A stretch of 40,847 bases of DNA from positions 1-40,847 of the forward strand of contig JAGONL010000002.1 of assembly GCA_017993025.1 (NCBI GenBank). The letters run 5' to 3'. Positions 1-40,847 of the stretch are shown in pieces. Under the pieces are notes generated by a model, which searched no databases, was not told the origin of the DNA, and worked only from the letters and a program-made list of their open reading frames with translations. The stretch is from Candidatus Saccharimonadota bacterium. GTDB lineage: Bacteria > Patescibacteriota > Saccharimonadia > Saccharimonadales > SZUA-47. A program made the translations under genes and the position numbers. Each line of letters starts with the position of its first letter. Within the stretch, counting starts at the first letter, position 1.

Positions 1-213
1 CAGTGCGCGAAAATTTCTTAGGATAAATGTAGGATAATATTTTTATATTAACTCATTTATTATTTGTTTGTTAATTAAATTTGAACGAATATTTCGTGTC
101 CAAAAGAAAAAGCTTCTTCCCCTATTTCTGGTATTTTTTGGGGGGAATATAATAACCTGACCTTTTTCTGCAACATGAACAGTGTCCCCATTCACAGCAA
201 TTATTTGCAATGT

Positions 214-639
214 TTATCGTCTTGAGCGGCGGCGGAGTTCAGCTACACGTAGACGTGAGGTTTGGCGGTCTACTAGGCTTTGGGCTTTGTCTAGTGATAC
301 TTGGTCTCTGGCCTCACTTCGTAGCTGTTTAGCGTGATTTAGGGCTTCTTCAGCCTCTTTTGCACTAACATCAGAATCTTTGTCAGCTTCGTCAACAAGA
401 ACACGAACAGTGTCCCCAGATATTTCAATAACACCGCTATCAATTGCGTAATGTTCCATCATGTCGTCTGGGTGGTCGCTTTTTCTGCGCACACTAATCA
501 CGCCAGTAGATGCAATGCTAACTAGTGGTGCATGATTTTTAAAAACAGCAATCTGACCTTGCGGGGTAGGCAGCAAAACCTCATAAACAGCTTCACGTAG
601 CTTTACGCCAGTCAATGTTACTAGTTCAAGATTAATCAT
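214..639 (-). CDS. atpC: F0F1 ATP synthase subunit epsilon
   Basis: 141 aa with an N-terminal beta-sandwich-like region and a C-terminal helical region (AEEALNHAKQLRSEARD). Last gene of the atp operon, downstream of atpD. Confidence 0.88.
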   Translation of the reverse strand: MINLELVTLTGVKLREAVYEVLLPTPQGQIAVFKNHAPLVSIASTGVISVRRKSDHPDDMMEHYAIDSGVIEISGDTVRVLVDEADKDSDVSAKEAEEALNHAKQLRSEARDQVSLDKAQSLVDRQTSRLRVAELRRRSRR

Positions 640-641
640 AA

Positions 642-941
642 TTATTTTTCTACTCCTATTGCTGATAGAATATCAACTTTTCTGGGCTTGGGAAAGGCGG
701 GCGTAACGGGCTCTAAAATACCATCTCTTTCCAAAAGAGCACTAAGTCCCCGAACCCGTTCTGCTAATCTTCCAGGTGCCCTAGCTACTATTTGTTCGCC
801 TCTATGCAAAACATAATTTGCGCCTGCATAGACTCCACCAAACAACATCATGGCTCCAATTCCAGCAAATCCAGCTATTTCCCCTATAGTATGGTGAGGT
901 GGCATTGCACTTTCGTTACTTGGACCTGCTTCAGTACTCAT
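642..941 (-). CDS. hypothetical small membrane protein inserted between atpD and atpC
   Basis: 99 aa ORF packed 2 nt after the atpD stop and 2 nt before the atpC start. One hydrophobic helix (IGEIAGFAGIGAMMLFGGVYAGANYVL). No family recognised. Confidence 0.6.
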   Translation of the reverse strand: MSTEAGPSNESAMPPHHTIGEIAGFAGIGAMMLFGGVYAGANYVLHRGEQIVARAPGRLAERVRGLSALLERDGILEPVTPAFPKPRKVDILSAIGVEK

Positions 942-943
942 AG

Positions 944-2389
<1,446 letters not shown>

Positions 2390-2393
2390 TTAT

Positions 2394-2738
2394 TCATGAA
2401 GTAGCTCCTGGGGGAGGACCAAAATATGCGTAATCAAATTCTTCATTTGCCAGCGCACGTCTAGTCAAAAGCAAAGCAGTCTGCAACTTACCTAAGTCCG
2501 AGCCGGCGTCTGTTGTAAACTGGAGGAATACATGCTCTGCAGTCCTAACAGAACTAAGTACTTCTTCTGTAATAACACTTGCCGTGGTCACATCAAATCC
2601 TTTAGCGGTCAACTCAACTTCATCAATAGAGGGCTTTAGCCCCACATAATTCATAAGTCCATGAAGAGGTGCTCTTTTCCTGTCAGCCGGTCTATCAATC
2701 ATGACAATTTTTTCTAAAGTTAGGTTAATATCGATCAT
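2394..2738 (-). CDS. hypothetical protein inserted between atpG and atpD
   Basis: 114 aa ORF. Its start overlaps the stop of the upstream 74 aa ORF (ATGA at 2735-2738). No recognisable motif. Confidence 0.55.
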   Translation of the reverse strand: MIDINLTLEKIVMIDRPADRKRAPLHGLMNYVGLKPSIDEVELTAKGFDVTTASVITEEVLSSVRTAEHVFLQFTTDAGSDLGKLQTALLLTRRALANEEFDYAYFGPPPGATS

Positions 2739-2959
2739 TTCTCCCGCCTTCGCATTTGTACTGCACTACCGACAAAATCCGTTATAGCTACCTTTGCAGT
2801 GTCAACAAAAAACTGTCTCTGTTCTTTACTAAACGTAGGTTCTTCATAAATATGTGGTCCCATATCAGTAGTGTCTCCTTCTTCATGGTGAACTTGCGGG
2901 AAATCAATCCCAAGCTTCCTTTCACCGAATGCGATATACCTTGGTAGTATTCCCATCAT
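2735..2959 (-). CDS. hypothetical protein inserted between atpG and atpD
   Basis: 74 aa ORF. Its start overlaps the atpG stop (ATGA at 2956-2959), suggesting translational coupling. No recognisable motif. Confidence 0.5.
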   Translation of the reverse strand: MMGILPRYIAFGERKLGIDFPQVHHEEGDTTDMGPHIYEEPTFSKEQRQFFVDTAKVAITDFVGSAVQMRRREK

Positions 2960-3897
2960 TTCATCGCCTCCGCACCACCGGTTATTTCGGCTAGTTCCTG
3001 GGTAATTGCTGATTGGCGGGCGCTGTTTGCTGCAAGTGTCAAATCATCTATCAAATCACCGGCATTGTCGCTGGCTGTCTTCATAGCCATCATACGTGAT
3101 GACTGCTCACTAGCCTGGCTCTCTAGGTATGCTTGCCACAACTGAACATCAATAAGCTTTTCAGCCACGTTGTTTAGAACAAATTCAGGTGATGGTTCAA
3201 AAATAGCTTCATTCAAATCGCTAGACACAGCGTCAGTTGATACAGCGGCAGGCAGTAGTCTGTTGTGGGTTACAACTTGTACTACACTAGATTTGTAATC
3301 GGTGTATAGGATGTCGACTGCGTCAGTTTGAGGGTTGAGGGTTGAGGCTTGAGGGTTGAGGCTTTCTTCTTCCTCCTCTTGACTCATATCTCTTGACTCA
3401 TGACTCGTCCCCGTAAACTCAGTTTTTATTGTTTGCAAGATAGGGGCAAGGTCAGCAATAGTAGGGCGCTCTGGCATATTGTTATAACTACCCAAGATAT
3501 TTACGCCTTCAATTTTAACGGCAAACTTACTTGCTTGTTTACCAATTAAAATAAGCTTAGTCTCAATTTTATTATCACGGTCTGTCTGCAATTCTTTCGC
3601 CAGTTGTCGTAGCACGTTAGAGTTATAAGCACCAGCAAGTCCACGGTCGCTTGTAATAACGACCAAAATTCTACTTTTCACTTCGCGAGTTATGAAAAGC
3701 GGGTGTTTTGATACATCTGTTAGCTCACGCAGTCTAGTTAAAATCTGCTTAGCAGTATTGGTGTAATCACGGCTAGAAACAGTAGCTTCTTGGGCACGAC
3801 GCATTTTTGACGCAGCAACAAGCTCCATAGCTTTGGTGATTTGTTTTGTATTTTTTACAGATTTAATTCTGGCTTTAATTTGTTGTGTTGACGCCAT
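2956..3897 (-). CDS. atpG: F0F1 ATP synthase subunit gamma carrying an in-frame repeat-derived insertion
   Basis: 313 aa. N-terminal MASTQQIKARIKSVKNTKQITKAMELVAASKMRRAQ and C-terminal ITQELAEITGGAEA are typical gamma helices. About 27 extra residues (SHESRDMSQEEEEESLNPQASTLNPQT) are encoded by repeat DNA at 3327-3407. Confidence 0.93.
   Translation of the reverse strand: MASTQQIKARIKSVKNTKQITKAMELVAASKMRRAQEATVSSRDYTNTAKQILTRLRELTDVSKHPLFITREVKSRILVVITSDRGLAGAYNSNVLRQLAKELQTDRDNKIETKLILIGKQASKFAVKIEGVNILGSYNNMPERPTIADLAPILQTIKTEFTGTSHESRDMSQEEEEESLNPQASTLNPQTDAVDILYTDYKSSVVQVVTHNRLLPAAVSTDAVSSDLNEAIFEPSPEFVLNNVAEKLIDVQLWQAYLESQASEQSSRMMAMKTASDNAGDLIDDLTLAANSARQSAITQELAEITGGAEAMK
3327..3407 (-). 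repeat. GAGTCAWGAG-type plus CCTCAACCC-type repeat block lying in frame inside atpG
   Basis: The minus strand reads gagtcatgagtcaagagatatgagtcaagag-gaggaagaagaaag-cctcaaccctcaagcctcaaccctcaaccctcaa. The same words occur in intergenic elements at 3919-3997, 4318-4350, 5898-5929, 6310-6334 and 9736-9799. Confidence 0.85.
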
Positions 3898-4046
3898 TAG
3901 TTAGCTCCTCTAGGGTTAGAGTCATGAGTCATGAGACATGAGACATGAGTAGCAGGAGCCAGAAAACTCTTGACTCTTGTCTCTTGACTCTTGACTCGAA
4001 TACGTACGCTCTTAATCCGAGCTTTAATCTGTTGAGTACTAGCCAT
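3897..4046 (-). pseudogene. duplicated, synonymously recoded atpG 5' end (14 codons) running into repeat DNA; 49 aa relic or upstream ORF
   Basis: The minus strand from 4046 reads atg gct agt act caa cag att aaa gct cgg att aag agc gta = MASTQQIKARIKSV, identical to the first 14 residues of atpG. It then reads through the hairpin repeat and stops at TAATG, overlapping the real atpG ATG (3895-3899). Confidence 0.6.
3919..3997. repeat. imperfect inverted repeat (31 nt arms, 17 nt loop) of GAGTCATGAG / CTCTTGACTC words
   Basis: 3919-3949 gagtcatgagtcatgagacatgagacatgag and 3967-3997 ctcttgactcttgtctcttgactcttgactc are complementary except for a periodic T/T mismatch. Confidence 0.85.
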
Positions 4047-4050
4047 TACA

Positions 4051-4350
4051 TTACCATCCTAATACGCTCGCAATTCCTGATTCTGCAACATTATAAGCAT
4101 GAATAAAAACCGAAGGGTCAATTCCGAGCTCTAAAAGTTCGGTGCGTGCCTGCTCACTATCACCAGAAGATAATCTTTTCTCTAATTCCGCATGCTTTCT
4201 CACGAAACCATCTAGCGGACCAATAGTATCACTAAGCATCCCATCCTCGATATCATGGTCTGGATATAATCGAGCTAGGTCAATCTCTAGAAATTCAGTA
4301 GCTGTACGCTCTAATTCCTCATGACTCATATCTCGTGACTCGTGACTCAT
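4051..4350 (-). CDS. hypothetical protein inserted between atpA and atpG; N-terminus encoded by repeat words
   Basis: 99 aa ORF starting directly after the atpA stop. The first 11 codons (MSHESRDMSHE) are the same repeat DNA that encodes SHESRDMSQE inside atpG. Confidence 0.5.
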   Translation of the reverse strand: MSHESRDMSHEELERTATEFLEIDLARLYPDHDIEDGMLSDTIGPLDGFVRKHAELEKRLSSGDSEQARTELLELGIDPSVFIHAYNVAESGIASVLGW

Positions 4351-5886
4351 TTATGCTTCCTTATATTCCTTCGCTACTTTTTCAGCTTGATTTAAAATCA
4401 GCGTCTTCATTGCATCGTCGACTTTGTCGCCTTTGTTCAAAGTTTCCATGTCTTTTTTCTTCTCACTCCATAGCTGTGAAATCAAGGCAGCTTGAGCCTT
4501 CTTAATCTGCTCTACAGGAACTGTGTCAAACGCGCCCTCAGTAGCAGCTGTCAAACTTGCTGTTTGCTCCCATACACTAAGTGGGGAATACTGTGGCTGT
4601 TTTAGAAGTTCTGTTAGTCTCTGACCACGCTCAATCTTAGACTTAGTATCTGCGTCAAGGTCGCTAGAGAACTGTGCAAACGCTGCAAGTTCACGGAACT
4701 GGGCAAGGTTTAGACGCAAAGGACCAGCAGCACCCTTAACGGCTTTAGTTTGGGCTGCACCACCAACACGTGATACAGATAGACCTACAGAGATAGCTGG
4801 GCGGATACCTTGGTTAAACAAGCTTGTTTCCATGAAAATCTGACCGTCAGTAATAGAAATAACGTTAGTCGGTACAAAAGCAGAAATATCGCCAGCTTGT
4901 GTTTCTACAATAGGTAGGGCAGTTAGTGAACCACCGCCTTCAGCATCTGACATTTTTGCAGAACGCTCAAGTAGTCGTGAGTGTAGGTAGAAAACGTCAC
5001 CAGGATAAGCTTCGCGACCCGGTGGACGACGAAGTAGCAATGACATTTGGCGGTAGGCTACAGCGTGCTTAGACAAATCATCATAGATAATTAGCGCGTG
5101 CTGTGAGCTGTCGCGGAAGAACTCGCCCATAGCTGCACCAGAATAAGGGGCAAGATACTGCAACGAGGCAGGGTCATTGGCGCTGGTGGCTACAACAATT
5201 GTCTGGTCCATAACGCCTTCGCGCTCTAGACGTTCTACCATGCGTGCAACTTTGGACATTTTCTGACCAATGGCAACGTAGATGTTAACAACACCAGTTT
5301 TCTGCTTAGCTTGGTTAATCATAGTGTCGACAGCAACTGCGGTTTTACCAGTTTGGCGGTCACCAATAATAAGCTCACGCTGGCCACGGCCAATCGGTAC
5401 CATGCCGTCAATAGCCATAAGTCCAGTCATTAGTGGTTCATGAACAGATTTTCGAGCCAACACACCTGGGGCAGGGCGCTCAACAAGACCAGTTAGCTTA
5501 GTTTTGATAGGACCTTTGCCGTCTAGTGGACGACCAAGTGGGTCAACAACACGTCCAATTAGCTCTGGACCAATAGGTACTTTTAGAACTGTTCCAGAAA
5601 GTCGCACTTTAGCGCCAGCTTTAACCTTGGTATCTTCACCAAGAAGCACTGCACCAATTTCGTCTTCCATAAGGTTTAGGGCAAAAGCTTGTACACTTTC
5701 ACCATTTGCACCTTCAATTTCTAGCATTTCGCTATAACCAGCGTCGCTTAGACCATAAATCCAAGCCACACCGTCACCAATACGGGTGACAATTCCGGTC
5801 TTTTCTACATTACCACTAGTTTTAAGCTCAGCAATTGCTGTGCGGACTTCTTGTGCTAAATCGTGTGTTGATACTTGTGTACTCAT
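4351..5886 (-). CDS. atpA: F0F1 ATP synthase subunit alpha
   Basis: 511 aa with Walker A GDRQTGKT. Full-length F1 alpha similarity. Confidence 0.97.
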
Positions 5887-5904
5887 ATTTTAGTTAAGAG
5901 TCTT

Positions 5905-5929
5905 GAGTCATGAGTCATGAGTCAAGAGT
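5905..5929. repeat. downstream arm of the inverted repeat bracketing the four-helix-bundle gene
   Basis: gagtcatgagtcatgagtcaagagt is the reverse complement of 6310-6334 (actcttgactcttgactcattactc) with 2 mismatches in 25 nt. Confidence 0.85.
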
Positions 5930-6329
5930 TCTTTGCTCCTCTTGTTGCATTAATTAATCCAGTTAGTACTTTGTGAACTACGACAGACTCGTCCGCTAAA
6001 TCTGCAAACAAGTCCTTTGTTAACATTTTAACATCTCTGGCAATCATTAGCTGGCTTTGAACCTCAGCTAAGGAAGCTCTGGACATATCATAAAAATGTG
6101 AACGGTCGGAAATTGTTCTTCGTCCAAAACCTTCGGCTATGTTTGAAGTTATAGAAACTGCAGCACGTCTTATCTGACTTGTTAGTCCAAATTGTTCAGA
6201 AACAGGGAAGTTTGCGGTAGATTTATAAATTTTTACTGCAAAACTATGGGCCTTCTGCCAAGCAACTAAGTCCGTAAATGACTTGATAGTCTTCTTTTCT
6301 TCAGATCCTACTCTTGACTCTTGACTCAT
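5922..6329 (-). CDS. four-helix-bundle protein (23S rRNA intervening-sequence protein / Avd-like family)
   Basis: 135 aa. The pattern AWQKAHSF..KIY..T..FP..E.FGLTSQIRRAAVSITSNIAEGFGR....D..HF....RASLAEVQSQL matches the family signature as I recall it. Confidence 0.75.
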   Translation of the reverse strand: MSQESRVGSEEKKTIKSFTDLVAWQKAHSFAVKIYKSTANFPVSEQFGLTSQIRRAAVSITSNIAEGFGRRTISDRSHFYDMSRASLAEVQSQLMIARDVKMLTKDLFADLADESVVVHKVLTGLINATRGAKNS

Positions 6330-6334
6330 TACTC
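6310..6334. repeat. upstream arm of the inverted repeat bracketing the four-helix-bundle gene
   Basis: See 5905-5929. This arm overlaps the atpH stop and the four-helix-bundle gene start (TAATG at 6327-6331). Confidence 0.85.
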
Positions 6335-6718
6335 TTGGCTCACTATCTGTGCTTTAAATCTGTTTAACTTGCCACGCACGGTTAAATCTATCTCTGATTC
6401 ACCAGCACGGGCTTTAACCCCACCAATTACACTTGGGTCAATTACATCTGAAAATACCGGATTCTTTGCACCTAGCAAACTTGCAAGTTGCGCCTTAATC
6501 TCAGCTGATGTTTCATGCGCTGATATCACAGTAACTTGTGTGCTTCCACGTAATGCAAGCTCTTTATCAATAGCGCGGATTATTGCCGGCATTTCTCGAC
6601 TTCGGCGCTCTTCAAGCAGGTAACTAGCTAGTTTTAAAGCAACAGTTTTAGAGGTCGAGCCTTTTTCTAGCTCATCAACAGCATAGTTTGCTAGTTGTAG
6701 GGTAGAAATCTTAGCCAT
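6329..6718 (-). CDS. atpH: F0F1 ATP synthase subunit delta (short form)
   Basis: 129 aa. The C-terminal IDPSVIGGVKARAGESEIDLTVRGKLNRFK matches the OSCP/delta C-terminal signature. Position between atpF and atpA fits. The N-terminal domain looks shortened. Confidence 0.75.
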   Translation of the reverse strand: MAKISTLQLANYAVDELEKGSTSKTVALKLASYLLEERRSREMPAIIRAIDKELALRGSTQVTVISAHETSAEIKAQLASLLGAKNPVFSDVIDPSVIGGVKARAGESEIDLTVRGKLNRFKAQIVSQE

Positions 6719-7111
6719 TTATTGTTGCCCCGACATACTTTCATGTTGTGTAACTAGTGATGACAGTGCCTCTAGTATATCTACCGGAGTGTCACCGTTA
6801 AGTGTGTAGAGAGCGATGATATATCTTTCTGGTGAATTATAAGTAGCTACACTTTGAGTACTATTAAAGTCCGCAGCTAATGCTTCCCACTTATTAAGCT
6901 CTTCTTCGCGCATTGTGTGCACTATGATTCCAGCACCATTAACTAGAGTTCTGCTAGAATCATTTTGATCTGACATAACTTCGTCTGATTCAGGGTCTAC
7001 AACCAAAGTTCCGTCAACTAACCTCTTCAATAGGTTACAGTCACGCTCGAAACGAATGCCAGTACTTATAGCTCGCCGAAATCCCCAAAGACTTTCTGAA
7101 GATTGTTTCAT
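6719..7111 (-). CDS. hypothetical protein inserted between atpF and atpH
   Basis: 130 aa ORF. Its start shares TAATG with the atpF stop (7109-7113) and its stop abuts the atpH start. No family recognised. Confidence 0.55.
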   Translation of the reverse strand: MKQSSESLWGFRRAISTGIRFERDCNLLKRLVDGTLVVDPESDEVMSDQNDSSRTLVNGAGIIVHTMREEELNKWEALAADFNSTQSVATYNSPERYIIALYTLNGDTPVDILEALSSLVTQHESMSGQQ

Positions 7112-7773
7112 TATTTCATTGCCTCTTTTAGGTAATTTTCTACAAGCTTGCGGTCTGAACCAGCATCAAGTTTTTGATTTAAGATTGCCTCGGTAGCTTC
7201 AGTAATTAGACTTGCCATTTCGCCCTTTAGCTCTTGTCGGGCGCTTACAATATCGCGCTCAATCTTACTCTCAGCAGACTTTAGAATATCGTCGGCTTTT
7301 CTGGTGGCTGATTCTTCAGCTGTTTGGATAACTTTGCTAGATTCAGTGTGAGCCTCTGCAATTATTAAATCTGCATCTTTTCTAGCTACTTTTAGAATCT
7401 GTTCGACGCGCTCGTCAAGTTCTGCCTTTTGCTTATCTAGCTCTGCAGTTAGGTGTAACCCACGGTTAATGTCGTCATGGCGTTTTTGTAGGTTCTTAAC
7501 AATTCCGCTTAATGCAAACTTCTTAACAATCCAGAAAAGCAGTAGAAAAGTGACTAACTGTGCGCCAATAGCCATAGGGTCAAGTCCAAGAGCTGCTATT
7601 CCTTCAGATTCCTCCGCATGGGATGTATCTTCAGTTGTGTGTGCGCTTGTTTCTGTATGTTCAGCTGTCTCGGCGTGCTCAACAGTAGTAGAGCCTGCTT
7701 CTACAGCGTGCGTCTCGTCAGTTGCTGGAGTAACAGTCTCTGTAGCTCCAACTATTTCATAAAATTTGCTCAT
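7111..7773 (-). CDS. atpF: F0F1 ATP synthase subunit b with an acidic His/Thr/Glu-rich N-terminal extension
   Basis: 220 aa. One TM helix (IGAQLVTFLLLFWIVKKF) is followed by a long charged coiled-coil typical of subunit b. About 60 extra N-terminal residues (HAETAEHTETSAHTTEDTSHAEESEG). Confidence 0.85.
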   Translation of the reverse strand: MSKFYEIVGATETVTPATDETHAVEAGSTTVEHAETAEHTETSAHTTEDTSHAEESEGIAALGLDPMAIGAQLVTFLLLFWIVKKFALSGIVKNLQKRHDDINRGLHLTAELDKQKAELDERVEQILKVARKDADLIIAEAHTESSKVIQTAEESATRKADDILKSAESKIERDIVSARQELKGEMASLITEATEAILNQKLDAGSDRKLVENYLKEAMK

Positions 7774-7855
7774 CTTAAGGTCAATTATATCCTTTCATGG
7801 ACCCATCCCCAAGCATATTTTTAAACTGCAAAACATTTTTGCCAACTTATCAACT

Positions 7856-7903
7856 AGTTTTTCTTCGCACCTTATCCAAGGATAAGCTTTGTCGAAAGAA
7901 CAA
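7856..7903. repeat. CTTATCC-hairpin repeat, copy 1
   Basis: ttcttcgcaccttatccaaggataagctttgtcgaaagaac closely matches the reverse complement of 13281-13325. Confidence 0.7.
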
Positions 7904-8046
7904 GCTGCTAATTTTGTCAAAAGCTGTTTTTCGTTTCTAAAAAATGCTTTGGCATGCGTCCTTCACAACAACCATAACTGTTACGAAGTTTTCGTGACAG
8001 ATGTCGTTGTTCTCAAATTATTAATTTTATTTGCAGTTAACTTTGT

Positions 8047-8081
8047 GTAGAAAGTAGCAAGCAAAACTTGCTACTTTCTAC
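8047..8081 (-). promoter_or_regulatory. perfect 15 bp stem-loop just downstream of atpE (intra-operon hairpin)
   Basis: gtagaaagtagcaag-caaaa-cttgctactttctac lies 11 nt after the atpE stop. There is no U-tract on the minus strand, so it is more likely a processing or stability element than a terminator. Confidence 0.4.
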
Positions 8082-8092
8082 TGCATTTTTGC

Positions 8093-8344
8093 TTAAAGCA
8101 AAAATGCGCCAAGAAGGAAGGCTAGTAGAGCCGTAACTTCAATCATAGCTGCAATGATAACAATCTGGCTTGCTGCTTTTCCAGCTTCTGGATTTCGTCC
8201 AAGAGCTTTCATATAGTTGGCACCAACTAATGCAAGACCAAATGCTGCAAGTGCTAGAGCTAGGCCTAACATCATGCTTTTTGACCAAGCTTCTGCAGCT
8301 TGTACGTCAAATTCGTTTGTCTGAGCTAATATTTGTAAAAACAT
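8093..8344 (-). CDS. atpE: F0F1 ATP synthase subunit c
   Basis: 83 aa two-helix hairpin protein with a GRNPEAG loop and a conserved carboxylate in AAMIEVTAL. Confidence 0.92.
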   Translation of the reverse strand: MFLQILAQTNEFDVQAAEAWSKSMMLGLALALAAFGLALVGANYMKALGRNPEAGKAASQIVIIAAMIEVTALLAFLLGAFLL

Positions 8345-8356
8345 ACTTTTCTCCGT

Positions 8357-8376
8357 TCCGCCAGCTGGCGGATTAG
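8357..8376. repeat. TCCGCC-NNNN-GGCGGATTAG palindromic motif, copy 1
   Basis: tccgccagctggcggattag lies between atpB and atpE, immediately 5' of the atpE Shine-Dalgarno on the mRNA. Related copies are at 9866-9886 and 11741-11760. Confidence 0.75.
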
Positions 8377-8393
8377 TTACTTTGTTATATGTG

Positions 8394-9251
8394 TCATGAT
8401 GGTTGAAGCTCCTCGACCTTTTGAGCTAAAACTGCATCATGTTCATCGTCGTCATGCGCATGGGAAATTGCCAAAGCCAAATAGGTGGCGGCTAGCACGG
8501 TAAACACATACGCTTGTATACCGGCAACAAGAAGTTCAAATAAAATAATTGGAATAACGGCAATAGGCGTTCGTCCGCCACTCAGAACAAGGCTTGTAAA
8601 CACCGCGACTAAAATTTCACCAACAGCTGTGTTTAAAAACAGACGAAGTGACAGAGAAAGTATTCGGGTAAACTCACCAATAACTTCTAATATTCCGATA
8701 AAGAAATTAATCGGGTTAAATGGTTTGTCACTAAAATAGTGGGTCAAATGCCCCTTAAAGCCTTGAGCCTGGATAGACATTACCTGCACGGCAATGATTG
8801 CTACTACAGACATCACAATTGTGCCGTTTAAATCAGCGGTGAAAGGGCGTAGTAATGGCACAGTACCCTCGGCGGTGGTCGAGTTTAACCCCGGGCCGAC
8901 AATTGGCAGTAACCCAAGCACGTTACTAAACAAGATAAACAAAAAGAAAGTTCCAAAAACTGGGGCATACTTATAAGCTTTTTCCCTTGAACCAAATGCG
9001 CTCTCCAGCAGGCCTACAACAAACTCAACAATCATCTCGATAATTGCTATAACTCCGTTTTTTGCCTTAACAGAAGATTTTCGCGCTACAAAAACTAGAA
9101 GCACAGCCATAAATAGCGCAACTAAAAAACCATACAACATCGAATTGGTTACGCTCAAACCGCCAATTTCAAATATCTTTTCAGCCTTCAAAGATACGTG
9201 GATACCGCTATCACCAGAGGCAAAAAAATTGAGTACACTCAACATAAACAC
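8394..9251 (-). CDS. atpB: F0F1 ATP synthase subunit a
   Basis: 285 aa polytopic membrane protein with the conserved Arg motif LSLSLRLFLNTAVGE. First gene of the operon. Confidence 0.92.
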   Translation of the reverse strand: MFMLSVLNFFASGDSGIHVSLKAEKIFEIGGLSVTNSMLYGFLVALFMAVLLVFVARKSSVKAKNGVIAIIEMIVEFVVGLLESAFGSREKAYKYAPVFGTFFLFILFSNVLGLLPIVGPGLNSTTAEGTVPLLRPFTADLNGTIVMSVVAIIAVQVMSIQAQGFKGHLTHYFSDKPFNPINFFIGILEVIGEFTRILSLSLRLFLNTAVGEILVAVFTSLVLSGGRTPIAVIPIILFELLVAGIQAYVFTVLAATYLALAISHAHDDDEHDAVLAQKVEELQPS

Positions 9252-9423
9252 TCCATCGGTGCTGTCGGCAAGACTAACCTGTCGGCGAAAGTTTTCATAT
9301 TTATCTATATTCTATCAAGAGGGACTCCGTCTGACAAGTGTTTATGTGATTTATTTCACACTTTTGTATTATTTTGTTTTAACATTTCATTTTTTAATTT
9401 TATATTTGTTGTACAATAGGCTC

Positions 9424-9735
9424 ATGTTTAATCTACTTTTTGCTCACGCCGGTGAAGACCACTCAACCACAGCAGAAGCTGTAGCCCACCAACTAGAATG
9501 GTTTTACCAGATTCCTATTTTTATAGTTTCGGTGTTTATTGTAGGTTATTTTATCTGGCTAATTACAAAAAAGCAGGATACAACTGTACTTCTCACATCT
9601 ACGATACTTCTCATTGCCGGGTTTGCGTGCTTTAGCGTAGCCCCGATCATCAGCATACTTTCTATATCAATTGGCATCATAGCAACGTTATTTGTGACAC
9701 TTGTAGGCCTAGGCCAAAAACCAAAAGCTAAATAG
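9424..9735 (+). CDS. hypothetical membrane protein
   Basis: The track ORF 9145-9735 overlaps atpB, so it is trimmed to the ATG at 9424 (MFNLLFAHAGEDHS...). It has 2-3 hydrophobic helices and is divergent from atpB. Confidence 0.55.
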   Translation: MFNLLFAHAGEDHSTTAEAVAHQLEWFYQIPIFIVSVFIVGYFIWLITKKQDTTVLLTSTILLIAGFACFSVAPIISILSISIGIIATLFVTLVGLGQKPKAK

Positions 9736-9997
9736 GGGATAGGGTTGAGGGTAGAGGGTACAGGGTACAGACTTTAGGGTGTAGGGTATAGGGTAGAGAT
9801 ACAATATCTGATATTTGATAATTGATATTTGAAGTAGGGGCAAGATTTTAAATTTTAGAATTTAGTCCTCCGGCTGGCGGATTTAGATTTATAATTTAAA
9901 ACTTTCGACTTTTCGACTTTTGACTTGCGACTTTTGACCTTCAACTTCATTGTAGCTAAAACCCTTGACCCTAAACCCTACACCCTATACCCTATAG
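9736..9997. repeat. composite word-repeat spacer with complementary outer arms
   Basis: AGGGT-words at 9736-9799 are complementary in kind to ACCCT-words at 9961-9997. Inside are gatattt words, ttttaga words, the tcctccggctggcgga hairpin (9866-9881) and cgactttt words (9903-9948). Confidence 0.8.
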
Positions 9998-10000
9998 AGA

Positions 10001-10576
10001 ATGTCCTTTGAAGATTTTGAAACCAAAGAATCAGTTGTATTAGTCTACACCGGCGACGGTAAAGGCAAAACCAGCGCTAGCGTTGGGCTTCTTGCCCGTG
10101 CACTTGGTCGTGACTGGAAAGTGGCTTATGTTCAGTTTGTTAAAACCTGGGAAACAGGCGAGTCCAAATTTATCGACAAGGTTGTAGAGGCGAAAGTGTT
10201 CGGGGATAAATTATTCTATTTTCGCGGGGGAAGGGGCTTTTATAATGCTGGCGATATTAGCGCCAAAAACGTCACGGAGGCAGAACACAAAAAAGCTGCG
10301 CTTGATACTTTTAATATAGCGATAGAGAAAGCCACGTCTGGCGACTGGGACCTAGTTATCTGCGACGAAATCAACAACTCGGTTCACGACGGATTACTAC
10401 CGATGAAAAAACTTGAAAATCTACTGACCAAACGCTCACCAAAAACTAGCATTTGCGTAACCGGCCGGAATTTCCCTAAAGAACTACTCAAATACACCGA
10501 TATTGCAACAGACATGACCAAAATCAAACACCACTTCGACGACAAATTCCTAGCCAATAAAGGTATCGATTACTAG
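10001..10576 (+). CDS. cobO: cob(I)yrinic acid a,c-diamide adenosyltransferase-like (CobA/CobO/BtuR family)
   Basis: 191 aa. The N-terminal VYTGDGKGKTSASVGLLARALGRDWKVAYVQFVK...GE is typical of the family. Confidence 0.7.
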   Translation: MSFEDFETKESVVLVYTGDGKGKTSASVGLLARALGRDWKVAYVQFVKTWETGESKFIDKVVEAKVFGDKLFYFRGGRGFYNAGDISAKNVTEAEHKKAALDTFNIAIEKATSGDWDLVICDEINNSVHDGLLPMKKLENLLTKRSPKTSICVTGRNFPKELLKYTDIATDMTKIKHHFDDKFLANKGIDY

Positions 10577-10592
10577 TTTAATCAAGTAGTTC

Positions 10593-10621
10593 TTGATTAT
10601 TATTGACAAATGTGATATAAT
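10593..10621 (+). promoter_or_regulatory. sigma70-like promoter; the ATG at 10628 may be leaderless
   Basis: TTGATT, 17 nt, then TGaTATAAT. The -10 element ends 6 nt before the ATG at 10628. Confidence 0.35.
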
Positions 10622-10627
10622 TAGAAG

Positions 10628-11245
10628 ATGCCACTGTTATACTTATCGAATCCAGAGCTTTTTTATGCACCTGAAGGATTAGTCGTTGGAGCAAAATATC
10701 CTCACTCTATAGATCCAGCTTGTGCTATTTCGCTTGGTAAAGGTGTTATCTTTAGGTCAAGGTCTGACAAAGCGTATATTCATCCACCAACTACCCACAG
10801 AGGAGCCTCACAGCCAGAGGTACACAAAACTGCATTAACAGCTTGGCTTAGGCACGATATACATGATATAGAAGTTGATTTACTTGACCCAGAACTTGAA
10901 GAAACAAAAAATCTAAATGATTACGCAGATACGGTAGACAGAATTTTTGGCGTTTCTACAACAAACAGACGAATCGTGATTCTGCCACCTAGAGCAGTAA
11001 TTTCACCTCGGACAATGTTTGGAAGAATATCGATGATTTCAGGCCTACTTAATAGCGGGGACATGGTTTGGCACGACCAAGGTTCTTTCGATACGTTAGC
11101 TAAAACAACATTAGAACCCGGAGACATTGTCGCTGCTGAGGGAAGCATAGCAAATAGCATTGCAAACACTTCGATTTCAGGAACTTTGGTCTTTCTAGAG
11201 CAGACGTGCGCAAGAAACAGTTTTACATTTCCAGTTGGTGAGTAG
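10628..11245 (+). CDS. hypothetical protein
   Basis: 205 aa ORF of normal composition. No family recognised. Confidence 0.6.
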   Translation: MPLLYLSNPELFYAPEGLVVGAKYPHSIDPACAISLGKGVIFRSRSDKAYIHPPTTHRGASQPEVHKTALTAWLRHDIHDIEVDLLDPELEETKNLNDYADTVDRIFGVSTTNRRIVILPPRAVISPRTMFGRISMISGLLNSGDMVWHDQGSFDTLAKTTLEPGDIVAAEGSIANSIANTSISGTLVFLEQTCARNSFTFPVGE

Positions 11246-11252
11246 CTTTAGT

Positions 11253-11564
11253 CTATAAATCGCCACTCAGGCGCTCAAAGGCGTCTAAGAAACGACGCAA
11301 TGGTTTTTGGTGTTTAGAGATAGCATAGTAAACCCGCAGGTGGTCGTGAGTTCTATCAGACGATATAAGGCCTACTTCGTTTAGTATTCTCAGCTTTTTA
11401 GAAAGAGTAGCCGGGTTAATTCCTAGCTGGTCGCGCAGTTCCGTAAAGTTTTTTTCGCCATAACGCTCTAGTTCAAATAGAATCTTTAAAACTGTACTAT
11501 CTCCAAGCACAAAAAATCCACGGAGTAACATGAGTAGTTGTTTTTCTGTTAGGTGGTCTTTCAT
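11253..11564 (-). CDS. ArsR/SmtB-type winged-helix transcriptional regulator
   Basis: 103 aa with the HTH region KNFTELRDQLGINPATLSKKLRILNEVGLISSD. Confidence 0.75.
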   Translation of the reverse strand: MKDHLTEKQLLMLLRGFFVLGDSTVLKILFELERYGEKNFTELRDQLGINPATLSKKLRILNEVGLISSDRTHDHLRVYYAISKHQKPLRRFLDAFERLSGDL

Positions 11565-11577
11565 TTCGATTTTTCCT

Positions 11578-11634
11578 AGTTATATATAATCTATAGTGCT
11601 TACGTTTCCATAGTACTATACTTTATATATAACT
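11578..11634. promoter_or_regulatory. perfect 12 nt inverted repeat (candidate operator) upstream of the ArsR-like gene
   Basis: agttatatataa (11578-11589) and ttatatataact (11623-11634) lie 14 nt upstream of the regulator's start codon. Confidence 0.35.
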
Positions 11635-11740
11635 TTAAATCTAGGGTTTAGGGGGTGGGGTATATGAAGGAAGAAGGGCTGAGACTGGAGTAAGCTACAA
11701 AGGCTTTCCATTTTTTACTTCGTTTTTCTAATTTGTTTAG

Positions 11741-11760
11741 TCCGCCGGCTGGCGGATTAG
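11741..11760. repeat. TCCGCC-NNNN-GGCGGATTAG palindromic motif, copy 3
   Basis: tccgccggctggcggattag, preceded by tttag as in copy 2 (9861-9886). Confidence 0.75.
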
Positions 11761-11831
11761 TACTTAGTGCTTTGAATTTGCATATTAACCTTGAAATTAC
11801 TTCTAAGACTACTGGTGTTATACTGATATAT

Positions 11832-12347
11832 ATGAACAAGCCTACACTTCATTTACTTATGGGGCTACCAGGAGCCGGGAAGACCACACTTGCAAGAGTT
11901 TTGCAGAAGCTAACCAAAGCCGCCAGACTATCTTCCGACGATTATAGACTGATTATTTATCCCGAACCGACCTTCAGCCAAAAAGAGCATGATGATTTAT
12001 ATGCTCTAATTGACCACAGCGCTGAACATCTATTAGCGGCAGAGCATGACGTAATATATGATGCTAACCTTAATCGCTACAGCCACCGCAAAGAAAAATA
12101 CGACTTGGCCAAAAAATATAATGCCAACGTAATACTATGGTGGGTGTGCACACCAAAAGAACTAGCCAAAGAACGCCGTGTTAAAGAACAAGACAAAAAC
12201 CTTATCCCAGAAGGCGAGACATCAGAGCGAATGTTTGACAGAATTGCAGATATTTTGGAGGAACCAGGAACAGACGAAAAATATATCGAAGTTGACGGAA
12301 CAAAAATTTCAGAAGACGAGATAAGAAAACTGCTTCCAACAACCTAA
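11832..12347 (+). CDS. P-loop kinase/ATPase (AAA_33-like)
   Basis: Trimmed to the ATG at 11832 (MNKPTLHLLMGLPGAGKTTLARVL), which gives Walker A GLPGAGKT. About 171 aa. Confidence 0.65.
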   Translation: MNKPTLHLLMGLPGAGKTTLARVLQKLTKAARLSSDDYRLIIYPEPTFSQKEHDDLYALIDHSAEHLLAAEHDVIYDANLNRYSHRKEKYDLAKKYNANVILWWVCTPKELAKERRVKEQDKNLIPEGETSERMFDRIADILEEPGTDEKYIEVDGTKISEDEIRKLLPTT

Positions 12348-12353
12348 AATTAT

Positions 12354-13196
12354 TTATTTAAATAATTTAAACGGCATGCGGATTACGAATAACACGGCAC
12401 TTAGAAGCAAGATCAGGCCACCTAAAACATAGACACCAAATACACCTGCAATGTGAGTGACAATATTGTGATTACTTCTCCGTGCTCGCCCTAGATTGCC
12501 ATTATCTCTATGGATTTTTTTGGTTGAAACATATAGCGCGCGGTAGTGCAGAGCCTTTTTGATATTCATGTAATCTGCGCCGTTAGCAGTGATTCGCAAA
12601 CTATTATTCTGAACTATTTTCCCGCCCGCACCAGCAAGCCACAGCGACACATCTTGGTCTTCGTGTACCAAATTGTCATCATTGCAGACTTTATCCGATA
12701 TTTTTGCCCAAGCACTGCGCCTTATGGCCATTGTGGCTCCCCACATCGTTATTGTCTGAAATCCTGCTCGAACATACCAGTAGTAGCTATGAGAGAAAAA
12801 AGTTGTTTTAATTCTCTGAAAACCAGGTAAGAAGGATGTTCTGCCTATTCCCGTTAGCCCCATAAGTTCTTGGTCGTTTTCAAAGCTCTTTAAAACAGTT
12901 TCTACCCAGTTAGATTCAATTCTAGAATCCGCGTCTATACGCCCAATAATATCTGAATTAACCGACTCAAACCCCGCACTGCGAGCAAAGCCCCGGCCTT
13001 GGTTTTTCTCTGTAATAACTCGCACAAACTGATATCGCTTAACAATTTCAATTGTTTTGTCTGTACAGTTATTATCCACAACGATGACCTCATCCGGGGG
13101 TACAGTTTGCCGTGCTATGGAATCTAGGCAATCTTTAATTTGGTCTTCTTCGTTATATACCGGGATTACAATGGAAATAGATAGTTTGGCTGTCAT
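12354..13196 (-). CDS. family 2 glycosyltransferase
   Basis: Trimmed to the ATG at 13196. SIVIPVYNEEDQIKDCLDSIARQTVPPDEVIVVDNNCTDKT and RIDADS are GT-A/GT2 motifs. C-terminal TM helix. Confidence 0.8.
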   Translation of the reverse strand: MTAKLSISIVIPVYNEEDQIKDCLDSIARQTVPPDEVIVVDNNCTDKTIEIVKRYQFVRVITEKNQGRGFARSAGFESVNSDIIGRIDADSRIESNWVETVLKSFENDQELMGLTGIGRTSFLPGFQRIKTTFFSHSYYWYVRAGFQTITMWGATMAIRRSAWAKISDKVCNDDNLVHEDQDVSLWLAGAGGKIVQNNSLRITANGADYMNIKKALHYRALYVSTKKIHRDNGNLGRARRSNHNIVTHIAGVFGVYVLGGLILLLSAVLFVIRMPFKLFK

Positions 13197-13270
13197 TACT
13201 AAATATAAGCATATCAGACAATAGCAATCCCAAAGCAAAACGTGTTTTTTTCGATGATGGATCAGACGAC

Positions 13271-13335
13271 AAAAATAGTAGTTCTTCCGACAAGACTTAT
13301 CCTTAGATAAGGTGCGAAGGAAAACTACTATTTTT
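13271..13335. repeat. CTTATCC-hairpin repeat, copy 2 (opposite orientation to copy 1)
   Basis: aaaaatagtagtt...cttatccttagataag...aactactattttt has a 13 bp outer stem. The core matches the reverse complement of 7861-7901. Confidence 0.7.
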
Positions 13336-13441
13336 GCGTTTGAGGCGTAGCGAGAAATGTATGTTCTGCTTTGGGATTGTTATAGCTAGCTTTTAGGGGT
13401 TGAAACTGATATAAATATACATAAGCAATTTATATATAATT

Positions 13442-14557
13442 ATGAGCAAAAAACACAAGAAACAGCCTAAATTAAGCGGTTTTGATAAATTCAAAAGCCA
13501 GCTGGTTGAATTTGTATCTGTACTTCGACCAAATAGTTTAGCTAAAAAAATAGCGTTATGGGTAGTTATTATTATCGCTACACCAACATTCGCTATGTAC
13601 GGTGTAGCTCAGTGGTATATTTATACTCAAAAAGACGTACCCCTAACTATGGGTGCGACATTTGTACCAAACTATGCGCGCTACTTTGACTTAGACCCCA
13701 AAGAAGTATTTGGTGAAATGATAAATGACCTTGGTCTTAAACGCTTCCGTCTTGTTAGTTACTGGAAGGACATGGAAAGAACTCCCGGGGTCTACGATTT
13801 TGAAGAACTAGACTGGCAATTTGCCATGGCGGAGGAAGCTGGAGCTGAAATATCACTGGCTATTGGACTGCGTCAGCCACGCTGGCCAGAATGTCATGGT
13901 CCTGCTTGGGCAATGGAAAAACCAATGAGTGAATGGAGTGTTGATTTAAAGAACTTTATGGGCGAGGTGATAGACAGATACAAATCAAGCCCTGCTCTCA
14001 AAGAATATCAGCTAGAAAACGAATTTTTCTTGAGTGTTTTCGGCGAATGTCCTGACTTTAGCCGTGAAAGGTTGGTTGATGAGTTTAATTTTGTAAAGGC
14101 CAGAGACCCAGACCATCCGGTGATTGTTAGCCGTAGCAATAACGCGATTGGCTTGCCGTTAAATGAACCAGTCGCTGACAAATATGCAGTAAGTATCTAC
14201 AAGCGAGTGTGGGACAAAACTTTAACTAAGCGCTATTTTGAATATCCATTTCCGGCGTGGTTTTACGCGGGTCTAGCTGGCGGAAGTCAGATAGTGCAAG
14301 ATAGAGATTTGTTTATTCACGAACTCCAAACAGAGGCTTGGTTGCCAGAAGGCATGAGCATGAAAACCGCACCAGTTGAAGAACTGTACAAATCGTTAAG
14401 CCCCGAGAGATTAAAGCACCGTATAGATTACGGGGTGGCTACTGGCATGCGCACAATAGATGTCTGGGGGGTAGAGTGGTGGTACCACATGAAAACCAAA
14501 CGCGACGCACCAGAACTTTGGAACACTGCAAAATCTGAATTTGAACGCCTGCGCTAA
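13442..14557 (+). CDS. membrane-anchored TIM-barrel glycoside hydrolase (clan GH-A-like)
   Basis: 371 aa with an N-terminal TM helix. LKRFRLVSYWKDMERTPGVYDFEELDWQF and the catalytic-type YQLENEFF motif resemble GH5/GH42-like enzymes. Confidence 0.55.
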   Translation: MSKKHKKQPKLSGFDKFKSQLVEFVSVLRPNSLAKKIALWVVIIIATPTFAMYGVAQWYIYTQKDVPLTMGATFVPNYARYFDLDPKEVFGEMINDLGLKRFRLVSYWKDMERTPGVYDFEELDWQFAMAEEAGAEISLAIGLRQPRWPECHGPAWAMEKPMSEWSVDLKNFMGEVIDRYKSSPALKEYQLENEFFLSVFGECPDFSRERLVDEFNFVKARDPDHPVIVSRSNNAIGLPLNEPVADKYAVSIYKRVWDKTLTKRYFEYPFPAWFYAGLAGGSQIVQDRDLFIHELQTEAWLPEGMSMKTAPVEELYKSLSPERLKHRIDYGVATGMRTIDVWGVEWWYHMKTKRDAPELWNTAKSEFERLR

Positions 14558-15253
14558 TTAAACATCAGTAATGTGTGGAAAAATGGTCGGAGTGAGTAAG
14601 CTTACCAGCCTATTTGGAGCAAATAAAGTTTCATTATGGTAGTGGTTAGGAAGCACCACAGTAGTAACACCATTGTTAGATGCATGATCCATATCGGCAA
14701 GGTCTGCAAAACCAAAACTATCTAGCGCAGAGTGTACAACAGCTCTTCCTGCAGGGAAGTCATTTGCTCTCGCAACAAGCTGTTCTACTGTAGAATAACC
14801 TCTACTAATCATTATTGGTGTTCTGGCAGAACTCAAAGGACTACGTGCCAATTCAAATCCAGCACCTATCATGTCAGCAATACCTGTTTTGTGAGCTCCA
14901 TGCTCTTTTCGAATTGGATCATCCATGACTGCCTTTGTTCTTTTTGCTAGATTAATAAGTGATACTGGCTCAGGAGGGTTTATAGCAACAACCTGCAAAG
15001 CTCTTTGGACTCTAGTGATAAAAGCAGAGTGTCCTATAACAAAACTGGATTCTAACTCTCGTCTTAGTGCTTTGCGACCTATCATGCCCGCACTCTTGTT
15101 TAGTGTCACTATTTCTATTTTACGAAAGATACCAAGTTCATCAAGAGTGCGGGCAAGAAATTCACCAACATGCTTTCGCTCACTGTGACCAAGCCCAACA
15201 ATAGCTTTATCTGACTCTATCTGAAAATTTGGTCCTTTTACTGTTGTTGCCAT
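14558..15253 (-). CDS. hypothetical protein (possible alpha/beta-hydrolase-like, VIGHSAF)
   Basis: 231 aa ORF. The GHSAF elbow-like motif is the only hint of function, and it is weak. Confidence 0.5.
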   Translation of the reverse strand: MATTVKGPNFQIESDKAIVGLGHSERKHVGEFLARTLDELGIFRKIEIVTLNKSAGMIGRKALRRELESSFVIGHSAFITRVQRALQVVAINPPEPVSLINLAKRTKAVMDDPIRKEHGAHKTGIADMIGAGFELARSPLSSARTPIMISRGYSTVEQLVARANDFPAGRAVVHSALDSFGFADLADMDHASNNGVTTVVLPNHYHNETLFAPNRLVSLLTPTIFPHITDV

Positions 15254-15316
15254 ATTAGTTTATTATAGCATACTTAAGACTATTTGTAAATAAACATAAC
15301 CTCTGTTAATATATAA

Positions 15317-15796
15317 GTGATGAAAAGCAAGCAGGCACGTAAAGCCACAAAAAAACCTCAAGAGAAAGCCATACGCAACAAACGCGCAAGGTTTGACTAT
15401 AATTTGGACGATGGTTTTTTGGTAGGCATTGAACTAAACGGACGTGAGGCAAAAAGTCTGCGCATGGGGCACGGGCAACTGCAGGGTGCTTATGTAACCG
15501 TTAAAGATAACGAGCTGTTCCTAATAAATGCATCTATCCACGGCACAAAAGGCATCCCGATAGAGGATTTAGAGGTCACAAGAAACCGCAAACTTCTTGC
15601 AAAGAGAAAAGAAATAGACCAGATTATGTTAGCCAAAAAACAGGGCAGGACAGTGGTGCCATTAGATATTCTGACAAAGGGTAGATATATAAAACTTAGG
15701 ATTGCGCTTGGTGTAGGCAAGAAAAACTATGACAAGAGACAGACGCTTAAAAAGCGTGATACAGATAGAGACATTAGCAGAAGTTTTGCTATTTAA
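15317..15796 (+). CDS. smpB: SsrA-binding protein
   Basis: 159 aa with NKRARFDYNL..G.EL.G.E.KSLR...L.G.Y...........N..I and a basic C-terminal tail. The start is GTG 15317 or ATG 15320. Confidence 0.9.
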   Translation: MMKSKQARKATKKPQEKAIRNKRARFDYNLDDGFLVGIELNGREAKSLRMGHGQLQGAYVTVKDNELFLINASIHGTKGIPIEDLEVTRNRKLLAKRKEIDQIMLAKKQGRTVVPLDILTKGRYIKLRIALGVGKKNYDKRQTLKKRDTDRDISRSFAI

Positions 15797-15802
15797 TCTT
15801 AA

Positions 15803-16507
15803 CTAGCTGATAAGTGTGCCGACGTGTTCGCCGTTTACTAGTCGAATCAAACCATCTGGCTCATGCAGGTTCATAACTACTACTTTTACGCCTTGTTCGG
15901 CCGCTAGTCCCATTGCAGATTTGTCCATAACTTTGATTTCTGGATTTTCTAGCGCTTGCTGGTAGGAAATAGTGTCGAATTTAACAGCGTCGTCATATTT
16001 GTTTGGGTCTTTATCATATACACCATCTACTTTGGTTGACTTGATTACAAGTTCACAGCCAAGTTCTAACCCGACAAGTACTGCTGCACTATCGTGGGTA
16101 GAGTAGGGGCGCCCGATACCGCCAGCTACAATCAAAACACGGCCACCTTCTAGGTGCTTTTCAGCTAATCTAAAAGAGAAGTTTTCTGCAACTTGTTCAG
16201 CGTAGATATTGCTTAGACAACGGGTTGGGACACCATTTGCTTCAAAAATGTCCGTCATTGCCATAGCATTGATTAAACCGCTTAGCATCCCCATTTGGTC
16301 AGCCGTTACGCGCTTAATTCCGTTGCCGGCCATTTCCGCACCACGCACCAAGTTTCCACCACCAGCGATTATCACTAACTGACAACCTGACTCTACAATT
16401 TTTTTAGCTTCGCTTGCGATCCATGCAACTACATTTGGATCAATCCCTGTTTCGTGCTCGCCGGCTAGTTGCTCGCCAGAAACTTTGAGCAATATTCTTT
16501 TATACAT
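15803..16507 (-). CDS. pyrH: UMP kinase
   Basis: 234 aa with YKRILLKVSGEQLAG and the IIAGGGNLVRG motif. Confidence 0.92.
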   Translation of the reverse strand: MYKRILLKVSGEQLAGEHETGIDPNVVAWIASEAKKIVESGCQLVIIAGGGNLVRGAEMAGNGIKRVTADQMGMLSGLINAMAMTDIFEANGVPTRCLSNIYAEQVAENFSFRLAEKHLEGGRVLIVAGGIGRPYSTHDSAAVLVGLELGCELVIKSTKVDGVYDKDPNKYDDAVKFDTISYQQALENPEIKVMDKSAMGLAAEQGVKVVVMNLHEPDGLIRLVNGEHVGTLIS

Positions 16508-16580
16508 TAATTTATATTGTAGCAGAAATTTCTAAAAAATATTTGTCTTAGTTGCTTCATAAAAGGGATATACTAGTTTT

Positions 16581-17375
16581 ATGAAATTATATAGTTGGAA
16601 TGTAAATGGAATTCGGGCAGTGTGGAATAAGGGCCTATTTCAGAAATTTATTGAAGAACACGACCCAGACATATTGTGTTTGCAGGAAACAAAGGCGCAA
16701 CCTCATCAATCGCCAGTTGATTTACCGCAATACGATGAATATTGGAATAGTGCTGAAAAAGCAGGCTATTCCGGCACGGCGATATTCAGCAAGGAAAAAC
16801 CTATAGAGGTGCGCAACGGTTTCTCTGAAAAAGTTCAAAAGTCTTTTAAATTCCCGGACAAATTTGGCGACCCATCAAAAGAGGGTAGGGTTTTAAGTGT
16901 ACGGTTTCCGGACTTCTGGGTTGTAACGGTTTATACACCTAACAGCAAGGACAAATTGGAGCGGCTGGAACTACGTCATAAAGTCTGGGACCCAGCGTTT
17001 TTGATGCACGTCAAAGAACTAGAGCAGTCAGCACCAGTACTATTTTGCGGGGACTTTAATGTTGCCCACCAGCCCATTGATTTAGCGAGACCTAAAGAAA
17101 ATGAAGGCAAGCACGGCTTTACACTAGAGGAGCGCAAAGGGTTCGACAAAATGATTTCTGCAGGATTTATAGACACGTTTAGGATGTTCTATCCAGATAC
17201 TACAGAAGCCTATACCTGGTGGACAGCCTGGGGCGGTGCGAGAGAGCGCAACGTTGGCTGGCGTATAGACTATTGGATGGCAAGCGCCAGGTTAGCAGAC
17301 AGGATTCAAGACGCAAACATTCACCCAGACGTTATGGGGTCCGACCACTGCCCAGTCAGCATTGAAATTTCCTGA
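16581..17375 (+). CDS. xth: exodeoxyribonuclease III
   Basis: 264 aa with MKLYSWNVNGIRAV, LCLQETK, GDFNVAH and the C-terminal GSDHCPV. Confidence 0.92.
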   Translation: MKLYSWNVNGIRAVWNKGLFQKFIEEHDPDILCLQETKAQPHQSPVDLPQYDEYWNSAEKAGYSGTAIFSKEKPIEVRNGFSEKVQKSFKFPDKFGDPSKEGRVLSVRFPDFWVVTVYTPNSKDKLERLELRHKVWDPAFLMHVKELEQSAPVLFCGDFNVAHQPIDLARPKENEGKHGFTLEERKGFDKMISAGFIDTFRMFYPDTTEAYTWWTAWGGARERNVGWRIDYWMASARLADRIQDANIHPDVMGSDHCPVSIEIS

Positions 17376-17390
17376 GTTTTTTAGCTCTAC

Positions 17391-17639
17391 TTATCTGTGA
17401 CGTAAGAAGCTTATCACACCAATAAGTGCACCTGCAGCAACCGCACCATATCCGCCGTACATAAAATTAGTAGGTATTTCTTCGGTAAATATTCTAGAGC
17501 CAAAGAAACCGCCGTCAAATCCTATAAGGGCAGCACCAGTTGCATAAAATGCAGTATTGCCAAGTCTTGACTGAATCTCAGCAGTAAATTGTGGTGACTC
17601 TTGTGCCACTTCAGGGGTAGGGACGTTTGGTGTGTTCAT
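17391..17639 (-). CDS. hypothetical small membrane protein
   Basis: 82 aa ORF with Gly/Ala-rich hydrophobic segments. Confidence 0.45.
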   Translation of the reverse strand: MNTPNVPTPEVAQESPQFTAEIQSRLGNTAFYATGAALIGFDGGFFGSRIFTEEIPTNFMYGGYGAVAAGALIGVISFLRHR

Positions 17640-17760
17640 TATTTTATTATAACATAATATTATTTATTTATCAATACAATTCTTCGTTAGCTCTAGCTAT
17701 AATAATAAATACTAATGGTGGAAATCTAGTGATTAAACTAATAAATAGTTATTTCGTGGT

Positions 17761-17936
17761 GCGCATACCGTCCTCGGATGAGCTAGTTTGGTTGGAGTGG
17801 GCGATTTTTACAGTGAGACGTATGACACATACGGCGAGCTGGAAAAACACGCACGCTGAGGCCAAAATAGACATCAGGCAACCAACGCGGACAGCTTTGC
17901 TGTTCGGCAGGGTTGACGGCGAGGTGCGGTATGCGT
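17761..17936 (+). promoter_or_regulatory. ~175 nt structured leader whose closing helix sequesters the SD and start codon of the first HAD gene (riboswitch-like, or a small-RNA candidate)
   Basis: 17761-17776 gcgcataccgtcctcg pairs with 17920-17936 cgaggtgcggtatgcgt as 10 bp plus 5 bp with one bulge. The helix covers GAGG (17921-17924) and ATG (17931-17933). Internal hairpins: cgtatg-acac-catacg, acagc-tttg-gctgt, and ttggttg...caaccaa. The region is GC-rich within an AT-rich spacer. Confidence 0.45.
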
Positions 17937-18662
17937 AAACAATTTGCAGTATTTGATATTGATGGAACTATCTCCAGAACCAGCTTGCTACAACTTATGG
18001 TGAGAGAACTTGTAACTAGAGGCAAATTAGACATTGGTACCGGTAAGCAAATAGAAATGATGTTGCACGACTACCGTCAAAGAATTGGCGACGACAACTT
18101 TGGCGACTACATGAAACAAGCCGTGGATATGATGTTTAAAGCCATGCCAGACGGACTCCGGATAGAGGATTATAACGAAATTACAGACGCGATTGTTAAG
18201 ATGTCACTTAGCAACACCTACGTCTATACCCGCGAACTTTTGCAGACACTGAAACGCAACAATTTCTTTTTAATAGCTATTTCAGGTTCTGAGGTCAAGG
18301 CAGTAAGCACGCTTGCACGCTCTCTTGGATTTGATGCCTGGGTTGGCGAAGTTAATTATATAGAGACAAATGGCAAATTGAACGGTCAAATAAAAGCACT
18401 AACTCAAAGTAAAGCTGAAATACTCCGCACGATTATCAAGAAGTTTGATTTAAACGAAAAGGGCAGTACTGCGGTGGGCGACACAAGTAGCGACATAAGC
18501 GTACTTGAAATGGTAGACAGCCCAATTGTGTTTAACCCTAATCAGGCGCTGTTTAAAGTAGCCCGCGAAAAAGGCTGGATGATAGTGCTAGAGCGCAAAG
18601 ATATGGTTTATGGCATGGTTCAGGAAAACGGACAATACACGCTTAAACAGGTGAATGTTTAA
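17931..18662 (+). CDS. HAD-IB family hydrolase (SerB-like phosphatase), paralog 1
   Basis: Trimmed to the ATG at 17931 (MRKQFAVFDIDGT). It carries the DxDGT motif, SGS, and GDTSSDISVLEMV. Confidence 0.8.
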   Translation: MRKQFAVFDIDGTISRTSLLQLMVRELVTRGKLDIGTGKQIEMMLHDYRQRIGDDNFGDYMKQAVDMMFKAMPDGLRIEDYNEITDAIVKMSLSNTYVYTRELLQTLKRNNFFLIAISGSEVKAVSTLARSLGFDAWVGEVNYIETNGKLNGQIKALTQSKAEILRTIIKKFDLNEKGSTAVGDTSSDISVLEMVDSPIVFNPNQALFKVAREKGWMIVLERKDMVYGMVQENGQYTLKQVNV

Positions 18663-18666
18663 GCGC

Positions 18667-18787
18667 AAATTCTAAATTCTAAGCACTAAATTCTAAAAAA
18701 TTGGAAAAAATTGGAAAAAAGAAAACGGAAAATGGGTAGCTACTTTTAGATTTATAGCTTAGTGCTTTTTAAAATTTAGTACTTTAG
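18667..18787. repeat. word-repeat spacer with imperfect inverted arms between the two HAD paralogs
   Basis: aaattctaaattctaagcactaaattctaaaa pairs imperfectly with ttttagatttatagcttagtgctttttaaaatttagtactttag. A tandem aaaattggaaaa x2 lies between the arms. Confidence 0.75.
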
Positions 18788-18884
18788 GTTTTGTATTTAC
18801 CTATTTTAATAAATCGTTAATTTGTTAATTTATTAGTTCATGAGTTAATTGCCAATAAGTTAATGCAACTATATACTAATACTC

Positions 18885-19598
18885 ATGAAGAGGAAGTTTG
18901 CGGTATTTGATATTGACGGCACTATTGCTAGAAATGCTTTATTTTTACAGATAGTCGACCAGCTAATTGCAAATAAAAACTTAGATCCAAAATATCGCGA
19001 AGAGCTTGATAAAAAATACACAAACTATCTGCACAGGTCACATCAGGATGCTTTCAAAGAATACACAAGCTTATCTGTTGATGTACTTTTTAAAAATATG
19101 AAAACACTAAAGACAGATGAATATAGAAAAGCAGTGGACGAAGTGATAAAAAACAGTGCAAAAAATGTCTACGTCTATACTCGGCAGTTAATTTTAGACC
19201 TTCAAAAACAAGGATATTTTATAATTGCACTGTCCGGTTCGGAGATGTATGCCGTGCAGGAGTTTACTAAACAGTTTAATTTCGATATTGCTGTAGGTGA
19301 AAATTATCATGAAAAAGACGGTTTTTTAACTGGAAATGTAGATAACGTCTTTGATAGAAAAGATAAGTTTATCAAACAGTTCGTAGAAGAGCACAACTTA
19401 ACTTACGAAGATAGTTATGCAGTTGGAGACAGCCTTAGCGACGCATCGATGCTAAAAATGGTAGAAAACCCAATTGCGTTCAACCCTGAAGACAACTTAT
19501 TTGAAGAGGCCAAGAGAAAAGGGTGGAAGATTGTTGTAGAGCGCAAAAACGTAATCTACGAGCTGGAGCCAAAAAATGGAACATACTTATTGGCTTAA
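18885..19598 (+). CDS. HAD-IB family hydrolase, paralog 2
   Basis: 237 aa with FAVFDIDGTIARN, SGSEMY and GDSLSDASMLKMV. Colinear with paralog 1 but visibly more AT-rich. Confidence 0.8.
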   Translation: MKRKFAVFDIDGTIARNALFLQIVDQLIANKNLDPKYREELDKKYTNYLHRSHQDAFKEYTSLSVDVLFKNMKTLKTDEYRKAVDEVIKNSAKNVYVYTRQLILDLQKQGYFIIALSGSEMYAVQEFTKQFNFDIAVGENYHEKDGFLTGNVDNVFDRKDKFIKQFVEEHNLTYEDSYAVGDSLSDASMLKMVENPIAFNPEDNLFEEAKRKGWKIVVERKNVIYELEPKNGTYLLA

Positions 19599-20358
19599 AC
19601 AGGGAACAGAACCACTTTTCCCAGATATTTTATGGAGTAGGCCAGAGTCAAAATCTGGAGCTGGCAAGCTTTGCATAATTGGTGGTAATTCGCACGGCTT
19701 TGGCGCGCCGGGGATAGCCTATAATTCCTCAATGTCGGCGGGGGTGGGGTCCGTCAGTGTTTTGATGCCGGACGCTATAAAGAAAATTGTAAAAGGTCTA
19801 CTGCCCGATGCGGAATTTGCACCAAGCACGCCTAGCGGCAGTTTTTCCCGCCAAGCCCTAGACAGCCTGCTGTCGTCTAGTAATTGGGGCGACTGCACAT
19901 TACTGGCTGGTGACGTTGGTCGCAATAGCGAAACGGCTGTTCTGTTTGAAGCTTTTGTCAAAAAATATAGTGGGCTACTGACAATAACTCAGGACGCGGT
20001 AGATTTTTTTAAAGAAACACCCAAAGATTTGAGTGATAGGCCAGATACATTAATTGTTTTATCAATAAGCCAGCTACAAAAGCTTTTTATGTTCACACCT
20101 ACAATTACGCCAATAATACTTAGTATGTCCGTAGTACAGCTTGCAGAAGCGCTACACGAATACACCCTAGAGCACTGCGCAGTTATCGTAACCAAACATA
20201 ATGATTTAATATTTACAGCTAGCAAAGGGCAGGTCAGCACCACCAAAGATACCCGCAAAATTTGGCGAGTAGAAACAGCAGGCAGAGCAAGCGTTTTTTG
20301 GCTCCAAAACCTAGGTCATGCCTTTGAAGCCATAACTTCAAGCATTCACGCCGTGTAG
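19576..20358 (+). CDS. YjeF_C-like carbohydrate kinase fold protein (possible NAD(P)HX dehydratase)
   Basis: 260 aa. GKLCIIGGNSHGFGAPGIAYNSSMSAGVG and LLAGDVGRNSE resemble the Nnr C-terminal domain. Confidence 0.5.
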   Translation: MEHTYWLKQGTEPLFPDILWSRPESKSGAGKLCIIGGNSHGFGAPGIAYNSSMSAGVGSVSVLMPDAIKKIVKGLLPDAEFAPSTPSGSFSRQALDSLLSSSNWGDCTLLAGDVGRNSETAVLFEAFVKKYSGLLTITQDAVDFFKETPKDLSDRPDTLIVLSISQLQKLFMFTPTITPIILSMSVVQLAEALHEYTLEHCAVIVTKHNDLIFTASKGQVSTTKDTRKIWRVETAGRASVFWLQNLGHAFEAITSSIHAV

Positions 20359-20891
20359 GTCAGGAAAATTATAAGAACGTGCATTAAGCCATAGTACAAA
20401 ATCTGTGCTAATAGATAGTTTCTATGGTCTTTTTCTCTTAGCAAAGTAGCAATTAGCAAGATTGAGGCGAGTATAGTTATTGAAGCTACCCTAACATAAC
20501 CAGAAGTTGAGCTAAACGCCAAGTGGGCTACCAATATATAAAGAGAGAGGCCCAAGACATTAGCCAGTAAATCATGTGGAAGTGCTTTTGAACCTTCTCT
20601 GGGAATTATAGATGTCAGCATAAGACAGATACCGGCAACAATAACTAAAATATAGTCGAACATACTACCTGATAATGTTGGCAAAAACCAAGACCACAGA
20701 AAAAGTAATATTATCGGAATATAAATGAGGGTGGATGCTGTGTACATCTTCTTTGGTGTACCAGACGCCATATGATCGCTAATTGTTTTACGCTTGTCTA
20801 TATCCCATTTTGCAAGAATAAAGAATATAGTAAACCAGTAAAGCCCAACGGCCAGTAATATTAAATGCTTCACAAATAATATTATAGTCAA
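20346..20891 (-). CDS. hypothetical polytopic membrane protein
   Basis: 181 aa with 5-6 hydrophobic helices. Confidence 0.6.
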   Translation of the reverse strand: MTIILFVKHLILLAVGLYWFTIFFILAKWDIDKRKTISDHMASGTPKKMYTASTLIYIPIILLFLWSWFLPTLSGSMFDYILVIVAGICLMLTSIIPREGSKALPHDLLANVLGLSLYILVAHLAFSSTSGYVRVASITILASILLIATLLREKDHRNYLLAQILYYGLMHVLIIFLTYTA

Positions 20892-20959
20892 AAATTATCC
20901 TTATTAATATAACAGGGATTGATAATCCAGGGCTTCACCTCTATACTTATCAGAGGATT

Positions 20960-20975
20960 GCCGCCCTGGTGGAAT
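20960..20975 (+). repeat. 16 nt duplicate of the tRNA-Leu 5' end
   Basis: gccgccctggtggaat is identical to 21026-21041. Confidence 0.8.
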
Positions 20976-21025
20976 AATTTAAAAACCAATTTTAACAACT
21001 AGCGAATTTATCAATACTATTTGGA

Positions 21026-21111
21026 GCCGCCCTGGTGGAATGGTAGACACGCCGGACTCAAAATCCTGTGAGCTTATGCTCGTGACGGTTCAAGTCCGTC
21101 GGGCGGCACCA
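21026..21111 (+). tRNA. tRNA-Leu(CAA), class II with a long variable arm and encoded CCA
   Basis: Acceptor stem GCCGCCC/GGGCGGC, anticodon loop CUCAAAA, variable arm, T arm GACGG-TTCAAGT-CCGTC, discriminator A, then CCA. There is one C/U mismatch in the anticodon stem. Confidence 0.85.
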
Positions 21112-21127
21112 AATGAGATTGATATAT

Positions 21128-21400
21128 TATTTTTTTGAATTCGACTCGTAAAGTCGCTGGCTTCAATGGGCTTTTCGCGCCCATACCTACGACTCTCATT
21201 TTTTAATCGCAAAAAACGAGAGGCAAAAAAGCGACAGCCTGCTGAGAATACATAACTAGTTCCAGATACCAGCAACTTTCGCGCTGTAAGAACGCAAGCG
21301 TCCAGTAAACAATTTAAATAATGTATGTTTCTGGATTAGCTTACAGCTTGACTCGAAAGTCACTGATTGGAGCTAATCAGTATTTCAGGGGCTGGAGGAG
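21128..21400 (-). repeat. structured repeat element, copy A (candidate ncRNA; 5' domain type 1, 3' module x)
   Basis: Colinear with copies B, C, D, E and F when read on the minus strand. See the first finding for helices and covariation. Confidence 0.85.
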
Positions 21401-21434
21401 CTGCAAGGGCAACTATTGGGTAAGATTCAAAGAG

Positions 21435-21463
21435 TTGTAGTCTAAGTGTTAGTGTGTTATAGT
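21435..21463 (+). promoter_or_regulatory. sigma70-like promoter upstream of the cassette leader
   Basis: TTGTAG (21435-21440), 17 nt, then TGtTATAGT (-10 at 21458-21463). The ATG at 21470 is 7 nt downstream, so the transcript may be leaderless. Confidence 0.35.
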
Positions 21464-21469
21464 ATATTT

Positions 21470-21577
21470 ATGAACAAAGTTAACCTAAAGGCAGTCTTAA
21501 ACATTTCTCGACAGCAAACTGCCGTATTCTTTGGTTTTACTTCATTTATACCGGCGGTAACTCCTAGAACGTATTAA
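21470..21577 (+). CDS. candidate Phe-rich leader peptide (35 aa)
   Basis: MNKVNLKAVLNISRQQTAVFFGFTSFIPAVTPRTY has 4 Phe codons within 8 codons (21527-21549). It lies between a promoter-like site and a terminator, upstream of the PheRS-like operon. Confidence 0.3.
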   Translation: MNKVNLKAVLNISRQQTAVFFGFTSFIPAVTPRTY

Positions 21578-21598
21578 ACGACCATAAATAATCACAAG

Positions 21599-21627
21599 AG
21601 CGACCGCCACCAAAAGCGGTCGTTTTT
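21599..21627 (+). terminator. intrinsic terminator-like hairpin plus U-tract (candidate attenuator)
   Basis: agcgaccgc-caccaaaa-gcggtcgtt followed by ttttt. It lies 35 nt upstream of the ATG at 21662, on the same strand. Confidence 0.55.
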
Positions 21628-21661
21628 AATTTTAAAAATATTAGGAGAATAGGAGAAAATT

Positions 21662-22216
21662 ATGGAAATTTACAAAGAACTACTAGAGCGTGTTGCTGAA
21701 CCACATCAGTGGCACTTATCTGGCACTAGAAAGGGTAAAGTAAAAATAGATGAGGGTAAAGAACTACTGAAAGTAGAGCTTGGCCAAAAAATTCACACTA
21801 TTCAGTTGCAGATTGCCGACCCAACAAAAGCACGTCGAAGACCCGAATTACTAAGAACGGATAGACTCATGCGTCGTATGTACAGTACAACTCGTGACGG
21901 ATTGTTGGTCGGTAGATTAATTGGTATGTCGGTCAACGGTCGTCCGGTGGAAGGTGTTCCTAGTTTTGGATCACACAAAAGAAACATGAATCAGGAATGG
22001 CAAGATCGTTTAGAAGCGGATGGTGACAACCTGATAGGATTACAAATTGCTGGATGTATATTACAGCAAGCGATTAATATTGTCCCTGATCAAGAACTGC
22101 CTGAGGCCTATGAGCAACGCTCAACGCTTAATGACCTAGATATAAGGGCAAACGGCATTCTACTGGGAATTAAGTCGGTTCGACTGGATATGAGCAGATC
22201 GGGACTATCAGTATGA
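21662..22216 (+). CDS. hypothetical protein, first gene of the aaRS-like cassette
   Basis: 184 aa with a strong RBS (aggagaataggagaaaattATG). Its stop overlaps the next start (ATGA at 22213-22216). No family recognised. Confidence 0.7.
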   Translation: MEIYKELLERVAEPHQWHLSGTRKGKVKIDEGKELLKVELGQKIHTIQLQIADPTKARRRPELLRTDRLMRRMYSTTRDGLLVGRLIGMSVNGRPVEGVPSFGSHKRNMNQEWQDRLEADGDNLIGLQIAGCILQQAINIVPDQELPEAYEQRSTLNDLDIRANGILLGIKSVRLDMSRSGLSV

Positions 22217-23343
22217 AAATGTACATTAAACCAATAACAAAAACTGAGCTCAAGAAGTACCTCAGCATTAAAGACTTAACGCAGGATACCAATCATTCGA
22301 TTGGTATCCTAGCAAATATGATCATGGACCGTATGCGTCTAACTCATCCCAATTCCGATGTGCGGGTTTATCGAAACAATCCTGCGGTAACTACGGAGGA
22401 TAATTACGATAATCTGTGTATCAAAGCCGACAATATTAGTCGTTCGTCTGCCTATACCCACTACATAGACAGTACTCACGTTTTAAGAACCCACACATCA
22501 GCACAAATTCCGGGCATATTGCGTAGCCTCGCTAAAGATAGCACTTGGAGCGACGTGCTTATTTTAATTCCAGGCCTTGCCTATAGACGAGACGTCACAG
22601 ATAAAAAGCATGTAGGTGAAGTACATATGTTAGATATGTGGCGCATTGTAAGAAGTGATAAGGTAAAAGTCATCGCAAAGGATGATCTACTTCATGTTGT
22701 TGAAGATATCGCATCTGTTGCATCACCAGGATGGAACTTGAGAATCATTGATTCACCACACCCGTATACAAAACAAGGCATAGAAGTAAATGCCGTGCTA
22801 GGTGATCGTGATATAGAAATACTTGAATGCGGATTAGTAGGAGATGAGGTCATGAAAAAAGCTGGCCTAGACCCAAGTGTCTGTTCGGGCTGGGCACTTG
22901 GTATGGGTCTGGACCGTCTTACAATGACACTAAAAAATATTCCCGATGTTCGATACTTGCGATCTTCAAATCCCAAAATTGCTTTTCAAATGAAAGATCT
23001 CTCGAAATATATAGAGGTGTCACATCAACCGGCTATAATTCGAGACATGTCCTACAGTGTACCGGAGGGATACGTTGAAGAAGATGTGAATGAAGATATC
23101 CGAATAGCACTTGGAAAACGAGCAGGTATTTTAGAAAGTGTAGAAATTCTAAACGAAACAAGCTACAAAGATCTGCCAGAACAAGTACGTACTAGACTAG
23201 GCATCTCTAAAGATCAAAAAAATCTGCTTGTACGAGTAACACTAAGACATCTTAATCGAAGTCTAACCAACGATGAGGCAAATACCATTTACGATCAGGT
23301 TTACGATGTTATTAACTATGGATCAGGAGGATATCCGTCATGA
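22213..23343 (+). CDS. single-chain phenylalanyl-tRNA synthetase-like protein (PheS-type class II core fused to a C-terminal FDX-ACB domain)
   Basis: 376 aa. LRTHTSAQIPGILR, PGLAYRRD and EILECGLVGDEVMKKAGLDPSVCSGWALGMGLDRLTMTLKNIPDVRYL parallel PheS motifs 2 and 3. The C-terminal PAIIRDMSYSVPEG...LLVRVTLRHLNRSLTNDEAN resembles the ferredoxin-fold anticodon-binding domain of PheT and mitochondrial PheRS. Confidence 0.75.
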   Translation: MKMYIKPITKTELKKYLSIKDLTQDTNHSIGILANMIMDRMRLTHPNSDVRVYRNNPAVTTEDNYDNLCIKADNISRSSAYTHYIDSTHVLRTHTSAQIPGILRSLAKDSTWSDVLILIPGLAYRRDVTDKKHVGEVHMLDMWRIVRSDKVKVIAKDDLLHVVEDIASVASPGWNLRIIDSPHPYTKQGIEVNAVLGDRDIEILECGLVGDEVMKKAGLDPSVCSGWALGMGLDRLTMTLKNIPDVRYLRSSNPKIAFQMKDLSKYIEVSHQPAIIRDMSYSVPEGYVEEDVNEDIRIALGKRAGILESVEILNETSYKDLPEQVRTRLGISKDQKNLLVRVTLRHLNRSLTNDEANTIYDQVYDVINYGSGGYPS

Positions 23344-23427
23344 ACGGCATGAAACAACACTACTGCCTAAAATTTGGTAGACTAACCATATGAAACAAGA
23401 AAATAATAAAACAGAGGGGATAATGCT

Positions 23428-24168
23428 ATGACTGAATTACTATATTTACAGGATTTTGACACTGTAACTTGCGCTGCTGTTGTAGAGCATATAGGTAAAA
23501 CGGGTGACGGCAGAGCAGATATTGTGCTTGATAGAACCTGCTTTTATCCGCGTGGGGGTGGGCAGGACTGGGACAAGGGTGAAATATCTTCTGGTAATTT
23601 AAAACTTATTGTTGAAGAAGTTCGACTTGATGAAAACGGCAATGTACATCACGTAGGCACACTGGCTGGCGGAATGTTTATGGTCGGAGAAGATGTAGAC
23701 TGCAGTGTTGATACAGAAAGACGCATAATTAACACTAGATTGCACTCTGGTGGACACGTTGTTGACATGGCTGTTGACAGTCTTGAACTCGATTGGATTG
23801 CTACAAAAGGACAACACTATCCAGAGTTATGCGCAATAGAATATTCAGGAACTTGGGATGTCGAAAAGGCAGAGGAACTCCGATCAAGTATTGAGCAAAA
23901 AACTAATGAGTTTGTAAAGAGCGCATACCAAACAAGCCTGCGCTTCATGCCTTTGCAAGAAATGCATACTGTATGTCGTCACGTACCCGAGAATATTCCG
24001 AAAAACAAGCCAGGCCGAGTAGTGATGTATGGTGAAGATTTTGGTATTCCATGCGGTGGCACTCACGTAAAAAATCTCTCGGAAATTGGTGAGATTAAAG
24101 TTTCAAAGCTAAAAGAGAAAAAAGGTGTGATTCGTTTAAACTATGAGGTAGTTGGAATTAACGCCTAA
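23428..24168 (+). CDS. AlaX-like aminoacyl-tRNA trans-editing protein (Thr/Ala-tRNA synthetase second additional domain)
   Basis: 246 aa with FYPRGGGQDWDKG, an HxxxH zinc motif (HSGGH) and a CxxxH motif (CGGTH). Confidence 0.8.
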   Translation: MTELLYLQDFDTVTCAAVVEHIGKTGDGRADIVLDRTCFYPRGGGQDWDKGEISSGNLKLIVEEVRLDENGNVHHVGTLAGGMFMVGEDVDCSVDTERRIINTRLHSGGHVVDMAVDSLELDWIATKGQHYPELCAIEYSGTWDVEKAEELRSSIEQKTNEFVKSAYQTSLRFMPLQEMHTVCRHVPENIPKNKPGRVVMYGEDFGIPCGGTHVKNLSEIGEIKVSKLKEKKGVIRLNYEVVGINA

Positions 24169-24189
24169 GTGAAACAAAACTATTAAAGC

Positions 24190-24466
24190 CCTGTAGCCCG
24201 TCCACCCTCTGAAATACTGATTCATGACAATCAGCCACTTCTGAGTCAAGCATTAAGCAAATCCAGAAACATATATCTTAAAGTTGTTTACTGGACGCTT
24301 GCGTCCTTAATGCGCAGAAGTGGGTGGTATCTGTCATGAGTCATGTATTCTCAATAGGGTGTCGCTTTCTTTGCTTCATTTCTTTGCGACCAAAGAAATG
24401 AAGGCCTAGCACGACTGGCAAAAGTCGTATGTTCGTAGGTATGGGCGCGAAAAGCCCATTGTAGCC
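24190..24466 (+). repeat. structured repeat element, copy B (5' domain type 2, 3' module y)
   Basis: See the first finding. Its 3' end abuts the sortase gene start on the same strand. Confidence 0.85.
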
Positions 24467-24505
24467 TATTTGAACAGTGCTAGCCTGAGAAATGTTATAC
24501 TGTTA

Positions 24506-25876
24506 ATGATTATGGCTGACGATAATACAAACAATAGCTCCGATGATGATTTGCTGGCAGAACTTAGGGCGAGAACTGCAATGCTTGCTGAGAAAGTTCA
24601 TGGCCACGAAGATCCAGCAAATAGAGTTTTGAAGCTTAATGACACTTCAGAAGATGGTGACGATTTTGTTGACTCGCTGAAACAGGACAAGCCAGAAATA
24701 CAACAGACAAAATCTGAAACTTTAGAGCTTTTTGACTCAAAAGGCAATCCTGCAGTTGAACTTGTGCGCCAAAAACTGGCAAATCTATACAAAAAAGAAC
24801 CAGATGCTAAAACAGAAGCTATAGAATCGTATCAGGCAGGCAAGCACCGCTCTAAGCACCAAATGGTTATGTATAATTTATCGACTTCAGGCAGATCCCT
24901 AGCCGATATTCAGACTCAGTGGCACGAATATTACAGTGGACTTCCTGACGAAGAAAAGCACCAGGTTTGGCAAGAATTCTATGAAAATCAGGGTCAAGTT
25001 TCAGCATTTGAAATGGCTCAACCGAAAACACAAAAATCGATCACCCCAGCACCACATAAAAAATCTAAAGCCCCTAAAATTTTCGCTGTTCAAAACCCCG
25101 GAGACACTCGTACAGTTGGCGAAATCAAAAACTCGCTCTATGACAAAGTCAGTGCAGGGGGCAAGCTAACTGCTGTCCATCACTTTAAATCACTTTTGTT
25201 TGGGTTGGGACTAGCGTCATTGGTTGGGTTAATTATTACGTTTACTTTCTTTAATGAGGTGTTTATCGCACCATTTATAAGCCCCGGCAAAAACGTATCT
25301 GCCACACCTATAATCGGTAATCAAACAGGGGATGTTGGTCCGGAGTCTAAAATTATTATTCCTAAAATTAACCTAGAAGTTCCTGTTGTTTTTGGCATGA
25401 CTACGATTGACGAAAAACAGGTTCAGTCAGAGCTTGAAAACGGGGTTGTGCACTATGCCAGCACCCCAAACCCTGGGGAAAGTGGAAACGTGGCGATTGT
25501 TGGGCATTCTAGCAATAATATCCTGAACTCCGGTAAGTATAAATTTGCTTTTGTACTACTTAAAAAACTAGAAGCAGAGGATACATTTTTTGTTCAAAAA
25601 GACGGTATTCGTTACACCTATAAAGTCTACAAAAAAGAAGTTGTAGGACCAGATAATGTTGCCGTGTTAGACACTCAAGAAAAACCGAACACAATTACCC
25701 TGATTACCTGTGACCCGCCTGGTACGTCTATAAATAGATTAATAATAACGGCAGAGCAGATATCGCCTGACCCTCTAGGCAATAAACCTAGCACGGCCAT
25801 TCCGGTAACTGCGGAGGAAGTAGACAAGCTTCCTAGCAACGCGCCAAGTTTATGGTCGCGAATCTGGCCCTTCTAG
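24506..25876 (+). CDS. sortase-family transpeptidase with a long N-terminal region and TM anchor
   Basis: The track ORF starts at TTG 24470, inside repeat B, so it is trimmed to the ATG at 24506. Catalytic His (IVGHSSNN), TLITCDPPG Cys motif, TM helix LLFGLGLASLVGLIITFTFF. Confidence 0.8.
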   Translation: MIMADDNTNNSSDDDLLAELRARTAMLAEKVHGHEDPANRVLKLNDTSEDGDDFVDSLKQDKPEIQQTKSETLELFDSKGNPAVELVRQKLANLYKKEPDAKTEAIESYQAGKHRSKHQMVMYNLSTSGRSLADIQTQWHEYYSGLPDEEKHQVWQEFYENQGQVSAFEMAQPKTQKSITPAPHKKSKAPKIFAVQNPGDTRTVGEIKNSLYDKVSAGGKLTAVHHFKSLLFGLGLASLVGLIITFTFFNEVFIAPFISPGKNVSATPIIGNQTGDVGPESKIIIPKINLEVPVVFGMTTIDEKQVQSELENGVVHYASTPNPGESGNVAIVGHSSNNILNSGKYKFAFVLLKKLEAEDTFFVQKDGIRYTYKVYKKEVVGPDNVAVLDTQEKPNTITLITCDPPGTSINRLIITAEQISPDPLGNKPSTAIPVTAEEVDKLPSNAPSLWSRIWPF

Positions 25877-26155
25877 TCGTCTCGCAGACGACACTACTTT
25901 TCGGCTACAGGCGAGCAAAGGGGCTAGTGCCAGCCCCTTAAACCCCTCGCCATACTTTTCCCTACAGGCGCAAAAGTATGCAAAAGCCCCGCAGCCTATC
26001 TGCGAAACATCTTTAAAGACAAACTAACCAGAACCTAGTCGCGCCCTGAGGACGCAAGCGGTCAAAAGTGAGTTTAATAACTGAGTACTTTTGACTTGGC
26101 TCAGGGCTTGATTCGCCTAGCCCCTGATTGTCTTTAAGCGTTTACAGAGGCTGAC
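25877..26155 (-). repeat. structured repeat element, copy F (divergent type 3)
   Basis: See the first finding. Its 3'-terminal hairpin gtcgtct-cgc-agacgac (25876-25892) sits at the sortase stop codon. Confidence 0.8.
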
Positions 26156-26184
26156 CTAGCTGCACGAGCTACGTAGCTACTGTG

Positions 26185-26427
26185 GCTCAACCACCCCTTG
26201 AAATACTGATTCATGACAATCAGCCACTTCTGAGTCAAGCATTAAGCAAATCCAGAAGTACATAACCATTGAATTACTTACTGGACGCTTGCGTTCTTAA
26301 TGCGCAGAAGTGGGTGGTATCTGTCTTGAGTAATGTATCTTCAATAGGGTGTCGCTTTTTTGCCTCTCGTTTTTTGCGATTAAAAAATGAGAGTCGTAGG
26401 TATGGGCGCGAAAAGCCCGTTGTAGCT
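26185..26427 (+). repeat. structured repeat element, copy C (5' domain type 2, 3' module x)
   Basis: See the first finding. Head-to-head with copy F. Confidence 0.85.
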
Positions 26428-26454
26428 TGGCGATTTTTCAAAAGTCGTTATTCT

Positions 26455-27939
26455 TTATCTATCCTCAGCCGTGCGCATGAATGTACGGATTAGCTGGTAT
26501 GGCTCTGCTACGGTAGTGCCGGTGACGGCTGTGTACATAAAGTCGTGGCTGTTATTGAAAAAACTTCCTAGTTGACCGTTGGCAGATACCATATCATAGC
26601 GGTTACTTCCGTCAAAATCTATCATCAGCTGTTTTCCGGCGATGCTTAGTAGAAAATGTTGTCCGTCAATCCAATTTAGTTTTGTGCCTTCGTCTATTTG
26701 GTTTTCTAACTTAAAACTGTATGACCTATCAGCGTCAAACTCATGACTAGCAAGAGTCTGCGTACCACGGACTACAATAACGCTAGAATCTGCGGAAATC
26801 TCAAGCTCTGAAGGATTATCTACCCGCAGAACCGTTGTTGGTACGGGAATAGAAGAGAAGTCGTTGTTTTTAAGGGAATTAACAGGGTCGTTATAAATAA
26901 TTGCTCTATTCTCAACTGGCGAACTTATGCCTAGTACTATGGCATCTCCTAGCTTGGACATATCTAGAAGATATTTTGGGCTCTCTTTAAAACTGCGTAT
27001 TTTATGGGTATCATTTCCGTTTTTAAGATAAGCAGTAACGGTTCCGGCTTCAGAGTTTTTGGACGTTATATACAGTACAGTGTCGTCGCCAAACGTTTTA
27101 TAAGCCAGCACGTCTTGCAGTACAACACTGAAAATTCCGTCGCGCGTATCGGCCTGATATAGAGTTTTGCTCGTACCGTCATATAAATACAACAAATCGT
27201 TTTTTCTTGACCGTAGACTAACTTCTGAATACGGCACAGTAGGGAAGAGGGTCTTTAGTTTTTTAGATTTTGTACCGTCTTCTCTATCAATTATTACGTA
27301 CTCTGAAGTGCTGGCAGTACGGTAAACGGCAAGGAAGTTCTTGTTGTCATCTGCCCAATCAATAACCTCCCAGGTGCCGGGCTCTTTTGTGTCAAGCAAT
27401 CCTAATGGTAGGGGCAGATTAATATAGTCAAACTGGCTTTTAGTTATGTCAATAACGCGCATTAATAACGGATTATCTGTAAAAGAAGTTACTAACCATC
27501 TTTTATCTATGCTTTGCGACATCATATTAGGGATTGCGGGCATATTGATGGCAAGTTCGCTGTCCAGAACCTCTGGCACCATCCGTGCGTATGTAAGCCG
27601 ACGCAGGCTTCCACCCTCTAGCGCTAGGTTTCGGCTCCAGGTTCTGTAACCATCACGCCGTAGTTCAATATCGTAAGATCCTGCTGGCAAAACCAACCTA
27701 GCGTCTGTTCGTCCACGTTGTTTTTGACCATTAAGAAAAATTTCTGCAGATTCTGGCTTGCTATCTAGATACACCAATCCGTTTTGAATAACTTCACCAG
27801 TTTGCCTATCTATCGAATAACCGTTAATCAAATACACAAAAACAACTGTTGCAATAGCTATCGCAATACCAATCAGCACGTACATAATCATCAGTTTAGT
27901 TTTTTTTCGTCGCTTTTTAAGTGGGTCTAAATAGTCCAT
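26455..27939 (-). CDS. PEGA domain-containing membrane-anchored protein
   Basis: 494 aa with an N-terminal TM helix. PEGA-like segment SKPESAEIFLNGQKQRGRTDARLVLPAGSYDIELRRDGYRTW, followed by a large beta-rich region. Confidence 0.65.
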   Translation of the reverse strand: MDYLDPLKKRRKKTKLMIMYVLIGIAIAIATVVFVYLINGYSIDRQTGEVIQNGLVYLDSKPESAEIFLNGQKQRGRTDARLVLPAGSYDIELRRDGYRTWSRNLALEGGSLRRLTYARMVPEVLDSELAINMPAIPNMMSQSIDKRWLVTSFTDNPLLMRVIDITKSQFDYINLPLPLGLLDTKEPGTWEVIDWADDNKNFLAVYRTASTSEYVIIDREDGTKSKKLKTLFPTVPYSEVSLRSRKNDLLYLYDGTSKTLYQADTRDGIFSVVLQDVLAYKTFGDDTVLYITSKNSEAGTVTAYLKNGNDTHKIRSFKESPKYLLDMSKLGDAIVLGISSPVENRAIIYNDPVNSLKNNDFSSIPVPTTVLRVDNPSELEISADSSVIVVRGTQTLASHEFDADRSYSFKLENQIDEGTKLNWIDGQHFLLSIAGKQLMIDFDGSNRYDMVSANGQLGSFFNNSHDFMYTAVTGTTVAEPYQLIRTFMRTAEDR

Positions 27940-28070
27940 ATTTTGTTTGGGTGTCCTACTATACTCAATTATGTCATATGTTGCTCATTTTTACCTTGCG
28001 AAATTAGCGCATAAGAGATACGATATAGTAGCATAGGGTAACAAACAAAAGACTCCAGGAGTAAACATAC

Positions 28071-29174
28071 GTGGGCACACAACATCAAGACGTTATTGAA
28101 ATAAACGGCAAAAAATACGACGCAGTTACAGGCCGGCTTATCGTAGACCAAAGGCAAGAGTCAGAAAATGTTAACGCAAAGATGCCCCAACCTAAAAGCG
28201 GAGTGGTGCTAGATGGCTTTGTTAAAAGAACTCATCATGCAGACATAGCTCACGCACCAGCCTCTCATCACAAAAAACCTGTTCAGAAATCACAAACATT
28301 AATGCGCCAAGTAGTCAAAAAGCCGGCGACTCAACCATTATCACCACCGAAACCCGTATCAAAGCACCAACTTGTTAAGCCAACACTAGTTGCATCAACA
28401 CACATGCAAAAAAGCGCATCTGAGGTTAAAAAGAACCCTTTCGTGTCTAGATATGGCGACATTCAGCACCGCTCTACAGTAGTTAAAAAAGTTCAAGCCT
28501 TGGAGGTTAAAAAGCCAGAGCAATATACTGTCTCATCTGTAACACCACAAATATCTAGTCACAATGCAAGTGCTGTTGAGCACAACAGTGGTGGTCGTAG
28601 TAAAGCTACAAGCATGATGCTGGAAAGAGGGCTTGCAAACGCAACTAGCCATGAACTTCCAACACTGCCGTCCCAGCATCAGAACAAACGTAAAAAACTA
28701 GCCCACAAACTGGGTATAAGCGCCCGGGCAATGGCTATAAGCACTACAGTTCTAGCCGGAGTGTTACTTGGTGGGTTTTTTGCAATACAGAATGTACCGA
28801 ATCTATCTATGAGGGTTGCGGCAGCACGTGCAGGCTTTGACGCCAGCATGCCTGGATACAGCCCCTCTGGTTTTAGCTTTAAGGGTCCAATTAAATACAG
28901 TCCAGGACAAGTAACAATTTCTTTTGATTCAAACACTGACGACAGAGAATATACGGTAACTCAAAGATCCACAAACTGGAACAGCGATGCACTATTATCA
29001 AACTACGTAGTTACAAGCAACAAGCAGTACCAGACGTATCTAGACCGTGGTAGAACTCTATATATTTATGATGAATCAAACGCAACATGGATAGATAACG
29101 GTGTTTGGTATCAGGTTGAAGGTAACAGCGACATGACAACCGACCAACTTGTGCGCATCGCTTCCAGCATCTAG
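28071..29174 (+). CDS. hypothetical membrane-anchored protein (C-terminal DUF4367-like region)
   Basis: 367 aa with a GTG start, a basic low-complexity N-terminal half, one TM helix (AISTTVLAGVLLGGFFAI) and a C-terminal globular domain. Confidence 0.6.
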   Translation: MGTQHQDVIEINGKKYDAVTGRLIVDQRQESENVNAKMPQPKSGVVLDGFVKRTHHADIAHAPASHHKKPVQKSQTLMRQVVKKPATQPLSPPKPVSKHQLVKPTLVASTHMQKSASEVKKNPFVSRYGDIQHRSTVVKKVQALEVKKPEQYTVSSVTPQISSHNASAVEHNSGGRSKATSMMLERGLANATSHELPTLPSQHQNKRKKLAHKLGISARAMAISTTVLAGVLLGGFFAIQNVPNLSMRVAAARAGFDASMPGYSPSGFSFKGPIKYSPGQVTISFDSNTDDREYTVTQRSTNWNSDALLSNYVVTSNKQYQTYLDRGRTLYIYDESNATWIDNGVWYQVEGNSDMTTDQLVRIASSI

Positions 29175-29311
29175 GGACTAGCCTCAGTTTAAAGTTGCAG
29201 GGTTGAAGAGTTACAGTGTTATGATTATGGAACTTTTAACTCTGGAACTCTTATACTTTTAACCTCCTATTACCCATATTTCAGTGTCTCTTGTGATGTA
29301 CAATTGTAGTT

Positions 29312-29809
29312 ATGGCTAATTACAAAGGACACGTAGCGGGTGGGGCAGTTGCGGGGATTATATATTACGGAGTTATATCTTATGTACCGATTGAGAGATT
29401 TGCTGAGGCTGCAGGTCTATTGTACGACTGGCAAGCAATATTTGCTGTGATTGTTATATCTACGCTTTTTGGGCTTTTCCCGGATGTAGACACCAACAGC
29501 AAAGCTCAGGATTTATTCTTTGGTATTGTGTTTCCTCTAGATATATTGCTGTTGTGGGCAGGTAGTATAGTGGCTGCTGCGTATTTAGGGCTAATATCAA
29601 TGCTACCCATTATTGGCCACCACCGTGGATGGACACACAAAAAATGGGCAATGATTGTTATACCACTGCCGATACTACTAATACCGTACCTATATGACAG
29701 TGCAAGTCTACCGATTTCTACAATCTATTACGGAGCTGCGGTTACTGGCTATTTTAGCCACCTGTTACTTGACGGTCTTATCTGGCGCAAGTTCCGCATA
29801 AAAAACTAA
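29312..29809 (+). CDS. membrane-bound metal-dependent hydrolase-like protein (YdjM/DUF457 family)
   Basis: 165 aa with N-terminal KGH, FPDVDT, HRGWTH and SHLLLD motifs across TM helices. Confidence 0.65.
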   Translation: MANYKGHVAGGAVAGIIYYGVISYVPIERFAEAAGLLYDWQAIFAVIVISTLFGLFPDVDTNSKAQDLFFGIVFPLDILLLWAGSIVAAAYLGLISMLPIIGHHRGWTHKKWAMIVIPLPILLIPYLYDSASLPISTIYYGAAVTGYFSHLLLDGLIWRKFRIKN

Positions 29810-29835
29810 TCTTAGTTTGTAATTTTATCAAGAAT

Positions 29836-30079
29836 CTAGCTACAAGTGGCTGTTTCGGCGCCACACCCCCGACTATCTTTTTCCTACAGGTGAAAAAGAT
29901 AGCAAAAACCCCGCACCCGACTGAAGAAACGTGATTAAAATCAAGGTACCAGACATACTCGCGCGACAAGAACGCAAGCGTCCAATAAGCAATTTAAATT
30001 AAGTATGCTTTTGGATTAGCTTGTCGCTTGATTCGAGCATGCCTGATTGATTTCATCAGTTTTTCAGAGGGTGGTTGGC
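29836..30079 (-). repeat. structured repeat element, copy D (type 3)
   Basis: See the first finding. Confidence 0.85.
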
Positions 30080-30086
30080 TACATAC

Positions 30087-30143
30087 CAGAGTTCGACCAG
30101 GCTCTGATTGTCTCTCAGGAGTTTACAGAGGGCTGACTAGCTA
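30087..30143 (-). repeat. partial 5' fragment of a type 3 (F-like) structured repeat
   Basis: ccagagttcgaccaggctctgattgtctctcaggagtttacagagggctg parallels 26101-26153 of copy F. Confidence 0.6.
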
Positions 30144-30169
30144 CAAAGACATGTAGCTACAGAGCACTT

Positions 30170-30410
30170 GTAGCCCTCCAGCCCCTGAATTACTGATTAG
30201 TTCCAATCAGTGACTTTCGAGTCCAGTGGCAAGATAATCCAGAAACACATAACTTCAGAAATTGTTTACTGGACGCTTGTCGTTCTTGCCAAGCGAAAGT
30301 TACTGGTATTTGGAACTAGTCATGTATCTTCAGCAGGCTGTCGCTTTCTTTGCTTCGTTTCTTTACGACAAAAGAAATGAAGGCCTGGTGTGGCGGGCAA
30401 AGCCACAAAC
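30170..30410 (+). repeat. structured repeat element, copy E (5' domain type 1, 3' module y)
   Basis: See the first finding. Confidence 0.85.
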
Positions 30411-30463
30411 CAAACAACAAAAATCTAAAAATGCGGGTCAAGCGAAGCGCTTGAAATTTATTT

Positions 30464-32137
30464 TTAGCTTAGTCTTGATGTGACGCGTTCTTCGCCCATG
30501 ATTTGGCAGATTGTCCAGAGGTCGGGGGTGCGGGATTTACCGGTTAGCGAGACGCGGATAATTTTGGCAAAGTCAGATATTCCACCTTTGTATTTGTCGG
30601 GGTTTTCTTTAAGCTCTTTGCGGTCCAGTGAATAACCAGCAGATTCTGCAGATTTTTTCATGTTTTCAAACCAAGCGTCTTTGTCGGCTTGGTGGTCGTA
30701 ATTGTCCATAAATGCCTTGCGCGCATCGTCTTGAACATCTGCCGGGACTTCTTCTTCAAAATCGCACATAGCTCCGGGAAGTATATTCATTTCAAAAATA
30801 TCGTCGTAGAAGTAACCGAACTGGTCGGGAGCATCGGACCACTTTGCCATGTCTTTGCGCGGGTTATCGCCGTCTCGCTCAATCGACAAAACTGCATTGG
30901 TGTAGCCTGGGTCTGCCGTCATTACATCATAAAGTGTTTTGTGGTGAGTTTTGGTCCAAGCCAATACCTCAGCATTAAAATCTACTTGAGGCATTCGGGC
31001 AATTTCGTCTTTAGCGTAATCTTCAACCTTTTTCATATCTAGTAGCGGGGAACGGGACGACGCTAGTTTCTCAAGGCTAAACGGGAAATCAGCCAAATCG
31101 GCATCTGGATTATCCCGATACCAATCTTCAAAGTTTGAATTTGCTAAACCTAACAAATAAGCTTTGATAGCTTTTAGCGGATAGGCAGACTTTTGCCAGA
31201 AGGCCACGTCCGCCTCTGGGTCTTTACGCTTGGATAGTTTTCTTTTACCACCTTCAACGCCGACTATAGAAATAACTGGTGTGTGCGCATAACGGAACGG
31301 CTTAATGCCTAGAGATTCAGCTAGTTCAATGTGTAGTGGGGTTGACGGCAACCACTCCTCGCCACGAAGAATAATAGTAGCCTTCATTAGATAATCATCT
31401 ACAACATGCGCCAAGTGATAGGTAGGCAGTCTATATTCGTCAGACTTGATTAACGGTACATCTAAATCGTTTTCTGGCACAACCATATGACCTTTCAGTA
31501 CATCTTCAAACTCTATGCGCTTTTCATGGGCTCCTTCTGAGCGGAAACGCAGTACAAAGGGTTTTCCGGCCTCTAGAGCCTGTTTAACGTCAGAATCGTC
31601 TCTATCACGCCATAATGCCCAACTACCGTAATAGCCAGGGCGTTGTTTTTTGGACTGCTGGTCACGAACGGCCTCCTGCAACTCTTCTGTGGTTGCAAAA
31701 CAGGGGTAGGCACGGCCTTTTTCTAGCAAATCTAATGCGTAGGCAAGGTAAATGTCTGCGCGCTCACTCTGTACATAAGGCCCATATTCACCTAAAACAC
31801 TACCGTCAGCCTGCAGTCCTTCGTCTGGTGCAATGCCAAAAGCGTTTAACTGAGTAGCTATTAGCACTTTGGCACCTTCAACCTCGCGTTTTTTGTCGGT
31901 ATCCTCAATACGCAAGATATAAACACCACCAGATTGATGGGCGACATATTGGCAAATCATACCGGTAAATATCGCCCCAATATGGACAAACCCGGTGGGT
32001 GATGGGCAAAACCGCGTAACCTCTGCACCGACGGGCAGATTTCGCATTGGATATCTTTGTTCTACGGCGGTCCTTGGCTCAATTTGACGATTTTGTGTCA
32101 AAATTTCGATGACTTGTTGTTTTAGTTGTTCGTTCAT
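30464..32137 (-). CDS. gltX: glutamate--tRNA ligase
   Basis: 557 aa with PSPTGFVHIGA (HIGH-type) and KLSKRK (KMSKS-type). Class I Glu/Gln-type core with a C-terminal extension. Confidence 0.88.
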   Translation of the reverse strand: MNEQLKQQVIEILTQNRQIEPRTAVEQRYPMRNLPVGAEVTRFCPSPTGFVHIGAIFTGMICQYVAHQSGGVYILRIEDTDKKREVEGAKVLIATQLNAFGIAPDEGLQADGSVLGEYGPYVQSERADIYLAYALDLLEKGRAYPCFATTEELQEAVRDQQSKKQRPGYYGSWALWRDRDDSDVKQALEAGKPFVLRFRSEGAHEKRIEFEDVLKGHMVVPENDLDVPLIKSDEYRLPTYHLAHVVDDYLMKATIILRGEEWLPSTPLHIELAESLGIKPFRYAHTPVISIVGVEGGKRKLSKRKDPEADVAFWQKSAYPLKAIKAYLLGLANSNFEDWYRDNPDADLADFPFSLEKLASSRSPLLDMKKVEDYAKDEIARMPQVDFNAEVLAWTKTHHKTLYDVMTADPGYTNAVLSIERDGDNPRKDMAKWSDAPDQFGYFYDDIFEMNILPGAMCDFEEEVPADVQDDARKAFMDNYDHQADKDAWFENMKKSAESAGYSLDRKELKENPDKYKGGISDFAKIIRVSLTGKSRTPDLWTICQIMGEERVTSRLS

Positions 32138-32200
32138 TTATACCATTGTATCACCGGTGTTGTCTTTCTGAAAAAATAGAGTATTATAAATATAAGCATT

Positions 32201-33382
32201 ATGGAAAATAAAAACGATTTTAACAACTTCAAACCCACTCAGACCACGGATGTCACTAAAACTAAGCGCTTTAATTTTAGTTCAGAGGGATTCAAAAACT
32301 TCTTCAAAAAAAGACCATCAAGAAAACATTTAGGCATACTTCTAGGAATTGGGTTAGTGCTTATCGGTGCAGGCATTGCCTACTTTCAATTTTTTGCCCC
32401 AGAGCCTGCCGAGCCAAATCCAGTGCCGGAGCTAACATCTAATTACGTACCGCCAGCACCTACAACACTTGCGTCGCCATTAACTGGGGTGCAGGTTGAA
32501 CCGGCATTAGCACAAAGGGCAGTCACGGGGATAATGATAGAAAACAGCGTTGATGCTCGGCCACAAGCCGGGCTAGTCGATGCTGGAGTTGTCTTTGAGG
32601 CGATTGCCGAGGGTGGAATCACCAGGTTTTTGGCACTTTTCCAGGAAGCTCAGCCAGACTATATTGGACCAATACGGTCTGCAAGACCATATTATGTACG
32701 CTGGGCAGCCGGATTTGACGCCGGTTACACCCACAGTGGCGGTAGCGGGGAAGCATTGGCACTTATTCAGTCTCTGGGGGTTAAAGATATGGACCACGGC
32801 ACATACGGCAACAAATATTTTGATAGAGTTAGTAACCGGTATGCTCCACACAACGTATATACCAGCATGGCTAGACTTGACGAACTGCGTAATTCTAAGG
32901 GCTACACCACCAGCACATTTGTCCCGTTTAGCAGAATTGCCGTCGTAGACGAAAAAGACAAAGTAGCCACAGAAACACCGCCCGTTCTTGCACCAGCAAA
33001 CACAATTGCTTTTAATATCTCAAGCCCGCTGTACAACACCAGCTATACCTATGACGCCGCTGCAAATGTCTATAAACGCACTATGGCGGGCCAGCCACAC
33101 AACGACGAAAAGAGCGGCAAGCAAATTTCTCCTACAGTTGTTATCGCGTTAGTTATGAGCTACGGAATCCATGCAGACGGCGTCCACAGCACTTATGCCA
33201 ACGTCGGCTCGGGCAAAGTGCTTATTTTCCAAAACGGAGTCGTACAAGAAGGTACGTGGACAAAAGCCAGCGACAAAGCAGAGCTGGCGTTTAAAGACGC
33301 TGCGGGATTAGACATAGCTCTTCAACCTGGTCAAACATGGATTACAGCGATTCCGGACGGACGCACAACTTACTCGCCCTAA
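32201..33382 (+). CDS. DUF3048 domain protein (YerB-like), membrane anchored
   Basis: 393 aa with IMIENSVDARPQAGLVDAGVVFEAIAEGGITRFLALFQ and PIRSARPYY, which are typical of the family. Confidence 0.65.
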   Translation: MENKNDFNNFKPTQTTDVTKTKRFNFSSEGFKNFFKKRPSRKHLGILLGIGLVLIGAGIAYFQFFAPEPAEPNPVPELTSNYVPPAPTTLASPLTGVQVEPALAQRAVTGIMIENSVDARPQAGLVDAGVVFEAIAEGGITRFLALFQEAQPDYIGPIRSARPYYVRWAAGFDAGYTHSGGSGEALALIQSLGVKDMDHGTYGNKYFDRVSNRYAPHNVYTSMARLDELRNSKGYTTSTFVPFSRIAVVDEKDKVATETPPVLAPANTIAFNISSPLYNTSYTYDAAANVYKRTMAGQPHNDEKSGKQISPTVVIALVMSYGIHADGVHSTYANVGSGKVLIFQNGVVQEGTWTKASDKAELAFKDAAGLDIALQPGQTWITAIPDGRTTYSP

Positions 33383-34968
33383 ATAGAAAGCAAACCAACG
33401 TGGATTACAGCAAAAAATACAACCGAAAACTTTTTATCATACTTGCTGGATATATAAGCTTTGCGGTAATTAGTAGCGGTATAGTGTGGATAATATTATC
33501 TTCGTTTTTCAGTAGTGACAACGGAATTTCTATAACTTTATGGGCGATAATATCTGCATTAATAGTGCTGTTAACAACCTACCTAGCGACAAACACAACC
33601 TCTAAACCACTCAGCACTCTTGCTGACGCAATTATATTCGCCGGCCACAGCTCTAGAGGTGGTACAGCGCCACAAACCGATAATTTAAACATCGGCAGAG
33701 AGCTTGTAGCGTCGCTAGCAATGCAGGTCTATGATTTAGCTAGCATGGCACAGCAAAGTAGCGATGTTGTGGTTTCAGGAATCCCGAAGTCAGCTGAAAG
33801 CCCAGCCACGGCAGGGATGCAAGCAATAACTCCGTCTATCCTGGATCACGTAGGACTACCGATATTTGGTATTGACTCCGAACAGATCGTTACAGCCATC
33901 AACAAATCCGCCTGCGATTACATTGGTCTTACTCCTGAGCAAGTAATAGGAAAACCGTTTTATGACTCAGTAAAGCTTGCTTTTCAAAGCGAAGAAACTT
34001 TTGAGGCATGGCTAAAAAACCAACAACAAAATTCTATAAACGGAGTACGTTTGTGGGAAAGAGTTAGGATTACTGACCCTAACGGCAATGCCATAAAACA
34101 ATTTGATTTGGTGGCCAGCTTTAGCAAACAAAATCAAAGCGGTACAGAAACTATGATATGTATATATGACAGAACAGAGCAGTATTCCCGCGACGACCAA
34201 GAAATCAGCTTTGTGGCCATGGCCGTGCATGAGCTAAGAACTCCGTTAACGATTCTAAAGGGATATGTAGAGGTGTTTGAGGACGAAGTCGGACCTACGC
34301 TGACCCCAGAATTAACAGGTTTTATGCACAAAATGCAGGCCAGCACACAACAATTGACAGCGTTTGTGGGAAACATTCTAAACGTTGCTAGGATTGAAGA
34401 GAATCAGCTTGTTCTGACACTTCAGCAACATAACTGGGCAGAAATATTAAAAGTGGCTGTTGACGACCTAGCGCTCAGGGCGGGAGTAAACGGTAAGCAC
34501 ATAGAACTTCATGTCGGCGAGGGAATCCCACCGGTTGCCGTTGATAGAATAAGCATCCACGAAGTTATAAACAACCTGGTTGATAACGCAATTAAATATT
34601 CAGGTAACTCTGACAAAATTATTATTTCAACTTCGTTAAACCAAGAAGGATTAATAGAAACCAGTGTTCAGGACTTTGGGATTGGAATACCAGCCAGCGC
34701 CATGCCTGATTTGTTTCAGAAATTCTATAGAAGCCACAAAAGTAGCGTGCAGGTAAGTGGTACCGGGCTTGGGCTGTACTTGTGCAAATCTGTTATTAAC
34801 GCGCACGATGGCAATATTTGGGTTCGTTCTAAAGAAGGCGAAGGCAGTGTATTTACTTTCACAATTCAAGCATTTGACCATCTTAAGCACGAACAAACCG
34901 GCGGGCAGGATGGTATTATGAGAGGAGCGCATGGTTGGATTAAAAACCACTCGCTAAACAGGCAATAA
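33337..34968 (+). CDS. sensor histidine kinase (TM, PAS-like, HisKA, HATPase_c)
   Basis: H-box FVAMAVHELRTPLTILKGY, N-box NLVDNAIKYS, G-boxes DFGIGI and GTGLGLYL. The start is uncertain: the ATG at 33337 overlaps the upstream gene by 46 nt, and GTG at 33401 is an alternative. Confidence 0.85.
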   Translation: MDYSDSGRTHNLLALNRKQTNVDYSKKYNRKLFIILAGYISFAVISSGIVWIILSSFFSSDNGISITLWAIISALIVLLTTYLATNTTSKPLSTLADAIIFAGHSSRGGTAPQTDNLNIGRELVASLAMQVYDLASMAQQSSDVVVSGIPKSAESPATAGMQAITPSILDHVGLPIFGIDSEQIVTAINKSACDYIGLTPEQVIGKPFYDSVKLAFQSEETFEAWLKNQQQNSINGVRLWERVRITDPNGNAIKQFDLVASFSKQNQSGTETMICIYDRTEQYSRDDQEISFVAMAVHELRTPLTILKGYVEVFEDEVGPTLTPELTGFMHKMQASTQQLTAFVGNILNVARIEENQLVLTLQQHNWAEILKVAVDDLALRAGVNGKHIELHVGEGIPPVAVDRISIHEVINNLVDNAIKYSGNSDKIIISTSLNQEGLIETSVQDFGIGIPASAMPDLFQKFYRSHKSSVQVSGTGLGLYLCKSVINAHDGNIWVRSKEGEGSVFTFTIQAFDHLKHEQTGGQDGIMRGAHGWIKNHSLNRQ

Positions 34969-34970
34969 TT

Positions 34971-35387
34971 ATGATTGATTCATCAACACACCCAACATCA
35001 CACGTTCAACCTAGTATTCTTGTAATAGAGGACGAGAGGTTCATATCAGAACTCTACACAAGGGCACTGGAAAAAGCTGGTTTCAGGGTGTCATCAGTGG
35101 CAGACGGCGAAGAAGCGCTAAAACAGGCCGTAAACAACCACTACGACATTATCCTGCTAGATATTATGTTGCCGACCATGAACGGCGTAGATTTACTTTA
35201 TAAGATGAAGAGCGAGCACGTTCAACCGGCAATGACGTCAAAAATAATAATAACTACAAACCTGGACCAAAAAGAAGAAACACGAGCCAAAATAGAGAAA
35301 ATGGCAGACGGCTATTTAATTAAAGCTGAAATTACTCCTAAAGAACTAGTGAATTATGTCAATCAAGTACTAAACATGGGATATTGA
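34971..35387 (+). CDS. receiver-only response regulator (CheY-like)
   Basis: 138 aa with ILVIEDE, ILLDIMLPTMNG and a conserved K in YLIKAE. No output domain. Confidence 0.85.
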   Translation: MIDSSTHPTSHVQPSILVIEDERFISELYTRALEKAGFRVSSVADGEEALKQAVNNHYDIILLDIMLPTMNGVDLLYKMKSEHVQPAMTSKIIITTNLDQKEETRAKIEKMADGYLIKAEITPKELVNYVNQVLNMGY

Positions 35388-35499
35388 TAAAAACCCCCAC
35401 CTCTGTTAAAATATTCTCTTAGTAGCCTATGTAGCTACAAAAATTCACAAAAACCCGCTTGTCAGTGTTTATGAATTTTAGAGGAGAAGATTTGTGCAA

Positions 35500-35556
35500 C
35501 GTCGAAGCTTTTGACCAGTCTCTGGGCAAAACGAGACTGGCACAAAAGCTTCGACG
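35500..35556 (+). other. 22 bp near-perfect hairpin in a structured spacer upstream of tRNA-Glu
   Basis: cgtcgaagcttttg-a-ccagtctc, loop tgggcaaaac, gagactgg-ca-caaaagcttcgacg. It is followed by the accgcc-agt-ggcggt hairpin (35580-35594). Confidence 0.6.
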
Positions 35557-35705
35557 AGGTCTCGTCGTCTAAAGTGAAGACCGCCAGTGGCGGTATGCAA
35601 GGAAACTTTCTGATGAAAACTTGTTTTCAGTCATGAAATTTCGGGCCGGCGGAACGTCGGTAGGACATCGGTTCTCAAATATTAATAATCAAAACTCTGG
35701 TGTTC

Positions 35706-35782
35706 GGTCCCGTCGTCTAGTGGTCTAGGACACCTGGTTCTCATCCAGGAGATCGCGGGTTCAAATCCCGCCGGGATCACCA
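35706..35782 (+). tRNA. tRNA-Glu(CUC) with encoded CCA
   Basis: Acceptor stem GGTCCCG/CGGGATC, D arm GTCTAGTGGTCTAGGAC, anticodon stem-loop CCTGG-TTCTCAT-CCAGG, T arm GCGGG-TTCAAAT-CCCGC, then A-CCA. Confidence 0.9.
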
Positions 35783-35843
35783 AAGTTTTGATTATTATGA
35801 TAATTAGGATGACGAATCAGATTAACGATTAACGCATTATTGG

Positions 35844-36590
35844 CTAAAATTCAGGAGTTCTCTTAGTTGTCGAATCTTCCAGTTTCTCTTCCAGATGATA
35901 CTTCTTCAGTAACCTTTCTATATATATAACTGTGGCTGGATTAGCGAATGGTGAAATAATAATTTTTTCAATTAATTTGTCTAAAATTACGGGTATAAAT
36001 ATTCCTCTGATAGGATCTTTTGTACCTGCAGAAACAGCAGGTAAATCTTCAAGATTTGCAACAAGAATTCTGAACTCACGTTCATGTTGGTGTATGTCAC
36101 GCTTAATGAAGAATGGTATGAATGCATTGCCCTCTGATACTGTGTCAGTATCATAATCAAGATACTGGACAGGGTTTAGGTAAAAATCTCTCTCTGTTTC
36201 AATTATGTATTTTTTGAGCCTTGAGATACTTGTTTTTATTGCAACCCCATTACTTCCATTTTTAATAGGAAGGTAGAGTTCCCACATTGCTAGAGACTCG
36301 TTCTTTGAACAATGCCAACAACTTATATATGTACACTTACCCCAATCCTTTCCTAATTTAGGAAAGCCAAATTTTATTGTATGTTCGCTTGCTCCTCTAT
36401 AAAAGTTTTTTCGTTCCTCAATAGTAAGTTTAGTAGTAGAACCTTCGTGTTCATCACCTAACAAATCGGAGCGTGTAAAATGCAGACAGCCAGTTTCAAG
36501 CAGTGATTCAAGCTTTTTTGTATCAATATACCGCCACAGTGGGGCATCAATATTGCCAGGTATATTAAAAAATTTGTTTTGATTAATCAT
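35844..36590 (-). CDS. DUF2971 family protein
   Basis: 248 aa. The N-terminal LWRYIDTKKLESLLETGCLHFTRSDLLGDEHEG is the pattern I associate with DUF2971. The gene is visibly AT-rich compared with its neighbours. Confidence 0.6.
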   Translation of the reverse strand: MINQNKFFNIPGNIDAPLWRYIDTKKLESLLETGCLHFTRSDLLGDEHEGSTTKLTIEERKNFYRGASEHTIKFGFPKLGKDWGKCTYISCWHCSKNESLAMWELYLPIKNGSNGVAIKTSISRLKKYIIETERDFYLNPVQYLDYDTDTVSEGNAFIPFFIKRDIHQHEREFRILVANLEDLPAVSAGTKDPIRGIFIPVILDKLIEKIIISPFANPATVIYIERLLKKYHLEEKLEDSTTKRTPEF

Positions 36591-36658
36591 ATCTTCAAGT
36601 ATGGCATAAATTAATAAAGTGTTTGAAATTATATACTATTGTGTGTAATAGTATATTT

Positions 36659-36979
36659 ATGAGCAATACTAATGACCAAGACCAGATTGTGCGAGGCATG
36701 CTGTACTTTGCCGTGCTGGCTACACTAGAGCATAAGGAAAGTTACGGGGCACAACTTCTTGTTAAGTTAGAAGGGACGCCCTTTGAAACAAAAGCAGGAA
36801 CGCTGTATCCGTTAATGTCAAGAATGCAGGACCAGGGTTTAATAAGCTCACGATGGGTAATACAAAAGGGTAAACCTCCGATGAGGTACTACACAATTAC
36901 CGGCGAGGGCCAGGAAAAACTGCAAAGTTTGAGAGAAGTTATGAAAAATATCAACAAAGTACTAGGGGGTATACAGTGA
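36659..36979 (+). CDS. PadR family transcriptional regulator
   Basis: Trimmed to the ATG at 36659. SYGAQLLVKLEG....KAGTLYPLMSRMQDQGLISSRW......PPMRYYTITGEGQEKL is typical of PadR. Confidence 0.8.
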   Translation: MSNTNDQDQIVRGMLYFAVLATLEHKESYGAQLLVKLEGTPFETKAGTLYPLMSRMQDQGLISSRWVIQKGKPPMRYYTITGEGQEKLQSLREVMKNINKVLGGIQ

Positions 36980-38091
36980 AGAAACAAAATGAAGTTATCA
37001 AAATAGGCAACAATGAGTTTGTCGTCTCTGTAGAAGCAAAAGTAATTTTCCAGTCATATCTGAAAAATATCAAGAAAAAATATCGACTAGACAAAAAAAT
37101 TTATAAAGAGCTTGAAAACGCTCTGCGCGACATCCTGCTAGAACTACCACAGAGGAAAACCACGACGATAAGTAAAACTACAGCTGTAGAGGCTACGGAG
37201 ATGGTTGGTGATGATTATGAGGGCGGAGAAGGCCTAATTACTAGGTTAAAGAACGCCACCAGGTCAAAAACAAAGCCTCTACTAAACAGATTTAAAACGA
37301 CGGTTCTGACAAATTCATTTAGAAGAAAGATGTACTACGGCTTTGCTTTTCTGATGCTGATACCAGTTGGACTTACTATCTCTTCGCTCCCGATGTTTGA
37401 TGCAAATTTCTATAGTCAACCAAATCTAGAAAGCCAAACACTGGACACCACTTTGGGAAAGGTAACCTATGGAGAGTGGGCAAATACTAGCTTAGCCGAC
37501 AACCCTATATTTTCTGATTACAGCAACGCTACGCAGACATACTCGATAGTATTGGTGTTTTTGCTGGCTTTTATCTTTCTAATTTCTTTGGCCCAAAAAT
37601 CAAAATATACAAAACACGTATTTGGGCTTCTGATAGTATCGTTCGTAGCTTCATACGGGATTAGCCTAAATGTCGAGAGGTCTTTCCAAAATGCAATCAA
37701 TAACGGTAGCTATTTAGCCTATTCGGTCCCCGTGTCTAGAGAGCCTAATGATTACGACAAACTATCTGCCTGTGGTACTCAGATAAACTATGTTGAGCTG
37801 AGCGATACAGCGGGTGGTGTTTACTACGGTCTAAAGGACCAGGGTTTTGTATTGACAAAAGAGTTAGAGACACAAAACGTAGGCCAGGAGCCTTCCAGGG
37901 CTCAGATTTGTAGCGAATACGACAACTTACGCAAAACCTATACAGACGAATCTATAGTACTTCAGACATTTATTATTGACGACAAAGGCGCCGAGAGGCC
38001 TGTGGATTTTGATGAAGTATACGGTAGGAGTGAAAAAGACTTAAGTCCATACAAAATCAGATACGGATTTTACATTAAAACTAGTAACTAG
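36976..38091 (+). CDS. hypothetical membrane protein coupled to the PadR gene
   Basis: 371 aa. Its start overlaps the PadR stop (GTGA at 36976-36979). Three TM helices. No family recognised. Confidence 0.65.
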   Translation: MKKQNEVIKIGNNEFVVSVEAKVIFQSYLKNIKKKYRLDKKIYKELENALRDILLELPQRKTTTISKTTAVEATEMVGDDYEGGEGLITRLKNATRSKTKPLLNRFKTTVLTNSFRRKMYYGFAFLMLIPVGLTISSLPMFDANFYSQPNLESQTLDTTLGKVTYGEWANTSLADNPIFSDYSNATQTYSIVLVFLLAFIFLISLAQKSKYTKHVFGLLIVSFVASYGISLNVERSFQNAINNGSYLAYSVPVSREPNDYDKLSACGTQINYVELSDTAGGVYYGLKDQGFVLTKELETQNVGQEPSRAQICSEYDNLRKTYTDESIVLQTFIIDDKGAERPVDFDEVYGRSEKDLSPYKIRYGFYIKTSN

Positions 38092-38111
38092 TAACTAGTA
38101 ACTAGTAACTA
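38081..38111. repeat. tandem heptamer (CTAGTAA) x4.4 between convergent genes
   Basis: ctagtaactagtaactagtaactagtaacta. The 7 nt period places TAG/TAA stops in all three frames on the plus strand and TAG stops in all three frames on the minus strand. Confidence 0.9.
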
Positions 38112-38116
38112 CTGTA

Positions 38117-39082
38117 TTATCTGTCGTCGCCTTCGTCTTCTATTTCGTGGCCGATTATTTCTTCTATTAGGTCTTCAATCGTTACAATACCAACAATTTT
38201 ATCGTCTTTTTCAACTATCATCATGTGCGAGCGGGCCGCAATAAATTTACGAAACATCGTGTCTAGCGCTGTCATCGAGCCGACAGTTCTAGCCCTATGA
38301 GTTTTAACTTCTGACAAATCAAAGCTTCGTTCGTCAAAATCTATATCTACTAGTTCTTTTAGCACTATAAACTGCTTAGAAATTGTTTTTTCTCTGTTAA
38401 GAATAGGTATGCGCGACCAGTTTTCGTCTTTAAGTTCATCAATTTTACTACCGTCGATAACCTCATCATCATAAATGTAATAGACGTGCTTAAGCGGTGT
38501 CATTATCTGATATACGCGCTTTTCGCTTAGCTGTAACGCGTTTTGGACAATTTCCACCTCGTTGTCGTCAAGCTCACTGCCACTGCCAAGGTGGTCAGAG
38601 ATAAGAAGGTGCAGCTCACGACGAGAGTGTAGGGCCGTAGCCGTACTGCCAACTAGTTTATCCAGGAGCAATTCTAACGGTTTTGTGATAGGGTAGGCGA
38701 CATAGCTGGCTACTTTGATAGGAGTGGCAAAAAAAGCTATCGCCGAAATAGAATTCTTGACCGCAATGGCTTGTGGTGTGATTTCTGCAAAGATAACTAA
38801 TGCTAGGGTGCTAATAACCACCGCCAAAACACCGCTAATGGATTCTGCTAATACTACAGAAGTGGCCGAAGCAAATGTTACATTAGTGACCAATATTCCG
38901 GCAAGATAGAAGTGTACATTTTTGCGTATAGATAATGCTCTACGGGCCTTTTTGTCGCCTAATTGAGATTTTCTCTCGAGGTCTTTTAAGTCTAGGGCGA
39001 ATAATGCCACGTTTAATCCAGAACACAGTGCTGAGACACTAACAAACGTAACAGTCAGAAGGAATGTGATTGCAAAATCCAT
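38117..39082 (-). CDS. CNNM/DUF21 transmembrane domain plus CBS-pair protein (TlyC/CorB-like putative Mg/Co transporter)
   Basis: 321 aa with an N-terminal DUF21-type TM region (SALCSGLNVALFALD) and a C-terminal CBS pair (IVGIVTIEDLIEEIIG). Confidence 0.8.
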   Translation of the reverse strand: MDFAITFLLTVTFVSVSALCSGLNVALFALDLKDLERKSQLGDKKARRALSIRKNVHFYLAGILVTNVTFASATSVVLAESISGVLAVVISTLALVIFAEITPQAIAVKNSISAIAFFATPIKVASYVAYPITKPLELLLDKLVGSTATALHSRRELHLLISDHLGSGSELDDNEVEIVQNALQLSEKRVYQIMTPLKHVYYIYDDEVIDGSKIDELKDENWSRIPILNREKTISKQFIVLKELVDIDFDERSFDLSEVKTHRARTVGSMTALDTMFRKFIAARSHMMIVEKDDKIVGIVTIEDLIEEIIGHEIEDEGDDR

Positions 39083-39161
39083 TTTGTGCTTTCATTATCC
39101 CATAAATAACCTTGTAAAACCAACAGAAAAAACAGATAATAAGACATAAGCATATTGAACT

Positions 39162-40412
39162 ATGGGATTATTTAGTAAAAAAGTTTCGGGTGGGTCGGGC
39201 ACGGGCATTGCAAGCTCGCTTCAGAATGAAAAACAAAAAGCCGACATAATAATAAACAGCATTGATGATGGTGTTATTTTAATTGACGCTAGCAATGTAA
39301 TACACGTCTTTAACCCTGGCGCCGTAAACATGACGGGCTGGTCACAAGCAGAGGTTATTGGGCTTGATTATCGCTCTATATTAAAGTTCGTAGATGACAA
39401 AGGCATAAGCTTAAAAGACCAAGACCACCCACTGCACAAAGTTCTAGCTACTGGAAAAATATTCAGGGACAACACCGCTGTTATAGGCCAGAAAAGTAAC
39501 AGCAAACTTTCTGTCGACATCAGTGTTTCGCCTCTGATTGAGCCAAACGGGCAGGTGACCGGTGCTGTGGCTATACTTCGTAACGTTCAAGAGCAAAGAA
39601 AAGAAGACAAACAGCGTGCAGATTTTATTAGTACTGCCAGCCACGAAATGCGCACGCCAGTAGCGGCAATTGAAGGCTATTTGGCGCTGGCTTTGAACGA
39701 AAAAGTCGCTAATATCGACGCTAAAGCCAGGAGTTATTTAGAAAAGGCCCACTCCAGCACTCAACATTTAGGCAAACTGTTTCAAGATCTACTTACCAGC
39801 GCCAGGGCTGAAGATGGTAGACTGTCTAGCCATCCTATTGTCGTAGAAATGAATGATTTTGTAGAAAAACTCGTTGACGACCTACGTTTCAGCGCCGAGA
39901 AAAAGGGTCTGCTAATAGAACTTTTGATGGGGTCACAACAGCGCAAAGACTCACAGAGCGTTGACGTATCACAAAAAGTAATCAAACCTCTTCTGTTCGT
40001 TCACGTAGACCCAGACCGCATAAGAGAAGTAATAACCAATCTGTTCGATAACGCCGTCAAATATACCGAATCCGGCAGAATATCAATTGGGATAACCGGC
40101 GACGTCCAGGTAGTACAGTTCCATATTTCAGATACCGGACCGGGCATACCAAAAGAAGACCAGTCGCATTTGTTCCAGAAGTTCTACAGAGTAGATAACT
40201 CGGCAACAAGAACTATTGGTGGTACCGGTTTAGGACTCTATATATGTCGGAAAATTGTAGATTTGTATAACGGTCGAATTTGGGTGGAGAGCGAGTTTGG
40301 CAAAGGCAGCACATTCTACATAAACCTACCTAGACTTTCCGCGGACAAGGCATTAGCAATGCAGAAGACAGAATCTAATTCACAACAAGATATCCAGAGT
40401 ACAAAGATATGA
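39162..40412 (+). CDS. cytoplasmic PAS-domain sensor histidine kinase
   Basis: 416 aa with a PAS-like N-terminus, H-box FISTASHEMRTPVAAIEGY, N-box NLFDNAVKYT, and DTGPGI and GTGLGLYI. Confidence 0.88.
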   Translation: MGLFSKKVSGGSGTGIASSLQNEKQKADIIINSIDDGVILIDASNVIHVFNPGAVNMTGWSQAEVIGLDYRSILKFVDDKGISLKDQDHPLHKVLATGKIFRDNTAVIGQKSNSKLSVDISVSPLIEPNGQVTGAVAILRNVQEQRKEDKQRADFISTASHEMRTPVAAIEGYLALALNEKVANIDAKARSYLEKAHSSTQHLGKLFQDLLTSARAEDGRLSSHPIVVEMNDFVEKLVDDLRFSAEKKGLLIELLMGSQQRKDSQSVDVSQKVIKPLLFVHVDPDRIREVITNLFDNAVKYTESGRISIGITGDVQVVQFHISDTGPGIPKEDQSHLFQKFYRVDNSATRTIGGTGLGLYICRKIVDLYNGRIWVESEFGKGSTFYINLPRLSADKALAMQKTESNSQQDIQSTKI

Positions 40413-40511
40413 TTTGGTTAAAATTGGCTTTATATGCAAAATCAGCAACAACAGTGTACAATAATATTAATACGCATAAGCTTTAATCTATAAAGGGGTA
40501 GAACAACAGTC

Positions 40512-40847
40512 ATGGCAAAGATACTACTAGTCGAAGACGATAACAACCTAAGAGAAATATATGAAGCTCGTTTAATGGCCGAAGGCTATGATATTGTTTC
40601 TGCACGCGACGGCGAAGAAGCTTTATCTGTAGCTATAAAAGAAAAGCCCGACCTAGTCATTTCTGACGTAATGATGCCTAAAATTAGCGGTTTTGACATG
40701 CTTGATATCCTTAGAACTACCGAAGAGACTAAAAACGTTAAAGTTATAATGATGACCGCGCTATCTCAAGCAGAAGACAAGGCTCGTGCTGAAAAGCTAG
40801 GTGCTGATAGGTACCTGGTCAAATCACAAGTAACTCTAGAGGATGTA
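40512..40847 (+). CDS. response regulator receiver domain (partial; runs off the window end)
   Basis: MAKILLVEDDNNLREIYEARL...DLVISDVMMPKISGFDML...LVKSQ. The frame is open to the last base and this ORF is not in the supplied track. Confidence 0.85.
   Translation, partial: MAKILLVEDDNNLREIYEARLMAEGYDIVSARDGEEALSVAIKEKPDLVISDVMMPKISGFDMLDILRTTEETKNVKVIMMTALSQAEDKARAEKLGADRYLVKSQVTLEDV

Follow-up and report, generated by a model that had tools for sequence, protein, structure and literature searches.

ERIC/IRU, Correia/NEMIS and RUP elements are non-autonomous intergenic repeats of 100-300 nt that are co-transcribed with their neighbours, and their transcripts form long hairpins that affect mRNA processing. 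They carry terminal inverted repeats, which form the hairpin, together with target-site duplications, e.g. TA. REPs are palindromes with GTAG just before them, and BIMEs join REPs of unlike types, in E. coli y with z1 or z2, in inverse orientation; TnpA-REP binds the single-stranded REP, not its complement, and conserved bulges are needed for activity (PMC8266576; PMC2817692). Compensatory changes are common in the hairpins of REPINs (PMC3116915), and in IS200/IS605 elements guide tetranucleotides beside hairpins select the 5' and 3' boundary motifs as cleavage sites (PMC8266576).

Here we describe a repeat family in Saccharibacteria that appears unreported, found in a 40.8-kb window (the whole contig analysed, 40,847 nt). 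Its copies maintain a single-strand fold by compensatory changes, exchange modules and accumulate beside each other's heads in inverse orientation. We tentatively favour a reading in which they are non-autonomous, insertional, structure-dependent repeats, akin to REP/BIME/REPIN elements but far larger and more elaborate, that would be recognised as a single strand.

Copies of the family

A repeat finder, direct reading, nhmmer and a covariance-model search recovered the six full-length copies together with a single 5' fragment. The coordinates and strands of the original prediction proved correct, with the repeat finder, nhmmer and covariance model in agreement, and neither nhmmer nor the covariance model found further copies in the 40.8-kb window. 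Boundaries were refined by head and tail motifs, giving a unit length of 245-280 nt. Each unit comprises a GTAG-type head, a rod palindrome and one to three 3' hairpins, and in most window copies a second (T)TGTAGCY closes the unit.

Copy A (21128..21405, minus strand; 206.5 bits with the covariance model) has its head TGCAGC at 21400-21405, a rod core at 21204-21396 and a tail, TTGAAGCC, that ends at 21159, with an extra hairpin reaching about 21128. Copy B (24192..24466, plus strand; 195.2 bits) begins with TGTAGC at 24192, followed by a rod core at 24201-24392 and a tail, TTGTAGCC, at 24459-24466; its extra hairpin module, CGACTggcaaaAGTCG, is common to L001b. The F-type copy F (25903..26164, minus strand; 165.1 bits) has the head TGCAGCT at 26158-26164, a rod core at 25962-26155, an H9 hairpin whose loop holds CCTGTAGG, and a tail, CTGTAGCC, ending at 25903. 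Facing it, copy C (26181..26427, plus strand; 201.4 bits) comprises the head TGTGGCT at 26181-26187, a rod core at 26190-26382 and the tail TTGTAGCT at 26420-26427. Copy D (29838..30083, minus strand; 187.8 bits) has the head TGTAGCC at 30077-30083, a rod core at 29884-30075, an H9 hairpin with a CCTGTAGG loop and a TTGTAGCT tail ending at 29838. The F-type 5' fragment of ~57 nt (30087..30145, minus strand) adjoins the head of D and shares its orientation. Lastly, copy E (30169..30412, plus strand; 185.4 bits) has the head TGTAGCC at 30169-30175, a rod core at 30177-30371, an apical mini-hairpin with a 1-nt insertion (CGCTTGTCG) and a 3' hairpin, GTGGCgggcaaaGCCAC.

The head reads TGTAGC in B, D, E, the fragment, L012, L002, L036 and the L021 remnant, TGCAGC in A, F, L018 and L035, and TGTGGC in C, and lies 4-7 nt 5' of rod helix 1; L037 and L001b have no clear head. 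Copy E and several copies in other genomes lack the 3' TGTAGC tail. Overall, the element sequence, about 1.6 kb in all, contains TGTAGC ten times against an expectation of about 0.8, and the D, F and G types show this motif in the H9 loop as well.

Homologous copies were found in five other Saccharibacteria sources, and the family has persisted across Saccharibacteria that share only about 65-80% identity in orthologous proteins. A chance resemblance or an artefact of assembly has a negligible probability: nothing but the metagenomic origin of the contig points to it, and it is already refuted by other samples, whose independent assemblies (L006-L011) show the same arrangement, besides the homologues elsewhere and a covariation that no shuffled alignment reached (0/500, below). 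Several MAG and metagenome contigs (L001, L002, L008, L012 and L013) end inside copies, which suggests that more copies exist beyond the 40.8-kb contig.

A rod-shaped single-strand fold

The common fold comprises eight helices. Only on the strand that bears the head does an imperfect palindrome of ~170 nt form a rod of ~52 base pairs, with a three-way junction at its apex; the 3' hairpins follow. In a MAFFT alignment of nine copies, 91.8% of the cells were paired, against 74.4% in shuffled alignments (0/500 reached the observed value) and 33-43% when partners were slid, and 34 of the 57 pairs showed changes on both sides. A model-based alignment of 15 matches, drawn from six sources, gave 94.2% against 72.0% shuffled (0/500) and 31-43% slid, with changes on both sides in 44 of the 57 pairs. 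Stem columns are no more conserved than loop columns (identity 0.71 versus 0.72), yet the stems are 94% paired. G.U far exceeds A.C on the element strand (59:10); the fold therefore belongs to the strand chosen in the original prediction, and this strand has the better folding energy (-48.6 versus -36.3 kcal/mol for the opposite strand). The most conserved parts are the internal loops and the apex, the termini being less so. The single-stranded segments GARUCAAG and GGUAUCUG are conserved, and one U.G pair is nearly invariant.

These controls bear out the claim that selection acts on an RNA or single-stranded DNA fold, as opposed to a protein or a simple terminal inverted repeat. The long-range P1, P3, P4 and the AU-loop hairpin were recovered as predicted. 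As a whole, however, the architecture is that of one long rod capped by a three-way junction, instead of the string of local hairpins first described. A local CTGATT-loop-AATCAG hairpin is not supported: it cannot form in F-type copies, its bases pair long-range, and its supposed loop pairs with a downstream segment through compensatory changes (CATGACA/TGTCATG, AGTTCCA/TGGAACT and TTAAAGACA/TGTCTTTAA). The proposed GGACG-CTTG-CGTCC tetraloop hairpin survives as a CUUG mini-hairpin, with the variants CGC-CCCA-GCG in L037 and ACCU-AAA-AGGU in L036, but the GGA of its GGACG pairs with the UCC of the adjoining hairpin.

Such a fold could act as RNA, the copies being multi-copy structured ncRNAs or cis-acting modules whose spread through the genome, by duplication, recombination or natural transformation, is secondary. 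They would be transcribed outward from the head-to-head junctions, or would lie in operon transcripts, where the rod and its conserved loops could serve as a protein-binding site or determine how the mRNA is processed, its stability or its polarity. The eight helices, the covarying CUUG-type mini-hairpin, the conserved single-stranded segments and the near-invariant U.G pair all fit this reading, as do stems that vary like loops while staying paired, the poorer fold of the complement and the persistence of the family across Saccharibacteria. The three-way junction and conserved internal loops are more typical of functional RNAs, which counts against a REP-like element. Compensatory change in a hairpin is by itself no pointer to RNA, because it is on record for REPINs too, whose recognition takes place on single-stranded DNA, and such elements are equally expected to tolerate G.T (PMC3116915; PMC8266576). 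Promoter-like and terminator-like signals at the copies showed no excess above chance, and copies A, C, D, E and F run antisense or convergent relative to the genes nearest to them, both of which argue against an RNA role. We regard this reading as possible but doubtful.

Comparison with catalogued RNAs agrees with the original view that the fold fits no known class. Over 20900-30600, no Rfam 15 match overlapped any copy, even at E<=10; only two tRNAs reach the Rfam gathering score in the window, and no match at E<=1 was found in L012, L018, L038, L036 or L002. A T-box leader was considered on account of the tRNA-synthetase-like neighbours and rejected, with no RF00230 match at E<=10 and most copies convergent or antisense to their neighbours. 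In size range, covarying multi-helix architecture and conserved loops, the family is reminiscent of OLE, ROOL, GOLLD, raiA, HEARO/IscB omega-RNA, 6S and SRP, but it has no model match to them at E<=10 and, unlike single-copy RNA genes, is multi-copy, insertionally polymorphic, mosaic and truncated. It is unlikely that the rod is a new large structured RNA class specific to Saccharibacteria/CPR and used by host or element at the RNA level. If it were, it could be a protein-binding module for operon polarity or mRNA fate, or the RNA part of an undescribed mobility system, with the GTAG/GCTAC heads serving as DNA-level recombination or expression signals.

Insertion, mosaics and head-to-head pairs

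The copies occupy extragenic and intercistronic spacers. In four syntenic relatives (L021/L022, L023/L024, L025 and L026), tRNA-Leu is followed directly by the sortase gene, whose product is 87% identical to that of the window in the first two and 67% in the other two. The sortase-PEGA spacer measures 579 nt in the window versus 38-181 nt in these relatives, and neither nhmmer nor the covariance model found a copy in any of the four. At the YdjM-GluRS locus, L021/L022 holds a remnant of ~75 nt, orthologous to the F-type fragment of the window. Similarly, an operon of ORF1, a small ORF and dinB is compact in L043-L052, with spacers of 3-4 nt; in L001/L018, L002, L035, L036 and L037 its spacers harbour copies. 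At this shared hot spot, both the type and the position of the copies change from one genome to the next. Since they are missing from syntenic relatives, the copies are insertions. The original interpretation stands in its core, and the synteny comparison adds an insertional repeat family to it. Movement is inferred only from presence and absence, as target-site duplications and excision or circular junctions were not observed.

Absence from close syntenic relatives and turnover at the hot spot, without orthologous conservation, weigh against a function as RNA, as do truncated fragments and mosaics, which are typical of selfish repeats. In favour of it, copy B and the dinB-operon copies lie in sense within transcription units. 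All six copies in the dinB operon are in sense orientation, hinting at RNA-level constraint and speaking against a REP-like element; they may represent as few as three independent events.

Module exchange is evident in A and B. The 5' arm of A is E-like (91%) and its H9 is identical to that of C (100%), and in B the arms are C-like (86% and 93%) and the H9 is E-like (88%). Fragments of the 5' side abut full copies, next to D in the window and at 2419-2453 of L001 next to L001b.

Head-to-head pairs always join different subtypes: F/C and fragment/E in the window, a G-type and a D-like copy in L002, and the pairs of L035 and L036. At the F/C junction, a perfect palindrome, AGCTACGTAGCT (26167..26178), lies within a run of AGCTACnn-like motifs, and equivalent GCTAC/GTAGC palindromes occur at the junctions of D/E, L002, L035 and L036. 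The fragment/E junction holds the palindrome TGTAGCTACA (30152..30161), and TAGCTACA arms at 30138-30145 and 30152-30159 flank AAGACA. The predicted pairing holds for F/C and D/E and recurs in three other genomes, but A and B, also proposed as a pair, are no tight pair: unlike F/C and D/E, they bracket a 2.8-kb segment with three genes.

Comparison with mobile elements

The family resembles REPs, BIMEs and REPINs in having a GTAG-type head 5' of an imperfect palindrome on one strand (PMC8266576, PMC2817692, PMC3116915). It further shares with them the extragenic or intercistronic sites, local clustering, inverse pairing of different types, and a hairpin kept by compensatory changes with conserved bulges and loops. 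The units here are 5-10 times the size of a REP (20-50 nt) and 2-3 times that of a REPIN (about 100 nt). In place of a simple stem-loop there is a rod of several helices that includes a three-way junction, with 3' hairpin modules; a second TGTAGC often closes the unit, and no cognate RAYT was found in the 40.8-kb contig, the RAYTs of relatives having their own unrelated short palindromes.

As in IS200/IS605 elements and the non-autonomous elements derived from them (PATEs), the fold is strand-specific, terminal inverted repeats and a variable target duplication are lacking, and a short conserved motif at the 5' boundary recurs at the 3' end. The 5' motif is fixed, and TTGTAGCC comes after a 3' subterminal hairpin (GGGCgcgaaaaGCCC). 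In contrast to the small subterminal hairpins of IS200/IS605, a 170-nt rod occupies the 5' side; orientation alternates within 9 kb, and no TnpA or TnpB lies nearby. MITE-type repeats such as ERIC/IRU, Correia/NEMIS and RUP differ in their terminal inverted repeats and target duplications, whereas the units here have a more elaborate fold, end motifs that are direct, not inverted (TGTAGCY ... TTGTAGCY), and no variable flanking duplication. Integron attC sites, which flank gene cassettes, likewise conserve structure over sequence and are recognised in folded, single-stranded form, but they are simple hairpins of 57-141 nt with R''-L''/L'-R' boxes, in one-orientation arrays beside intI. An attC or CALIN identity was rejected on size, alternating orientation and the lack of an integrase in the window.

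Under the favoured REP-like reading, a trans-acting enzyme, its gene lying elsewhere in the genome, would take the folded, head-bearing strand as its substrate; if REPs are a guide, this would be a single-strand DNA transposase of HUH/Y1 type. Relying on the GTAG head and the fold, the enzyme would cut and rejoin at TGTAGC motifs. Identical copies placed head to head would make up long perfect palindromes, and such pairs would be lost. Since the copies sit inside transcription units, element transcripts would also fold, and a secondary effect on mRNA 3'-end stability or operon polarity is probable, as with REPs.

Pfam scans and precomputed domain calls agree with the original prediction in showing no transposase, integrase, RT, TnpB/IscB or Cas gene in the window, which also holds no Y1 gene. 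The sole Y1/RAYT seen in a relative, that of L021, adjoins the F-type remnant. It was rejected as the cognate enzyme, being flanked by its own short palindromes (AAGGGACTGTCCTTT) and 20-bp inverted repeats. The homologues of this RAYT in L027-L034 likewise come with short palindromes, AAAGACAGTCTTT-like, and lack the rod element.

The segment between copies A and B

The segment bracketed by A and B (21662..24168, plus strand) is absent from the four syntenic relatives. Its first gene encodes a 184-aa ORFan (21662-22216) with no PDB, Pfam, NCBIfam or PHROG match and an unconfident structure model (pLDDT 37). The others encode SrmL, a PheS-related 'mystery ligase' (22213-23343), and an AlaXM-like editing protein (23428-24168).

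Each copy might be one long structured end of a cargo-carrying transposon or integrative cassette, with the tails (GGCTACA...TGTAGCY) as outer termini, A...B loaded, and F/C and D/E empty with abutting ends. The absence of these genes from all four syntenic relatives and their place next to tRNA-Leu, a classic integration site, are consistent with such a cassette, as are the outer boundaries of F/C and A...B, which resemble short inverted termini (GGCTACA/GGCTTCA ... TGTAGCY), and the recurrence of pairs in other genomes. Solo copies are common, however (B-like in L012, L018 and L037), and the two copies on either side of four genes in L001 (L001a and L001b) are direct and not inverted repeats. 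Moreover, no transposase or integrase lies inside A...B, where the 184-aa ORFan has no database match; conservation peaks at the internal loops and apex, not at the termini; and short repeated AGCTAC motifs sit on the inner (head) side of pairs. We consider a cargo-carrying element quite improbable.

On the far side of copy B, the sortase gene lies directly downstream, with B in sense orientation.

Copies of the repeat in the window and in other genomes

By sequence reading, profile search and covariance-model search, the window holds six full copies of the structured repeat, A (21128-21405, minus strand), B (24192-24466, plus), F (25903-26164, minus), C (26181-26427, plus), D (29838-30083, minus) and E (30169-30412, plus), together with an F-type 5′ fragment (30087-30145, minus). 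A repeat finder recovered the six copies as direct and inverted repeats of each other, including inverted pair I1, in which A and C are 81% complementary over 242 nt. Profile and covariance-model searches found no additional copies in the 40.8-kb window, and the count of six full copies and one fragment in the original prediction is borne out. A 40,844-nt metagenomic contig matches the window, and an assembly artefact is ruled out because independent assemblies from other samples show the same repeat arrangement.

CPR/Saccharibacteria genomes are small (~1 Mb) and compact, and are considered to have few repeats and little mobile DNA. One would thus not expect to meet in them a structured repeat family of 250-280 nt that lies in operons and between convergent genes, and the presence of six and a half copies within 9 kb adds to the surprise. 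We found no published report of such repeats in Saccharibacteria/CPR in a limited literature search. Using a 22-base gapped pattern, genuine relatives were found only in the Saccharibacteria MAGs L001 and L002 and the metagenome contigs L012, L013, L018 and L019; eight other matches (L003-5, L014-17, L020) were due to chance and were discarded by nhmmer. A conserved small ORF led on to copies of greater divergence in L035, L036 and L037. At least four subtypes can be distinguished: the A-E type, the F type, a 'G type' (L001b, the second copy in L001; L002F; L036) and further partner types in L035 and L036. Several contigs break off within copies, which multi-copy repeats would be expected to cause. 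In L035, most of a '173-aa' gene called at 10400-10921, between the small ORF and dinB, is taken up by an element copy (10678-10872) together with the partner that faces it head-to-head; the gene is probably a spurious ORF call.

The fold and the constrained strand

RNAalifold, applied to six and to nine copies, gave a long rod and not the chain of local hairpins proposed originally. Rod helices 1-5 pair the 5′ arm with the 3′ arm. At the apex, helix 5 meets an AU-loop hairpin and a CUUG mini-hairpin in a three-way junction; after this come helix 8, a strong hairpin (H9), usually another hairpin (H10), and a tail. The proposed local CTGATT/AATCAG hairpin fails, as F-type copies are unable to form this pairing, and in both RNAalifold runs its 'loop' pairs downstream instead, with compensatory changes.

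The claim of helix-preserving covariation stood in both alignments examined. In a MAFFT alignment, which is the cleaner test because the model-based alignment is fitted to structure, standard pairs occupied 91.8% of pair cells, compared with 74.4% in shuffles (0/500 reached the observed value) and only 33-43% with slid partners, and 34 of 57 pairs showed changes on both sides. In the model-based alignment of 15 matches, 94.2% of pair cells were paired against 72.0% in shuffles (0/500), with both-side changes in 44/57 pairs; many of these 15 copies are related, so that pair-cell counts overstate independent events, pair-level measures and slid controls being less sensitive to such kinship. Sequence identity is 0.71 in stem and 0.72 in unpaired columns, and the stems nonetheless stay paired. 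A covarying pairing of helix 8 (GUCGC/GCGAC or GCGGG/CCUGU) with H9 could possibly form an H-type pseudoknot or switch; its covariation occurs only between two subtype classes and thus represents about one event.

The constrained molecule is a single strand, as RNA or single-stranded DNA, namely the one whose 5′ end carries the GTAG-type head. The head-bearing strand is identified by the excess of G.U over A.C in consensus pairs (42:8 and, in a second count, 59:10) and by the weaker folding of the opposite strand, whose consensus reaches only -36.3 kcal/mol as against -48.6 kcal/mol. Folded by itself, copy B reaches -106.4 kcal/mol (z = -8.4), and its complement -100.9 kcal/mol (z = -7.2).

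Rfam returned only two tRNAs from the window at the gathering score, no hit overlapping any copy at E<=10, and nothing at E<=1 for loci with other subtypes, in agreement with the original view that the fold matches no known RNA class. A leader of the tRNA-synthetase-like genes, T-box or otherwise, was rejected because the orientation is wrong and Rfam gives no match. Function at the RNA level, in which case the family would be a large, hitherto undescribed class of RNA from an uncultivated lineage, is suggested by the RNA-like architecture, with its conserved loops and a U.G pair, and by the sense orientation of copies in operons. We nevertheless rank it second, as somewhat less likely than a giant REP-like element, since expression signals are absent (promoter-like and terminator-like sites at the copies are as numerous as in shuffles), most window copies are antisense to or convergent with genes, and the family shows turnover in place of orthologous conservation.

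Junctions, turnover and insertion sites

The copies form mosaics of each other, and B and L001b share a 3′ hairpin module (CGACTggcaaaAGTCG) despite their different genomes and subtypes. In the window and in L001, 5′ fragments lie immediately before full copies in the same orientation. The two members of a head-to-head pair always belong to different subtypes, and the junctions between them are GCTAC/GTAGC palindromes of variable spacing: AGCTACGTAGCT at F/C, TAGCTACA-AAGACA-TGTAGCTA at fragment/E and GAGCTAC-C-GTAGCTC in L035. The motif TGTAGC is ~12-fold enriched in the elements and is also held in the H9 loop of the D, F and G types. An isolated palindrome with the same sequence as the fragment/E junction motif, TGTAGCTACA, lies at 35430-35439; a response-regulator gene and the second tRNA flank it, and no element copy is near.

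Relatives with sortase orthologues 87% (L021-L024) or 67% (L025, L026) identical keep the gene order and have no copy; in these, tRNA-Leu is followed directly, within 100-250 nt, by sortase, which identifies window positions 21128-24466, comprising A, three genes and B, as an insertion. The sortase-PEGA spacer measures 579 nt in the window versus 38-181 nt in syntenic relatives. The ORF1-small ORF-dinB operon is compact in L043-L052, with spacers of 3-4 nt, and in five other sources contains copies between its cistrons, every one in sense orientation. As empty-site spacers have diverged, insertion boundaries are not exact to the nucleotide. At the YdjM-GluRS locus, where the window has its fragment, L021/L022 have an orthologous remnant of ~75 nt, which makes the family older than the split of these lineages and the locus a hot spot.

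The dinB operon itself is conserved in Saccharibacteria (L001, L002, L035-L037, L043-L052) and has three cistrons, a 59-73-aa ORF starting M(K/S/R)IYYFGEL, an 87-97-aa ORF without family match, and dinB; upstream of it in L001, L035 and L036 is a conserved motif (CATTYGTAGCCG...). A 16-nt copy of the tRNA-Leu 5′ end (gccgccctggtggaat) occurs ~66 nt upstream of the tRNA in the window (20960-20975) and L021 (5911-5926), and L023 carries a partial anticodon-arm copy downstream (3372-3386). These partial copies look like scars of older integrations at tRNA-Leu.

The segment between A and B, missing from four syntenic relatives, comprises a 184-aa ORFan, a 'PheRS-like' gene (22213-23343) that matches NCBIfam NF051887, 'PheS-related mystery ligase SrmL', at 399 bits (cutoff 300), and a gene for an AlaXM-like editing-domain protein (23428-24168; 115 bits, below cutoff). 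The 184-aa ORF was rejected as a recombinase: it has one self-match among 1.8 billion representatives, no Pfam, NCBIfam, PHROG or PDB match, and an unconfident AlphaFold model (pLDDT 37). A cargo-carrying element with long structured ends would account for this segment; it is an improbable explanation, given that solo copies and the direct orientation in L001 do not fit and that no enzyme gene lies between A and B. Two features lie within 21430-21660, between copy A and the 184-aa ORF: a possible 35-codon ORF (ATG ~21471) and, at ~21598-21632, a terminator-like hairpin that has a T-run and gave a weak, sub-threshold RsaE match.

Resemblance to REP elements and candidate mobilisers

REPs are 20-50-nt palindromes preceded by GTAG, which in BIMEs occur as types y and z1/z2 in inverse orientation, and TnpA-REP binds single-stranded REP, not its complement, requiring GTAG and a conserved bulge (PMC8266576; PMC2817692). 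Compensatory changes are frequent in REPIN hairpins (PMC3116915). The repeats described here likewise have, on one strand, a GTAG-type head with a palindrome after it, are inserted extragenically, occur as inverse pairs of different types, and display conserved bulges, compensatory change and local clustering. Because these combined features parallel those of REPs, we rank first, though tentatively, the reading that they may be giant REP/BIME-like, non-autonomous elements recognised as single strands. They fall outside the definition of the REP/BIME/REPIN family: their unit exceeds a REP 5-10-fold in length, the fold is far more elaborate, and a cognate RAYT was looked for and not found. A function in RNA would be compatible with the REP-like reading, since REPs act on mRNA too. 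Giant REP/BIME analogues would represent a larger, structurally more complex cargo for single-strand-recognising transposition systems and would predict an unrecognised cognate enzyme. Under either reading, the repeats break MAG assemblies, create spurious ORF calls such as the L035 '173-aa' gene, and mark gene-gain hot spots, the SrmL 'mystery ligase' segment being one example.

Pfam scans and precomputed domain calls, which span essentially all window ORFs, revealed an ATP synthase operon, SmpB, glycosyltransferases, HAD hydrolases, sortase, PEGA, YdjM, GluRS and two-component systems, and, as originally stated, no transposase, integrase, RT, TnpB/IscB or Cas protein. Phage or plasmid origin was rejected, with no blastn match in phage or plasmid collections or in IMG/VR, and neither a compositional island nor a replication-skew switch was seen. 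Two candidate partners from L001/L002 were discarded: the window ORF beside A is unrelated to their Nudix protein, and their 87-95-aa ORF belongs to the conserved dinB operon, also found without the element.

No cognate RAYT was found in the window, and the L021 RAYT belongs to a family with its own short palindromes. This Y1/RAYT gene lies beside the F-type remnant orthologous to the window fragment; it was rejected as the mobiliser, as its homologues have those palindromes at loci without the rod element, and its position next to the remnant seems to reflect a hot spot common to both. In L021 (11690-13915), and also in L022, the RAYT-like Y1_Tnp gene sits between perfect 20-bp inverted repeats (AAGGGACTGTCCTTTAACAG) and adjoins a 408-aa ORF without family match, the two genes lying between direct repeats, ~55 nt long, of the GluRS gene 3′ end. 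Elsewhere, RAYT homologues have AAAGACAGTCTTT-like palindromes on either side and make up a separate small REP system in the Saccharibacteria phylum.

What the first reader, a model, noticed from the sequence alone, without database searches (positions are those of the whole stretch)
21401..24189. Three-gene cassette between the heads of a repeat pair, next to tRNA-Leu: unknown protein, single-chain PheRS-like enzyme and AlaX-like editing protein
In the pairs F/C and D/E the facing 5' ends are separated by only about 30-90 nt. In pair A/B the same position holds a 2.8 kb, same-strand cassette with its own promoter-like site, leader and terminator.

ORF 22213-23343 has PheS-type motifs 2 and 3 fused to a C-terminal FDX-ACB-like domain. 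By established knowledge this is the architecture of monomeric mitochondrial PheRS. Canonical bacterial PheRS is an (alpha-beta)2 enzyme encoded by pheS and pheT. Motif 2 is divergent (HVGEVHMLDMW instead of H.P.FHQ.EG), so its specificity is uncertain.

ORF 23428-24168 is a free-standing AlaX-type editing domain with HxxxH and CxxxH motifs. ORF 21662-22216 is translationally coupled to the PheRS-like gene and matches nothing I recognise.

Possible readings are: (a) the lineage's minimal housekeeping PheRS with a trans-proofreading partner; (b) an acquired, inhibitor-resistant or specialised aaRS module; (c) a tRNA-dependent module of unknown chemistry carried by the repeat element. I cannot distinguish these from the sequence alone.
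Basis: partly seen in the sequence, partly recalled or inferred. Interest (0 to 1): 0.78.

Follow-up and report, generated by a model that had tools for sequence, protein, structure and literature searches.

The report
Phenylalanine-sensing operon with single-chain PheRS-like ligase
The three genes are real, and the central one belongs to an already catalogued but uncharacterised family of mitochondrial-type, single-chain PheRS-like ligases (SrmL); a conserved phenylalanine-rich leader peptide and terminator upstream suggest it is switched on when charged tRNA-Phe runs low.

Summary
In detail: ORF184 (21662-22216), a 376-aa PheS-core + FDX-ACB protein (22213-23343) and an AlaX-type protein (23428-24168) lie on one strand between inverted copies of a ~270-nt repeat, next to tRNA-Leu.

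The middle gene is an equivalog-level member of NCBIfam NF051887, "PheS-related mystery ligase SrmL". The family occurs in Saccharibacteria and, at about 40% identity, in Actinomycetota such as Nocardia and Kocuria. Its AlphaFold model matches human mitochondrial PheRS over the full length (TM 0.77).

Phe-rich leader ORFs precede SrmL in about 30 of 42 Saccharibacteria loci. In one leader type the Gly-Gly codons covary with the terminator stem. This is a classical Phe attenuator.

My best reading is a single-chain PheRS induced when Phe-tRNA is scarce, probably auxiliary. Whether it is the only PheRS in this lineage could not be tested.

- ORF184 is a strict orphan.
- The AlaX gene is the ordinary Saccharibacteria AlaX.
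- A close relative (L092) has the same leader, AlaX and sortase without SrmL, ORF184 or the repeats, so the "repeat-element cargo" reading is not supported.

The parts
21026..21111 (+). tRNA-Leu(CAA); context only, not part of the operon
   Evidence: ARAGORN; Rfam tRNA, 52.8 bits
21160..21408 (-). Repeat copy A (core hairpin 21232-21396). Flanks the operon. Absent at this position in the relative L092.
   Evidence: the repeat finder I1/I2/I4; CM R1, 186 bits; L092 comparison
21435..21463 (+). Promoter-like site: weak -35 TTGTAG (21435-21440), 17 nt spacer, extended -10 TGtTATAGT (21455-21463). This would start the transcript at or near the leader ATG, giving a leaderless mRNA (inferred).
   Evidence: Read from the sequence. 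The -10 block is conserved in L092. The consensus scanner does not flag it.
21470..21577 (+). Leader peptide ORF, 35 codons: MNKVNLKAVLNISRQQTAVFFGFTSFIPAVTPRTY*. The Phe codons cluster at 21527-21547. The segment ACUGCCG (21518-21524) can pair with CCGGCGGU (21551-58).
   Evidence: Homologous Phe-rich leader ORFs lie upstream of SrmL in about 30 of 42 Saccharibacteria loci and in 3 of 3 metagenome matches.
21596..21633 (+). Attenuator terminator: AAGAGCGACCGC-CACCAAAA-GCGGUCGUUUUU followed by AAUUUU. Its 5' arm ACCGCC (21603-21608) is complementary to GGCGGU (21553-21558) inside the leader ORF, which would form the antiterminator.
   Evidence: RNAfold, -17.8 kcal/mol. Nearly invariant in W, L036, L018, L032, L046, L034, L092, L097-99. 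In type III leaders the Gly-Gly codons covary with the terminator stem.
21662..22216 (+). ORF184: an orphan protein with a strong RBS (AGGAG 21651-21655). It overlaps srmL by 4 nt. It occupies the place where relatives have either nothing or an unrelated 71-113 aa ORF.
   Evidence: Only self hits in 5.8e9 proteins and in 1.84e9 representatives. No Pfam or NCBIfam family. Host-like codon usage in frame. AF2 pLDDT 37. A nonsense variant exists in one sample (L085).
22213..23343 (+). srmL: single-chain PheS-type class II catalytic core (motif 2 at 22582-22641, HPYT at 22759-22770, motif 3 at 22888-22920) fused to a C-terminal FDX-ACB-like anticodon-binding domain.
   Evidence: NCBIfam NF051887, 399 bits against cutoff 300; Pfam; PDB sequence search; AF2 plus Foldseek
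23428..24168 (+). AlaX-M-type free-standing editing protein (HSGGH at residue 106, CGGTH at residue 209). No terminator was found between srmL and this gene.
   Evidence: Pfam and NCBIfam; PDB 2e1b, 3.3e-17; 505 homologues, mostly Saccharibacteria; scan
24189..24466 (+). Repeat copy B (core hairpin 24201-24364), between alaX and the sortase gene (ATG 24506). Absent from the same intergenic space in L092.

Best explanation
The region is one operon: an extended -10 promoter, a 35-codon Phe-rich leader peptide, a terminator/antiterminator switch, ORF184, srmL and alaX.

Shown:
- SrmL is a member of NCBIfam NF051887.
- It has the mitochondrial-PheRS architecture, a PheS catalytic module fused to the B8/FDX-ACB anticodon-binding domain.
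- It keeps the class II ATP-binding arginines of motifs 2 and 3.
- A Phe-codon-rich leader ORF with a downstream terminator is conserved upstream of SrmL across Saccharibacteria.

Inferred mechanism: when Phe-tRNA(Phe) is plentiful, the ribosome runs to the leader stop codon and covers GGCGGU. The terminator then forms and transcription stops. When Phe-tRNA(Phe) is scarce, the ribosome stalls on the FFGF.SF codons. GGCGGU then pairs with the terminator's 5' arm, and RNA polymerase reads through into ORF184-srmL-alaX.

Inferred function: SrmL charges tRNA(Phe) with Phe as a single chain without an editing domain. It most likely acts as an auxiliary PheRS that takes over when the canonical enzyme cannot keep tRNA(Phe) charged. 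Possible causes are Phe scarcity, inhibition or damage of PheST, or competing analogues such as m-Tyr.

The co-transcribed AlaX-type deacylase may proofread in trans. This is speculative, because it is the ordinary lineage AlaX. ORF184 is a lineage-specific orphan whose translation probably couples ribosomes into srmL, which has no Shine-Dalgarno sequence of its own.
For: Family and fold:
- NF051887 scores 399 bits against a cutoff of 300.
- Nocardia, Kocuria and Ornithinimicrobium homologues score 520 bits on the same model.
- The best solved relatives are human mitochondrial PheRS by sequence (1.8e-26) and by structure (TM 0.77 over the full length).

Leader:
- Phe-rich small ORFs (at least 4 Phe in 8 residues) lie within 900 nt upstream on the same strand in 21 of 42 loci. 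About 1.4 would be expected from their density in 1.42 Mb.
- About 9 further loci have the ...NFFM..GGL..F.. type.
- There are three leader types with different peptide tails. They share only the Phe run and a hairpin or terminator.
- In type III, GGGGG, GGAGG or GAGGCC inside the ORF changes together with the terminator stem.
- The type I RNA is nearly invariant although SrmL is only 59-65% identical.
- An exact-pattern scan of metagenomes for the type I attenuator found 3 contigs, and all 3 have SrmL downstream.
- The window's terminator folds at -17.8 kcal/mol.
- E. coli pheM ([14 protein letters not shown]) is the textbook parallel.

Auxiliary rather than sole:
- The family is present in free-living Actinomycetota, which have canonical PheST by established knowledge.
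- Only about 47 Patescibacteria (mostly Saccharibacteria) loci were among the 80 kept from the scan of 185,579 species genomes.
- L092 carries the same leader, AlaX and sortase without SrmL.

Phe pocket: the H183-P-Y185 motif resembles the N-P-Y pocket of eukaryotic cytosolic PheRS, which still recognises Phe (PMC3275996).

Constraint: SrmL is 62-70% identical across genomes whose AlaX proteins are only 44-49% identical.
Against: - There is no biochemical evidence at all. NCBI's curators call the family a 'mystery ligase'.
- No paper containing the name SrmL was found, three further keyword searches found no paper on such a ligase, and a 2022 review of duplicated aaRSs does not mention PheRS at all.
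- The Phe-binding FPF motif is HPY in every family member. The motif 2 Gln is Met in the main Saccharibacteria clade. Amino-acid specificity could therefore differ.
- The C-terminal domain is below Pfam's FDX-ACB threshold. On its own it matches PheRS anticodon-binding domains only at E about 0.2.
- Co-occurrence with canonical pheS/pheT in SrmL-bearing Saccharibacteria was not testable. None lies within the loci I hold.
- The actinobacterial leader ORF has only one Phe codon.
- The consensus scanners do not flag the window's promoter or terminator.
Confidence: 0.55

Rival explanations
1. SrmL is the only, housekeeping PheRS of this Saccharibacteria lineage. A monomeric enzyme has replaced the (alpha-beta)2 PheST, and the Phe attenuator autoregulates it as pheM does for pheST in E. 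coli.
For: - It has the full PheRS-like architecture with the ATP-binding motifs intact.
- It is very strongly conserved, at 62-72% identity across genomes with no synteny.
- Phe attenuation is exactly how E. coli controls its housekeeping pheST.
- Genomes of about 1 Mb rarely keep redundant synthetases.
- No canonical pheS or pheT was seen in any held Saccharibacteria locus, although only about 2% of each genome is held.
Against: - The same family is an extra gene in Actinomycetota, which have PheST.
- SrmL was recovered in only about 47 Patescibacteria (mostly Saccharibacteria) loci among the 80 kept from the genome scan.
- The complete genome RAAC3_TM7_1 (CP006915), which carries a 65% identical AlaX, was not among the 80 loci kept from the genome scan.
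- The close relative L092 has the operon without SrmL.
- Two MAGs carry two different SrmL copies.
Confidence: 0.2
2. SrmL is a PheRS-derived ligase with a different chemistry. It would either activate a Phe analogue or another aromatic amino acid, or load tRNA(Phe) or another acceptor for a non-translational pathway. AlaX and the small upstream proteins would be its partners.
For: - There is an invariant HPYT in place of FPFT, and Gln is replaced by Met in motif 2.
- The protein fails the equivalog cutoffs of both pheS (82 against 237 bits) and pheS_mito (167 against 258 bits).
- A recurrent uncharacterised 71-113 aa ORF lies between the leader and SrmL in at least 12 loci.
- SrmL-AlaX adjacency arose in two lineages.
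Against: - A Phe-codon attenuator senses charged tRNA(Phe). That fits a Phe-tRNA supplier better than a secondary-metabolite enzyme.
- No biosynthetic neighbours are conserved in either phylum.
- An N-P-Y type pocket still binds Phe in eukaryotic PheRS.
- The anticodon-binding domain is retained.
Confidence: 0.15
3. The three genes are cargo that was inserted between, or is moved by, the inverted ~270-nt repeats. This would make the region a composite mobile element next to a tRNA gene.
For: - Inverted copies A and B bracket the cassette, whereas the two other pairs are head-to-head with 30-100 nt between them.
- tRNA-Leu is adjacent.
- In UBA1932 (L004) an unrelated 175-nt, 99% identical inverted repeat brackets SrmL plus two genes.
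- Public assemblies break at the repeats: 16 of 21 contigs are 2-5 kb.
Against: - L092 has the leader, AlaX and sortase in the same order without any repeat. The operon-sortase linkage therefore predates copy B.
- CM R1 finds no copy in 51 other Saccharibacteria loci.
- There is no transposase or integrase in or beside the cassette.
- GC content and codon usage match the rest of the contig.
- Inverted repeats bracket SrmL in only 2-3 of 45 loci.
- The repeat shows compensatory base-pair changes typical of a structured RNA rather than transposon ends.
Confidence: 0.05

Closest known systems
NCBIfam NF051887 'PheS-related mystery ligase SrmL'
   Same: The window protein is an equivalog-level member (399 bits against a cutoff of 300). 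It has the same length, domain order and invariant HPYT and motif 3. Actinomycetota members score 520 bits.
   Different: It belongs to the Saccharibacteria branch, which is reciprocally monophyletic with the Actinomycetota branch in a rough NJ tree. It has Met instead of Gln in motif 2. The family has no assigned function.
Mitochondrial phenylalanyl-tRNA synthetase (FARS2; PDB 3CMQ/5MGV; TIGR00469)
   Same: Both are a single chain made of the PheS catalytic module plus a B8/FDX-ACB anticodon-binding domain, with no editing domain. It is the best sequence and structure match.
   Different: SrmL is bacterial. It is only 22-23% identical, scores below the TIGR00469 cutoff (167 against 258 bits), has HPY instead of FPF in the Phe pocket, and has a shorter N-terminus.
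E. coli pheST operon with pheM leader-peptide attenuator (also pheL-pheA)
   Same: Both have a short leader ORF with a run of Phe codons directly before a terminator/antiterminator switch that controls a PheRS-type gene.
   Different: The leader RNA sequence is unrelated, with no Rfam Phe_leader hit. There are three structural variants. One has the stop codon in the hairpin loop. The controlled gene is a single-chain paralogue, not pheST.
Auxiliary stress- or antibiotic-resistant synthetases, for example Streptomyces coelicolor TrpRS1 (indolmycin-resistant) and B. subtilis TyrZ
   Same: Each is a second synthetase of the same specificity that is expressed only when charging of the cognate tRNA fails. 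The examples are listed in PMC9437257. From my own knowledge, not checked here, trpRS1 is controlled by a Trp-codon leader attenuator.
   Different: No inhibitor or stress is known for SrmL. No PheRS duplicate is listed in that review. The auxiliary role is inferred, not shown.
AlaX-M free-standing Ser/Gly-tRNA(Ala) deacylase (P. horikoshii PH0108, PDB 2E1B; NF040865)
   Same: Both have an N-terminal beta-barrel plus an editing core with HxxxH and CxxxH zinc motifs.
   Different: It scores below the NCBIfam AlaXM cutoff (115 against 300 bits). Here it is transcribed behind a Phe attenuator. Its tRNA substrate is untested.

Membership tests
NCBIfam NF051887 SrmL | Whole-protein HMM score at or above the curated cutoff (300 bits) | tested here: met
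   399.4 bits, E 1.3e-119, residues 20-368 on profile positions 2-347 of 349
NCBIfam NF051887 SrmL | Single chain with a PheS catalytic module plus a C-terminal FDX-ACB-like domain | tested here: met
   Pfam; AF2 model against 5mgv/3cmq, TM 0.76-0.77 over the full length
Mitochondrial PheRS (TIGR00469 pheS_mito) | HMM score at or above the cutoff of 258.35 bits | tested here: not met
   166.9 bits
Mitochondrial PheRS (TIGR00469 pheS_mito) | Phe pocket with the aromatic pair F-P-F | tested here: not met
   H183-P-Y185 in the window and in all 75 family members aligned
Bacterial PheS alpha subunit (TIGR00468) | HMM score at or above the cutoff of 237.45 bits | tested here: not met
   82.3 bits, catalytic core only
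Bacterial PheS alpha subunit (TIGR00468) | Works with a PheT beta subunit encoded nearby | tested here: not met
   No PheT-like sequence in the window or in any of the ~98 held loci with SrmL, AlaX or attenuator matches. The anticodon-binding domain is fused in cis instead.
Any phenylalanyl-tRNA synthetase | Forms Phe-AMP and Phe-tRNA(Phe) | not testable with these tools
   Needs enzymology. Only the motif 2 and 3 arginines and an N-P-Y-like pocket can be read from the sequence.
Leader-peptide transcription attenuators (pheM/pheL type) | Short ORF with a cluster of codons for the regulating amino acid | tested here: met
   4 Phe within 7 codons in the window. 21 of 42 loci pass the criterion of at least 4 Phe in 8 residues, against about 1.4 expected.
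Leader-peptide transcription attenuators (pheM/pheL type) | Intrinsic terminator between the leader ORF and the first structural gene | tested here: met
   RNAfold, -17.8 kcal/mol hairpin plus U-run at 21596-21633. The scanner finds the equivalent in L004 but not in the window.
Leader-peptide transcription antiterminator pairing (pheM/pheL type) | Alternative antiterminator pairing that involves a segment of the leader ORF | tested here: met
   GGCGGU (21553-58) is complementary to ACCGCC (21603-08). In type III leaders the in-ORF G-rich segment covaries with the terminator stem in L003/4/6/7/9/23/24/27. The response to Phe itself was not tested.
Rfam Phe_leader or any Rfam cis-regulatory family | Covariance-model match | tested here: not met
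   No match at gathering score or at E up to 1 in 20900-30600. None in three actinobacterial loci.
AlaX-M (NF040865) | HMM score at or above the cutoff of 300 bits | tested here: not met
   115 bits
AlaX / tRNA_SAD editing domain | tRNA_SAD domain with HxxxH and CxxxH zinc ligands | tested here: met
   PF07973, 35.8 bits against 24; HSGGH at 106 and CGGTH at 209
Composite transposon / MITE-bounded cargo | A transposase or integrase, or the same bounded unit at other sites | tested here: not met
   No such gene in the cassette or next to it. The repeat is absent from 51 other loci and from the syntenic L092.

The most novel reading that the evidence does not exclude
SrmL would be a functional bacterial monomeric PheRS. 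Published reviews hold that this form exists only in mitochondria. On this reading it is either the sister or source lineage of mitochondrial PheRS, or it has fully replaced heterotetrameric PheST in a Saccharibacteria clade. Its catalytic module scores higher against mitochondrial PheRS than against any solved bacterial alpha subunit (80 against 65 bits or less). A third, related version is that it is an inhibitor-insensitive back-up enzyme shared between Saccharibacteria and Actinomycetota (Saccharibacteria are known epibionts of Actinomycetota), which would point to an unrecognised natural PheRS inhibitor.
Probability: 0.2. Interest if true: 0.8.

Novelty: new member of a known kind. Interest (0 to 1): 0.6.

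Why it matters
Textbook and review knowledge (PMC3275996) says that bacterial PheRS is always an (alpha-beta)2 heterotetramer, and that the monomeric CAM+B8 chimera is unique to mitochondria. A conserved bacterial family with exactly that architecture already sits in NCBI's annotation models as a 'mystery ligase'.

The Phe-codon leader and attenuator found here give that mystery a concrete, cheap test: the gene should switch on when tRNA(Phe) charging fails, and the enzyme should charge tRNA(Phe).

If confirmed, it would add PheRS to the list of synthetases with stress-inducible auxiliary copies. It would be relevant to PheRS-targeted antibacterials in Nocardia and relatives. It would also bear on the origin of mitochondrial PheRS. 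For genome annotation, it explains a recurrent 'hypothetical protein / PheS alpha chain' call in Saccharibacteria MAGs.

Tried and rejected
1. Canonical pheS/pheT in the same genomes. The key question stays open.
2. Conserved gene neighbours. All-against-all clustering of 1352 ORFs around 81 SrmL genes gave no partner shared across genera in either phylum.
3. ORF184 as a diverged, extended copy of the 71-113 aa upstream ORF family. I suspected this by eye, but the hmmsearch score is -3.2, below shuffled controls. Rejected.
4. ORF184 structure. The single-sequence AF2 model has pLDDT 37 and is uninformative.
5. Leader as a T-box or other known riboswitch. There is no Rfam hit.
6. Repeat A-F in other genomes. 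blastn and the covariance model R1 found none.
7. Inverted repeats as a general feature of SrmL loci. They occur only in the window, in L003/L004 and weakly in L002.
8. Literature. A search for the name SrmL found no paper containing it, and further keyword searches for a monomeric or auxiliary bacterial PheRS found nothing relevant. PMC13622651 mentions pheS only as a counter-selection marker.
9. Leader peptide as a RiPP precursor for the ligase. Rejected because conservation is at the RNA level, continues past the stop codon and covaries with the terminator. The three peptide tails share only the Phe run.
10. Strain variation for dN/dS on ORF184. The 10 public contigs are 99.9-100% identical, which is too little variation.

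Full report
**What is there**

The window is a Saccharibacteria contig, identical to NCBI GCA_020051655.1 JAHZTJ010002856.1. The three ORFs are exactly as described.

- ORF184 (21662-22216) overlaps the next gene by ATGA.
- The 376-aa protein (22213-23343) has a PheS-type class II core (Pfam tRNA-synt_2d, 5.8e-27). Its C-terminal FDX-ACB match lies just under Pfam's threshold (27.6 against 31.1 bits).
- The 246-aa protein (23428-24168) has the AlaRS beta-barrel plus tRNA_SAD, with HSGGH and CGGTH motifs.
- tRNA-Leu(CAA) is at 21026-21111.
- A ~270-nt repeat occurs six times between 21160 and 30404. Copies A (-) and B (+) bracket the cassette.

**Identity of the ligase**

NCBIfam already holds a curated equivalog model for this protein: NF051887, "PheS-related mystery ligase SrmL". 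The window protein scores 399 bits against a cutoff of 300. It fails the cutoffs for bacterial pheS (82 against 237 bits) and mitochondrial pheS (167 against 258 bits).

By sequence, the closest solved structures are human mitochondrial PheRS (1.8e-26), ahead of bacterial alpha subunits (1e-16 and weaker). An AlphaFold2 model built from 19 family members (pLDDT 83, pTM 0.82) superposes on mitochondrial PheRS over its whole length (TM 0.76-0.77). It superposes on bacterial alpha subunits only over the catalytic half.

According to the PheRS review PMC3275996, this CAM+B8 chimera was thought to exist only in mitochondria.

**Distribution**

A search of 5.8 billion proteins returns 476 relatives. 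The top 120 are all 64-72% identical, and the few that carry an organism name are labelled Saccharibacteria or Saccharimonadales.

A scan of 185,579 species genomes gives two groups:
- about 47 Saccharibacteria/Patescibacteria loci at 53-70% identity, with two at 45%;
- about 33 Actinomycetota loci at 38-43% identity, from Nocardia, Kocuria, Ornithinimicrobium, Paeniglutamicibacter, Microlunatus and Intrasporangium.

The actinobacterial proteins score 520 bits on NF051887, so they are the family's core. In a rough NJ tree the two phyla are reciprocally monophyletic. Neighbouring genes are not conserved across genera in either phylum. SrmL is essentially a stand-alone gene.

**The key new observation: a Phe attenuator**

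Upstream of ORF184 lies a 35-codon ORF (21470-21577) encoding MNKVNLKAVLNISRQQTAVFFGFTSFIPAVTPRTY. It sits behind an extended -10 element (TGtTATAGT). It is followed by a hairpin, AAGAGCGACCGC-CACCAAAA-GCGGUCGUUUUU (21596-21627, -17.8 kcal/mol), then more U residues, an AGGAG ribosome-binding site and the ORF184 ATG.

Inside the leader ORF, CCGGCGGU (21551-58) can pair in two ways. It can pair with ACUGCCG just before the Phe codons, or with ACCGCC in the terminator's 5' arm. This is the classical four-segment attenuator layout.

The same arrangement recurs upstream of SrmL throughout Saccharibacteria, in three variants:
- Type I has the tail ...FF(F)G.F(I/M).A...PRTY* and a nearly invariant RNA from the Phe codons to the terminator. 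It occurs in W, L036, L018, L032, L046, L034, L092 and L097-99.
- Type II has the tail ...SFFFFGFFAA*, with the stop codon in the loop of UUGCUGC-CUA-GCAGCAA followed by a U-rich run. It occurs in 13 loci.
- Type III has the tail ...NFFM.S..GGL..F..*. In it the Gly-Gly codons (GGGGG, GGAGG or GAGGCC) change together with the terminator stem (GCCCCC/GGGGGC, GCCUCC/GGAGGC, GGCCUC/GAGGUC). This is covariation that only an RNA pairing explains.

Under a strict criterion (at least 4 Phe in 8 residues), 21 of 42 loci have such an ORF within 900 nt upstream. About 1.4 would be expected from the background density. With type III the total is about 30 of 42.

An exact-pattern scan of public metagenomes for the type I attenuator found three contigs, and all three have SrmL downstream. 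No Rfam family matches. E. coli pheM ([14 protein letters not shown]) is the obvious analogue.

Actinobacterial srmL genes are preceded by a different conserved small ORF, M..(Q/R)RFL.PRP..GRG... It has an invariant CGATTTC, which contains the TTT Phe codon (uncommon in high-GC genomes, by general knowledge), 5 nt before a GC-rich hairpin. This is suggestive, but weaker evidence.

**What it means**

A leader of this kind reports the supply of charged tRNA(Phe). Saccharibacteria lack amino-acid biosynthesis (established knowledge). A PheS-type enzyme with a retained anticodon-binding domain is therefore the natural output of such a switch.

I conclude that SrmL is most likely a single-chain PheRS made when Phe-tRNA(Phe) is short.

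The altered pocket raises some doubt about specificity. HPYT is invariant in both phyla instead of FPFT, and Gln is replaced by Met in motif 2 in the main Saccharibacteria clade. However, eukaryotic cytosolic PheRS uses an equivalent N-P-Y pocket and still selects Phe, with lower affinity for m-Tyr (PMC3275996).

**Auxiliary or sole PheRS?**

In Actinomycetota SrmL must be an extra copy, because canonical PheST is universal there (established knowledge). Three observations favour an accessory role in Saccharibacteria too:
- It was recovered in only about 47 Patescibacteria (mostly Saccharibacteria) loci among the 80 kept from the genome scan.
- The complete genome RAAC3_TM7_1 carries a 65% identical AlaX but was not among the 80 loci kept from the genome scan.
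- In the close relative L092, SrmL is missing from the operon (see below).

I could not test directly whether SrmL-bearing Saccharibacteria keep pheS/pheT. This is the main open point.

**ORF184**

ORF184 is a strict orphan. Only self hits appear among 5.8e9 proteins and among 1.84e9 representatives read in full by HMMER. It matches no Pfam or NCBIfam family.

Its codon usage is host-like in frame, it has a strong RBS, and it is coupled to srmL, which has no Shine-Dalgarno sequence of its own. It is therefore probably translated. One public population carries a nonsense allele that truncates it to 134 aa (L085).

In L036 the homologous leader is followed directly by srmL. In at least 12 other loci an unrelated 71-113 aa ORF family fills this slot, with the signatures MxxRNMWIGETGR...LDExVPRSW and IG..LH.AETAI. 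ORF184 is not detectably related to that family.

**AlaX**

The AlaX gene is the ordinary Saccharibacteria AlaX. It has 505 relatives at 60-87% identity, including RAAC3_TM7_1. Its closest relatives outside the L092 lineage are not next to SrmL.

Adjacency to SrmL occurs in the W/L092 lineage and, independently, in the L032/L035 lineage. In that lineage the AlaX is only 48% identical to the window's, while L032 and L035 are 78% identical to each other. It also lies within 2.5 kb in L041.

That is more than chance placement in a 1-Mb genome would give. My rough estimate is about 0.3 expected against 3 observed. A trans-editing partnership is therefore possible but unproven.

**The repeats and the 'cargo' idea**

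L092 (GCA_030645135.1) has AlaX at 84% and sortase at 56% identity to the window. Its gene order is promoter, the same Phe leader and terminator (83% nucleotide identity to 21443-21651), a 71-aa small ORF, AlaX and sortase. It has no SrmL, no ORF184 and no repeat.

The operon-sortase linkage is therefore older than repeat copy B. The window differs from L092 by [ORF184+srmL] in place of [small ORF]. The cassette was not dropped between a pre-existing repeat pair.

The repeat itself has a 165-nt core that folds into a 58-bp hairpin. Of the cells, 95.8% are paired, and 22 pairs show compensatory changes. None of 500 shuffles reach this, and slid controls pair 35-42% of cells. The sense strand is the more stable one. 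The repeat is not in Rfam and was not found in 51 other loci. It looks like a lineage-specific structured RNA family that fills intergenic spaces. It deserves its own study.

**Verdict**

The gene family is already catalogued but functionally unknown. The window adds a new member, and this analysis adds a strong regulatory clue. The 'repeat cargo' reading is rejected. The 'auxiliary PheRS' reading is favoured, and the 'sole minimal PheRS' reading remains possible.

Noticed in passing
window 21160-21408(-), 24189-24466(+), 25958-26155(-), 26180-26426(+), 29838-30083(-), 30164-30404(+): There are six copies of a ~270-nt element. Its 165-nt core is a 58-bp imperfect hairpin with 22 compensatory pairs, followed by two smaller covarying hairpins. 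The copies are arranged as head-to-head pairs. The element has no Rfam family, is found only in this contig among 724 kb searched, and public assemblies break at it. It looks like a lineage-specific structured RNA family.
   Followed up: partly
L092:871-1086; L005:132-386; L018:2762-2998; L023:2181-2423; L030:588-881; L031:9757-9999; L032:2948-3172; L035:9736-9993; L046:9651-9992; L047:9766-9999; L049:6876-7208; L097 after 570: A family of 71-113 aa proteins lies between the Phe leader and srmL, often translationally coupled. The N-terminal signature is RNMWIGETGR or IG..LH.AETAI, and the C-terminal signature is LDExVPRSW. It matches no Pfam or NCBIfam family. It is retained in L092 even though srmL is absent.
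   Followed up: partly
L048-L080, about 130-230 nt upstream of srmL (for example L058:9859-10000): Actinobacterial srmL genes are preceded by a conserved small ORF, M..(Q/R)RFL.PRP..GRG..*. It has an invariant CGATTTC 5 nt before the hairpin CCCCGGCCG...CGGCCGCGGGG, and a second G-rich segment downstream. It is conserved across six genera and has no Rfam hit.
   Followed up: partly
L092 (GCA_030645135.1 JAUSNG010000115.1) 657-2804: In this close relative the same Phe attenuator drives a small ORF plus AlaX, with no srmL. AlaX is therefore under Phe-tRNA control there on its own.
   Followed up: partly
L085:495-899 (ENA ERZ28613981): One public population carries a nonsense mutation that truncates ORF184 to 134 aa. 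srmL is unchanged.
   Followed up: partly
L004:18-192 / 2795-2969; L003:8470-8588 / 11193-11311: In UBA1932-like genomes an unrelated GC-rich inverted repeat (175 nt, 99% complementary) brackets srmL plus two small genes. This could be an invertible or recently homogenised segment.
   Followed up: no
L022 and L025 (CAZTOK01); L018 and L027 (CAYQBK01): Two MAGs each carry two different srmL copies. In CAYQBK01 the two copies have different leader types. This reflects either paralogy or mixed bins.
   Followed up: no
window 3317-3406, 3919-3997, 4316-4355, 5884-5935, 6295-6341, 9741-9789: Short periodic repeats with a 7 or 14 nt period (GAGTCATGAGTCAAGAG and AGGGTTGAGGGTTG types) occur in both orientations across several ORFs and spacers.
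   Followed up: no
window 7855-7901 / 13281-13327: A 47-nt inverted repeat, 89% complementary, has arms 5.4 kb apart.
   Followed up: no
L003:12855-13105: Three perfect tandem copies of a 98-nt unit lie at the contig end.
   Followed up: no
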